This document shows, in pieces, positions 1 to 64,000 of a stretch of DNA of 64,000 nucleotides. The notes under the pieces are model-generated. The model was given only the letters and a program-made list of their open reading frames with translations, made no database searches and was not told where the DNA came from. The position numbers and the translations under genes are program-made. The stretch spans positions 59,274,001 through 59,338,000 of the forward strand of contig NC_086097.1 in the NCBI RefSeq assembly GCF_963921235.1, in the 5' to 3' direction. Numbering within the stretch: the first letter of the stretch is position 1; each line of letters opens with the position of its first letter. The stretch comes from Mobula hypostoma (taxonomy: Eukaryota).

Positions 1-1025
1 TTATCAGTTTTTTCATCCACAGTACTTAGCTTAGTGCTCTGTTGGAAACTGCAACTTGACTTTTTATTGTTTTCTCTTCCGCATGTAGCCCATTTATGTT
101 TGTCCGCCTGTCATGCTCTTTGTATGTGACCAACTTTGCTGCATTCTCTGCACAGTCCTTCTTTAAATCTCCATTGGTCTGGTGTATGTGAGCCCCTGCC
201 ACAATGGCGACGCAATTTGTTCAGCTAAGCTGGTTTCTGTTTTGACCAGGGCTTCACAATCTGGGTCCATGGATCCCTCTGTTAATGGTAAAGCTCCATG
301 ATAGAGGTTGGGAACTCCTGCTTTAGATATTGCAATTTTGCTCACGCTCACTTTCATTATCGTGCTTCAGTTAGGAGCCATTTTTGAATGCTTTCCTGTG
401 AGATTCCACAAACTAAACAATCTCTCAGTGCATCATGAAACCCATTATCGAACTGACAATGCTCAATCTCCTCAATTCAGCCGTGTATGCTGAAATGGAC
501 TCCCCTTCATTTTAATTCCAATTATGAAACATAAAACATTCTGCAATCAATAATGGTTGCGGTTCTAAATGTTACTGAATTGCCTTCATGGTATCAGCAA
601 AGTTCATAGCTCTTTTGTTTGCAGCTGTTAAACTTCAAAGCAAACTGCATGCCTTTAAATCCAATGCACATAGCAAAATTGACACTCACTTTTCATTGGC
701 CATTTCATTTGCTTCAAAATGCTCCTCAATTCACACAGTATACAATATCCAGATCTCTTGTGCTCCTTTTTAAAATTTGTGATTATTATTACCTGGTACA
801 CATTGCTTACGAACCCATGAATCTGTCTGTTTTTGTGCCTTTTTTTATACACAAATGTCTCATTCCTTCTGACAAAAACATGTTGCAAATTTTTTTAAAC
901 TCAAGTATCTCATTGTGCTCTTTTAACTCGAATGCTTCGCCGCACTTTTTACAACTGGAAAGTCTCGCTGTGTTTCAACAGGTAGGTAGCCATCTCTCAT
1001 TCATTTAAAACTTCCTCCTCATCAC
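1..1025 (-). mobile_element. Gypsy (Mag-like) LTR retrotransposon, degenerate gag/leader; runs off the window start
   Basis: Reverse complement aligns by eye with 13346-14300 (MKVSVSKIAI vs MKVSVNKIAI; knuckle remnant RFKEGLCRECSKVGHIQRA). Multiple stops. Confidence 0.85.
247..320. mobile_element. ~74 bp hAT/Charlie-like MITE inserted in Gypsy gag
   Basis: Termini CAGGGCTTCACAA...TTGGGAACTCCTG form imperfect TIRs. Degenerate 8 bp TSD GTTTTGAC/CTTTAGAT. The segment is absent from the paralogous gag near 14055. Confidence 0.7.
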
Positions 1026-1593
1026 AGTTATGCTTTGTAACTCCAAAATATAGAAACTAATTGAAATAAGAAGACAGAGCCGGGAATGCGTGTACGTTAG
1101 TTTCGTTTTTACTTTAACGAGACATGTCCAGAACGAGGGGTCACAGTTTGAGGATAGAGGGGAAGCCTCTTAGGACCGAGATTAGGAAAAACTTCTTCAC
1201 ACAGAGAGTGGTGAATCTGTGGAATTCTCTGCCACAGCAAACTGTTGAGGCCAGTTCATTGGCTATGTTTAAGAGGGAGTTAGATATGGCCCTTGTGGCT
1301 ACGGGGGTCAGGGGGTATGGAGGGAAGGCTGGGGCGGGGTTCTGAGTTGGATGATCAGCCATGATCACAATAAATGGCGGTGCAGGCTCGAAGGGCCGAA
1401 TGGCCTACTCCTGCACCTATTTTCTATGTGTCTATGTTTCTATGTACATATGATGTGTTGGAATAATGGCCGATGCTATTCACATACTTTTACATATAAC
1501 CCACAATTAATTATTTAAACAAATAAGAATGCTTAAAGAAACCAAATATTTTCAATATTACTCAAATATTACTGAAATATTAAATACACTACA
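1026..1593 (-). mobile_element. 5' LTR of the first Gypsy copy, split by a CR1 insertion
   Basis: Minus strand begins TGTAGTGTATTTAATATTTCAGTAATATTTGAGTAA, matching the LTR at 16974, and ends GGAGTTACAAAGCATAAC like 13328-13345. Confidence 0.85.
1126..1445 (+). mobile_element. Young 5'-truncated CR1 LINE 3' end
   Basis: SRTRGHSLRIEGKPLRTEIRKNFFTQRVVNLWNSLP C-terminus, 3' UTR and (TTTCTATG)n tail. Possible ACAT TSD. Near-identical to 29137-29457. Confidence 0.95.
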
Positions 1594-1637
1594 GTGGGGA
1601 GGGCTTTGCCTGTAATATCTTGAGTAATTCTGAGTAG

Positions 1638-3905
1638 TCAAAGTTCAAAGTAAATTTTATTATCAGAGTGCATACGTGTCACCACATTCAACCCTGAGAT
1701 TCATTTTCCTGCGGGCATACTCAGCAAATCTATAGAATAGTAACTATAACAGGATCAATGAAAGATCAACCGGAGTGCAGAAAACACCAAACTGTGCAAA
1801 TACAAGTATAAATAAATAGCAATAAATAATGAGAACATGGAATAACAAGATAATGAGTCCTTAAAGTGGGATCAGTGTTTGTGGGAACAACTCAATGGAT
1901 GGGTAAGTGAGTGCAGTTATCCCTTGTTGTTCAAGGGCCTGATGGTTGTGGGATAGGAACTGTCCTTGAACCTGGTGGTGGTAGTCGCAAGGCTCTTGTC
2001 CCTTCTACCTGATGGCAGCAGCGAGAGAAGTGCATGGCCTGGGTGGTGAAGATCTCTGATAGTGGATCCTGCTTTGCTGCCACAGTGTTTCATGTAGATG
2101 TGCTCAATAGTTGGGAGGGTTTTACCTGTATCCACTATCTTTTGTAGGATTTTCCATTCTAAGGCATTGGTATTTCCATACCAGGTCATGATAAAGTCAG
2201 TCAATGCAGTGTCCACTACACATCTATAGAAGTTTGTCTAAGTTTTTGATGTTATGCCGAATTTTCAGAGATGCCCACGGAAGTAAAGCCACTGCTGTGC
2301 TTTCTTCGCAATTGCATTTATGTTCTGGGTCCAGGACACATCCTCTGAAATAGTAACACCCAGGAATTTACAGTTGTTAACCCCCCCCCCCCCCACCTCT
2401 GATCCTCCAATGAAGACGACCTCTGGTTTCCCTCTCCTAAAGTCTTCAATCAATTCCTTGGGTCTTGCTGACATTGAGTGAGAGGGTGTTATTATGACAC
2501 AACTCAGCTAAATTTTCAGTCTCCCTCCTGTATGCTGATTTATCATCACCTTTGATACCAGTGGTGTCATCAGCAAACTTGAATATGGTATTGGAGCTGT
2601 GCTTAGCTACACAATCACAAGTGTAAAATGAGTAGAGCAGAGGGCAAAGCAGACAGCCTTATGGTGCACCTGTGCTGATGGAGATATTGTTACCAATCTG
2701 AACTGACTGCGGTCTGCAAATGAGGAAATCCAGGATTCAATTGCACAAGGAGGTATTGTGGTCAAGGTCTTGGAGCTTAATGATTAGTTTTGAGGATGAT
2801 GGTATTAAATGCTGAGCTGTAATCGATAAAGAGCATCCTGATATATGCATCTCTGCTGTTCAGATGTTCCAGGGTTGTGTGAAGAGCCAATAAGGTGGTA
2901 TCTGCTGTGGACCTATTGATCCTATAGGCAAATTGGAGTGGATCCAAGTACGTCTCAGGCAGGAGTTGATATGTTTCATCACCATCCTCTCAAAACACTT
3001 AATCACTGTGGATATAAGTGCAACTGGATGATAATCATTCTTGGGCACTGGTGTAATTGAAGCAGCTGTGTACCACTTTGCTGAATTATGTGGTTAAAGA
3101 TATCAGTGAACACACCAGCCAATTGGTTAGCACAGGTCTTTAGTACATGGCCAGATAGCCCGTCCATTCTGTGTGGTTTCCTTGGATTCACCATCCTGAA
3201 GAGAGCCCATGCATTAGCTTCAGATACTGAGTTCAAAAGATCATTGTGAAATTTGGGGGTGTGCAATGGTTCCTCCATAATCTGATGGTCAAAGTGATCA
3301 CAGAAGGCATTGAGCTCATCTGGAAGTGAAGCCCTACTATCCCCCATGTTGCTTGATTTAATTTAGCAGGAGTTCATAGCATTCAAATCCTGCCACAGCT
3401 GTTGAGCATCCCTTGTTGATTCCACTTTGGTTCAGAATCTCTACTATGCCCATAAGATGACTTTCTGGAGATCATACCTGCACCTTCTGTAGCATTCTTG
3501 GTCTCCGGACTTGATTGCCTCTGATCTGGCTCTCAGCAAATTTCAGATTTCATGGTTCATCCAGGGCTTCTGATTGGGGAAGACTGCGTGATTTAGTTGG
3601 GGGATTGTCACTTACAGCTGTTTTAATAAAGTCCGTTGCAACCCTGCTGCATTCATTCAGACCTCTAGATGAGTGCTCTAGAAGAACACAGCCCAATATT
3701 CTGGCTCAAAGCAATCCTGTAATTGTTCTTCTGCCTCCATTGCCACCTCTTAATTGTCCTAATCTCTGGAGCCTTGCTTTTTAGGTTTTGCCTGTATACA
3801 GGTAGGAGGAGGACAGCCAAGTGACCTGATTTACCAAAATGTGGTCTTGTAAAGGAACAGAGGTATTTCTTATCTTTGTGTAGAGGCCTGGTTGAAGTCT
3901 CCAAC
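1638..3905 (-). mobile_element. Rex1/Babar-clade LINE, degenerate and 5'-truncated
   Basis: Fragments [90 protein letters not shown]. Tail (TTTGAAC)n. Confidence 0.9.
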
Positions 3906-5949
3906 TAAAAATTGTTAGTGTCGCAATGGGCTGTCAGGATAGTCCCTGAATCCACCCTGAGTAGTTATACTAATAAAGTAAGACAGTTCAGGAACTGCAT
4001 TGGGAACATAGTGGGTAGAAATTTGTGTCTCAGACTATCACATTTGCAAGACAAATCTTGAAGTACTTCAATTCACAGTGGCAGAAGCAACCTAGGGCAC
4101 AAAAATGAGGAATTTTTGATCAGTTGACTCTTGAGGACAATCACACACCAGAGAAAAGGGTGCAACAGCAATATCCTCATCAGGACTCTAGAAGTCTTTC
4201 TGACCCACTAGTGCATGGACATGTGACTTGCTGAAGGAGGATGTCACCAGAGGAAAGTAAGTGAATGGTAAAATGAATCAGCCTTGATCAGCGACTATGG
4301 AAGTGCTAGTGAATTTACATATATCCATCTGTACAACATGTTCAAAGCACCTGATTATTGTGGGGATACAGAGAAAAACTGTGAGAGGGGTAATTTTATT
4401 GACTGTGTGAATGAAGAGTTTGCAAAAGCAAAGGTGAAGAAAAGGTATTCTGTTGGTCAGGCAATTCTACAATTAAGGTATTTGCAGATTCGGTCAAGAG
4501 TCACAAAGGAAGCATGGTGCCAGGATGAAAACATCTAAAGATGGATTGAAAAGAAACTCAGAAAGGTGGGATTCAAGCTAACAAAGTCTGAAGAATTAGA
4601 CAGTAGCTTGACAAGTAGGACCTAAAGCCTAGCCCTGGCACTGGGTGCAATGCATCTGCAAAGTCATTCTGTGTTTAAGACACGTTCTATTTCAGGGGTG
4701 ATTGACAGCAGTAACGGGACATGAAGGAAGCCAGGAATCTAATGACATGGGGCGGGGGGGGGGAGGTGGAGGTTGAAATACGACCATTACAGAATGAGGA
4801 TAAGAAGGTGAAAGCAACCATTGAGAGATACTAGGGTAGCACAAATGATCAAACATCGGAGAAACTCAGATCATAAAGTTCTATATTGGAGTAACTCAGA
4901 ACAGAAAGGTAAAATAATCATTAAAACCAAAATGGTAGAATTATTAAATTTAATAATAATAATTTAATTTAAAGCACTGATGTTCCAGCATACACAATAA
5001 TTACAACAAGCTGTAAGAACAGGAAGTAATAATTTGTGTAGATGGCAATTACATATTGTATAGTGCAATACAATTAGGAATGAGGGCAAGAAGCTGATCT
5101 AAGTGAAGCACATAACGTCTGTAGCCAAGAAAGGATGCAATTGACAGCAAGATAAATATAAACCAAGTTTTTTAATAAAGAAAGATACATCATCCTGAAT
5201 GACACTCTATGGGTACCCATAGAGGACATCCCATGTCCTTACAGTTACAGCGAACTTTGTGAATAAGTATATGGGTTGCTAGGAGAAAATGACATAAAGT
5301 TTATCAGAGTTAGATTTGAATTTTTAACACAACTTTATAGCATACACAAAATGTCTATGCAATAGATATGCAGAAAAATAGTAGAATCTCTGTTTTCCTC
5401 TGGGTGGAAATAAAATCTCTTAAAATCTCACTCTGCAGAAAAGGGAAGCAATGTTTGCAGTTTTTTTTTTACAGATCTCTAGACATGCACTCTACTCACC
5501 CTCCTAGATGATGTTTTATGCCCAGAAATCAGAAGGTCCCTACAAAACACTAACACGTTTATTATTCAAGACGTAAGTTGTTGTCTTGATTTCATTGTCT
5601 CTTTTTTATATTTCACAATTACTATGGTTATTTTGTGTCAAATATAGTGATAAAGATAGAATATTGGACCCTAACTTTGCTCAGGTGCAAACATCCGTCC
5701 TATATCGGTATCCCATTATTAATTTTATGCCAGTACAATACAGACTTGTACTCATCCATGCATGTAGTTCCAGGTTTAATCTCATTCAATGTATTTTTCT
5801 AGTCCAATAGGAAGGAAGCAGCACTGGATTTGGCTTTGAGAAGTTAAGTAGGACTAGCATAATGCACAAGCTATCAGTGACTACAACATGACTCGGCTTA
5901 ATGTAATTCTGGAAAGGGTACAGTTATCTTAGAAGATCCAAGGTAAAAA

Positions 5950-7240
5950 TGCTTAGCTGTAGAAGAGCTAATGTCAGTGATTTAAATAAGGCCCTGACAG
6001 AGACTTATTGGAAAAGCTGATTACAGAAATAAAGCAGTAGTGGCAACGAAGGACATGAATACAGAGAGTGTAACTCAGGTGCAAGCTAATCATTCTGTAT
6101 TGTAGCTGAAGGTGCAGCATTCCATATTAATGCACCCTGTAAGTAGAAGTTAAAATAAAATAGTTCGTAAGAAATGTTCGGAGCAAGATTCCATTAGCGA
6201 GCAAGGAAATTATGAAGAATACAGATAGGAATTGAGAAAACAGATTAATAGCAAGCATTAAACAGAAATGCAATAACTTATAAATATGTCTTCGTGAAGA
6301 GAATCTTTGGAATTGTTAGTGAGGAAGCTCTTCAAGTGGTGGCAGAGAAAGCAGCTAAATTATTACTTAAGCACTTTGCATGTCTTCACAATAGAAATTA
6401 ATAATAGGGAAAGCAACACTAAAATTGAAAATAGAAACTATGAAAAGGATCAAAGTAATCAAAGACACATTATCAAGTTTATAAGCACTGGAATTGTGAT
6501 TGATTGCTTGGCCCTTATGGAACACATCCGTGGTTGCTGAAAGAAATAAAAGCATTAGGTAAACGATCGTTTTTACTTCATTGAATGGACTGTGCACTGG
6601 GCATCATCTTTCAGTTCTCAGTGAACACAGGACTAATGAATGAGGACTGGAGGAATGCTGGTACTATTCACTTCAGGATAGAGCAGAGTGATAAGCAACG
6701 GACCATTTATTAATTTTTAGTGGACAAGTTATTGAAACTCATCACCTGAGATGAAATGAATGTTCATTATGAGAGGCACAGTGAATGAGCATTGAGTTTT
6801 TAAAGTCATGATTAATTTTATTGAGTATTTTGATGAAGTGCAGGGAAGATCAATCAAATAGAGTTATCAATGCAATTGGATTCTATGAAATTTTACCAAG
6901 TATTCGACAAGTGCCACAGAAGCTTATAAAGGAAACATAAGATGGGCATATAATCACTATAGCTTGGGAGCCTAGAACTAGGGCTACCCACTTGAATGAA
7001 TGTACCTTGTGCGAAGAGATTAAGTTTCTTACCCTGAAGTTTGGAAATTCTTGGAATTCTCTATCCCAGAGGATTTGATATTCACTTTTTGAGCACCTCA
7101 AGATAGTTAGGTTTCTTGAATACAATAGAAATCAGAGCATATGGAGATAGCTTGTAAAGTTGGATCAGGTTGAGCCTATTGAAGAGCAGGGTTGGCGATC
7201 CACATGAGCTACTGTTCCTATTTGTTGTGTTGTAATGTAC
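5950..7240 (+). mobile_element. Ancient CR1 ORF2/3' end remnant
   Basis: Scattered CR1 motifs: GAGGACTGGAGGAATGCT (EDWRNA), TTCGACAAGTGCCACA (FDKVPH-like), TGGAATTCTCTA (WNSL), CR1-like 3' UTR. No ORF. Confidence 0.6.
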
Positions 7241-8027
7241 TCAGGTGGAAACCAATGGAACTAGACAGAATTAGCCTGTGTGATATACAATCCAGCTGGC
7301 AGAAAGAATGGTGGTGTAGGCAATAAAACAGTTTACAGTGGTGTTCTCTTCAACTCCTTTTGGGATCTACTGCTTTTTGGCATTTTCCGAATGTCCCAGA
7401 CTTGTTGCACAGAGCAGACGTATTGGACCTTGGCAAAATTATCAATCAAAATGAATGAGAAATTTGAAATGCAACTTACTTAGGAGAGCAAATCAAGTTT
7501 AGATAGTCTATTTTGTTTGTTTAAAAACATCATATTATAGGTAGGCCCAATCACATATACTGTAATTATATCTCCCCATATCAAATAAATCAATATTGTG
7601 GGTTTCCTCTATCTGCACCAACTTGGAATCTTAAAGGATGGTCTTCAAATTAAGCTATTTTAATATATAAGAGTATTACGAGATAGCTTTTTGAAAGGTT
7701 TTACTCTTAAATTTGCTGTATCAGATTACTATCCTCGGATGCAATCTGTAAGTGATGCATTCATTTTCGCTTTGACTTATATTTACTCAAAAATGGACCA
7801 ACATTCATTTAGTAGATTCAATGAAAAGTATTTAACTTTGGTAATAAGCCCATAAGATGGCAACTAGTATTCTTAAAAATGTCAAGGAATATGAAAGCAA
7901 ATCTAAAAATATTTAAAATATATCACCCAAAAGAATCGTCTCATGGAAGACTTGGCCTGGTGATATATAAATGAATTTGAGCACATAAGTGACAATATAA
8001 CAACAAAAAACATTTAATGCAAATATA

Positions 8028-8248
8028 AACATGAGGAAGCCTGCAGTCGCAGGAAATCCAGAGCAACACACACAAAATGCTTGAGGAACCCAGCAGGCCA
8101 GACAGCATCTATGGAAATGAACAACAGCCTGATGTCTCAGGCCAAGGAAGTCCTGAGAATGTTTCTTGGCCCAAGGCATCAACTGTTTGTTCATTTCCAT
8201 GTATGTTGCCTGGCCAGCGGCATTCCTCCAGCATTTTATATGTGTTGT
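8028..8248. mobile_element. Penelope-terminus foldback element
   Basis: Two inverted arms homologous to the PLE end at 25967-26105. TSD ATTTAATGCAAAT at 8012-8024 and 8249-8261. Confidence 0.85.
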
Positions 8249-8439
8249 ATTTAATGCAAATGTAGTTTAGAGCACAATATGTTCCTAAAGCTCTATAGTA
8301 CCCTAAATGGAAATTCTGCCAGAAGATTTTAATTTATATACTATCATCAATCAGTTTTCTATTTAGTGATTTTGTGATTTTTATAAAATTGAAGTATTTG
8401 AAAGCAATTTTATTTTCCCCCTCCTGATGATCAAAGATT

Positions 8440-8685
8440 AACTGTGTTCTGCACCTTGGGTGTAACTGCCTCCCTGAATGTCCTGTTTTCCGAAAGCTCA
8501 ACTGCCCAAATGATCTGGAGTTCATCCATTTCCAGCTCCAATTCCTTAATGCAGTCTGAAAGAAACTACAGCTGGATGCACTTCCTGCAGGTGAAGTCAT
8601 TAGGGATACTGGAGGTCTCCGTTCCTTCCCGCATCCCACTAGAGGAGCAGTCAACTCTCCTGCCCAGAATTCCCACTGTTCTAAA
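8440..8685 (-). mobile_element. CR1 ORF1 N-terminal zinc-finger fragment
   Basis: RRVDCSSSGMRE...NDFTCRKCIQL; homologous to 36310-36540. Confidence 0.8.
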
Positions 8686-8687
8686 AA

Positions 8688-9352
8688 TGACCATAAGACC
8701 AGAAGAGATAGGAGCAGAAGTAGGCCATTTGGCCCGTCGAGGCAAATCCACTATTCAATCATAGGCTGAACCAATTCTTCCAGTCATCCCCACTCCCTTG
8801 CCTTCACCCCATACCCTTTGATGCCCTTGCTGATCAAGAACCTATCTATCCCTGCTTTAAATACACCCAATGACTTGGCCTCCACAAGCCACTTCTGGTA
8901 ACAAATTCCACAGATTTACCACCCTCTGACTAAAGTAATTTCTCTGTATCTCAGTTCTAAAAGGACGTCCTTCAATCCTGAAGTCATGCCTTCTTGTCCT
9001 AGAGTCCCCTACCTTGGGAAGTAACTTTGCCATATCTAATCTGTTCAGGCCTTTTAACATTCAGAATGTTTCTATGAGATCCCCCTTCATTCTCCTGAAC
9101 TCCTGGGAATACAGCCCAAGAGCTGCCAGACATTCCTCATATGGTAACCCTTTCATTCCTGGAATCATTCTTGTGAATCTTCTCTGAACCCTCTCCAATG
9201 TCAGTATATCCTTTCAAAAATAAGGAGCCCAAAACTGCACACAATACTCCAAGTGTGGTCTCATGAGTGCCTTATAGAGCCCCAATATCACATCCCTGCT
9301 CTTATATTCTATACCTCTAGAAATGAATGCCAAACTGCGTTCACCTTCTTCA
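8688..9352 (-). mobile_element. CR1 3' fragment
   Basis: LKGLNRLD...RTRRHDFRIEGRPFRTEIQRNYFSQRVVNLWN and a (TCTTATGG)-type tail. Confidence 0.92.
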
Positions 9353-9355
9353 CAA

Positions 9356-9883
9356 CAGCGGTGTCGAGACTAGCGCATAATTTGGACTTAAGTGAGGGAG
9401 AGTTGCTCAGCATCAGCCTCACTCTGTCTTCCCAATTCCCATCTGGATCCAGTGGCAAGACAGGAATAGAGATGACTGGAGATGGGACTTGGAGCAGTGG
9501 ATGACCAGGATGTCTACTATGTCTTGTCCTGCTCTACACGTTCCACAACGCTTGCAGAGACCGCCTTCTTGACCGTTGGACCTTCCATTGGTCTCGTTCG
9601 CTCAATCCGCCAGAGTCTGTCTTCACATGCTGGGATAGACAACTCCCTATCACACCGAGGGTTTGAGACCCGTTGGCTACCCTCACCTGGTTTAGCCGGT
9701 TTGTCGAAGCCGTTGCCCGGGGTGTGGCCACTGTCGCATGCAAACAGCTACAGGGAGCCACAGGTGAGAGCTGAGTGCCAGGTGGGGACCAAAGGTGGGC
9801 TAACCGCCTTGAAAAGGACGCGACATGGTCCCCCACCAGGGGTGCTACCCCCTCCCTGACACCCCATACACCCTGCACAGTAT
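9356..9883 (-). mobile_element. GC-rich non-autonomous element, probably RTE-derived (5' UTR plus 3' end)
   Basis: Sharp GC-rich island without RT motifs. Minus strand starts GGGTGTATGGGGTGTCAGGGAGG and contains GCTAAACCAGGTGAGGGTAGCC, resembling RTE 5' UTRs from memory. Confidence 0.55.
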
Positions 9884-10471
9884 GAAAGAAAGAAAGAGTC
9901 GTTAAGGGAATGTGCTGGTATTTCTTTAACAAATTTGAGTAGGAAGCCAGTGAATATCATTGTACAAGCTATGTGCATGTGTCTGCAGAGATACCCTGCA
10001 AGATATATGATCAGCATCTAAAGTATATGAGAATTATGAAGTGAAGAAAAGCAGTTGAAAGTTACTCAACAGAAGCTTGTGGAATTCAGATCCACTTTAT
10101 TATCATCTGGGAACACAATTATCCTGAAGCACAACTACAAAGGCAAGCAAACAGGTTCTTATGATTTGTGGTATTCAAAGTGACCATTACAAAGATCACA
10201 ATATTGTATGATTCACATACGATCACAGGTGTTCATCCTTCAAACCTTCAAAATAACCATTTAATGTCAATGAACCCAGAATGGAAAATCTCAGGGTTGT
10301 TGAAAATAGTTGATCAAATCCTATGTAAGGGGTCTCTTCTTTTATGTTACTGCAAAGACTAATAAAATTGCTTCTTTGTTATGTTAACTGCTGAGAAAGT
10401 GCTTCACTCTTGCAGCTTGTTTGGGTTATAATTACTGATAAGAGAATTGTATTCATTTGCTAACCAATTGG

Positions 10472-11005
10472 GGTAGATGTTATTCTTTCTTGTGTGTCTG
10501 TAAGCTATTGTTTTCGAGGGCTTTGGGGTAGAAGGCATGAGAGAGGAGACATGATGCTGTAAGCTGGCCAATGGAACAGACCCTGAGCGGGAGTCCGAGG
10601 CCCAGGGTCTTCGGCGAGGAGAGGAGATGAAGACAGTCTCATATAGAGCGTCTGGCCGACCACCGTGGTTGGTCCTAGGTGGTGGGTCGAGGAGATCGGA
10701 GGGGATCGAATGGTGGAAAGAAGACTCCATTAATTGAGCTCCAACTGTTGTGCACAAAGTGGTTGAACTTTGATAAGTTTGGAACCTTTTACTTTTCCTT
10801 TTATACTTTATTAATTACATAGCTCCAGTAAGATCTATAAAGTGTAATCATTTAATCGCAAATGGTGTATTGTCTGTTATTTGGCAGGGTGGGGTACACC
10901 ACACAGCGTCCACACAAACTTGATTACCCAGATTGGTGGGGCCGAAGGCTGCTCCCCCTACACGAAAGTGAGCTGAGTGAGCCTGAGGCTTACCGGGGGG
11001 CTGCA
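10472..11005 (+). mobile_element. Probable solo LTR (~530 bp)
   Basis: GC-richer block starting GGTAGATG (degenerate TGTAG) and ending GGGGGGCTGCA. Flanks ATTGG/ACTAG fit a decayed 5 bp TSD. No coding motifs. Confidence 0.55.
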
Positions 11006-13049
11006 ACTAGTTGTTATAACACTCATTGCCCTCATATGCAGCATCATTTGGGATTATCCACTGCATGCACAGAAGAAACTCACATGATCTAAAGTAATAA
11101 TAAATTAACATCAGGTGGAATCCATTTCTAACTGCGGGCAGTGCATTTTCTTTTTAACAAGTGTTTATTTCCCATTTAAGATTGCACTTAGCTCTCAGCA
11201 TGTTCAGAATCTCTGGTGTCTCAATCATTAAATTTAGTTTTGTTTACACTGTGCTCAGCAGTGAGTCTGTATAATTAATTTCTGGTTCAAACACTTGCAC
11301 TTCTGGGAACTTAATGTGATTCTTGACTCTGACTATTTGATGCACTGTGGTGGGAGATTCTGAGGTACAAGTGCCACATCTTGCCTGTTGCATCTGTGTA
11401 GTGATTTGAATGAAGAGGTATAATTCCAAAAGAAGCTGTAAACTGTTCAGGGCAGGAATCAAGGAAAAAATGCCTTCAATAGAGTATAATAAGTCTTTAA
11501 TATTCACCTCCCAAAAAGGTGAAACCATTTAGTATGTTCAAAATAGAGAACTACAAATATTAAGGAAATCAGTGTTGAGTGCAATAAAGATAAGAGATTA
11601 TCCAAGATCTTATAAAAGTGCAGTGCACACCATGAGAAGTCAAAAGGCCTGCTTTGATTTCTTATGCTTTTATATTATCTCAGCACACTAATTACTAACC
11701 AAGTCATTCGGTAGAAACATATCTCTTCTCCCATATAAGCATTAAATATTAAAAGCAAGGATGTCAACAGTTAAAAATTAATATGTTCTTTATTTATATT
11801 TTTTCCATTTTTCCCTTCTGTTCCCCTTCTTCTATCGAAACAATATTCCTATTGCGAGTCACTTGGTGATCTTCTTATGTACAACTTTCTAGTTCAAACT
11901 ACAAGTGGATTTGGAAACCCAAATGGAAAACCTCGCAAATTAAAAAATACTACCTGAGATGAATTAACCCAGCAAAGCTTCCATGACAACATCAAGAAAA
12001 AACTTAAATTATTTAATAAGAGTTTATTAAATTCTCAGATGTGGTTTCTGCCTAGAAATAATATCTCTCACTTGCAATGAACACAAGGTATGCCACATTT
12101 TATATTTTGATAATTTAGCAGGAATAATATCAAAAATATCTAATTATTCTATCTCTCTCAACTTGCTGTATTCATGGCTTGTATGAATATTTATATATGG
12201 CATAAGCTGAATGCTAGCTTAAAAGAGTATTTTCCGGCCTCTTGGTTACAACTGATGAACTTCTCTTGATTTGGATAATGAAAAGCACATTGGAATAAGC
12301 AATATGAAATGTATAGTAACTGCAGTCAAGAAAATTCATTTAGCAGCAGGAAAATTGAAGTGGTTTAGAATGAGATCACTGACCACTCTTTAGCTATATC
12401 TATTTAGTTTGTGTTTATCAGTTTGATACTCAGGAGTTGAAATTGATTCTTGTAGTTGAACTATTCAGGAAACTGAAGATTAAGAATGAAGCCCTGGGAG
12501 TCAAAAGAAAGCAAATTAAACAGTTGAAATTTTCTTATTCCCAGCATCATGACATAAATTCTGATGATGTTTCTGAATTTGTTCTGTTTCATTAAGGAAT
12601 CAGAACTCCAAAATGTTCACACAATTTTAAAAGTTCCTTTATCTTTTACATTTAAAAGCTATTCTGCATTTCTGTTCAGTTGTTTGGTATTCTACCTTCC
12701 AAAATGAATATTAGTCTGTTGGAGCATCATGGACTAATGGACTATGCAGTATTTCATACCTCATAGGACTCTGTTCTAACTTCTCAACTTTTCACATAAG
12801 TAACATAATTTATGTAAAATTAATTTTAAATGTTAAGGACTGTATATCAGTAGATGTTATAAAGAATTATAAAGTGCAGTCTTGTTCTGGCCATTCCCCT
12901 CAACAACATGCATGCTTCGGTAGGACTAGAGAGCAGCAGGGATCACAGCAGGGGAGCAGTGAGCGAGGGTTTCACTGAACTCCTGTCGAAGGGAAGATTT
13001 AAACTTCTTCAGAGTAGGCATTGGACAGCAGCAGGGATCACAGCTCTCT

Positions 13050-13140
13050 CAAGTCCTGCCAAAGGGTTTCAGGCCAATACGTCAACTGTACTCTTTTCCT
13101 AGATGCTGTCTGGCCAGCTGAGTTCCTCCAGAATTTTGTG
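13050..13140 (+). mobile_element. Penelope terminal fragment (single arm)
   Basis: AGTCCTGCCAAAGGG...TAGATGCTGTCTGGCCAGCTGAGTTCCTCCAG is homologous to the other PLE ends. Confidence 0.75.
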
Positions 13141-16100
13141 AGTATTGTAAATGTATTTTTTGATTAAGCATTCTTTGTTCACATCATTCATTATGAGTTA
13201 TATGTATGTGAATGGCGTACATCGTTATACACCTATTTCATATGTCAGCATCTTACATAAAAAGGGAAAAGAAAAACTAATTAGACAAATATCCTGGTTC
13301 TTACGTTCTTCTTTCACTTAGTTTCTGGAGTTACAAAACATAACATTGGCGACGAGGAAGTTTTAAAGTGAGCCTGAGAAGACAACTTACGTTTTGAAGC
13401 ACAGCAGGGTACAGAGATGTTCGAGTTAAATAAAAGCAGAAAATGGATGAAATTAACAAATATGGCCATGGGTTCATAGACAGCAAGTACCTGGTGATAA
13501 TAATAACATATTTTAAAAAAAGCAGGAATGGCTGGCTACACCGGAAAGGTAGATGCGTTTGATTGCAAAATAGATAACTGGCTGAAAAATCAAGGAGTAT
13601 TTTGAAGGAAATGAAATAGCCAATGAAAAACAAGTGCCAGTGTTACTGAGTGCAATATGTGGAAAAGGATGCCATTTGCTTAGAAGTTAAACTGCTCCAA
13701 CCAAAACAGCCAAAATGAGCTTTGCTTATTTTGTGAACTTAATTCAGGAACATTTAGAATCAAAACCATTACTGATTGCAGAACGCTTTAGGTCTCATAA
13801 GCAGAATCAAAAGGAAGGGGAGCTCACATGGCTGAATTGAAGAAATTGACCGAGCTTTGTCAGTTTACTGATGGGCTTAATGATGCACTGAGAGATCATT
13901 TAGTTTATGGAATCTTACAAGAAGGCATTCAAAAATGCTCCTAACTGAAGCACAACTTACATTTAGAAGAGCAGTTGAAATAGTTGTGTCAATGGAAACA
14001 GGAGACAGAGATAGTTGCTGGAAGGAATGAAAGTGAGTGTGAATAAAATCGCAATATATATACAGAAACCTGTCTGGCTGAACAAATTATATTGCCGTTT
14101 TGGCAGGAGCTCACGTTCACCAGACAAATGCAGGTTTAAAGGCGGAACTTGTAGTAAATGCAATGAAGTAGGACACAGAAACAAAGAGCATGTTGAGCAG
14201 ACAAAAATAAATGGACTGCTTGGGGAAGATAAAAAGATAAAAAGTCAAGTTACAGTTTCAAAAAGAGCACTAACCCGCATGCAGTTGATGAAAAATCTGA
14301 TCGTGAGGAGAGTGACACAGGACTGATAGCCTTGAAGTTTACAATATGAAAACTAGCAAGAGACAAGCAATACGGCTCACATCAGAAATGAACAACAAAT
14401 TAATTAGAATGGAATCAGACACAGGCTCAGCTGTTTCCATCATTTCACAAGATGAGTTTGAATGTCATTTCAAAGACACTGAACTAAAGCCTGCAGACAT
14501 CCAGCTAAGGAATTATACCAGAGAAAAGACAGCTCCTGATGCAGTGGCATTTGTAACAGTGAAATACAACAACCAACAGTAAACATTGGGCCTGAATGTG
14601 GTAAAAACAGGAGAGCCAGCATTGTCGGGCCATGATTGGCTGAGACAGTTACAAATTGATTGGAGATCCATTTGCCACTACCATACCACATCACCTGTAA
14701 TCGTGTGAACTGAAAGTGAATTAAGAAAGGTATTGGAGGATGCCACAACAGTATTCAAGGATAACATTGGAAACTTATCAAGGATGTCTGAACCCTTATA
14801 TCATTTGTGATAAAGTAGCCACTGAACTAGAACATATGGAGGCTGAAGGAATTCTTTTCAAGGCTGAGTTGAGCCCATGGGCAATGCCAGTGGTCCTAGC
14901 AACAAAGAAGAATGGGGCAGTCAGGATCTGTGTCAGTTTTAATGTAACCATCAACCCAGTACTGAACATACTGTAGGTCAATACCCTCTGTCCAGGATAG
15001 AGAGGGGATATCTTTGCAAACCTTTCTAGAGAAAATCACTTCAGCAAAATGAAATTGGCTGAGGTCTACTTGCAGTTGGAGATGGAAAAAGAGTCCGGTG
15101 TTTCCCACCATATACACTCACAAAGGGTTTTATTGCTACATTAGGCTTATTTTTGGAGTAGCATCTACACTTGCATTCTGGCAGAAAGTGATGGACCAAG
15201 TGCTGTAAGACTGCCCAGGTACTCGGTGATTTCTGAATGACATCATTGTTACAGGTGAGGATGACAAGTAACATCTTCAAAATATCAAGACAGTGTTAAA
15301 AAGATTAGAAGATTATGGACTCAGAGCACAGCGTGGCAAGTGTGAATTCTTTAAACCAAGTAACTGTGGTCACACCATTGCTGCACAAGGATTTACGCAA
15401 GTGTGCTGAAAAAATTAGCAGTAATGGATGCACCAAGAGCAAAGGACATGTCACAGTTGTGGTTCTTTATAGTATTTATCAATTAGAGATCAGGAAGAAA
15501 TGGCAATGAACAAAGCAAAGTGAGGTGGCTTTCCAAAAGGCAATGGAGATGCTGAAATCAGACACTGTACTCACACATTAAGACCAGCATCATTAAGTGA
15601 ATCAGTGATGCCTCGACTTATGGTATAGGTGAGTTATGTCACATGTTATGAGTGATGGAAGCGAATGCCCCATAGCTTTTGCATCACATTCCCCTCCACT
15701 GCAGAGTAAAATTACACCCAGTTTGACAGAGGCCTTGAACCTGGTTTGTGGATCATCATTGATCATCAATCATGGGTGTCCATTTTCAATCCATAGAAGG
15801 GTGTTCCACTAACAGCAGCAACATGAATACAGAATTGGGCTCTCTTTCTTGAAGGATATAATTATAAGATCAAATTCAAGAGGTGACCATTCATCAAATG
15901 CAGATAGATTGTCCCATTTATCCTTGGAAAAGGAAATACCTGAAAAATTTACTAAAGAGGACACTCCTCTTGACGTAGTCTCCCTAATGCAAATTGAGAG
16001 TCTCCCTATTACGACAGAGATGATCCAAAGGGGAGCAGAAAAGAATCCATGCGTTTTCAGGTTTGAAATGGCTGGAATGGGAAACAGAAATTCCAGTTCC

Positions 16101-17202
16101 CCTACTTTTACCATCCAAGTTGAGAGCTAAAGTGTTCGTGGAATTATATGGCAGTCATCGAGGCGTGGTCAAAATAAAAGCACTGGCTCAATGATTTGTC
16201 TTGGGATAGATCAGCAGTCGAGCAGTCTGCCGTGGAACGTTTGGGATACCACTGTCCAGAAGATGCCAAGAGCAGCGACTCTCCATCTGTTGAAAGTGTT
16301 GAGAAACCCCTTCTTAAGGAACAGTGTTCCAGAGCACTTACCTAGTTAGTTGCGGAGCATTTCAGTCATTCCTGCAAATGAATGGAATAAGACACATTAC
16401 ATCTGCACCTTACCACCCACCTACAAATGCCTTTGTGTCTAAAGAATGTACTGTGAGCAACGTCTGCAGAGCACACTACACTGACTCAGAACCTCACCAG
16501 TTTCCTCCCTGCATATTGTAATACAGCACGCTCCACAACCAACAACTCACCAGTTAGAGATGACCTATCAATCAGTTGAGGAGAGCAGAGTCAATTGTGA
16601 GAGAAGAAAAGTGTCCAGGTTTGTCAGTACCACTTCCTGCAGTCTCAGAGTCAACTCTTACAACCACCACAAAGGAGGCATCAGAATGTGAGATTGTTTC
16701 ACAGCCTCAAGTCTCACCTGCCAAGCAGAGTGACCTTCTCTTGTCAGGGGAGAGTAAGAAATCCTTCATAGCATTTAAATCTTTAGGCTTGAATGGGCTG
16801 AATGGGACAATTTAAAATTTATTGTGCTGTGAATGTCTATATAGTGATTGCATTATATACAGTTGTATACTATATATATACTTAAAGGGGACTAGAGAAC
16901 AATATGTTACTTAAAAATTTGAGTTGAGATGCATTCTGTATTGAGTTGGAATTCATAGCTTAGCGGGGAGGAATGTTGTGTATTAGATATTTCAGTAATA
17001 TTTGAGTAACATTGTAACTGATTACACATTCTTTGTTTATTTACAAAATTCATCATGGTTTATATGTAAGAAGTACATCATTACACCGCCATGTCATATG
17101 TGAGTGCCTTAGGAAAAATATGGAAAATAAAAACTAAGTAGACAAATATCCTGGCTCCTGTGTTTTCCTTTTGATTAGTTTCTGGAGTCACAAAACGTAA
17201 AA
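13141..17202 (+). mobile_element. Gypsy (Mag-like) LTR retrotransposon, internally deleted and pseudogenised, both LTRs present
   Basis: Partial 5' LTR to 13345; PBS; gag with Cys/His knuckles (CSKCNEVGH); protease MESDTGSAVSII; RT WAMPVV..KKNGAVRIC and FLNDIIVTG; RNase H; integrase GIRHITSAPYHPPTN; PPT GGGGAGGAA; 3' LTR 16974-17202. Confidence 0.93.
13347..13358 (+). promoter_or_regulatory. Primer binding site complementary to the tRNA-Ser 3' end
   Basis: TGGCGACGAGGA directly follows the LTR end ...CATAACA-T. It is complementary to ...UCCUCGUCGCCA of vertebrate tRNA-Ser(GCT). Confidence 0.8.
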
Positions 17203-17719
17203 GATAGCTGCTATTTAATACTCAGTGATTAATTCAAAACAATTTTTTTCCCTGTCACCACTACCTTTGGTTTAAACCCGATATTTGTGTTGTCTTTTTT
17301 TTCATTTATGGCCACTTACCAATTAAATATGCAAAAGAACGCTGATGCACAATATTTTATTAACAGTTTTTGTGTAATTGGAAGTACTGTTGATTCTGAT
17401 TCAATTTCCAGTCTCAGCTATTGTACTTTTGAGAGATGGAGCAGCTACTGATGAGATCCTGGTCATAGCTCTGTACTGAACCACTGAGGTATAGGATGAA
17501 GCTAGCATAAACCCACGTTAATGAATCTGTGCATTTCCCCTGAGCTTCAGATTCTTTTTTTTTGCCATTCATCTCTATTTAATATCCCTTGAGCCTTGTA
17601 CCTTCAGTGAGATGGAGACACAAACCTCGGATTACTTTATAATTAGAAGACTTCAGACCACAACTTAGCATTTTGTTTTATGATCATTTAATTTTTAAGT
17701 TTTTCTTGCATGGCTTTAT

Positions 17720-18700
17720 TAGCATCAAGCTACCCTACTTCATGGTAAATACTGCAGGCTTGGAAAGTGCATTTGAAGTAACCAGGCTGAATAACTGTCA
17801 TGCATTTTATAGATAGAACACTTTGCAGCCACTAACAATGCTATGGAAGGAATGAATACTGAGAGTGGAGGATTTAATGCCAATCGAGTGGGCTGCTTTG
17901 TTCTTAATGTATTGAGCTTCTGGTGTGGTTTCATTTTTCACTTATACCCTCTCCCTTTGTGTGAGATATGATTCCAATCTCTGGGGTGATATCCATTTCG
18001 TGTCTATTGACTTCAGTTTAGCCATGGTGCCATGACACCACACTAAATCAAATGCTGCTTGAAGCTCAAGCACAAACATTGTCATCTTACCTCTAGAATG
18101 CTGCTCTCTGGTCCATGATCAGATGAGTTCTGGACCTAAGTGATCCTGGCAAAACCCAAACTGAATATTGGTTATTGATGAACATTATCAATGATGGCTA
18201 CCAATTCTTTGCTAATTATTGTGAGTACATTGATTTGATGATGAAGAGACATTGAATAAGACAGCTTTCCATGTTATTAGGTAAATATCAGTGTTACATC
18301 TGTACTGGAATAGCTTGGTTAGAGGCAGATAGTTCTGGAATGTACCACTGCCAGGATGTTCTCTGGACCCATGACCCTGGCCACATCCAGTTCTCTCAGT
18401 CAATTCCTGATATCACATGGAGTGAATTATATTGGCTGGAAGTTGATATCCATGTTGATGACAATTCCTAGAGGAAACTAAGGTTCACCAGCTATTTGAT
18501 ACTTCTGACTGAGGACGATTATAAATAGTTCAGCCTTTCCTTTGGCATTCACAATGTAGGCCTTGTCAATGAGGATGGGGACATTCTGAGAAGTTCCTCC
18601 TCCCATTAGCTGTTCAGTTGTCCAGCATGATCATGACTATATGTAACAGGATTACAGAAATATCTTCTTATCTGTTCGTTGTTAGATTGCTTAGCTCTCT
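17720..18700 (-). mobile_element. Highly decayed CR1/L2-group LINE fragments
   Basis: Minus strand GCAGCATTTGATTTAGTGTGGTGTCATGG (AAFD.VW..G-like RT motif) and other weak remnants. Confidence 0.4.
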
Positions 18701-18877
18701 TTATCACATGCTGTTTTAGCTCTTTGTTAACTGCAACAAACAAAATTGCTTTTTGCTTCAAGGGGATAGTGTTAGTAAGAGACAAACATATATTGATGAG
18801 TGTGTCTTTAGGTAACAGCTGTGACATTCAGCAAAGCTTTGTTTTGTCTCCATCAGTATGCTGTCATTGGCCATTGG

Positions 18878-20050
18878 TTTATTATTGTCCCATGTACCAA
18901 GATGACAGTGAAATGTTTTTGCATGCCAATCAGACAAATCATTCAATCTATAGCTATATTGAGCTGGTACAAAAGGGAAAACAATGCCAGATTGATGCAA
19001 TATCTTCCGGTCAAGCTGGTGCTTGTGTACAACACTCCTTTGGTCGACATCTTCTGGATAAATCATGAAGCCATATGTTTCACTTCTTTTATGTCGTTTA
19101 CATTTGTTTTTCATCGTGAATGTGGTTCTGGAACTGCAGAAGCCTGTGATTTGCTATTTGGAGATCGCTTGGATATTCCAGTGCTCTGCAGTCTCCAAGT
19201 GGACTCTGGGAGGCGGAGGCACGTGCAGGGGGTTAGGCTGCAAGCCAACGTTTGACTCCATTTCACTGATTAAAGTTTCCATTGTTCACTGATTAAAGCG
19301 ATGAGGGAGATTGAAACATGGAGGCAAATGTAGAAGCTTGGAGATCGTTTGAGTGCTTTAGTGCTCTGCGGTGTCTGAGAGGATTAGGGGAGATGGAGGC
19401 AGCGTGTGTGAATTTTATGGCAAGAATGCTGCAGGATTTGTTGCAAACCGATGTTTAACTCCATTTTGCTAATTAAAGTCTCTATTGATCGCCAGTTAAA
19501 GCGACAAGGGAGATTGAAGCATCAAGGTGAATGCAGAGGGCAAGCGCCGGCTGCCTGTCTTTTGATGATATGCTACAGAGAGAGAAAAGTCTGCCGCTGT
19601 GCCCAGCTTTTTCTGCGTTTTGGATGTAGACTTGGACTAAAGACTTTTTTGCAATTTTATAGTTTTTTTATATTCTGGGTTTTTCACCTGATCTTTCTTG
19701 TTTTTTTGGTGTGTGGGGTGGGGGATTTTGGAGGTTGATGTACCTGTTCTGTTTTATTTATTTTTTATGTGGAAGGAGTGATTTTGGGGAGCGTGGGTTG
19801 CTGGGCCTGTTCTATTTTTGTTCATTTTTTTTGTGCAGGGAAGGTTTCTTCTGGGGGGTGTTGATGATCATGCTGCCTTTCTTTTCTTTCTTGGTTTTAT
19901 GGCTACCTAGAGAAGAAGAATTTCAGAGTTGTTCACTTTGATGATAATAAAATAAACCTTTGAATACAGAACATAATGTCACAGTTACAGAGAAAGTGCA
20001 GTACAAGTATTCAGTAGGATGCAAGGGTTGTGATAAGATAGACTTTTATC
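18878..20050 (-). mobile_element. LINE 3' UTR remnant (Rex1-type), split by the 19010-19963 element
   Basis: TTTATTATTGTCCCATGTACC... at 18880 continues as ACAGTTACAGAGAAAGTGCAG after 19963. Confidence 0.5.
19010..19963 (+). mobile_element. Non-autonomous element with degenerate AAGATGGCG head and Rex1-type tail
   Basis: Head CTTCCGGTCAAGCTGGTGC...ACTCCTTT...CATCTTC; internal ~180-200 bp duplication; tail GAATTTCAGAGTTG...AATAAACCTTTGAA. Confidence 0.7.
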
Positions 20051-20084
20051 AGCGAGTATAGAGTTCAAATCCTTGTTTGTTGTT

Positions 20085-20520
20085 ATCAGTGACTCCTGGG
20101 TTGGTAACTGAAGCCTGAAGGTTGCTTGGAGTCTGGAAGTTGAGACCTAATTGCTGGAAACCTGCAAATCTCTGCAAGTCCACTGGAGAAGTCAAAGGCT
20201 CAATGTTTGTGAATCCATGAGTCTGCTGAGTCTCTCCTAGAATTAGAAATGCGTATATGTGTGGGTGGGTGGGTGCGTAGGAGGAAGGAATAGGATCTGT
20301 TTTGCTGCTGTTTCTTTCTCGCTCGGTATATTCTGTTTTGTGGTGTTCTGTGTTGTTCTGCTGAGCACGGCAGGCATGTTAGGTTGGCATCAGAATGTGT
20401 GGTGACATTGGCAGGTTGACCCCAGCACATCTATGGCTGTGCTGTTTGTTAATGTAAATGACACATTTCACTTTATATTTCAATATACTTGTGACAAATA
20501 CATCTGAATCTGAATCTGAC
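20085..20520 (+). mobile_element. Non-autonomous retroelement 3' portion with (TCTGAA)n tail
   Basis: Last ~150 bp are homologous to the SINE tail at 53645-53785. Ends GTGACAAATACATCTGAATCTGAATCTGA. Confidence 0.65.
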
Positions 20521-20983
20521 TAGGTCATCAGAATTATTTATCATACTGTTGTAGAATGGCCAGCAAAGTACTATAAAACCTCCTTCCACAAGCAATTCCA
20601 GGCAACTTAAGTGGCATATTGAGCCTTAACAAGGCTTTAGATTGGGGGAATTGATGAAGAGAAGAGATGAGAATTCTGAACACAGACATCTCAAAACCTT
20701 AATTAAGAAGGGTCAAAATGTCCCTTGGTACAATCCCAAACAGAAGTGTGCTTTGCAGATGAAAATTGGTTTTCCTCCAACACTACAAATTTATAGCCAA
20801 TTCTGTGTAACTTTACACCCATTGGCAATGTGATCCCTGAATTTCTGGAAAGATCTTTTTGACTTAGTATTTTTTTCCCTAGAATAAAACTACTTTAAAT
20901 ATTTTTAACATCCGTAGAACTTTTATCATTTATTTGCAGTGACATTGTCAACCTCACTTGTCTGAATAATAAAACTTCTCACG

Positions 20984-21382
20984 TAAGACCATAGGAGCAG
21001 AATTAGGCCATTCAGCCTATCGAGTCTGTTCTGCCATTCCATCATGGCTGATCCCCGATCCCACTCAACCCCATTCACCTGCCTTCTTGCTATATCCTTT
21101 GATGCCCTGACTGATCAGAAAATGATCGCCTTCCACCTTAAATATAGGCCGGACTTGGTCTCTATTACAGTCTGTGGCAGAACATTCCACAGATTTACTA
21201 TGCTCTAGTAACAACATTCCTCTTTACCTCTGTTCTCAATTTTGAGGTTGTGCCCTCTAGTTCTGGATACCCCTACCATAGGAAACATCCTCTCCACATC
21301 CACCCTATCTAGTCCTTTCAACATTCAGTAAGTTTCAATGAGATCCTCCCATATTCTTCTAAATTACAGTGATTACAGGCCT
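20984..21382 (-). mobile_element. CR1 3' fragment
   Basis: TAAGACCATAGGAGCAGAATTAGGCCATTCAGCC 3' UTR and C-terminal coding remnant; similar to 55655-56075. Confidence 0.9.
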
Positions 21383-21587
21383 ATACTTACAGAAAAGATC
21401 AAAAGATTGAAAGAAGGCAGAGAAAATTTACAAAGAAGTTGCCAGGATCTGAGGACTTGAGTTAATAGAGGAAGGTTGAACAGGTCAGGATTTTATTCCC
21501 CAGAGTGTAGGAGAATGAGGGAAGATTCGACAGAGGTATACGAAATTGTGGGGGCATAGATATGATAAACACAAGTATGCTTTTTCC

Positions 21588-21903
21588 TTTTTTTTTGCGC
21601 GTGCCTGCGTGCGTGTGAGCCTGTGTGTTTGCGTCTGCATGTCCGTGCGTGTGTCCGTGATGATGCATTTTTCATGGCTTTTTTTACAAAGTGCAGAGCG
21701 AGAGAGAGACTGTGTGGCATGTCACTCATCACACAGTCATTTTCGCAGTATTTTCCCTTTATTTTACGAGGTTAAGTTGTGATCTCAACACTCAACCCGG
21801 CACGGATGGAAAGCGTACTCCGGGGCAGACCCGACTAGTTTCGAATCCGGGAACCTCTGCTCCCGGGTCCAGCGCCGATGTCGTTGTGCCACCAGCCGGC
21901 CCG
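21588..21903 (-). mobile_element. tRNA-derived SINE with A-tail and 15 bp TSD
   Basis: Minus strand GGGCCGGCTGGTGGCACAACG (A box-like)...GGATTCGAAAC (B box). Poly-A end. TSD AAGTATGCTTTTTCC (21573-21587) / AAGTAGGCTTTTTCC (21904-21918). Confidence 0.85.
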
Positions 21904-22150
21904 AAGTAGGCTTTTTCCACTGAGATTGGGTGAGACTAAAACTAGAGGTCATGGGTTAAGGGTGAAAGGTAGAATATTTAAGGAGAACATGAGTGGGAAC
22001 CTCTTCACTCAGATAGTGGTGCGAGTGTGGAATGAGCTGCCAGCAGAAATGATGGATGCTGGTTCAATTTCAACGTTTAAGAGAAACGGATGGGAAGGGT
22101 ATGGAGGGCTATGGTTCAGGTCCAGGTCGATGGAACTAGGCAGATTAATA

Positions 22151-22349
22151 TCAACAGACACAAAATGCTGGAGGAACTCTGCAGGTCAGGCAGCATCTAT
22201 GCCCATCTTCAGGACTGAAAAGGAAGGTGGAAGATGCCAGAGTAAAAAGGTGGGGAGAGGCAAAGGAGGTGTGAAGGTAATAGCTGCTTCTGCATCTTCT
22301 GTGTGTTGCTTTGGATTTCCAGCATCTATCGACTTTTTTGTGTTTATTA
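22151..22349. mobile_element. Penelope-terminus foldback element (partly deleted)
   Basis: Inverted PLE arms. TSD TAGGCAGATTAATA / TAGACAGATTAATA at 22137-22150 and 22350-22363. Confidence 0.8.
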
Positions 22350-22784
22350 TAGACAGATTAATAGTTTGGCGTGGCTGGAAAGGGATGAAGGGCTGTTCCT
22401 GTGCTGTAGTGTGCTATAACTCTCTGACTACATAAGTCTAACATCTTTGCATGACCAACCCTGATTACACTGATAAAAGGCCAACACTCACACTACATTT
22501 TTTGTCCGAACTGAGACCTTGTACCTTAATACAGAACTCACTCATCAATGGAAGTTGTAGCAAACTAAGGATGAAGATAATGTCCAGGTAAGGCTAGCTT
22601 ACAGATAGTGTGCAGTCATCTAGGCAAGAGAGGTCCATGAAGAGCATAGCTTCACTTTGCACAGATTGGGTTTGGAGCCGTTTGGTATACTGAGACAAGG
22701 TAAATATACAGATGAGGAATCATAGAGTAACACTTACTATTGGTCTTTTAGTTTACTAATTCAGAAGCATTATTGGCCTTTAAC

Positions 22785-22915
22785 ATGTAGTGCAGTGGTT
22801 AACTCGACGCTATTACTGCTTGGGGCATTCTGAAGTTCGGATTCAATTCCGGCACCATTCTGTGAGGAATCTCTGTGCATTCTCTCTGTGGAATGCACAG
22901 GTTCCCCTTATGCAC
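22785..22915 (+). mobile_element. Degenerate tRNA-derived SINE head with partial V-like domain
   Basis: TAGTGCAGTGGTTAA (A box) and GGATTCAATTCC (B box), then CTGTGAGGAATCTCTGTGCATTCTC. Confidence 0.6.
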
Positions 22916-24149
22916 GTATAAATAAAGAGTGTTTGTGGAGCGAGTGCAAGTTTTCAGGGTCCAGTTAATCAGTGACAACATGTGTGCCTGGACTGCTTTG
23001 CCAATGATAGGCAGTCACAGTTACACTCACCTTCTAAGTCTCAGATTATTCTAGGATGTTGCTAATTCCTGCTGCAGCAACACTGTAGGACCTCACTCAC
23101 TTTCCCCTTAGCCTTAGAAACAGACAGAAAAGACCTGCATCTGGCTGCATTGCAGGCTTCCTCAGGCTGCTGGCATTCAAATATTACCCTCATGTTTTGA
23201 CGAGAGAAATTCCTGGCAAGCTTCTGAGAGGATACCTGTTAAATCTTTCTGTGGCCCTCATGCACAAAAAAAAATGCCTCTGTGAGCACTGCCCAATTCA
23301 GCCTAACAACTGAGGAGAATCCTCCCATTCTCTGCCAATTATTCTGACATGCAATCATTTAACAGCCACACTCATGAAGCTGGAGCTGTGCTCTCCTCAT
23401 ATTCTGCTTTGTCTCAAGAGCTGTCTGCAGAGATCACATCTTATGGCTAAAACCTGGGAACTACATTAACCTGCAGTAGATCTGTAGGACATCTGTGCTG
23501 AAATTAATATTACGAGGCATTAAGTGGGTAATTCTGACAGTCTGCTGCATGAATCTTGGAAATGAACAGTATGATCTTTACAGAAGTCTTACAAACAGCC
23601 TGTGTCCCATAACACTGCTCTAATGCCATTAGTGTAAAAGAATGTTTAATGACACCTAGGTTAAAGTGATTTTTGATAAACCAAAGCTAAGCAGGACTTT
23701 CATGTTAAAAGAAGTTTCTTTACTGCCTAAAAAAACGTTGTTTACAATGTTTACAATGTAAACATTCCCACCCTCCCCAAACTGAAACTCAGCAAGACAA
23801 TATTCATAAAAACAATAATGAAGAATATAAATATGAATTAAAATTACCATTTCAAACAGGAAAATATTTTATCCAGCCCTAAGACATTATATTTTAATCA
23901 GTTTCAAATGTAAATCAATGAGAGATTTAATCAAAAACACAGATTTCAAAGTTAAACATTTTAATATCAGTTTACCCAGTGTAAAATTGGGAAATTGGGA
24001 AATTGGAAATTCCACATCAGCTGCTTATCCACAGCTGTGCCTAAAATATACTCGCTTTCTTCTATGACAACATTCTCCTTTTCTGTTTATTATTTCTCAA
24101 GTCAGTACGGGCTAAATATGTTTAAAATGTAGTTGCAATGCCTCCACCT

Positions 24150-25182
24150 AGACAAGTTCTCTTGGTGACACCTCGATGTTCTAAAAGCACTAAACAAACT
24201 GAACTAAACTCCTGGGAGCGCACATCTCATGCAGCCTCTGACGGTTGCAGAACACATCGTTCACAATCAAGAAAGCTCACCAACGCTGGTCAAGAGAGCT
24301 GTTCAATGCACGTCAATTTTCTTAATCCTCTACAGACCAGCAGTAGAAAGAATCTGAACAAGCTGCATCACCACATGGTATAGAAACTGCATTGTGGCGG
24401 ATAAGAAGGCTCTACAACAGGTAATCAAAACTGTCCAATACATCAGCAGAACCAGCTTACCCACCATCAAAGACATATGTACAGAAAGGTGCCAGAAAAA
24501 GGCCAGCAATTATGAAGGATGCCACCCATCCTCATCGTGGACTCTTCGTCCAACTCCCATCAGGTAGGAGACCACATAGCATCCTTGCCAAGACCACCAG
24601 ACTCTAAAACAATTACCTTCCCTAAGCAGTAAGGCTAGTCGATACCTCCATCCACTAACCCACCCCAGCACTAACCCACCACAAAAGCACACGTGAGATC
24701 CTGGAGGAACTCAGCAGACCAGGCAGCTTCTATGGAAAAGAGTAAACAATCATTGTTTCGGGCTGAGATGCTTCATCAGGACCCTGATGAAGGGTCTCAG
24801 CCCGAAATGCCAACTGCTTACTCACTTCCCTAGATGCTATCTGGCCTGCTGAGTTCCTCCAGCATCTTGTGTGTGTTGCTTTGGATTTCCAGCATCTGCA
24901 GGTTTTCTCCTGTTTGTGACTAACCCACCACCACTACTTTATTATTTCCTGCCAGAATCACCCTATATGCAGACACTGCTGTGGCTAGTGTCACAATGTG
25001 TACATACAATCAATCTATGTATATAAGCTATCTTATGTATTTATATTTATTGCATGTTTTTCTATTGTGTTCTGTATCTTAGTATGTTTTCTTTTACTGC
25101 ATCACAGTCAGAGTAACAATTATTGCATTCTCCTTTGCAGTTGTGTACTGGAAATTACATTAAACAATCTTGAATCTTGAAT
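24150..25182 (+). mobile_element. Rex1/Babar LINE 3' portion
   Basis: TGCATCACCACATGGTAT (CITTWY), CCATCAGGTAGGAG (PSGR), and AATCTTGAATCTTGAA tail. Interrupted at 24683-24918. Confidence 0.8.
24683..24918. mobile_element. Penelope-terminus foldback element
   Basis: Centre TTCATCAGG-AC-CCTGATGAA with inverted arms. Exact TSD ACTAACCCACCAC at 24670-24682 and 24919-24931. Confidence 0.9.
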
Positions 25183-25549
25183 GTTCCAGGATTAAAGAAG
25201 AAGCTGTTAACAATAAGACAGCATCATGACATTTCTAGCCCTCAGACTCCCTTTTATGGTTTTATTTGAAGTCAGTTAATGTTTAGTTCAGTCTTTGTCT
25301 TATTCTTTCTAGAAAACTACCCTGCTAAATCTCGAAGCCAGAAATCATTGCACTGTTTATATTCTTTGGAACATCTCACTAATCATTACTTTAATTCAGA
25401 CCAAGTTTTTCCTATTAGTTGCAAAAAAATTGTGTTATATATTGCTTAACTATTTGAGAACTTTTAAAAAGAATTTCTGCTTATCAAGAGGATAATTTTA
25501 AACTGTGCAAGTTTTCAGTTTTGACGATGGTAACATCCTAAAAGTGAAA

Positions 25550-25680
25550 GATTGCAAATGCTGGACTTCTGAATTCAAAACAGAAGATGCTGGAGATGCT
25601 CTGTAGATCAGGCAGCATTTGCAGAGAGTAAATCAGTTTTAACTCTTCAGGTTAATAATGTGAGGATGAGTTAGAAATCA
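25550..25680 (-). mobile_element. Older Penelope terminal remnant
   Basis: TGCAAATGCTGG...AGAAGATGCTGGAGATGCTC..AGATCAGGCAGCATTTG is a diverged PLE end. Confidence 0.55.
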
Positions 25681-25966
25681 ACCATGTTTTACTTTGTAAA
25701 AAAGGGGGAAAGATGGAGAGAAAGAAATAAATGTTTGCAAAGACCATAAGAGACTGAATGACATACTTGGTAGTGGTGTATTGTTGGATGATGTTGAAGG
25801 CTTATTACAACTGAATAGTCTAAACAGGACCTTGTATGGCACATGCCTGCTTCAACATTTTTGAGGGTTCAAGGTGGTTGCCACAATTTGAAGAGAATGG
25901 AAATTGCATTTACTGGAAATCTGAAATAAAATCCTGCATTAATCAACATCAAACATTGATTTTACT

Positions 25967-27325
25967 ACGCAAACAACAGGAATTCTGCAGATGCTGGAAA
26001 TTCAAGCAACATACATCAAAGTTGCTGGTGAACGCAGCAGGCCAGGCAGCATCTGTAGGAAGAGGTGCAGTCGACGTTTCAGGCCGAGACCCTTCGTCAG
26101 GACTAACTGAAGGAAGAGTGAGTAAGGGATTAGAAAGTTGGAGGGGAAGGGGGATATCCAAAATGATAGCAGAAGACAGGAGGGGGAGGGATAGAGCCGA
26201 GAGCTGGACAGGTGATAGGCAAAAGGGGATACGAGAGGATCATGGGACAGGAGGTCCGGGAAGAAAGACAAGGGGGGGGGTGACCCAGAGGATGGGCAAG
26301 AGGTATATTCAGAGGGACAGAGGGAGAAAAAGGAGAGTGAGAGAAAGAATGTGTGCATAAAAATGAGTAACAGATGGGGTACGAGGGGGAGGTGGGGCCT
26401 TAGCGGAAGTTAGAGAAGTCGATGTTCATGCCATCAGGTTGGAGGCTACCCAGATGGAATATAAGGTGTTGTTCCTCCAACCTGAGTGTGGCTTCATCTT
26501 TACAGTAGAGGAGGCCGTGGATAGACATGTCAGAATGGGAATGGGATGTGGAATGGGATCTGGCGGACAGAGCGTAAATGTTCAGCAAAGCGGTCCCCCA
26601 GTCTGCGTCAGGTCTCGCCAATATATAAAAGGCCACATCGGGAGCACCGGACGCAGTATATCACCCCAGTCGACTCACAGGTGAAATGTTGCCTCACCTG
26701 GAAGGACTGTTTGGGGCCCTGAATGGTGGTAAGGGAGGAAGTGTAAGGGCATGTGTAGCACTTGTTCCGCTTACACGGATAAGTGCCAGGAGGGAGATCA
26801 GTGGGGAGGGATGGGGGGGACGAATGGACAAGGGAGTTGTGTAGGGAGCGATCCCTGCGGAGTGCGGGGGGGGGGGAGGGAAAGATGTGCTTAGTGGTGG
26901 GATCCCGTTGGAGGTGGCGGAAGTTACGGAGAATAATATGTTGGACCCGGAGGCTGGTGGGGTGGTAGGTGAGGACCAGGGGAACCCTATTCCTAGTGGG
27001 GTGGTGGGAGGATGGAGTGAGAGCAGATGTACGTGAAATGGGGGAGATGCGTTTAAGAGCAGAGTTGATAGTGGAGGAAGGGAAGCCCCTTTCTTTAAAA
27101 AAGGAAGACATCTCCCTCGTCCTAGAATGAAAAGCCTCATCCTGAGAGCAGATGCGGCGGAGACGGAGGAATTGCGAGAAGGGGATGGCGTTTTTGCAAG
27201 AGACAGGGTGAGAAGAGGAATAGTCCAGATAGCTGTGAGAGTCAGTAGGCTTATAGTAGACATCAGTGGATAAGCTGTCTCCAGAGACAGAGACAGAAAG
27301 ATCTAGAAAGGGGAGGGAGGTGTCG
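25967..27325 (-). mobile_element. Penelope-like element, 5'-truncated (RT thumb/linker, GIY-YIG endonuclease, 3' terminal repeat)
   Basis: SQFLRLRRICS, FFKERGFP, RVPLVLTYHP, CKRNKCYTC, FTCESTGVIYCVRCSRCGLLYIGET*RRLGDRFAEH, EQHLIFHLGSLQPDGMN. One premature TGA at 26608 and a small deletion. Possible TSD TTACTAC. Confidence 0.95.
26069..26104 (-). ncRNA. Minimal type I hammerhead ribozyme motif
   Basis: AGUC-CUGACGA-AGG(GUCUCGG)CCU-GAAA-C-GUC-GACU: intact core, stem I AGUC/GACU, stem II AGG/CCU, loopless palindromic stem III (ACGU). Confidence 0.8.
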
Positions 27326-27371
27326 TTACTACCCTTGTTTGCCTGACCTGTTGAGTACTTGCAACATTTTA

Positions 27372-28567
27372 GTTCAAAGTCAAGGTAAACTTACCAAATA
27401 CAACTCTGAAATTCATTTTCTTGCAGGCATTTTCAGAAAAAAAGAATGCAATAGAATTTTATAAAAGACTCAGCATAAACAGACAAAGATTGACCAACAC
27501 CAACATGCAAAAAAAAACAAACTATGCAAATAAAAATAATACTGAGAACATAAGTTGTAAAGAGTCCATAAAAGTGAAACTGTAATGGTGAGGGAAGTTC
27601 AAGAGCCCGAAGATTTTAAATTTCCCTAAACCTGGTGGATGGGTCCTAAAGCTTCTGTTCCTCTTACACAAAGGTAGCGGCAAGGAGAAGACATGCCTGG
27701 ATGGTGAGCGTCTTTGATGATGGAAACTACTTCCTAGTGACAGCATTTCACATTAATATACTCAATGGTGGGGAGTGCTTTGCTTGTGATGGACTGGGCT
27801 GTGTGCACCACTTTCTACAGCTTCTTCCATTCCTGGGCATTGGTGTTACTACACCAGGCCATGATGCAACCAGTTAGGATACTGTCTAGTGTTCATTTAT
27901 AGAAGTTTGTCAAAGTTTTTGATATAATGCCAAATTTATGCAAAATTCTAAGAAGTCGATAGACTTCTTTGTGATGACACCTACATGATGGTCTCAGGAT
28001 AGATCCTCTGTATGGTAACATCAAGGAATTTAACGCCACTGATCCTCTCCACCTCGGCTGTTTGGTCATGATGACTTTCAGTGAAAGGTTGTTGTGGTGG
28101 TACCAAAGTTCAAAGTTCAAAGTAAAATCTATTATCAGAGTACATACATGTCATCACATGCAATCCTGATAGTCATTTTCCTGCGGGCATACTCAGCAAA
28201 TCTATAGAATAGTAGCTATAAACAGGATCAATGAAAGAGAAAATAGAGAATAGAAGAAAACAGACTGTGCAAATGCAAATATACATAAATAAATAGCAAT
28301 AAATAATGAGAGCATGAAATAACAGCATAAAGAGCCCTTAAAGTGAGATTATTGGTTGTGGAAACATCTCAATAGATGTGTGTAGTTATCCTTGTTCATT
28401 CAAGAGCTTGATGTGTGAGGGGTAGTAACCGTTCTTGAACCTGTTGGTGCGAGTCCTGAGGCATCTGCACCTTCTACCAACCAAATTTTCTATCTTTATC
28501 CTCTATGCCGATTTGTTATCATCATTGATTTGGCCAACATCAGCGATGTCATCAGCAAACGTAAATA
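27372..28567 (-). mobile_element. Rex1/Babar 3' fragment containing a second nested Rex1 3' end (28104-28458)
   Basis: Two (TTTGAAC)n tails at ~27372 and ~28104; WYHHNNLSL and FGIISKTLTNFYK. 28104-28440 matches 1638-2000. Confidence 0.8.
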
Positions 28568-28583
28568 CTCAATATATAGTTAT

Positions 28584-31120
28584 TTAAAAGCGTATGGTGC
28601 AAATCATCTCCATTATGGAACAATAATCGTTTTCTATCTGGGGGGAACCATTCACTAACAGAACTTGAAGATATTAATGGGGCAAGTACTATCCTTAGCT
28701 TTCAAGAACTGATATCTCAATATAATATTGATAAACACTCGCTTTTCTTCTACTTTCGAGTAGATCAGCTTGTAAAGCCTACAGCGTTCCCTGGGGGTCA
28801 GATTTAAAGGACCATCCAATTTTAAGTTGGATACAGTGTGTTCCAAGACAGATAGTGTCATATATCTATGATAAATTAAACTCTCAGAAATATATGCCTA
28901 CATTGGGAATGAAAGCCTGAGATAGGGATATATCTGAATTGGGACAAGACTTAAACTGGGATGCGATTTGGGATAATGCTGCCGGTGCTTTGAAAAACCC
29001 AAATCATCGGTATATACACTTGAAATTTTGTGATAGAGCATATTTAACACTGAGAATTAGACATCAAATGGGACTGGTTCCTGACCCATATTGCTCATTT
29101 TGCCCCCATGGAACCGTTGGCTCTTTTATACATGTTACATAGAAACATAGAAACATAGAAAATAGGTGCAGGAGTAGGCCATTCGGTCCTTCGAGCCTGC
29201 ACCGCCATTTATTATGATCATGGCTGATCATCCAACTCAGAACCCCGCCCCAGCCTTCCCTCCATACCCCCTGACCCCCCGTAGCCACAAGGGCCATATC
29301 TAACTCCCTCTTAAATATAGCCAATGAACTGGCCTCAACTGTTTCCTGTGGCAGAGAATTCCACAGTTTCACCACTCTCTGTGTGAAGAAATTTTTCCTA
29401 ATCTCGGTCCTAAAAGGCTTCCCCTCTATCCTCAAACTGTGACCCCTCGTTCTGGACTTCCCCAACATCGGGAACAATCTTCCTGCATCTAGCCTGTCCA
29501 ATCCCTTTAGGATCTTATACGTTTCAATCAGATCCCCCCTCAATCTTCTAAATTCCAACGAGTACAAGCCCAGTTCATCCAGTCTTTCTTCATATGAAAG
29601 TCCTGCCATCCCAGGAATCAATCTGGTGAACCTTCTTTGTACTCCCTCTATGGCAAAGATGTCTTTCCTCAGATTAGGGGACCAAAACTGCACACAATAC
29701 TCCAGGTGTGGTCTCACCAAGGCCTTGTACAACTGCAGTGGTACCTCCCTGCTCCTGTACTCGAATCCTCTCGCTATAAATGCCAGCATACCATTCGCCT
29801 TTTTCACCTCCTGCTGTACCTGCATGCCCACTTTCAATGACTGGTGTATAATGACACCCAGGTCTCGTTGAACCTCCCCTTTTCCTAATCGGCCACCATT
29901 CAGATAATAATCTGTTTTCCTATTTTTGCCACCAAAGTGGGTAACTTCACATTTATCCACATTAAATTGCATCTGCCATGAATTTGCCCACTCACCCAAC
30001 CTATCCAAGTCACCCTGCATCCTCTTAGCATCCTCCTCACTGCTAACACTGCCGCCCAGCTTCGTGTCATCCGCAAACTTGGAGATGCTGCATTTAATTC
30101 CCTCATCCAAGTCATTAATATATATTGTAAACAACTGGGGTCCCAGCACTGAGCCTTGCGGTACCCCACTAGTCACCGCCTGCCATTCTGAGAAGGTCCC
30201 GTTTATTCCCACTCTTTGCTTCCTGTCTGCTAACCAATTCTCCACCCACACCAATACCTTACCCCCAATACCGTGTGCTTTAAGTTTGCACACTAATCTC
30301 CTGTGTGGGACCTTGTCAAAAGCCTTTTGAAAATCCAAATATACCACATCCACTGGTTCTCCCCTATCCACTCTACTAGTTACATCCTCAAAAAATTCTA
30401 TGAGATTCGTCAGACATGATTTTCCTTTCACAAATCCATGCTGACTTTGTCTGATCATTTCACCGCTTTCCAAATGTGCTGTTATCACGTCCTTGATAAC
30501 TGACTCCAGCAGTTTCCCCACCACCGACGTTAGGCTAACCGGTCTATAATTCCCCGGTTTCCCATATGTTGTATGGGAATGTCCAGGGGTTTTTGATTTG
30601 TGGGGGAAGGTTATCAGTACTCTTACAGAGCTAACAGGGGTACAATTACCAATGGACTCTGCTGTACATCTTCTAAATGATGACTCCCACCTTTCCCTTA
30701 TGGGAAAAACACGCAAAATCTGGCAGGCAGGCCTAACTGCAGCTAAGAAGATTGTAGTCCAGTGTTGGAAACCTCCCCATGATATTTCAAATACTCACTG
30801 GCTTCGGAGCTTTTTGGACATTTCTTACCTGGAACTTTCATCAGCAAGAGTAAATGATGCACGACCAAACACAATCTTAATGTGGACAAATTTGATATCT
30901 AACTTAAAAGATCTATCGTTAAAATAGGAATATTTTGTCTGTGTATGTACTACTATTCAGTTGGTTGGCGGAGGGGAGAGGGATGGGGGAGAAAGGGCTG
31001 GAGGGGGGATGGTGATGAAAGTTGGGGGGTGACTGTATTAAACAGTCAAAATGTAATTGGCAATTGGTTGTATTGAATGTAATTTGTTGGTGTTTCAATA
31101 AAAAATTAATAATAAAAAAC
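28584..31120 (+). mobile_element. 5'-truncated L1-clade LINE (ORF2 C-terminus), split by CR1
   Basis: WDAIW..HRYIHLKFCDRAYLT..YCSFC..GSFIHV|VWECP..W..AAKKIVVQCWK. AATAAA and A-rich tail. TSD ATAGTTAT at 28576-28583 and 31121-31128. Confidence 0.9.
29137..30563 (-). mobile_element. Young 5'-truncated CR1 with uninterrupted RT domain
   Basis: GNYRPVSLTS, QHGF, YLDFQKAFDKVPH, GVPQGSVLGP, FADD in one frame; (TTTCTATG)n tail; TSD ACATGTT/ATATGTT. Confidence 0.97.
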
Positions 31121-31189
31121 ATAGTTATGTCTGTGTGACTAAGCACTTATCCCATGCCAAATCTGAGTTTAGTAATTTCACCATTGTTG

Positions 31190-31493
31190 TGGGCAGGTGG
31201 CCAAGTGGTTAAGGCATTGGACTAGCGACCTGAAGGTCATGTGTTTAAGCCCCTGCCGAGGCAGCGTGTTGTGTCCTTGAGTAAGGCACTTAACCACACA
31301 GAGCTCTGCGACGACACTGGTGCCAAGCTGTATCAGCCCTTGCCCTTCCCTTGGACAACATAGGTGTCGTGGAGAGGGGAGACTTGCAGCATGGGCAACT
31401 GCCTGTCTTCCATACAACCTTGCCCAGGCCTGCGCCCTGGAGAGTGAAGACTTTCCAGGCGCAGATCCATGGTCTCGCAAGACTAACGGATGT
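31190..31493 (+). mobile_element. tRNA-derived CORE-type SINE with RTE-like tail
   Basis: GGTGGCCAAGTGGTTAAGGC A box, degenerate B box, CORE-like GTGTCCTTGAGTAAGGCACTTAACC, tail GATCCATGGTCTCGCAAGAC. Confidence 0.75.
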
Positions 31494-32062
31494 AGGCTAA
31501 ATCAAAGGTGGTGACAAATCATCATACAGGAGGGAGATTGAAAATCTAGCTGAGTGGTTCACAGCAACAACCTCTTACTCAATGTCGGCAGAACCAATGA
31601 GCTGATTGTTGACTCAGGAAGAGGAAACCAGAGGACCACGAGCCAGTTCTCATTGGAGAATCAGAGGTGGACAGGGTCAGAAACTTTAAACTCCTCAGTG
31701 TTCTCTTTCAGAGGACCTGCCCAGGACCCAGCATGTAAGTGCAATTACAAAGAAAACACAACAGTGTCTCTACTTCCTTTGGAGTTTGTGAACAGTTGGC
31801 ATGAGATCGATAACTTCTATAGATGTGTGTTGAAGAGTATATTGACTGGTTGTATCACAGCCTGGCATGGAAACACCAATGCCCTTAAATGGAAATCCTA
31901 CAAAAAGTAGTGGACCCGGCCCAGTCCATCACAGGTAAAGCCTTCCCCACCATTGAGCACATCTACATGGAGTGTTGTCACAGGAAAGCAGCATCCATCA
32001 TCAGGAACCCCTACCACCCAGGACATGCTCTCTTCTCACTGTTGCCCTCACGAAGAAGGACC
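31494..32062 (+). mobile_element. Rex1/Babar C-terminal fragment
   Basis: NNLLLNVGRTNELIVD, FYRCVLKSILTGCITAWHGN, HPGHALFSLLPSRRR. Confidence 0.9.
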
Positions 32063-32580
32063 ATGAAGTTCCCTTCCTGTTCTTAGGTCAAAGAGAGCAT
32101 AAGTGACATTGACCTTATCTAGGAGCCGAACTTTGTTGCTATTTACTGGATGTTCATTGTTTTGTTTTGCAGGAGATAATGGCATTCAAGCCCTACCATG
32201 GTTGCTGAGCATCTATGATTTAATGTTAGTTTCGAATTGCCACTTCGTTCATGAAGTGACCTTCCAGAGGTCATACCTTGAACTCTTGTACTTTCCCAGA
32301 TGACCACTTCTAAGCTTATATTTTAATGTCAGCAGGAAGTGCTTGGTTGAGTTATTTGAAAGGTATGGTAGAACACAAAGATGGTGTCCTGCAAATGAAG
32401 ATCATTCTACTTCACATGGTGCTGAAAAGAGAAACAGTACTTGCAATTTCATGATTAATTGATAATGGGAATAGAAGCCATAATGCAATAAAATGGAAAC
32501 ATAAGAAGAAAAATACTTTAATTGCACATTCTTTTTAAAACATGTTTATCTGAATGGTGCGTTTATCTGAAAGGTAAACA

Positions 32581-32750
32581 CTTTCAAATCTCTTACTAGC
32601 TCTTCCTTCAGTTAGTCCTGACGAAGGGTCTCGGCCTGAAACTTCGACTGTACCTCTTCCTGGAGATGCTGCCTGGCCTGCTGCATTCACCAGCAACTTT
32701 GATGTGTGTTGCTTGAATTTCCAGCATCTGCAGAATTCCTCGTGTTTGCG
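32581..32750 (+). mobile_element. Penelope 3' terminus with hammerhead-like motif (32614-32649)
   Basis: Near-identical to the reverse complement of 25967-26140; core CTGACGA...GAAAC-TTC. Confidence 0.9.
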
Positions 32751-33447
32751 AATAGAGAAGGAGGTCATTTTGAACATCTTGCTAGCCTGCTGTAGTTATC
32801 AGAAATTAATTAGTCATCAGGCAACTATCCCTGTCTCCCTACATCCTTAATTTGAGAAATCTCTTTTGAAGCATGTGGCCACTCTGTGCCATTAGAATTT
32901 GGGTCCAAACAGACATTTCACTTATTGATCCTAACATTTTTTTCAGGGTTAACACTTGAATCTATTAGTCTAGGTATAACTTGCTGACTTTGGTTCTGCA
33001 GCAACTTAAAATCTGTTACCCAGTTTATTTAATGGTTCAGCCAAAATACCTTTGTGTACAATTCTATATATATAGTGTTACAACCCTGCATAAGATTAAT
33101 ACTATCCTGAGACCTGAATCAGATACATTGTGAAAGTGCCTCTTTAATCTTTCTATGGACTGATAATAAAAAAATCTAAGAAGATGCAAACGGACAAAAA
33201 TTCTTAAGCTGCTGTGTATTGCAGTGAGGGAATGGACAGTTGGGGGAGGTGTGATCAAATTCACTTGATACAATGAGTTAAACATAGCTTCAAAACAAAA
33301 TTGAGGTCATGCTATGTTTCTCTGCTTCTTTTGATCACCTTGTTTCATTTGAAGAACATAACCAAATTCTTCCACTTATTTTTCCGTGTCTCCTGAGAGC
33401 CTCTCACTGGTCTGAACCCTGAGTGGTAGCTTTTATAAGAGGGCCTT

Positions 33448-35695
33448 GAACATAGAAACATAGAAGACCTACAGAAAAATACAGGCTCTTCAGCCCACAA
33501 TGTTGTACCGAACATGTACTTACTTTAGAAATTACCTAGGGTTACCCATAGCCCTCTATTTTTCTAAGCTTCATGTACCTATCCGGGTGTCTCTTAAAAG
33601 ACCCTATTGTTTTCGCCTCCACTACCATCGCTGGCAGCCCATTCCATGCACTCACCACTCTCTATGTAAAAAAAACTTACCTCTGAAATCCCCTCTGTAC
33701 CTACTTCCAAGCACCTTAAAACTGTGCCATCTTGTGTTAGTCATTTCAACCCTGGGAAAAAGTCTCTGACTATCCACACGATCAATGCCTCTCATGGTAT
33801 TGTACACCTCTATCAGGTCACCTCTCATCCTCTGTCACTCCAAGGAAAAAAGGCCAAGTTCACTTAACCTATTCTTGTGAGGCATGCTCCCCAATCTAGG
33901 CGACATCCTTGTAAATCTCCTGTGCACCCTTTCTATAGCTTCCACATCCTTCCTGTAGTGAGCTGACCAGAAATGAGCACAGTACTCCAAGTGGGGTCTG
34001 ACCAGGGTCCTATATGTCTGTAACATTCCCTCTCAGCTCTTGAACTAAATCCTACAGGTGATGAAGGCCAATGCACCATATGCCTTTTTAACTGCACAGT
34101 CAACCTGCACAGCAGCTTTGAGTGTCCTATGGACTCGGACCCCAAGATCCCTTTGATCCTCCACACTGTCAAGAGTGTTACCATTAATACTATATTCTGC
34201 CATCATATTTGACCTACCAAAATGAACCACCTCACACTTATCTGGGTTGAACTCCATCTGCCACTTCTCAACCCAGTTTTGCATCCTATCGATGTCCCAC
34301 TGTAACCTCTGACAGCCCTCCACACTATCCACAATATCCCCAACCTTTGTGTCATCAGCAAATTTACTAACCCATCCCTCCTCTTCCTCATCCGGGTCAT
34401 TTATAAAAAAAACAAAGAGAAGGAGTCACAGAACAGATCCCTGAGGCACACCACTGGTCACCAACCTCCATGCAGAATATGACCCATCCACAACCACTCT
34501 TTGTCTTCTGTGGGCAAGCTAGTTCTGGATCCACAAAGCAATGTCCCCTTGGATCCCATGCCTCCTTACTTTCTCAATAAGCCTTGCATGTGGTACCTTA
34601 TCAAATGCCTTGCTGAAATCCATATACATTATACCTACTGCTCTACCTTCATCAATGTGTTTAGTCACATCCTCAAAAAATACAATCAGGCTAGTAAGGC
34701 ATGACCTGCCTTTGACAAAGCCATGCTGACTATTCCTAATCATATTATGCATCTCCAAATGTTCATAAATCCTGCCTTTCAGGATCTCCTCCATCAACTT
34801 ACCAACCACTGAAGTAAGACTCACTGGCCTATAATTTCCTGGGCTATCTCTACTGTCTTTCTTGAATAAGGGAAAGACATCTGCAACCCTCCAATCCTCT
34901 GGAACATCTCCCGTCACCATTGATGATGCAAAGATCATTGCCAGAGGCTCAGCAATCTCTTCCCTCTCCTCCTACAGTCGCCTAGGGTATATCTCTTCTG
35001 GTCCCAGTGACTTATCTAACTTGATGCTTTCTAAAAACTCCAGCACATCCTCTTTCTTAATGTCTATATGCTCAAGCTTTTCAGTCTACTGTAAGTAATC
35101 CCTACAATCATCATGGTCTTTTTCTGTAGTGAATACTGAAGCAAAGTATTCATTAAGTATCTCTGCTATATCCTCCACTTCCATACACACTTTTCCACTG
35201 TCACACTTGATTGGTCCTATTTTCTCACGTCTTATTCTCTAATGCTCGTCACATACTTGTAGAATGCCTTAGGGTTTTCCTTAATCCTGCTCACGAAGGC
35301 CTTCTCATGGCCCCTTTTGGCTCTCCTAATTTCATTCTTAAACTCCTTCCTGTTAGACTTATAATTTTCTAGCTCTCTATCATTATCTTGTTTTTTGAAC
35401 CTTTCGTAGGCTCTTCTTTCCTTCTTGACTAGATTTTCAAAAGCCTTTATACACCATGGTTTCTGTACCCTACCATCCTTTCTCTCTCTCATTGGAATGT
35501 ACCTATGCAGAACACCATGCAAATATCCCCTGAATATTTGCCACGTTTCTGCCATACATTTCCCTGAGAACATCTGTTCCCATTTTATGCTTCCAAGTTC
35601 CTGCCTGATAGCTTCATATTTCCTCTTACTCCAATTGAACACTTTCCTAACTTGTTTGTTCTTATTCTTTTGCAATACTATGGTAAATGAGATAG
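33448..35695 (-). mobile_element. CR1 LINE, 5'-truncated, frameshifted
   Basis: IKENPKAFYKY, VPEDWRVA..GNYRPVSLTS..QHGF..DFSKAFDKVPH, WQMEFNPDKCEV, LVRPHLEYC; TTTCTATG tail. Confidence 0.95.
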
Positions 35696-37864
35696 CCTAC
35701 CTCAGGTAGTTGGAGATAAATACAGTACCTATTGTCTTGACAACGCAATATCAGGAGACTGAAATGTTTATTCACTGCTGAAACAGACAAACTCATACAT
35801 TATTACTTGTAATCTTTAGAAAAAATATATTTAACGATTGACCCAGTACCATTAAAACAATCCTTCATTTTTGTTTACATCTGATTTACATCAGTGTTAT
35901 ATCAAGGTACATCCCTTCAACAAAATTCTTTCCAGATCATTTTAGTGTAAAATAGATTTTTTCACTGAGACCACATATTTTCAAAATAAAAAAGCACCTG
36001 CCTCTATTCCTGCATCATTTCATCTATGCTGAAACTTCCTTCTATTTATAAATTTGCCCATTACAACACCCTCCCAGCTAAACTTTTGCCCACTTTGCAT
36101 GCCACTATTCCTGAGGAGACATTGGCTTTTGCATAATTAGACACTTGGCAAGGTCCAATAAAAAGAAGATAACTTTGAGCAGAGTGGCCATTGTGTGAGT
36201 GGGCCAGTGGTAGAGTGGGGGGCTGAGGCTTTGGCGTGGAGAGACTTAGGCTGTAGGTATATTGTTTTTGTTATATATCCTTGTTTGTTCTTATTGCACA
36301 TTTACAACAGTGGTGATGCCAGACAGGATATTGGAATGCTCCCCAAGCAGGATGTGTGAAGGCATGGAGACCTCTTGTGACCCTGACACTGACACCTGCA
36401 GGAGTGCATCCAGCTGCAGCCTCTGACAGAGCATGTCAAGGAGTTGCAGCTGAAACTGGATGAACTCTGGATCACTCGGGAGTCTGGGGGTTTGATAGAC
36501 CAAATATACTCGGCAGTAGTTACACCCAAAGTGCAGGACACAGGTATCTTTGTGATTGGGGGAAAGGGGGTAAGTAGCCATTGCAGAGTATCCCTGTGAC
36601 CATTATCATTAGCAACAGGTGCATCATTTTGGATACCGTCGGCGGGGAGTGACCTAGCAGATGAAAGCCACAAAGGTCAGGTCTCGGGCACTGAGTCTGG
36701 CTCTGTGGCTCAGAAGGGAAGGGGGAGAAGAGGTGTGCTGTTGTGATAGTGGATACATTGATTAGAGGAACAGGCAGGAGGTTTTCTGGATGCAAACAAG
36801 ATTCCTGATGGAATGTTGCTTCCCGGGTGCCAGAATCAGGGACATCTCAGATCGCATCCACAATATTCTTAAGTGGGATGGTGAGCATCCAGGGTTCCTG
36901 GTTCACTTCAATACCAATGTCATGGGGAGGATGGGTGACAAGGGCCTGCAAAGTGTGTTCAGAGGATTAGGTGCTAAGTTAAAGGACAGGACCTCCAGGG
37001 TTGTGACCTCAGGATTGCTACCTGTGCCACTGCCAGTGAGGCCAGAAGCAGGAAGATTATAGAGCTTAACATGTGGCTAGGGAGATGGTGCAGGAGGGAG
37101 GGCTGAATTTTTGGATCATTGGGCTCTCTTCCAGAGAAGATGGAACCTGTATGGAAAGGATGGTTTGCATCTGAACTGGATGAGGTCCAGTATCCCAGCA
37201 GGAAGGTTTACTAGTGCAGCATGGGGTAGGGGGTTTAAACTAGAGTTGTAGGGGTTTGGGAACCAGATTGCCAGAATAGATGGAAGAGCGGTTGTGGAGA
37301 AAGATGTTTTTAAGCCTGCATACAAAACCAGGGTTGATTGTGATGGAATGAATGTTCTGAGCTTCACATATTTCAATGCAAGGAGTATTGTAGGAAAAGC
37401 AGATGAGCTTATGGTATGGATCAGCACCTGGAATAATGACATTGTAGCCATCAATGAGACTTGGTTACAGGAGGAACAGGTCTTGAAGCTTAATATTCCA
37501 GGGTTCCATTGTTTTGGACATGATGGAGCAGGAAGGATTAAAGGTGAAGGAGTGGCATTACTGGTCAGGGAAAATGTCACAATAGTGCTCCGACAGGACA
37601 GACAGGAGATCTCATCTAGAGAGGCCTTCTGGGAGAAATAAGGAATAAGAAAGGTTTGACCATGTAAATGCGATTATATTAAAGACAACCCAACGGAATT
37701 AAGAGGAACAACTTTGTACAGATCCCAGACTGCTGCAAGAAGCATAAGGTTGTCATAGTAGATGATTTTAACTTTCTCCACTTATTGACTGGGACTCCCA
37801 TATCGTAAAGATGGGAAAGAGCTTGTCAAATGTGTTCAGGAAAATTTCCTTAATCAGTACATAG

Positions 37865-38721
37865 TTCAAAATTCAATGTTCAAAGTACATTTATTATCAA
37901 TGTATGTATGAAGTTTACAACCTGGAGATTCATCTTTCAACAGACAGCCATGAAACAAGGAAATACCGTAGAACCTGTTCAAAGAAACCATGAAACACCC
38001 AACGTGCAAAAAAAGAATAAATTGCACAAACACACCGAATATAAAAAATCAAACGACAAATTCCTTGCCTCGGTATGTTCAGTTTAGTTCAGTTCATTTC
38101 AATTTAGCGTCTTGTCGTTCATTGACTGCAGGACACAGAACCAGACCGACCCAATCAAAATCGCACAAAACAGCCCAAACTGTGTCGACTAAACCTTGCC
38201 GAAGACCCAAGACTCTGGCAGCAGCAATTGAGAGGGAGAGAGAGATTGGTCAAATGCAGGCACTTTCCTCCAGCAGCACTGAGCAAGGGTGGGGTGGGGG
38301 GAGAGAGAGAGACCAGTCAAATGTAGGCACCTTATTCTAGCAGCAACGAATGAGAAGGAGGACAGAGACCATTCAAATGCAGGCAGACCAAGCTGAACTA
38401 CAGCTTGCCTTCCACTCTCATCCTCGTTGATTTCGATCTTGCTCGACACTTTAATTGGCAAAATCGGTGAGTAACAGAGTTCAGGTTTTGTGGCCTCAGG
38501 GCGTCACACTCTGCTCCAAATCTGACCAAAATCCCTCGGAGACAGCAAAGAGCCAGATTGCTCAATCAGCCCGAAAACACGCCATCACAAGTAAATCACA
38601 GGTTCCAATTGCATGCAGATTAGTAGCAGAATCGTATTTGAAAAAAGAAGTCAATGAAATAGTTTTGTGAACTGTCTGAAGGATGATGCTGTTGGTCACG
38701 TTATTCACAGATGCCATCTTC
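37865..38721 (-). mobile_element. Non-autonomous element with GAAGATGGC head and Rex1-type tail
   Basis: Minus strand starts GAAGATGGCATC and ends AATCTCCAGGTTG...ATAATAAATGTACTTTGAAC. TSD CATAG at 37860-37864 and 38722-38726. Confidence 0.8.
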
Positions 38722-39019
38722 CATAGATGTGTGAACAAGAGAAAGTGTGATACTAGATCTCTTATTAGGGAATAAGACAGGGCAGGTGACAAAAGTTTGT
38801 GTAGGGGAATACTTTGCATCTAGTGGCCATAATGCCATTAGTTGCAGAGTAGTTATGGGAGAAGGTAGTTCTGGTTCTGGAAATAGACAGGCCAAGTTTA
38901 ATGGTATCGGAAAGGATCAGGTGACTCCTCCTACTGGCATTGCATGGAGTAGACACGATTCTCGAAAGGCTCCGTTCTTTTTAAATTACTGAATCCAAAA
39001 AACTTACTTTTGGAGTATT

Positions 39020-39822
39020 ATGATGTCTCATGCTAAAACTTTTAAAAAAGAAGAGGATCCTTCTGTAACTATGGAAGCTATTGCGGAGTTAATTCAGAAA
39101 GCTCAGAGCGAAACGTCTGAACAACTTTCGGATGTATGTTTAAAAGTTACCACAAAGCTTAAACGAATGGAGATTCTGCTGCAGATTTTGCAGAAAACTT
39201 TACAGGAACATACTACTCAGATTCAAGAACATGAAGATACTTTAACCAGACTGGACACTAAGACGGATGAATTGGAAAAGCTCAGAGATAAACAATCGAA
39301 AATTGTTGAATCTTTAAGACAAAAGATTGTTGCTTTGGTGAATAGATCAAGAAGGAACAATATACAAATTTTGGGTCTTCCTGAGTTGGTCGAAGGCAAG
39401 CGACCTGCAAATCTGTTGGCTCGTTTGTTTTCTGATGTTTTGGAGACTCCACCAAGAATAGACAGGGCACACCGAATTCCAATGTTTAGACCCCCTTCTC
39501 AACAAAAACCTTAACCTGTGATAATTGCTTTTCATATCTTCCAAACTAAGGTTTCTATAATTCACCAATCTTGTCAGTTAGGTATAATTAACTTTGAAGA
39601 TTATAAGATAAGGCTGGTCAAAGATTATTCGCCTGAGGTATTAAATGAACGTTTTAAGTATATAAAAAGATTATGGTGGAGTTATATAACAAAGGCTATA
39701 AGCCTTCACTAAATTACCTCGCTCGCCTCAGGATCATTTTGGAAAATGGCTCTCCTAAGTGGTTTCGTTCGATTGAGGAAGAGCATGAATTTCTTCAGGC
39801 CAAATTAAGTCCAGAAGACTAA
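39020..39822 (+). pseudogene. L1 ORF1 (coiled coil, RRM, CTD), disrupted
   Basis: Heptad-rich N-terminus, NRSRRNNIQILGLPE, IDRAHR, stop at 39514, then DYS and YLARLRI after a frameshift. Confidence 0.9.
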
Positions 39823-40628
39823 TTGTTTAATACTGTATCATATAAATTACACTTCCTTAGCTTGACCGATTCTCTGTTGTTGGATGTTTGCAATCTAATG
39901 GTTTAGTATGTCTTTTATTTTGAACAATTCTCTCTTCTATTCTCGTAAACTCTTATAATTAGTTTCTGTTCTTATCGTATTTTCTTTGCCGAGTTAATTT
40001 TTTTTCAACATGATGTTTTGAACTCTTGTTTAGCTCTTTGGAATAATATTTAGTCTATCAACTCCAGAAGTTTAAATGTTTGTTTCTGCTTCATATAACC
40101 TTGTTTCCTTAGTTTGACTGATCAATTCATTGTAATTGTGCAGTTTATTTGTTTATTACTTTTTTCTTTGAATAATTCTTTTTTCGATATATTTTCATAA
40201 ATAATTCTTCTTTTTCTTCTCTTTTTTATTTTTTCTATTTAGGAAATTAATAGACTTAACTTCAGTAAGGTTTCTTTCTAATTATTTTTTGCAAACATTA
40301 CGTTTTGATTTTTTTTAGTTCTTTTGAAGGTTATTAGTCTAGGTTGGAATTCATTCTGTACTAATCTTTTCTTCTTTTGAAGCTTTGCCAGTAGGATGTT
40401 GGGGGAGGAATTTATCAGTAGATTAGCTTTCGCCCTCGCTTGGGTGATTTTCTTCCTTGGGAGGGGGGGTGGACAGCAGTGGGCTTTTTTTTTCTTTTTC
40501 CTTTTTATCCGCTGTTTGGTTATCCCTGCCTCATCTATTGCTTTGTCAAGTATTTTGAATTTTAAGGTTTGGATTTTTGGTATATTCCAGTGGTTTATAT
40601 GTTTAACCTCTTTTTTAAACATAATCAA

Positions 40629-43600
40629 ATGGTATACAATATTAATTTTCTTAGTTTAAATGTGAAAGGTTTAAACCACCCTGTGAAACGCAATAAGATT
40701 TTAACCTATATTAAGAAATTGAATGCCTGAATTATTTTTTTACAAGAGACACATGGTTGCAGATGACTGTGGGCTTTTGTTCAAATGTTGAAACGGTCTA
40801 GCTTTTCATTCTTCCTTTCAAGCCAAGGCCAGAGATACTTTGATTTTGATTGACAATTCAGTTGCTTTTGTTCAACATGATGTAATGTCTAACCCCAGTG
40901 AGCGGTTCATTATAGTCTCAGGGAAACTAGATAACAAACTAATGATTTTTACTAATCTCTATGCTCCAAATATAGATGATCCTGGCTTTCTTGAATTTTT
41001 TTTCCTTTTTACCAGACTTAAATTTGTAGTCTTCAATCTTGGGAGGGGATTTTAATTGTCGTCTTGACCCTGTTTTAGACCGTTCATCTTCGAAACGATT
41101 GAATATTAGTAGATCTGCCTCCTATATCCAATCTTTTCCAATGAAATGTGACATTATTGATGTTTGGTGTTTTTTATACCCAACAAGTAGAGAATATTCC
41201 TTTTTTCCTCATGTTCATCATACCTGTTCCAGGATTGATTATTTTTTTGTCGATAGTCATTTGATACCCTCTGATCGATCCTGTGATTATAAAGAAATTG
41301 CGGTTTCAGATCATGCCCCTGTTTTTTTAATCTTTAAATCTTCCGGGTGTTTCTCAATGAAACAAATTTTGTCATTTTAATCTAATTTTATATCGGATAA
41401 GGCTTTTTTTACAATTTTTAGAGAGTCAAATTACTTATTTCTTTGAAGAGAATACATTAGATGGCACTTCTAGCCTTATTATTTGGGATGCTTTCAAGAC
41501 TTATATTAGAGGCCAAATTATTTCCTATATAGCAAATATTAAGAAAAAAGCTAATAAGGACAGAACTGATTTAGCCAATCAGCTGAAACATCTAGATCAA
41601 AAATATGCTTCTGATCCAGATCCTGTTTTGTATAAAAGACGCGTGGAAGTTAAAACTAAATATGATCCGTTCTTAACTTACCCTGTTGAAACTCAACTTT
41701 TAAAAGATAGTCAATTTTATATTCATGGTGATAAAACGGGCAAACATTTGGCTAATCAACTCAAAACTTTAACAGTTAAACATCGAATTAAGGAAATCTC
41801 CAAAGCGAATGGTGATAAAACTTCTGATCAATTAGAAATAAACGATACTTTTAGAGAATTTTACTCTAAACTGTATAGTTCAGATTCCCCTAAAGCCAAT
41901 TTTGCTATGAATAATTTTCTAGATCGTTTAAACATTCCCTCACTTTCTGACGTTAATTGAAAATGGTTAGATCAACCTTTTTCTTCTGAGAAAATTGCCC
42001 AGGTTGTCCATTCTCTGAAAGCCGGGAAGGCTCCCAGTCCTGACGGATTTTCTGGAGAGTTCCACAAGGCTTTTTCTCCTTTGCTTATTCCTCAGTTACT
42101 TTCTGTTCTTTCTGAATCTTCTAAATTAGGTAGGTTGCCACAATCTTTTTATGATGCCTCTATTTCACTTATTCTCAAAAAGAATAAAGATCCAACTGAT
42201 TGGTCTTCCTACAGATGTATCTCCTTACTTAATGTTGATGCTAAAATTTTATCTAAACATTTGACTTATAGGATGGAAAACATTCTGTCTTTTATTATCT
42301 CCGATGACCAGACTGGATTTATTAAAAATCGTTATTCTCATTTTAACATTCGTCATTTACTGAATGTTATTTATTCTCCCTCTAAAGAAACTTCCGAATG
42401 TGTGATTTCTTTGGATGCTGAGAAAGCCTTTGACGGGGTTGAATGGAATTATCTATTTAAAATATTAGAAAAATTTAAATTTGGCTCCAATTTTATTCAA
42501 TGGATTAAATTACTTTATTTATCTCCCACTGCACAGGTTCTTACTAACTCTCAGAGTTCTAAACCATTTAATCTCCAATGTGGAACCAGACAAGGATGTC
42601 CTTTGAGTCCTTTGCTTTTCGATTTGGCTTTAGAGCCTTTAGCCATCATGTTTCGTGAATCCGTTGACATCTTGGGTATTTTAAGGAGGGGTATCACTCA
42701 TAAGGTGTCACCTTATGCTGATGACCTTTTGCTCTACATTTCTAATGTGGAGTCCTCTCTACCCTTAATACTCTCTTTACTTTCTGAATTTAGTCAGTTC
42801 TCAGGATATAAACTTAATCTTCATAAGAGTGAACTTTTTCCTTTGAATAATTTGGTATCAGTCAAGTCTGACCTTCCTTTTAAAATAGTAAGAAATCAAT
42901 TTATGTATTTGGGTATAACAATTACTAAGAATTATAAATTTCTTTTTAAAGAAAACTTTTCACTCTTTTGGAATACGTTAAGAAGGTACTTTGTACTATC
43001 ATATTGGTCTCCCCTTTCTTTATCGCTGATTGGACGTATTAATTCTATTAAAATGAATATTTTGCCTAAATTTTTATACTTATTTCAAGCCCTACCTGCC
43101 TTTATTCCTAAATCCTTTTTCGACTTTAGATTTGATTATATCTTCTTACTTATGGAAGAATAAAACCCCCCGATTAAACAAAGTTCATCTTCAGAAAGCT
43201 AAAAAAAATGGGGGATTAGCCCCACCCAATTTTAGGTTTTACTACTGGGCAGTCAATAGACTGCCTTACGTTTTGGATATACTACAATAATTGTGAAGAC
43301 TGTCTGGTTTAGGTTTCTTCAGAAGTTAATTCTGTTAATAAATTTTCTATTATTTCTCTTCTTGGTTGTTCAATTCCTCTATTCTTAAATAATTTAACTG
43401 ATAATTTTGTAGTTAAACATTCTTTGAGGATTTGGTTACAATTCAGAAAATTTCTTTGGGTTATTAGGTTTTTCACTCTCTAGTCCCATTTTTTTCTATT
43501 TTTTTAAACTTTCTTTGTCTGATGTAGTTTTTAAAGAGTGGAATAGACTAGGTATTAAATGTTTTCAGGATCTATTTGTTGGAGATAGCCTTACCTCATT

Positions 43601-44400
43601 TGAACAACTATCTATTAAATATGATCTTCCTAAAGCTCACTTTTTTTAGATATTTACAAATTAGAGACTTCTCACATTCTCAACTTTATACATTTCCTAA
43701 TTGTCCAGATAAGAATTTACTTGATAAAATTTTTACTTTGAAACCTTTTCATAATGGATCTATTTCTAATATTTATAGTAGGTTGTTGGCATTGAGAAAC
43801 ATTCCATTAGACAAAATTAAAAACCTCTGGGAACATGACCTACAGATTTCAATTGATGAGGATACTTGGAATGAAATTTTTAAACTTGTTCACTCCTCTT
43901 CGTTATGTGCGCGTCACCCTCTTTTACAATTTAAAGTGGTTCATAGAGCCTATATGACTAAAGGTTGGCTCTCTCATTTTTATTCAGATTTTTCTCCATA
44001 CTGTAATAGGTGTAATGTCGAAGAGGCCTCTCTAATTTATATGTTTTGGTCCTGCCCGCGGCTTGATGAATTTTGGAAAAAAGTATTTCAAACTTACTTG
44101 GAGCTTTTTAAAGTAAACTTTAAACCCAACCCTCTGACTGCCTTGTTTGGCATTGTTGGAGGAAATGATTTTACTCTTAAGCTGAATGATTTGCATATTT
44201 TGGCTTTTATTTCTCTTTTAGCCAGAAGAGTTTTGTTGCTTAAATGGAAAGATGCCACTCCACCTACTCAAGCCCATTGGTTGATTGATGTTATGTCATG
44301 TTTAAATCTAGAGAAGATTAGCTGTTCTATTTCTATACCTTGACAAGATTTTTTCACATTATGGGGACCTTTTTGGAACTACTTTTACAATTTTCAATTT
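40629..44400 (+). pseudogene. L1 ORF2 (APE endonuclease, RT, CCHC), multiple frameshifts and stops
   Basis: SLNVKGLN, FLQETH, NLYAPN, GGDFN, SRIDY, SDHAP; SLDAEKAFD, GTRQGCPLSP, YADD; CNRC..W.CP. Confidence 0.95.
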
Positions 44401-46624
44401 GGTCAGCAATGATGATGGCTATTATATGTTTGAATTTATGATTATATGTCAGAGATTTTTTCTTCTTTTAACCAAACAGCTGTTTTTTTCTCTCTTTTTT
44501 TCTGTTTTGTTATGGGGTTTTGATTTTGCTTTAGATTAGAATAAAATATACCTTTTCAATATTATGGTTAATTTACTATACGTAGTTATGGGGCAATTCA
44601 ATCTTGTTTCTGTTTCCATAATATCGTCTATGCAAGTAATTAACAAAAATATTGGAAAAGAGAAAGAAAGGATTGGGCAAGTGCAGATTGATATATGTTG
44701 TTTTCTAGCAAAGTTGTACTTCGTAAATGGGAGCCCTTCAAAAGTGAGATTTTGAGAATACAGAGTTTGTATGTTGCTGTCAGAACAAAAGGCAAGGATG
44801 ATAGGTTTCTGAGAGATGCTGAGGTCCTAGTTAAGAGAAATAAGGAGGTGCATTGCAGGTATAGGCAGACAAGAACAAATAAGGTACTAGAGGAGTATTA
44901 AAATACAAGAAGACACTTAAGTAGGAAACCAAGAGGATTAAAAGAAGACATGAAGTTGCTCTAGCAGAAGAGGCAAAGGAAAATCTTAGGGGCTTCTACA
45001 CGTATATTAAGAACAAAAGGATAGGAAGGAAAAATTGTTCTTCTAGAAGATCAGAAGGGGGAGATCTTAAATGGACCTTTTGTATTTGATTAAAGATAGT
45101 CAACATGGCTTTGTACATAGTAGGTCGTGGAGGCCTAATTTGGATTATTGTTTGCAGTTTTGGTCAGCTACCTACATAAAAGATGGAAATAATATAGAAA
45201 GTACGCAGAGAAAATTTACAAGGATGTTGCCTTATTGACTTATAGACCTGAGTTATAGTGAAAGATTAAATAGGTTAGAACTTCATCCCCTAGAATGCAG
45301 AACACTGAGGAGAGATTTGATAGAGGTATACAAAATTATGAGGGGCGTAGATAGGTTAAATACAAGCAGGCATTTTACACTGAGGATGGGTGAGATTACA
45401 ACTAGAAGTCATGGGTTAAGGGTGAAAGGTGAAATGTTTAAAGGGAATATGAGGGGAAACTTCTTCACTCAGAGGGTGGTAAGAATGTAAAAGGACTGCC
45501 AGTGTAAGTAATGGATGCAGATTTGATTTCAACATTTAAGAGAAATTTGGATAAGTACTTGGGTGGGAGGCATATGGAGCACTATGATCCAGGGGCAGGT
45601 CAATGGGACTAGGCAAATTTATAGTTCAGCATGTAGATGGGCTGAAGAGCATGTTTCTGTGCTGTAGAGTTCTATGACTCTATGACTTTAAACTTCCTTA
45701 ATTTACTCTCTATTACCGTCATCTATATTGTATCAAGTTCTGGTCAACCATCATCTCTGTGCTTGGTAACCTATATAAGCCTCTGTTTCATTGAAGGTGC
45801 TATTTTAAAATGTTTTAGGTATGATTAAATCTATCACCACAAAGAGTTGTAAGACATCTCTAGTAATCTGTAGTTGACTAGATTTGTCATTCAGTGAATC
45901 AGATGGTTGTTTCTGCATTCTCATTTTTGCAACACTGCCTTTGAGGGTAAAGGAGAGAGTCAGAAGCATCTCATCAGTGAACCATCTCTTTTAGAAATAT
46001 ATGTACTGTATCCTACTTAATTACAATGAATGTCATTATTCCTTTAATCTCACATGGTAACTTGTTTGCAGAATCATCAGGCTCTGTGAATCTCTAAACT
46101 ATTAGACAGCACGGTGATATTCAGATGTACTGTTGCCATCTTGGCTGTCATACAGATTGTAGAGAATACTTCTTGTCAGATATTATTTGTGCTGCGTGAT
46201 TATTCATCACATCATTCAAGTTGCTGCCTCTGTTTCCTGTAGAAGAAAACATGCAGGGATGTGTCTTCAGTAATGTATTGTTTTTCTAGATTACCTTCAA
46301 GGTAATATCATTAACATCCCATCTTTTTGTCTTCCCAGAATAATAAGATTAATATAACTGCCTGACAGGTCACCAGTTTTAAAGACAACTTGGTACTTAG
46401 GATAATTACATTCCCATTTGTGTTATGTTATTATTCATGTTGACTAGAATATTGATCATGAGGACTGCTTTCAGTTAACTCCTGATGCAGAAAATCCTCT
46501 ATTAATAAAACAAATGGATGGAGCAAGGGCAGAACCTCACTCTGTTCAGTGACATCATGAATGCATTCAAATCTTCTGTGGTAAACAAAGTAATTTCTTT
46601 CTCCATAAGACAAAAGACAGAAAA

Positions 46625-46790
46625 CACGGGGATAGATAGATAAAGAGTGAGAGAGGAAGAGAGAAAGAGATGGAAATAGATACATATAGACAGATACAGA
46701 GAGACAAGGATAGAGAGAGAGAGAGAGAGGAGAGAGAGAGAAACAGTGAGAAAGGGAAAAGGGGAAGGCAGAGGGAGGAGAAAGAGAACC
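46625..46790 (+). repeat. (GA)n / purine-rich low-complexity tract
   Basis: GAGAGAGAGAGAGAGAGG..., GATAGATA. Confidence 0.9.
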
Positions 46791-47844
46791 AAACTGAACG
46801 AAAAGCACCATCAAATTGATTGTTCGCACAGTGATATGCTTTTCCATGGTTTTTGTTTCCATTTAGTAGTTAGCTTTGGGGTGTTATGCTACACTGTGAT
46901 CTGGTGAAGCCGAAAGAAAATGATGTTAAGACAGATGTTGCCAATGCAGATCATATTGCTCTGTGATTTTCTATCAATGATTTAAAAAGAATCATTAGGA
47001 TGCTGGTCACACTCTTTAGAGAGATCCTTTATTTAGGATAAAGACAAGACATAAGCTGACCTATCACAGACCTCTTTTGGCAGGAGAATCTATCTGTCAC
47101 ACTTGTTTTGTACAGGACTGGATCTGCCATGAGAAAGATGTTTCTTCTGTGATTTAACTATTCAGCTATGTAGCTAAATCTCTATCTAAGGTTGTGTTGG
47201 TCCTACCTTATCTTCAAAACGTATTTCTATTTCCATTTGCAAACATACTGAATCACTGCTATCACCTTCCCAAGGAATGTGCATTAATTTCCTAAAGCAA
47301 TCCCTCCACAAAAGTGGTGTGACACCTTCTTGTTGTAATAATTGTTGTATTCAATTAGCTACTTGCAGGGAGTTAAAATAAAAAAAGGAATTTACTTCTT
47401 ATCCAGCAGAGGGAGCAAATAAGAATGTTGCATTACATTCCATCAGTTTGTGAAGTACTATTACACTATGAAGTTACGATATTACAAAGGCTTATATTTT
47501 TGGACAAATATGCCTAGATTAACTGTTCATTGAATCTTATAATGTAGTTCACATTGATTATAACATCACTTCACTTACCTGAAACTTTACCAAAATGGAA
47601 TATATTTAAAAAAATGAGAGGCAATATACAGTACTTTAAATAACATAGATTTAGAGCCGTAGGGGAAATTGGGGATTAACATAATTTTTTGGAAGAGGCA
47701 GAATTAATTGATTAACTTGTGCAAAAGTCAATGGCATTCTTGGTTTCAGATATATTTGCACTGGGAGAGATGGGGGAAGGGAAAGTGGGTGAGAGTGTGT
47801 TTCTCGAGCTGATGCTGTTGGCCCTTGAGCAAAGAAGTTAAGGG

Positions 47845-48945
47845 GGCATCAAGTTTCAAGACTTTGGCCTCAATATCCCCTTGTGCAATTGGATGCTGGA
47901 AATCCTCACTTGCAGACCCTGGACGGTTTGGATTGGCCACAGCATCTCTTTTACAATGTCCCTCAGCACAGGTGCATTGCAAGTCTGTGTGCTTAGCCCT
48001 CTGCTCTACTCGCTTTATACTTATGACTGTATGGCTAGGCACAGCTCCATAGCTATATTCAAGTTTAATGTCGTAGGCTAAATCAAAGGCAGCCCATATA
48101 AATCAGCATATAGGAGGGAGATTGAAAATCTGGCTGAGTGGTGCCACAGCAGCAACCTCTCACTCAATGTCAGCAAGACCAAGGAGCTGACTATTGAATT
48201 CAGGAGGAGGAAACTAGAGTTCCAAGAGCCAGTCCACATTAGAGGATCAAAGATGAAGCGTGTCAACAACTTTAAATTCCTCAGTGCTATTATTTCGAAG
48301 GACCTGTCCTGGGCCCAGGATATAAGTGCAATTACGAAGAAAGCACAGCAGTGCCGCAACTTCCTTAGGAGTTTGCGAAGATTAGGCATGACATCTAAAA
48401 TTCTGGCAAACTTCGTGCAGTGGCGAGTATATTGATTGGCTGCATCACAGTCTGCTAAGGAAACTCAATGCCCTTGAATGGAAAATCCAACAAAGTAGTG
48501 GATACGGTCCAGTCCATCATGGACAAAACTCTCCCTAGCATTGAGCACATCTACACAGAACCTTGTTGCAGAAAAGCAACATCCATCATCAGGGACTCTC
48601 ACCACCAAGGTCATGCTCTCTTCTGGCCGCTGCCATCAAGAAAAAGGTACAGGAGCCTTAGGGCTCGCACCACCAGGTTCAGGAGCAGTTATTACCCCTC
48701 ATCCACCAGGCTCTGAAACCAAAGGGGATAACTTCACTCCACTTCACTTGCCCCATCATTGAAATGTTCCCACAACATTTCGACTCACTGTCAACGTCTC
48801 TTCATCTTATGTTCTCAATATTTATTGCTTATTTGTTTCTCATTATTACTTCTTTCCTTTTTTATTTGCACAGTTTGTTGTCTTTTTGCACACTGACTGA
48901 ATTCCCAAGTTGGTGTAGTCTTTCACTGAATCTATTATGGTTAGT
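47845..48945 (+). mobile_element. Rex1/Babar RT C-terminal half and partial 3' UTR
   Basis: CNWMLEILTCRP..LSTGALQVCVLSPLLYSLYTYDC, KFLSAIISKDLSW..KKAQQ, RARTTRFRSSYYP. Confidence 0.92.
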
Positions 48946-49367
48946 CTTAACCCAATCCCTTCCAATATCCAGATCTGCCCTTGTAACTCAGTCCCTCCCA
49001 ATGCCTGGACCTGTCCTTGGAGCTCATCCCATTCCAATGCCAGGCTTTGGATATTCAGAAGAGGTTGTCATTGAGCTTACCCGCTGAACTCTATGATTCC
49101 GTGAAAGACTTCCCCCTAGTCCTGCTTCTCAATTTGTGAAAAAAAATCTGAGGAAGAGAAGCAGATATAGGCTTATAGAGGCAATATGAGGGAATAGGTG
49201 TGGCAAAATGGAAGGTAATGCAAGAAGCTGAGCACAGTGGGAAGAGAACAAAGATAGAGGGAGGGGGTGAATGGGGTATCATGGAGGTGGCAGAGTGGGG
49301 ATGGTTGGAGGAAAAGGGGATGTTTGGAATAGGAATGAAAATTGTACGATAGGTTCTGTATCTCACA

Positions 49368-49520
49368 ACATTACACAAAATATTGGAGTGAAATAAGCAG
49401 TTAACGTTTCTGGCTGAGACCTTTCACCAATTCCTTTTCTTAGATGCTGCCTGATTTGCTGAGTTCCTCCTGTATTTTGTGTGCGTTGCTTAAGATTTCT
49501 GGAACCTGCAGCATCTTTTG
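49368..49520. mobile_element. Degenerate Penelope foldback element
   Basis: ACACAAAATATTGGAG..GTTAACGTTTCTGGCTGAGACC, then TAGATGCTGCCTGATTTGCTGAGTTCCTCC..GTGTGCGTTGCT. Confidence 0.7.
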
Positions 49521-51804
49521 AGTTCTATCTCACTTCCTGTTTCTCCCTTGCACTTTCTCCCTCTCCGTCACTCTCAGTAACACACCATTTCCCGTTGTTT
49601 ATTTTCTATGCAACCTCATCCCCCCCCCCAGCCTGTCCACCCCACCCCATCTACCAGATACTAACTCCCTTGTTCTCTTTTCATGCTTTTCAAGCTAATT
49701 GATTTTGCAAGGCCTGCACAGGCAAGCCCTCCAGGTCTCCACCCAGCTAATTGGAGTCACTTTCCACTTATTTCCAACTCATCACCAGCAACCTATTTAA
49801 ACTCAACCCTCATCCACAGTCCTTGTTCACCCATCGAACCAGCCAGCCTCAACCACTTGTTCCTAGCCTTCAGTTACCTTGTTACTTTGTCATGTTAAGT
49901 ATCCATTCTCTCCTGTTTCGTAGTCCCTCACGGCATGTTATTATGCAGTTTATTATAGACATGATTGCTCCCTGTTACATTGTGACCACTGCATTGCATT
50001 TGGTCAAGACTCTTCTACACTTCCTGACAGGCTGGGTGAGTCAGTGAATGAACCAGCACCTTAACAAGTACGTGATCCAGAAGCAGCAGGAAACCATTAT
50101 CCATCTGTTCACCACTCTCAACCAACTCTCTATCTCATTATAACAACCCAACACCAGCCAACCACCTCCCTCAGAGCCCTTTGATTCCAGTTCCCTAACC
50201 CTTCGACGAATCCCCAAACCAATACTGCATCTTTCTGTCCCAGTGCATCTTCCACTTCGAGCTGCAGCAATCTTTGTATTCTTGGACCGAGACTAGATTG
50301 CCTACGTCATCTTTCTATCGACTGGGCGAGCTCTGACATGGGCTGCTGCTAACTGGGACAATAAAATGACTAACTGCAATAAATATAAGGAATTCACCGC
50401 TGAGATGTGCTGGGTGTTTGACCATCTGGGAAGTGGAAGGCAGGCAGTGAATTAGATACTTCGCCTGCGTCAAGGCTCACACTCGGTGATCGATTACACT
50501 GTGGAATTCAGGACCCTCACGGTGGAATGCGGCTGTAATGTGAATGTGCTGTGCGCTTCCTGCCCATTACCGTCGTTGCCTCTCAGAGCACTTAAAAGAT
50601 GAGCTAGCAGCCCAGGAGATACACACCAACCTTTGGCTCTCTATGTTGACAAGCATATTATGGACCACCCCTACAGATTACCAGCCAGAAACCCAGTTCC
50701 CCTCCCAGAAGCATTTCAGGCTGCAGAACACTTATCAACAATACCTGCAGAACCCTTGCTGTTTAGGAGAGCTCACCTAACACCTCGGCCCCCACCCCCA
50801 AGAGTGCGAGCGTCTGTGGAGAAACAACTTGTGCGCTTACTGCAGAGCAGCCAATCACTCACGTATCAAATGCCCACCGAATCTGAGAAAACGTTATTAC
50901 CAGATAGAGACGAGGGGCCTCCTACCTGCTGAGCTCCGTCCTGGCAGCTTGTCCAGGACCATAGCTCTGCCTGTTCTCCTCAACACCCTGATGACTCTAT
51001 GCGCACAGGGGGCTCCGGTGGATTCCAGTGCTGCAGGCAACTTTCTAGGTCAGATGCTGCGGTGTAGGTTGGACACCGTGCTGAGCCTATCTCACACCCC
51101 TTTCTGCATCACGGCCATTGATGAGTGTACCTTGGGGTTTGAGATGGTCAGAACATGAATATAGTCGGTGCTCATGAGCATTGGAGAGCACCATGAGTCC
51201 GTCCAATTCTCATCGACTCACCCAATACTTCTCTCATCTTGAGCTACCACTGGCTCTCCACTCACAACCCTCACTTCGCCTGGTCATCCGGTTCACTGCT
51301 GAGTTGGGGACCTGCCTGCTAAACCATCTGTCTGCAACCACAGGTAAATCAATAAATCAATGGAGACCCGTAAATCAGTGGAGATGGAAGAAACTCTCGA
51401 CCTCACCAAACTCATGCAGAATACCATGATTTAGCCATTACCTTCATTAAAAGAGAAGCCAGCAATTGCTACCTCACAGACTACATGACTGCACAATTGA
51501 ACTCCTCCCAGGCACCAGCTCTCCCCGAGTTCATCTGTTCTCCCACTCCACTCCTGAGATCCAAGCCATGAATGACTTCATCACTGAAGCACAACAGCAC
51601 AGCTTCATTCAACCATCCCAGTCTCCAGCTAGTGCAGGATTCCTTTTTTGTCAACAAGAAAGAAAGGTGTCTCCATCCCTGCGTCAACTACCATGGATTC
51701 AACAAAATCACCACTAAGAACTGCTACTCTTAATGGATAGTGCATTTGAAACACTCCACAGGACCCAGATCTTCACCATATTGGATCTACAGCACCCTTA
51801 CAAC

Positions 51805-52330
51805 ATGTTCAGAATAAAAGGTAAAGATAACAGGTGAAGGGAACTTTGGTTTTCAAGAGATATTGAGACCCTGGTTAAGAAAAAAAATGGAGGTGCATTG
51901 CCGGTATGGGCAGATAAGAACAAGTGAGCTATTTATGAAGTATAAGAAATGCAAAGGAACACAAGAAAGAAATCAGGAGGGCTAAAGAAGGCATGAGGTT
52001 GCCTTAGCAAATAAGGGATTCTACAGATACGTTAAGAGCAAAAGGATTGCAAGGGGCAAAATATTGTAGGTCCTCTAGAAAATCAGAAAGGTAATCCAGG
52101 TTACAGAGGAGGAGGTGTTTGCTGCTTTGAGGCAAATTAGGGTGGATAAATCCCCAAGACCTGACAAGATGTTCCCTCGGACCCCATGGGAGGCAAGTGC
52201 AGAAATTTTTGGGGCCTTAGCAGAGATATTAAAATCATCAAGAAAGGCTCTAAGAATAAACTAGGAAATTATAGGTCAGTGAGCCTGACTTCAGTAGTGG
52301 GAAAGTTATTGGAAGTTATTCAAAGGGATC
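51805..52330 (+). mobile_element. Internal CR1 ORF2 fragment inserted in the chromovirus RT
   Basis: GFYRYVKSKR, IRVDKSP.PD, KKGSKNKLGNYRSVSLTSVVGKLLE. Confidence 0.85.
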
Positions 52331-52442
52331 TTGACATGAGACGTCAACTGTTTATTCTTTTCCATAGATGCTGCCTGGCCTGCTGAGTTTTTCCAGCATT
52401 TTGTGTATGTTGCATTGGATTTCCAGCATCTCATGTTTATGA
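52331..52442 (+). mobile_element. Penelope terminal fragment (single arm)
   Basis: ACGTCAACTGTTTATTCTTTTCCATAGATGCTGCCTGGCCTGCTGAG...GGATTTCCAGCATCT. Confidence 0.8.
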
Positions 52443-53470
52443 CAAATACTTAGTGATGCTTTTCAGAATTTCCAACAGTTCAGCTATATTCCATGTCTTT
52501 ATTAATGAACTCCTCTGAGACATGCTAAACAGGCACATGCTCGTCTACCCCGACGACATCATCATCTTCTCCTAAGACCCCCAGAAACATACCTGTCATG
52601 TTTGTTCAGTCCTTCAGCATCTCCTTGAAAATCAATAATACTACAAATTAGAAAAATGCCAGTTCAACACCCCAATCACTTTCTTCCTGGGTTACATCAT
52701 TTCACTTGAATGCGTAACTATAGTTCCTGAGAAAGTGCGCACTGTCATTGAATGACGTTGGCTGTGTTTCCTCAAACATCTACGCTGTTTCTTGGGTTTC
52801 TTCAGAAACTAGCTGAATTGCTGCTGCTTTCACCTCCATCACCAAAACACCTATCTCATGAATAACCTGGTTGGTAGCCATAGCCAATGGCTTTGAGCAG
52901 CTCAGGAGATGCTTCACCACTGCTCCCATTCTCTACCAATCAAACTCTTCCAGATGTTTATGGTAAAGGTGGACATATCTGACATGGGTGCTGGGGCCTT
53001 CCTTTCCCAGTGAGAACTTGATAGTGTCCAGCCAGATTACTCCAGCATGGGGACCATGTCTGGCTGTCCACTTGAGATCTGCTCCATGCACTGACTCCCG
53101 CAATTTCTTTCCCAAGTTCATCAGTCCCTTCAGGTTCACCCATCTTATCAATCCACTCACTTACCATCTCGAGCTACCACCATCCTCAGGATCACGTCTA
53201 ACTTCCATGTTTCCTGCCTAAAGCCCGTTGTCCATGGACCATTCAAACCACCAGAGCCTGCACCTCCACAACCTAGGATGATGGATGGTGGTCCAGTGTA
53301 TATATTTCATCAGTTGCTGGATTCATGTCACAGTATATGAGGTGGACAATACCTAGTCAACTGGGAAGGGTCTGGGGTGCCGTCCAGTTTCACTTTGCAC
53401 CTTGGATCCATCAATCGAGGTAACATCTTTATCAATCATTTTTGCCCCTTTCCAGCTTACCTATATGTAC

Positions 53471-53784
53471 ATGGTAGCGTAATTGTTAGTATAATGATTT
53501 ACAGCAGCAGCAATCACCGATCAGAATTCAATTCCTGCTGGTGTCTGTAAGGGTTTTGTATGTTCTCCTCAAGACAGTGTGGGTTTCTTCTAGGTGTTCC
53601 AGATTCCTCAAGCACTCCAGATGTACGAGTTAGGGTTAGTAAGTTGTGGGCATGCTATTTTGGCACAGGACGCTTCATGACACTTCTGGGCTGCCCCAAC
53701 ATGTACTCTATTTGGTCATTGACGCAAATGGTGCATTTTACTGTATGTTTTGATATTTTGATATCGGTAAATGTGACAAATAAA
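53471..53784 (+). mobile_element. tRNA-derived V-domain SINE
   Basis: TGGTAGCGTAATTGTTAG / GAATTCAATTCC boxes, V-like TGTATGTTCTCC..GTGGGTTTCTTCTAGGTGTTCCAGATTCCTC, LINE-type tail. Confidence 0.75.
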
Positions 53785-54152
53785 TCATCATCATTATATG
53801 CTGTGCCATCTGTCATAGGTGATCGACTGTTCTTTGCAAATTTTTTTACAGGTGGTTTGCCATTGCCTTCTTATGGGCAGCGTCTTTACAAGGTGGGTAA
53901 ACCCAGCCATTACCAATACTCTTTCGAGGTTGTCTGATTGGCCTCAGTGCTCACAAAACCAGGGCTTACGAAATTCACCAGCTACTTATACAGCCATCCA
54001 CCAACTGCTCCCATGGCTTCATGTGACCCTGATTGAGGGCTAAGCAGGTGTTACATCTCACCCAAGGGTGACCTGCTGGCTAGCGGAGGGCAAAAGCACC
54101 TGACAACTCCTTTGGTAGAGATGTATCTCCACCCACCCCACCCCCCCACTCA
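53785..54152 (-). mobile_element. RTE/BovB-type bipartite non-autonomous element
   Basis: Minus strand GAAGGCAATGGCAAACCAC (BovB-like 3' motif) and (TGA)n tail. TSD TGACAAATAAA / TGACAAAAAAA. Confidence 0.75.
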
Positions 54153-54274
54153 TGACAAAAAAAGTTAACTTCTCAATCTTTCTGATAGTGTTGTGACCAG
54201 AACTACACACAATCCTCCAAATACATTCTAATCAATGTTCTGTACACGTGTAATAGCACATCTTGTACACAACT

Positions 54275-55345
54275 GCTGTAGACAGAATCTCAGATGGCGA
54301 TGAGGAGGCATACAGAAGTAAGATAGATCAGCTGGTTGAGTGGTGTTGCAATAACGACCTTGAACTCAGTGTGTGTAAGACCGAGGAATCAACTGTGGAC
54401 TTTAATAAGACCAAGAAATTGACTGTGGACTTTAGGTAGGGGAAGTCAAAGGAATACACACCTGTCCTCATTGAGGGCTCTGCAGTGGAAAGCATGTGCA
54501 GTTTCAAGTTCCTTGTTGTCAACATCCCTGAAGATCTAACCTAGATCCAACAGATTTCAATTGATGCAATTGCAAAGAAGGTATGTCAATGGTTTTATTT
54601 CATTCAGATTTTGAGGAGATTTGGTATATCATCAAATACACCAGCAATTTTCTATAGGTGTGTCATGGAGAGCATTCTAAATGGTTACATCACCATCTGG
54701 TACAGAGGGGCCACTGGATAGGATAGAAAGTGTTGTAGAGCGTGGTGAACTCAGCCAACTCCATAATGAGCACTAGCCTCCCCCGTGTTGAGGACATTTT
54801 CAAAAGGCAATGCCTCAAATAGGCAACATCCATCATTAAGGACCCTCATTACCCTAAACATGCCTTCATATTATTACTACCATCAGAGAGAGGAGGTACA
54901 GAAACCTGAAGACACACACTTAATGCTTTAGGAACAGCTTCTTCACCTCTGGCTTCAGATTTCCAAACACAAAATGAACCAATCCATAAATACTACAACC
55001 CTATAGTATTTTTTATATATTGCACTGTATTGTTTCAGAAATAACAACAAATTTCACAACACATGTCAGTGATATTAACAGACATGAGAAAGTCTGCAGA
55101 TGCTGGAAGTCCAAGGCAAAACACACAAAATACTGGATGAACTCATCAGGTCAAGCAACATATATGGAAATGAATAAACAGTTAATGTTTTAGGCCAAGA
55201 CCTTTCTTTAGTCCTAATGAAGGGTCTCAGCCTGAAACGTTGACTGTTTATTCACTTTCATAGTTCCTGCCTGACCTTCTGAGTTGCTTCAGCATTTTGT
55301 GCGTTTTGCCTCAGCGATAGTAAACATGATACAGATTTAGATTCA
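54275..55345 (+). mobile_element. Rex1/Babar 3' fragment
   Basis: WCCNNDLELSV.KT..TVDFR, FKFL..NI.EDL, FYRCVMESIL..ITIWY; 3' UTR split by a PLE foldback. Confidence 0.85.
55079..55310. mobile_element. Penelope-terminus foldback element
   Basis: Inverted PLE arms; right arm GTCCTAATGAAGGGTCTCAGCCTGAAACGTTGAC. TSD TCAGTGATATTAA / TCAGCGATAGTAA. Confidence 0.88.
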
Positions 55346-55349
55346 AATT

Positions 55350-55612
55350 TTGTACACAGTGCCTCAACTGATGAAGGTAATTGTATCAGATATTTTCTTC
55401 ATCACACTGTCTACTTATATTCCAGTTTTCAGGAAATGATGTACTTGCAGTCCATGGTCTCTCTCTGTTGAAGAAGTCTCCCCAGGGTCCTGCTATTCAC
55501 TGTGTATGTCCTACCGAAGTTTAACTTCACAAAATGCAATGCTTTCTACTTACCTGAGTTAAATTCAATTTGACATTCCCTCTCTCACTTTCCCAGTTGG
55601 TCTAGATTCTGT
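55350..55612 (-). mobile_element. Old CR1 fragment (probably continuing 54180-54270)
   Basis: Minus-strand WE...CQIEFN.GK and ILRSQ..RTYTVNS-like remnants. Confidence 0.55.
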
Positions 55613-55654
55613 TATAAAAAGTATTTTATTGTGTTATAAGAAATGTATGTGTGA

Positions 55655-57215
55655 TAAGACCATAAGACCATAAGACGTAGAAGCAGAATTTGGCCATTCA
55701 GCCCATTGAGCCTGCTCCTCCATATCATCATGGCTGATCCCAGATCCCACTCAACTCTATATTCTCACCATATCCTTTGATGCCCTGACTGATCAGGAGA
55801 TGATCAACTTCCACTTTAAATATGCCCATGGACTTGGCCTCCTCCACAGTCTGAGGCAGAGCATTCCACAGGTTCACGAGTCTCTGGCTAAAAAAATTCC
55901 TCCTCACCTCTGTTCTAAAAGGACACACATCAATTTTGAGCAGGTGCTCTCTAGTTCCGGATACCCCAAACAGAGGAAACATCCTCTCTTCATCCACCCT
56001 ATCTAGTCCTTTCAACATTCAGTGAGTTTCAATGAGACCTTCCCGCATTTTTCTAAATTCCAGTAAGTACAGGCCCAAAGCTGCCAAACGCTCCTCACAT
56101 GTTAACCCCTTCATTCCCAAAATGATCCTTGTGAACCTACTCTGGACTCTCTCCAATGACAACACATCGTTTCTGAGATATGAGGCCCAAAACTGTCGAC
56201 AATACTCCAAGTGCAACCTGACTAATGTCTTATAAAGGCTTAGTATTATCTGCTTGACTTTATATTCTGAACTCCTTGGAATAAATCCCAGCATTGCATT
56301 TGCCTTCTTTCCCACAGACTCTACCTGTAAATTAACCTTCAGGGAATCTTGCATGAGGACTTCTAAGTTCCTCTGCATCTCTGATGTTTGAACCTTCTGC
56401 TCACTCAGATAATACACTGCACTATTGTTCCTTTTACCAAAATGCATTATCATACATTTCCCAACACTATTCCATCTACCACTTTTACCCATTCTTCCAA
56501 ATTGTCTAAGTCCTGCTGCAATCGTATTGTTTTCTCAGCATTACCTACCCCTCCACCTATCTTCATATCATCCGTAAACTTTGCCACAAACCATCATTCC
56601 ATTATCTGAATAATTTACAAACAACATGAAAAGTGCCAATCCCAATACTGACCCCTGCGGAACACCACCAGTCACTCACAGCCAACCAGGAAGGGCCCCT
56701 TTTATTCCCATTCGCTGCCTCCAGCAAATGGAGTGACTGGCACTATCCATGCCAGTATCTTTCCCATAACGCCACAGGAGTTTATCTTGTTAAGCAGGCT
56801 CATGTGTTGCATCTTATCATATGCCTTCTGAAAATCCAAGTAAATGACATCTACTGCCTCTCCTTTGTCCACCCTGCTTTTTACTTCCTCAAAGAACTCT
56901 TAACAGATGTGTCAGCCAAGATTTCCCATTACAGAAACCATGCTGACTTTGACTTTTTGTCTCCAAATACTCCAAAATCTCATCCTTAATAACAGACTCC
57001 AACACTTCTCCAATCACTGAGGATAGGCTAACAGGCCTATAATTTCCTTTCTTTTGCCTTTCTCCCTTCTTAAAGAGTGGAAGTAACATTTGCAATCTTC
57101 CAGTCCTCTGTGACCATGCCAGAATCAAGTGATTCTTGAAAGATCATAATCAATGCATCTTTCATCTCTTCAGCAACCTCCCTCAGAACTCTGGGATGTC
57201 GCCCATCTGGTCTAC
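55655..57215 (-). mobile_element. CR1, 5'-truncated and decayed
   Basis: KKGNYRPVSLSS..SQHGF, LYKTLVRLHLEYC, RRNFFSQRLVNLWNALP; TAAGACCATAAGACCATAAG tail. Confidence 0.93.
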
Positions 57216-57309
57216 TGTGTTAAGTACTGGTTATTGAACAACGAAATATGGAAAAAGATACAAAGCTGTTTATCGTTTGTGCTATTGGATATTTTGTAAC
57301 AGGAGTGTA

Positions 57310-59918
57310 AGTGTAAGTGTAACTTAACAGCTTGTGGGTTGAGTTAAGCAACTGCAAGGATAAAAGGACCCTGATGGCAGTTATATACAGGCCTCCCAAC
57401 AGTAGCTGGGATGTAGACCACAGATTTCAAAGGGAAATAGAAAAGTCATGTCAAAGGGCAATGATATGATAGTCATGAGAGATTTTAACATGCAGGCTGA
57501 TTGGGAAAATTAAGTTGTTAATGTATCTTGAGAGTGAGTTTGTTGAAGGCATTTGAAATGGCTTTTTAGAGCAGTTTGACATTGAACCTTCTGGGGGCTC
57601 AGTTATACTGGACTGGGTTTTATGAAATGAACTGGAGCGATTAGGGAGCTTAAGGTAATATGATTAAGTTAAAATTCAAATTTGATAGGGAGAAAGTAAA
57701 GTCTGATGTAGCATTATTTCTGTGGAGTAAAACAAATTACAGCGCTATAAGAGAGGAGTTGGCCAAAGTAAATTGGAAGGAGCTGTTGGCAGAGATGACA
57801 GCAGAGCGGCAGTGGTGTGAGTTTCTGGGAAAAGTGAGGAAGGTGCAGGATCGCTGTATTCCAGCAAAAAAGAAATACTCAAATGGTGAAATAGTACAAC
57901 TGTGGCTGACAAGGGAATTCAAAGCTAATGTTAAAACAAAAGGGAAAACATACAACAAAGCAAAACAGTAGGTAGATAGAGGATTGGGAAGCTTTAAAAA
58001 CCTACAGAGAGCAACTAAAAGAATCATTTGAAGGGAAAACATAAAATATGAAAGCAAGCTAGCAAACAATATCAAAAAAACATCAAAATAAAAGCTTTTT
58101 CAAGTGTGTAAAAAATAAAAGAGAGACGAGAGTGGATATAGGACCACTAGAAAATGAGGCCAGAGAAATAATAACAGGGGACAAGGGGATGACAGCTGAA
58201 CTAAATGAGTATTTTGCATCAGTCTTCATTGATGAAGACACAAGCAGTGTGCCAGATGCACGCATAGAAGGGGAAGTGGGTACAGTTACTATTACAAGGG
58301 AGAAGGTACTCAAATAGCTGAAAGACTTAAGGATACATAAGTCACTCGAACAAGATGAACTGCATCCTAGGGTTCTGAAAGTGGTCATGTTAGAGATTGT
58401 GGAGGCATTAGTAATGATCTTTCAAAAATTATTGGAGTCTGGCATGGTGCCAGAAGACTGGAAAATTTAAGATGTCAATCCACGCTTTAAGAAAGGAGGA
58501 AGCCAGCAGAAAGGAAATTATAGGCCAGTTAGCCTGACATCAGCGGTTGGGAAGATGTTGGAGACAATTGTTAAGGATGAGATTATGGAGCACTTGTTGA
58601 CACAGGACAAGATAGGACAAAGTCAGCATGGTTTCCTTAAAGGAAAATTTTGCCTGGTAAACCTGTTGGAGTCCTCTGAGGAGATTACAAGTAGGATAGA
58701 TAAAGGGGATGTAGTGGATGTTGTATGTTTGGACTTTCAAATGGCCTTTGACAAGGTGCCACATATGAGGCTGCTTACCAAGATAAGAACCCATGGTATT
58801 ACAGGAAGGTTACTGACATGGTTAGAGCATTGTCTGATTGGTAGGAGTCAGTGTCTGGGAATATAAGAATCCTTGTCTGGTTGGCTGCCAGTGACTAGTG
58901 GTTTTCCATAGGGGTTGGTGTTGGGACCACTTTTTTTTCAGCTGAATAGCAAAGATTTAGATGATGAGATAGATGGCTTTGTTGCCGAGTTTACAGATGA
59001 TATGAAAATTAGTGGAGGGGCAGGTAGTTTTGAGGAAACAGGTAGGCTTAGACAGATTAGGAAAATGGGCAAGAAAATGGCTAATGAAATACAATGTTGG
59101 ATAATGCATGGTTGTGCACTTTGATAATAGAAATAAATGTGCAGACTATTTTCTAAACAGGGAGTAAAGCCAAAAATCTGAGATGGAAAGGGACTTGGGA
59201 GTCCCTGTGCAGAACACACTAACGGTTAACTTGCAGGTTGATTTGGTGGCAAGGAAGGCAAATGTAATGTTAGCATTCATTTCAAGAAGGCTTGAGTACA
59301 AGTACAGGGATGTGATGCTGAGGCTTTATAAGGCACAGGTGAGGCCTCACCTTGAGTATTGTGAACAGTTTTAGACTCCTCATCTAAGAAAAGATGTGCT
59401 GGCTTTGGAGAGGTTTCAGGGAGGCTCACAGGGATAATTCCAGGAATGAAAGTGTTAACATACGAGGAACATTTGATGGTTCTGGGTCTGTACTCACTGG
59501 AATTTAGAAAGATGGGGGGGGGGGTGCTCCTTGAAGCCTTGCGAATGTTGAAAGGCCTAGACAGAGTAGATGTGAAAGGATGTTTCCCATGGTGGGGTTG
59601 TCAAGAACAGGGAGAGCACAGCCTCAGGATAGAAGGGCGTCCATTTAAAAAAGAGATGCAGAGAAATTTCTTTAGCCAGAGGGTGCTGAATTTTTGTAAT
59701 TTGTTACCACAGGTAGCTGTGGAGGCCAGTTCATTGGGTGTATTTAAGGCAGAGATTGCTATGTTTTTGATTGGACACGGCATCAAAGGTTACAGGGAGA
59801 AGGCCAGGAAATGTTTTGAGGAGGGGATAAAAGGATTAGCCATGTTCAAATGGTGGAGCAGACTCAATGGGCCAAATGGCTTAATTCTGCTCCATTATCT
59901 TATGGTCTTATAGTCTTA
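57310..59918 (+). mobile_element. CR1 ORF2 (EN to 3' end), decayed
   Basis: VIYRPP, LNEYFASVF, SQHGFLKGK..DFQMAFDKVPH, FTDD, RNFFSQRVLNF; TCTTATGGTCTTATAG tail. Confidence 0.93.
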
Positions 59919-60009
59919 ACAAATATTGGAGATATTTAATCACTGTTATTGACCATCCACCATTTTTTTGACCTTCATGATTTTATTATAAGTTTATTAT
60001 TCTGCCTTC

Positions 60010-60375
60010 TTAAGGGGAAATAATCCCTGCTTATCCAATCTTTCCTCATTATTCATACCCTACAGTTTGGCAATATCCTTGTGACTCTTCTGCATAATTT
60101 CTAGCATAATTTCATCTTTCATATACTATAGTGACCAAAACTGCACAGAGTACTCCAGGTGTGATCTCACCAATGTCCTGTATATCTTTAACTTGATATC
60201 CCCTCCCTTATTTTTAATGAAAGCTAGCATGCCAAATTCCTTCTTCATCACATTGCCTACAGTGTCGCCACTTCAACAAACTATGTATTTGTATTCCTGG
60301 GTCTCTCTGTTCCACAACACTCTCCAGGGCTCTGTCTGGCTTTACCTCAAAATGCACCACTTCCCACTTGTCTGA
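60010..60375 (-). mobile_element. Ancient CR1 fragment
   Basis: GACCAAAACTGCACAGAGTACTCCAGGTGTGATCTCACCA reads LVRSHLEYSVQFWS on the minus strand. Confidence 0.75.
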
Positions 60376-60478
60376 GTTTCAATGAGATTTACAGAAAGAT
60401 ATTTCCTGCTTGGCATTGCTACCAGCTGCACCTCCAAATGTGCCCTTGTAACCAGCTGCCAGCTGCAGGGTCATCATT

Positions 60479-61108
60479 GGAGGAGGGAGGAGAAGATGGC
60501 GGCGCAGTGCAGTGCACTCAGCCGTTCCGAATGAATAGTGTACGTGTTAAGTAGGGGGCCGTGCACAATCCGGATTTGATGGAGACAGCCGTAAGAAGCG
60601 CAGAGGAACATCTGGAGTAACTTCTGAAATGCCTGCTTCGCTGCCGCTGCTACTGTGCGATCGAGAATCTCCGGAGACGAAGGCCCCAAATCCTTGGCTT
60701 TGCGTATCGCCTGTTTCCGGGGCTGGGGTCGAAACGCTCGGCAGAGATGGTGCTCGGTGCTCGGTGTCGAATAGGAGGTCGGAGGCTCAGAGTTTTTCGG
60801 ACGGACTCGGATGATTCCAGGATGCTGCACCGGGCTGGAGGTTTACTGTTTGTGTGAGATGATGGGACTTCTGAGAGACTTTGAGACTTTTACTGTGCCA
60901 TGGTCTGTTCTTATCAAATTACGGTATTGCTTTGCACTGTTGTAACTATATGTTATAATGATGTGGTTTTTGTTAGTTTTTAAGTCGTTTGGTCATGTGT
61001 TTTTCGTGATATCATTCTGGAAAAACATTTTATCATTTCTTAATGCATGCATTACTAAATGGCAATAAAAGGGCACTGCGTATCCTCATAATCATAATCA
61101 TAATAATC
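60479..61108 (+). mobile_element. CpG-rich non-autonomous element with AAGATGGCG head and (CATAAT)n tail
   Basis: GGAGGAGAAGATGGCGGCGC start, no RT motif, LINE-like 3' UTR, AATAAAA...CATAATCATAATCATAAT. Confidence 0.75.
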
Positions 61109-62637
61109 AGTCAGGGAACAGCATTCATTGATGTTTCACTCCCTTAACCCTGGTACATCTCCTGGTGGCGGGGAAGTGGTAGGGACATTTCCCTGCCACC
61201 CCTTACAGCATCCAGTGAGGTTAATCAGTCCCCCATTTTCTGTCCTCTGTCTTCAGCCACAGCCAAGGTTAAATTCTATCTGACTTTCCTTTTGCTGTTC
61301 ATCTAGCTCCTATTGTAGCTTCAGACAACCTGCTTCACTGTCCACCACTCCACCACTTTTGGTGCCATCCCCACACTTTTTGCAACCCACATTTTCACCA
61401 AGTTATTAATGTACGTGACATGCAGCAGTGGGCCCAGCACTAAATTCTATGGTTCACCACTGGTCAGACCTACTTTAATTGTTACATGTAGTAAGGTCAT
61501 TAACATGTTCTGTTGGACCATAATTATAAAGATGTGTCAAAAGGGTGGGCTTCCTTCAACTATTGTGCGTGATTGAAGTTTATGATAAAAGCTTGTATTA
61601 TCAATAACTTGTTAATTTAATGTAAACCACATCAAATGACTAATGAATGGAAAAGCTGATTTTATATTTTGCATTAACATTATATGTATCTTCTTCACAA
61701 AACAAATAACAGAGGTATGAAAGAAAAGGTGGATTTTACTTTGTCAATGTTGGCTTAAGAAATATTTTCCTTTTGAATGATGCTCAAATACAAAAGTTTA
61801 AATAAAAGAAGATGTTACTTGAATATTTAGTTGACTTCATGTCCACTTGTCAGGGAGAATGATATGAAATAGAGGGTCGAACTAGCATGCTAATACTTTC
61901 TCAATCCTCCTTCATTATCCAATGTGAGGAAATAATGCCGTGGAATATCAATCATTGAACGCACCTTGGTTAGAACAGAAGAGTATGAGAGGAATTAGAT
62001 CAGAATGAGTTGTCATCTAACAACAGTACTGAAGTGACAAAAGATATTAACCCCAAATTGTACAGACTTACGGCAAAAGCAGTGTGATTTTGAGGAGAGA
62101 CTTTGGAGGGAAGGAATTTGCCTTGGGTACCTAGTTTTCAGCTCATAAGGAATATCAATCAGCATCTATATTCACTTCCATACATACCATTCCTACTTTG
62201 TACAAGATTGCAAAGATGTTCACAATAACAAAGTCAGACAATTGCAATCAAAATTTGTTAAATTATGTGTGCACCAATCCACATAGTGTTTGGTTTAAAA
62301 CAAGAAATGGAGGCCAAACTGTGCTACAAGGAACCAAATATAGGACTGGTTAATTATTGCAGGCTGAAAATGAAACAGGAACTAAAAATACTGTAAATAG
62401 AAAACACCTTTTTGAAAGGAAATACAGAAAATGCTATAAATATTCATCAGATCAGGCAGCATCTGTGAAGAGACAAAATCAGAATTAATTTTTCTGAATA
62501 TTCAATATATTCAGATTGATGATTTTGTATTAGACTAGATAAAGCACAAACTTCAAATGTGCTTTAATTACCGAGAAGTGGAGAGCACAAAGGAATTCTT
62601 TTTACCTGGAGAGCTGTAAAGCCATTGAACAAATTTG

Positions 62638-63442
62638 AAGGTTCAAAGGTTCAAAGATCCAATTTAATGTCAGAGGAATGTATACGATATACATCCTGAA
62701 ATACTTTTTCTTAGCAACCATCCACGAAAACAGAGGAGTGCCCCAAAGAACAAATGACAGTTAAACGTGAGAACCCCAAAATCCCCCCCAGCTCTCCCCT
62801 CCCTCGCATAAGCGGCAACAAGCAATGATCCCCCCCCCAGCAAAAAAAAACGCTTGCTACTGAGCACAAGTGTGAGCTAGGCAATAGCAAAGACACAGAC
62901 CTTGCAGTTACCCCAAGACAATTGCATTTCATCCGGCATTCTATAAACCACAGGTTCTCTCTCTCGCTAATAAGGGAGAGGGATGTGTCCCTATTTTTAC
63001 AGCGTGTGGGAGACATAACAACAACCCGCTGGCTTACGATGTTAAGAAGTCCATTTCATTGCTTTTTTCGAGCTCTGTGCCTGAAGATCTCAAAGAGCTC
63101 GGGTCTTTGGGCCTTCCTGATGACACATGGATCTCCTACCGTGACATTGACCCATGATCCGCCCATCTCCAGAGCCCCGAGGTCTTAGGCTTTCGAACAC
63201 GAGCCAGACTCTCAGGCCAAACCCTTGGCATGCCGAACAACAACGGCCCGTCTTGAAACCCCAAAAACAGGTTCCATCCCGGCAAAGAACTGAAGTCTGC
63301 GTGTAACTCCAGGTCAGGGTCTTCAAAAGAACCCTGAAAGGGAAAAATAAAGATATTAAAGATGGACGTAGATCTGTTTCCGAAGATGCAAGTAAAGGCG
63401 TCACTGTTTAGCGCCATGCAAGCAAAGGAGTCGCCATTTAGC
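62638..63442 (-). mobile_element. Non-autonomous element with AAATGGCG head and Rex1-type tail, inserted in an old CR1 3' end
   Basis: Minus strand AAATGGCGACTCCTTTGCTTGCATGGCGC...CATCTTCGG; tail TATTTCAGGATG...CTTTGAACCTTTGAACC. CR1 3' remnant on both sides (62600-62637, 63450-63600). Confidence 0.8.
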
Positions 63443-63915
63443 ATCTCCAATTTAAATTGGAGATCACTAGATTTTGAGATACTCAGGGAATCAAGGAATA
63501 CATGTTTGCACAGGAAAATTGAGATGATGCTCAAGATCAGCCATGATCAGCTGATTTAAAGAGCCAGATCACCTGTTCCCAATTGCTATGGACAATGTGA
63601 TACAGAACAACTAACAGTTCTCGGGTTTCAGTGTCAAAGTTGTTGGGCCTGGGTAAGAATGTAATGAAACATTATCTGGAACTTTGTCAAGCCTACCAAC
63701 GGAAGGGTATACCTGTATCTGAGGGAGGGCAACAAAGGTTTATCAGGTCATTTACTGGAATGGTAAGCTTGCCCTATGAGGAGTGGTTAAGCAGTGGGGC
63801 AATTGTAGGGATTGAGAGGGTATTTACACATTTGTTGTCTTTTCTGGCTAGTGTGTCTAGAACTAGAAATTAATGTCTCAGAAACTGAAATCAACCACTC
63901 ATTGTGGAAAGGAGA

Positions 63916-64000
63916 GGCTTTGTGAAGGGCAGATCGTGTCTAACAAGCCTGATAGAGTTCTTTGAGGAGGTGACCAGGCATATAGATGAGGGTAGTGCAG
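63916..64000 (+). mobile_element. CR1 RT fragment continuing beyond the window
   Basis: GFVKGRSCLTSLIEFFEEVTRHIDEGSA. Confidence 0.9.

What the first reader, a model, noticed from the sequence alone, without database searches (positions are those of the whole stretch)
24670..24931. Recurrent Penelope foldback units with back-to-back hammerhead cores
The centre reads TTTCGGGCTGAGATGCTTCATCAGG-AC-CCTGATGAAGGGTCTCAGCCCGAAA, giving a CUGAUGA..GAAA core on each strand, with the symmetry axis just upstream of both. The same architecture recurs at 8028, 22151, 49368 and 55079, with 13-16 bp TSDs at all but 49368. One arm is usually ~35-40 nt shorter. Inverted terminal repeats and hammerheads are established for Penelope-like elements. 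The inference is that these are either a non-autonomous hairpin retroelement family or stereotyped minimal insertion products whose fold point is tied to the ribozyme. Transcripts would form long dsRNA hairpins.
Basis: partly seen in the sequence, partly recalled or inferred. Interest (0 to 1): 0.7.

Follow-up and report, generated by a model that had tools for sequence, protein, structure and literature searches.

The report
Two-armed Penelope retroelement insertion stumps
These small hairpin-shaped repeats are dead, very short insertions of a common jumping gene, each leaving two mirror-image copies of its end; this is a known pattern, not a new self-copying element, although where the two halves meet may show how such insertions are made.

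Summary
The 24670-24931 unit is real: two head-to-head copies of the hammerhead-bearing 3' end of a Penelope-like retroelement (Neptune/Nematis type, ray-like genome), inside a 13-bp target duplication. Five such units lie in the window, each with one arm carrying the known 35-39-nt tail and one without it. The recurrence is overstated: only 2 of 5 have back-to-back cores, all 5 junctions differ, and 0 of 10 arms keep an intact catalytic core. The two arms of one unit share private mutations (P about 0.01); short arms of different units do not group. So these are independent insertion products, not a self-propagating family. Arm starts cluster at the ribozyme's 5' edge (6 of 10 within -6 to +2), not at its cleavage site. 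That edge holds a 4-bp inverted repeat and a splice-acceptor-like pyrimidine tract. Best mechanism (inferred): both nicked target strands prime reverse transcription, at the two known start sites, and the two cDNAs are joined head to head. The tail-less arm reaches further upstream in 4 of 5 units, which argues against fold-back of the tailed cDNA. The scan noted this pattern before, in this genome and a shark.

The parts
24670..24682 (+). target-site duplication, left copy (13 bp)
   Evidence: 13/13, 1 of 400 random pairs as good
24683..24782 (-). short arm: Penelope 3' end without tail, from -3 relative to the hammerhead CUGA box; decayed core at 24779-24756
24783..24918 (+). long arm: Penelope 3' end with tail, from -1; decayed core at 24784-24807, predicted cleavage position 24811/24812
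24883..24918 (+). tail, about 36 nt, present on one arm only; its two limits match the two family-wide 3' ends
   Evidence: loose ends at 24880-24883 and about 24915-24919 in three DNA runs
24919..24931 (+). target-site duplication, right copy
8012..8261 (.). two-armed unit: long arm 8027-8146 (-, stops at +13), short arm 8149-8247 (+, from -4), 13-bp TSD
22137..22363 (.). two-armed unit in a CR1-like 3' end: short arm 22152 to about 22283 (-, reaches about -70, 34-nt internal deletion through the core), long arm about 22284-22345 (+, from about +70), 14-bp TSD
   Evidence: empty-site paralogue at 45496-45687, where the two flanks overlap by 14 bp
49359..49533 (.). two-armed unit: short arm 49367-49429 (-, to about +2, internal deletion), long arm 49430-49525 (+, from about +37), candidate 8-bp TSD
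55066..55323 (.). two-armed unit: long arm 55079-55211 (-, to +1), short arm from 55208-55212 to 55310 (+, from -6 to -2), junction on the local 4-bp inverted repeat, 11/13 TSD
25969..27325 (-). 5'-truncated Penelope-like element of a related, younger subfamily: C-terminal part of the ORF (CX4CxxC linker, GIY-YIG with two internal Cys, premature stop), 3' UTR, intact minimal hammerhead core 26100-26073, tail; 7-bp TSD
32580..32750 (+). single long arm of the younger subfamily, from about -38, intact core, no TSD found
13052..13147 (+). single short-type arm starting at -4, no TSD found
52322..52438 (+). single long-type arm starting at about +22, no TSD found

Best explanation
Each unit is a separate, dead, extremely 5'-truncated insertion of an endonuclease-bearing Penelope-like element (PLE), and its mirror half was built during that insertion. 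Shown here: the arms are PLE 3' ends; each unit is TSD-flanked; one arm ends at the distal and one at the proximal family-wide 3' end; junctions are all different. Inferred: the endonuclease nicks both target strands 8-14 nt apart; each 3'-OH primes reverse transcription of PLE RNA, one at the distal start (tailed arm) and one at the proximal start 35-39 nt upstream (tail-less arm); both cDNAs usually stop after about 100-135 nt at the 5' edge of the hammerhead and are joined head to head with 0-4 nt of microhomology. Inferred, least certain (about 50%): the stop-and-join hot spot comes from the 4-bp inverted repeat TCAG-TC-CTGA plus the pyrimidine tract and AG directly upstream, not from ribozyme cleavage. 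The back-to-back cores are a by-product of this geometry.
For: Arms match the 3' end of the ORF-bearing element at 27325-25969 (72-78% identity for the longest arm matches), whose protein matches RT plus GIY-YIG proteins, best in rays and sharks (74% Hypanus). TSDs in 5 of 5 units, two of them weak; empty-site paralogue for 22152. One long plus one short arm in 5 of 5 (P=0.03 if each arm chose evenly). Two discrete 3' ends in three DNA runs. Junctions differ in 5 of 5; 6 of 11 shared non-CpG changes fall on the 3 same-unit pairs among 15 pairs, P=0.012. The tail-less arm reaches further 5' in 4 of 5 units and by 2 nt or level in the fifth. Published: a PLE protein cleaves and extends both strands, starts at two sites that define the tail, and is predicted to be a dimer (PMC11167929); inverted pLTR, one-sided tail and TSD are typical of PLEs (PMC3846280; PMC8557442).
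Against: Only five old units (arms 76-77% identical), three of them used for the shared-change test; gene conversion between arms could also give same-unit sharing, and 5 of 11 shared changes cross units. Overall identity within a unit (76-77%) is not clearly above the best between-unit values (up to 78%). Two units carry later deletions, so junctions may have been remodelled. Only 1 of 5 junctions (55079) sits cleanly on the 4-bp repeat. PMC11167929 saw no difference in start site between the two strands, so the one-long-one-short coupling is unexplained by it. The direct parent subfamily with its ORF is not in the window. The genome-wide junction map could not be made (one search showed 15 of 4459 joints).
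Confidence: 0.68

Rival explanations
1. A non-autonomous hairpin family: one or a few master fold-backs are transcribed and re-inserted whole by PLE protein.
For: Units 24670 and 55079 are alike in size (236 and 232 nt) and their junctions differ by only 2-3 nt. The tailed arm carries the 3' signal that a PLE protein would need (inference from PMC11167929).
Against: 5 of 5 junctions differ; only 2 of 11 shared changes join arms of the same type in different units, against 6 within units. The TSD abuts the short-arm end within about 0-3 nt in every unit, which copying of a read-through hairpin RNA would not fix.
Confidence: 0.1
2. Self-priming: a single cDNA, or an antisense template, folds back on a local palindrome and copies itself, and the endonuclease then trims the tail from one end (the model suggested for rotifer PLEs).
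For: PMC3846280 reads palindromes at inverted junctions as self-priming; PMC8557442 ascribes the tail to endonuclease resolution. The 55079 junction lies on a short-loop inverted repeat, and at 49367 the junction is 9 nt short of the product expected from fold-back on helix I (my reading).
Against: A tailed cDNA that folds back cannot give a second arm reaching further 5' than itself, yet that is so in 4 of 5 units; at 24670 the loop would be 2 nt or less. A mixed route (the tail-less cDNA folds back, then pairs with a second, tailed cDNA) fits the data but still needs two primings.
Confidence: 0.12
3. The units began as much longer inverted PLE insertions; unstable palindromes later lost their centres, so today's junctions are deletion scars.
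For: Internal deletions of about 33-34 nt in the short arms at 22152 and 49367; 22152 keeps about 70 nt of upstream UTR. Long palindromes are deletion-prone (my knowledge).
Against: Six of 10 arm starts fall within -6 to +2, and a single arm (13052) also starts at -4; 24670 and 55079 remain near-perfect palindromes with 2-nt spacers, which such deletions usually destroy (my knowledge).
Confidence: 0.09
4. A DNA-transposon MITE with long terminal inverted repeats.
For: Short, non-coding, inverted-repeat, TSD-flanked.
Against: The ends are unequal by 35-39 nt, TSD length varies from 8 to 14 bp, and the arms are the 3' end of an RT plus GIY-YIG element.
Confidence: 0.01

Closest known systems
PLE insertions with inverted pLTR, one-sided 30-40-nt tail and TSD (Arkhipova et al. 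2013, PMC3846280; Craig et al. 2021, PMC8557442; Schostak et al. 2008, PMC2377424; passages seen)
   Same: Head-to-head inverted 5'-truncated copy, tail on one end only, palindrome at the junction, TSD around the whole insert.
   Different: Here both halves are only about 65-135 nt, with no ORF between them, and the junction clusters at the 5' edge of the hammerhead; the passages I saw do not map junctions against the ribozyme.
[quoted passage not shown]
   Same: Bulged A before stem II, palindromic ACGU in place of helix III, short helix I; that paper also reports pairs of min-HHRs 100-700 bp apart on opposite strands in Schistosoma, and a D. virilis intron that ends at the 5' end of helix I.
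   Different: Here the pair is 2-4 nt apart in two units and all ten fold-back cores are decayed or missing; no shark or skate term in the supplementary file searched.
PAc Poseidon of Anolis, internal initiation of reverse transcription (Frangieh et al. 2024, PMC11167929; parts 1-2 of 4 read)
   Same: Two start sites that define the tail, AT-rich targets, extension of both target strands, ribozyme cleavage not needed.
   Different: Different clade (Poseidon); the parts read do not explain inverted insertions, and report no strand difference in start site, whereas here 5 of 5 units pair one long with one short end.
L1 twin priming (as summarised in PMC2912911; passages seen)
   Same: Two target-primed cDNAs joined at microhomology give an inverted 5' part inside one TSD.
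   Different: In L1 the second primer anneals internally on the same RNA; here both arms copy the same 3' segment from two fixed starts, so a second template or re-use of the first is needed.
Non-LTR retrozymes (Li, Clavereau and Pollet, bioRxiv 10.64898/2026.07.22.740005; part 1 of 5 and passages seen)
   Same: Short, non-coding, pLTR-derived, type I hammerhead.
   Different: Retrozymes are head-to-tail tandem repeats with intact ribozymes; these units are head-to-head, single and decayed.

Membership tests
EN+ Penelope-like element | Linked to an ORF with RT and C-terminal GIY-YIG endonuclease | tested here: met
   For the related subfamily at 27325-25969 only: homologues carry PF00078 and PF01541; the window fragment itself had no Pfam hit. 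The units' own parent is not in the window.
EN+ Penelope-like element | [quoted passage not shown] | tested here: met
   VIYCVRCSRCGLLYIGET in the ORF; definition from PMC8557442. The histidines were not checked.
Neptune or Nematis clade | CX2-5CxxC linker before a C-terminal endonuclease | tested here: met
   CKRNKCYTC in the ORF; definition
Neptune clade | RT phylogeny groups with Neptune rather than Nematis | not tested
   No labelled reference sequences at hand; the RT core is missing from this copy
EN+ Penelope-like element | Optional 30-40-nt tail on one end | tested here: met
   5 of 5 units; two family-wide 3' ends 35-39 nt apart
EN+ Penelope-like element | Inverted 5'-truncated copy and TSD around the insert | tested here: met
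   TSD strong in 3 of 5, weak in 2 of 5
min-HHR | Eleven invariant core letters and stem II | tested here: not met
   0 of 10 fold-back arms; met in 2 of 2 arms of the younger subfamily
min-HHR | Self-cleavage, as a dimer | not testable with these tools
   Needs an RNA assay; no Rfam hammerhead match at gathering score in the window or at E up to 10 in 24600-26300
Self-propagating non-autonomous family | Shared junction among copies | tested here: not met
   5 of 5 junctions differ; window only
Self-propagating non-autonomous family | Diagnostic changes shared by like arms of different copies | tested here: not met
   2 of 11 same-type, 3 of 11 other-type, 6 of 11 same-unit; three units only
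Non-LTR retrozyme | Head-to-tail tandem units, each with a hammerhead | tested here: not met
   All paired arms are head to head
MITE | Symmetric TIRs at both termini and a fixed TSD length | tested here: not met
   Ends differ by 35-39 nt; TSD 8-14 bp

The most novel reading that the evidence does not exclude
PLE integration is a coupled two-ended reaction: the protein dimer primes one target strand at the distal RNA start and the other at the proximal start, and both enzymes tend to stop at a conserved 3' splice site that abuts helix I of the hammerhead (as the D. virilis Penelope intron does), for example because splicing factors block them there. This would explain the tail, the head-to-head repeats and the junction hot spot with one mechanism, and the very numerous ray copies would test it: one long plus one short arm as the rule, the short arm overshooting, and arm starts piling up at the AG.
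Probability: 0.22. Interest if true: 0.62.

Novelty: new member of a known kind. Interest (0 to 1): 0.3.

Why it matters
As objects the units are ordinary decayed transposon scraps. Their value is as a fossil record of a step that PMC8557442 calls still undefined: how PLEs make inverted repeats and tails. Contig depth on the arm is about five orders of magnitude above neighbouring unique DNA (not a copy number), so a ray assembly should hold enough units to decide between two-ended priming and self-priming by computation alone. If units in introns are transcribed, they would also be ready-made hairpins without needing two separate insertions, but that was not shown.

Tried and rejected
Genome-wide junction map: no whole genome is held. 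Pattern scans found 0 matches in metagenome contigs, viral contigs and prokaryote genomes. Contigs of four runs laid on 24783-27450 showed 15 of 4459 joints and 24 of 8966 loose-end rows; no fold-back joint was among those shown, which says nothing, because the list was cut and short-read contigs break at hairpins. The depth fall upstream of the hammerhead (11.1 to 3.4 million in X1) was rejected as evidence for a truncation hot spot: depth rises again by 26170-26199, and other subfamilies align only to the conserved part. No RNA holder was listed; the RNA-like run X24 has no depth in five unique bins, which is no evidence either way. A-to-I editing and small RNAs could not be examined. Rfam gave no hammerhead match. 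Single-core folding gave no significant z-scores. Use of the splice acceptor by host genes: 1 of 2 RefSeq ray proteins with an in-frame piece of this repeat begins that piece where splicing at the younger subfamily's CAG would put it, the other includes two upstream codons, and a second frame found 0 hits: inconclusive. My TSD scan used a wrong 5' boundary for the 27325-25969 element and missed its 7-bp TSD, which I read. Left out of the arm counts: two remnants of a more distant subfamily (25543-25652, 62422-62471) and two weak profile hits (27340-27370, 51623-51647). Fold at the cleavage site was rejected: 0 of 14 arm starts lie at +29 (nearest about +22 and +37). Host gene context was not determined. 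Not in print as far as searched: searches gave no paper on minimal two-armed PLE units in cartilaginous fish (judged from listings and the passages read); Arkhipova 2006, Evgen'ev and Arkhipova 2005, Repbase and Dfam were not consulted, Lunse et al. was not held, and supplementary file 1 of PMC4209133 and the preprint's supplements were not seen; any of these may describe it.

Full report
1. Observation. The index unit is as described. Arms 24679-24780 and 24783-24884 are 76% complementary, with CTGATGA..GAAA boxes at 24784-24807 (+) and 24779-24756 (-). An exact 13-bp duplication flanks it, and 1 of 400 random flank pairs scores as well. The RNA folds into one hairpin (z -13.95, 0 of 200 shuffles). 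A profile search of the window gave 18 hits: ten arms forming five two-armed units (8027, 22152, 24683, 49367, 55079), four single arms (13052, 25969, 32580, 52322), and four remnants or weak hits that I left out of the counts.

2. What the arms are. They are the 3' end of a Penelope-like element. At 27325-25969 (-) a 5'-truncated copy of a related, younger subfamily runs from an ORF fragment through a pyrimidine-rich UTR into the same end. The ORF has a CX4CxxC linker and a GIY-YIG motif with two internal cysteines, the marks of Neptune or Nematis PLEs in PMC8557442 (passages). Its best relatives are from Hypanus (74%), Rhincodon, Stegostoma and Chiloscyllium, and longer relatives carry RT and GIY-YIG domains. 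A translated piece of the end is 97% identical to a Mobula gene model, so the host is probably a ray (inference). Contig depth on the arm is about 3.5 million against 14-23 on nearby unique DNA in run X1; this is not a copy number, but the family is very abundant.

3. Anatomy of the five units. Positions count from the C of CUGA as +1; the predicted cleavage site is +28/+29. Every unit has one arm ending at the distal end and one ending 35-39 nt earlier. The same two ends stand out among the loose ends of three DNA runs: at 24880-24883 and at about 24915-24919, followed by AT-rich, low-agreement sequence (X1: 1007 against 2202 plus 1077 contigs, which showed 24 of 8966 rows; the first class may include variant tails). 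TSDs are 13/13, 13/14, 13/13, 8/8 and 11/13; the last two are weak (5 and 14 of 400 random pairs). For 22152 a paralogous host repeat at 45496-45687 is an empty site: the left and right flanks overlap there by exactly 14 bp (1 of 5 units gave such a site). The 5' starts (short arm, long arm) are: 24683: -3, -1; 55079: -6 to -2, +1; 8027: -4, +13; 49367: +2, +37; 22152: about -70, about +70. So back-to-back cores exist in 2 of 5 units, and all five junctions differ.

4. The ribozymes are dead. None of the 10 arms keeps all 11 invariant core letters, while both arms of the younger subfamily do. In the index unit both cores lack U16.1. The cores face away from each other on opposite strands, so a transcript holds one sense core, paired inside the hairpin. 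They cannot form the tandem dimer described in PMC4209133 (parts 1-2 read) within one RNA (inference).

5. Family or independent products. In the three best-kept units, 11 non-CpG changes are shared by two arms. Six join the two arms of one unit (3 of 15 possible pairs; binomial P=0.012), two join like arms of different units and three join unlike arms. Against this reading, overall identity within units (76-77%) is no higher than the best between units (78%), and gene conversion could mimic the result. Taken with five different junctions and TSDs that abut the short-arm end, independent formation at insertion is the better reading (about 85%).

6. Mechanism. PMC11167929 (parts 1-2 of 4) shows that a PLE protein cleaves and extends both target strands at AT-rich DNA, starts at two RNA sites that bound the tail, does not need ribozyme cleavage, and is predicted to be a dimer. 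I infer that one target end primes at the distal site and the other at the proximal site, and that the two cDNAs are joined head to head, as in L1 twin priming (PMC2912911, passages) but on the same RNA segment. Two observations point this way. All five units are long plus short (P=0.03 at even odds). The tail-less arm reaches further 5' in four units and by 2 nt or level in the fifth (P=0.06 for 4 of 4). A tailed cDNA folding back on itself, one reading of the self-priming idea in PMC3846280 (passages), cannot produce that. Both counts are small.

7. Why the fold sits at the ribozyme's edge. Six of 10 arm starts and 1 of 4 single-arm starts lie within -6 to +2, and none of 14 is at the cleavage site; the interval was chosen after seeing the data. 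Two features coincide there. One is a 4-bp short-loop inverted repeat, the only one of 4 bp between -54 and +113 in the younger subfamily; the 55079 junction sits on it, the others do not cleanly. The other is an acceptor-like site: 14 of 15 pyrimidines before the CAG at -5 to -3 in the 22152 copy, reached by 13 of 4052 YAG sites in the window. The whole upstream UTR is 78% pyrimidine, so this may be composition only. PMC4209133 notes that the D. virilis Penelope intron ends at the 5' end of helix I. My test for use of this acceptor was inconclusive.

8. Comparison and novelty. Inverted pLTRs, a one-sided 30-40-nt tail, junction palindromes and TSDs are described for PLEs, and opposite-strand min-HHR pairs 100-700 bp apart are reported in Schistosoma. 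The units fail the tests for MITEs, retrozymes and a self-propagating family. Eight paper searches gave no account of such minimal units in cartilaginous fish, but key reviews and repeat databases were not available to me. Earlier notes of this scan reached the same reading in this genome and in a shark; I had stated my reading before seeing them, and they are unchecked notes, not evidence.

9. Verdict. A real but known kind of structure: new member of a known kind, interest 0.3. The part worth following is the pair of testable rules, one long plus one short arm and short-arm overshoot, and the possible link of the junction hot spot to a splice site; if these hold genome-wide they would address how PLEs make inverted insertions.

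Noticed in passing
window 27340-27380 and 25880-25960 (-): The ORF-bearing Penelope copy seems to have landed inside an older, more distant two-armed unit: an antisense short-arm piece lies on its 5' side and a tail-like piece on its 3' side, outside the 7-bp TSD (weak matches). This would be a sixth unit and a PLE-into-PLE insertion.
   Followed up: partly
window 26109-26100 (-) and 22217-22213 (-): A strong splice-acceptor-like pyrimidine tract plus AG abuts helix I of the hammerhead in both subfamilies. Two Mobula RefSeq gene models carry an in-frame piece of this repeat, and both pieces stop at the short 3' end, which suggests exonisation.
   Followed up: partly
window 56958-58602: Inverted pair of CR1-like sequences, 71-80% complementary, 1.1-1.4 kb apart: a minus-strand CR1 piece abuts a plus-strand CR1 5' region at about 57215; probably two separate copies head to head.
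   Followed up: partly
window 38993-44343 (+): Long decayed L1/Tx1-like LINE (my reading of the ORFs), with an ORF1-like frame and a 400-aa RT frame.
   Followed up: no
window 29064-30794 (-): CR1-like element with a 576-aa open RT frame, next to an L1-like 3' fragment at 30550-30927; probably young.
   Followed up: no
window 50781-51158 (+): Frame with a zinc-knuckle-like and protease-like motif, by my reading an LTR-retrotransposon gag-protease remnant; no Pfam hit.
   Followed up: partly
window 25153-25991: The unique flank beside the index unit is shared by runs of two other organisms, X5 and X9, so the age of the insertion could be bracketed from their assemblies; presence of the unit itself there was not shown.
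   Followed up: partly
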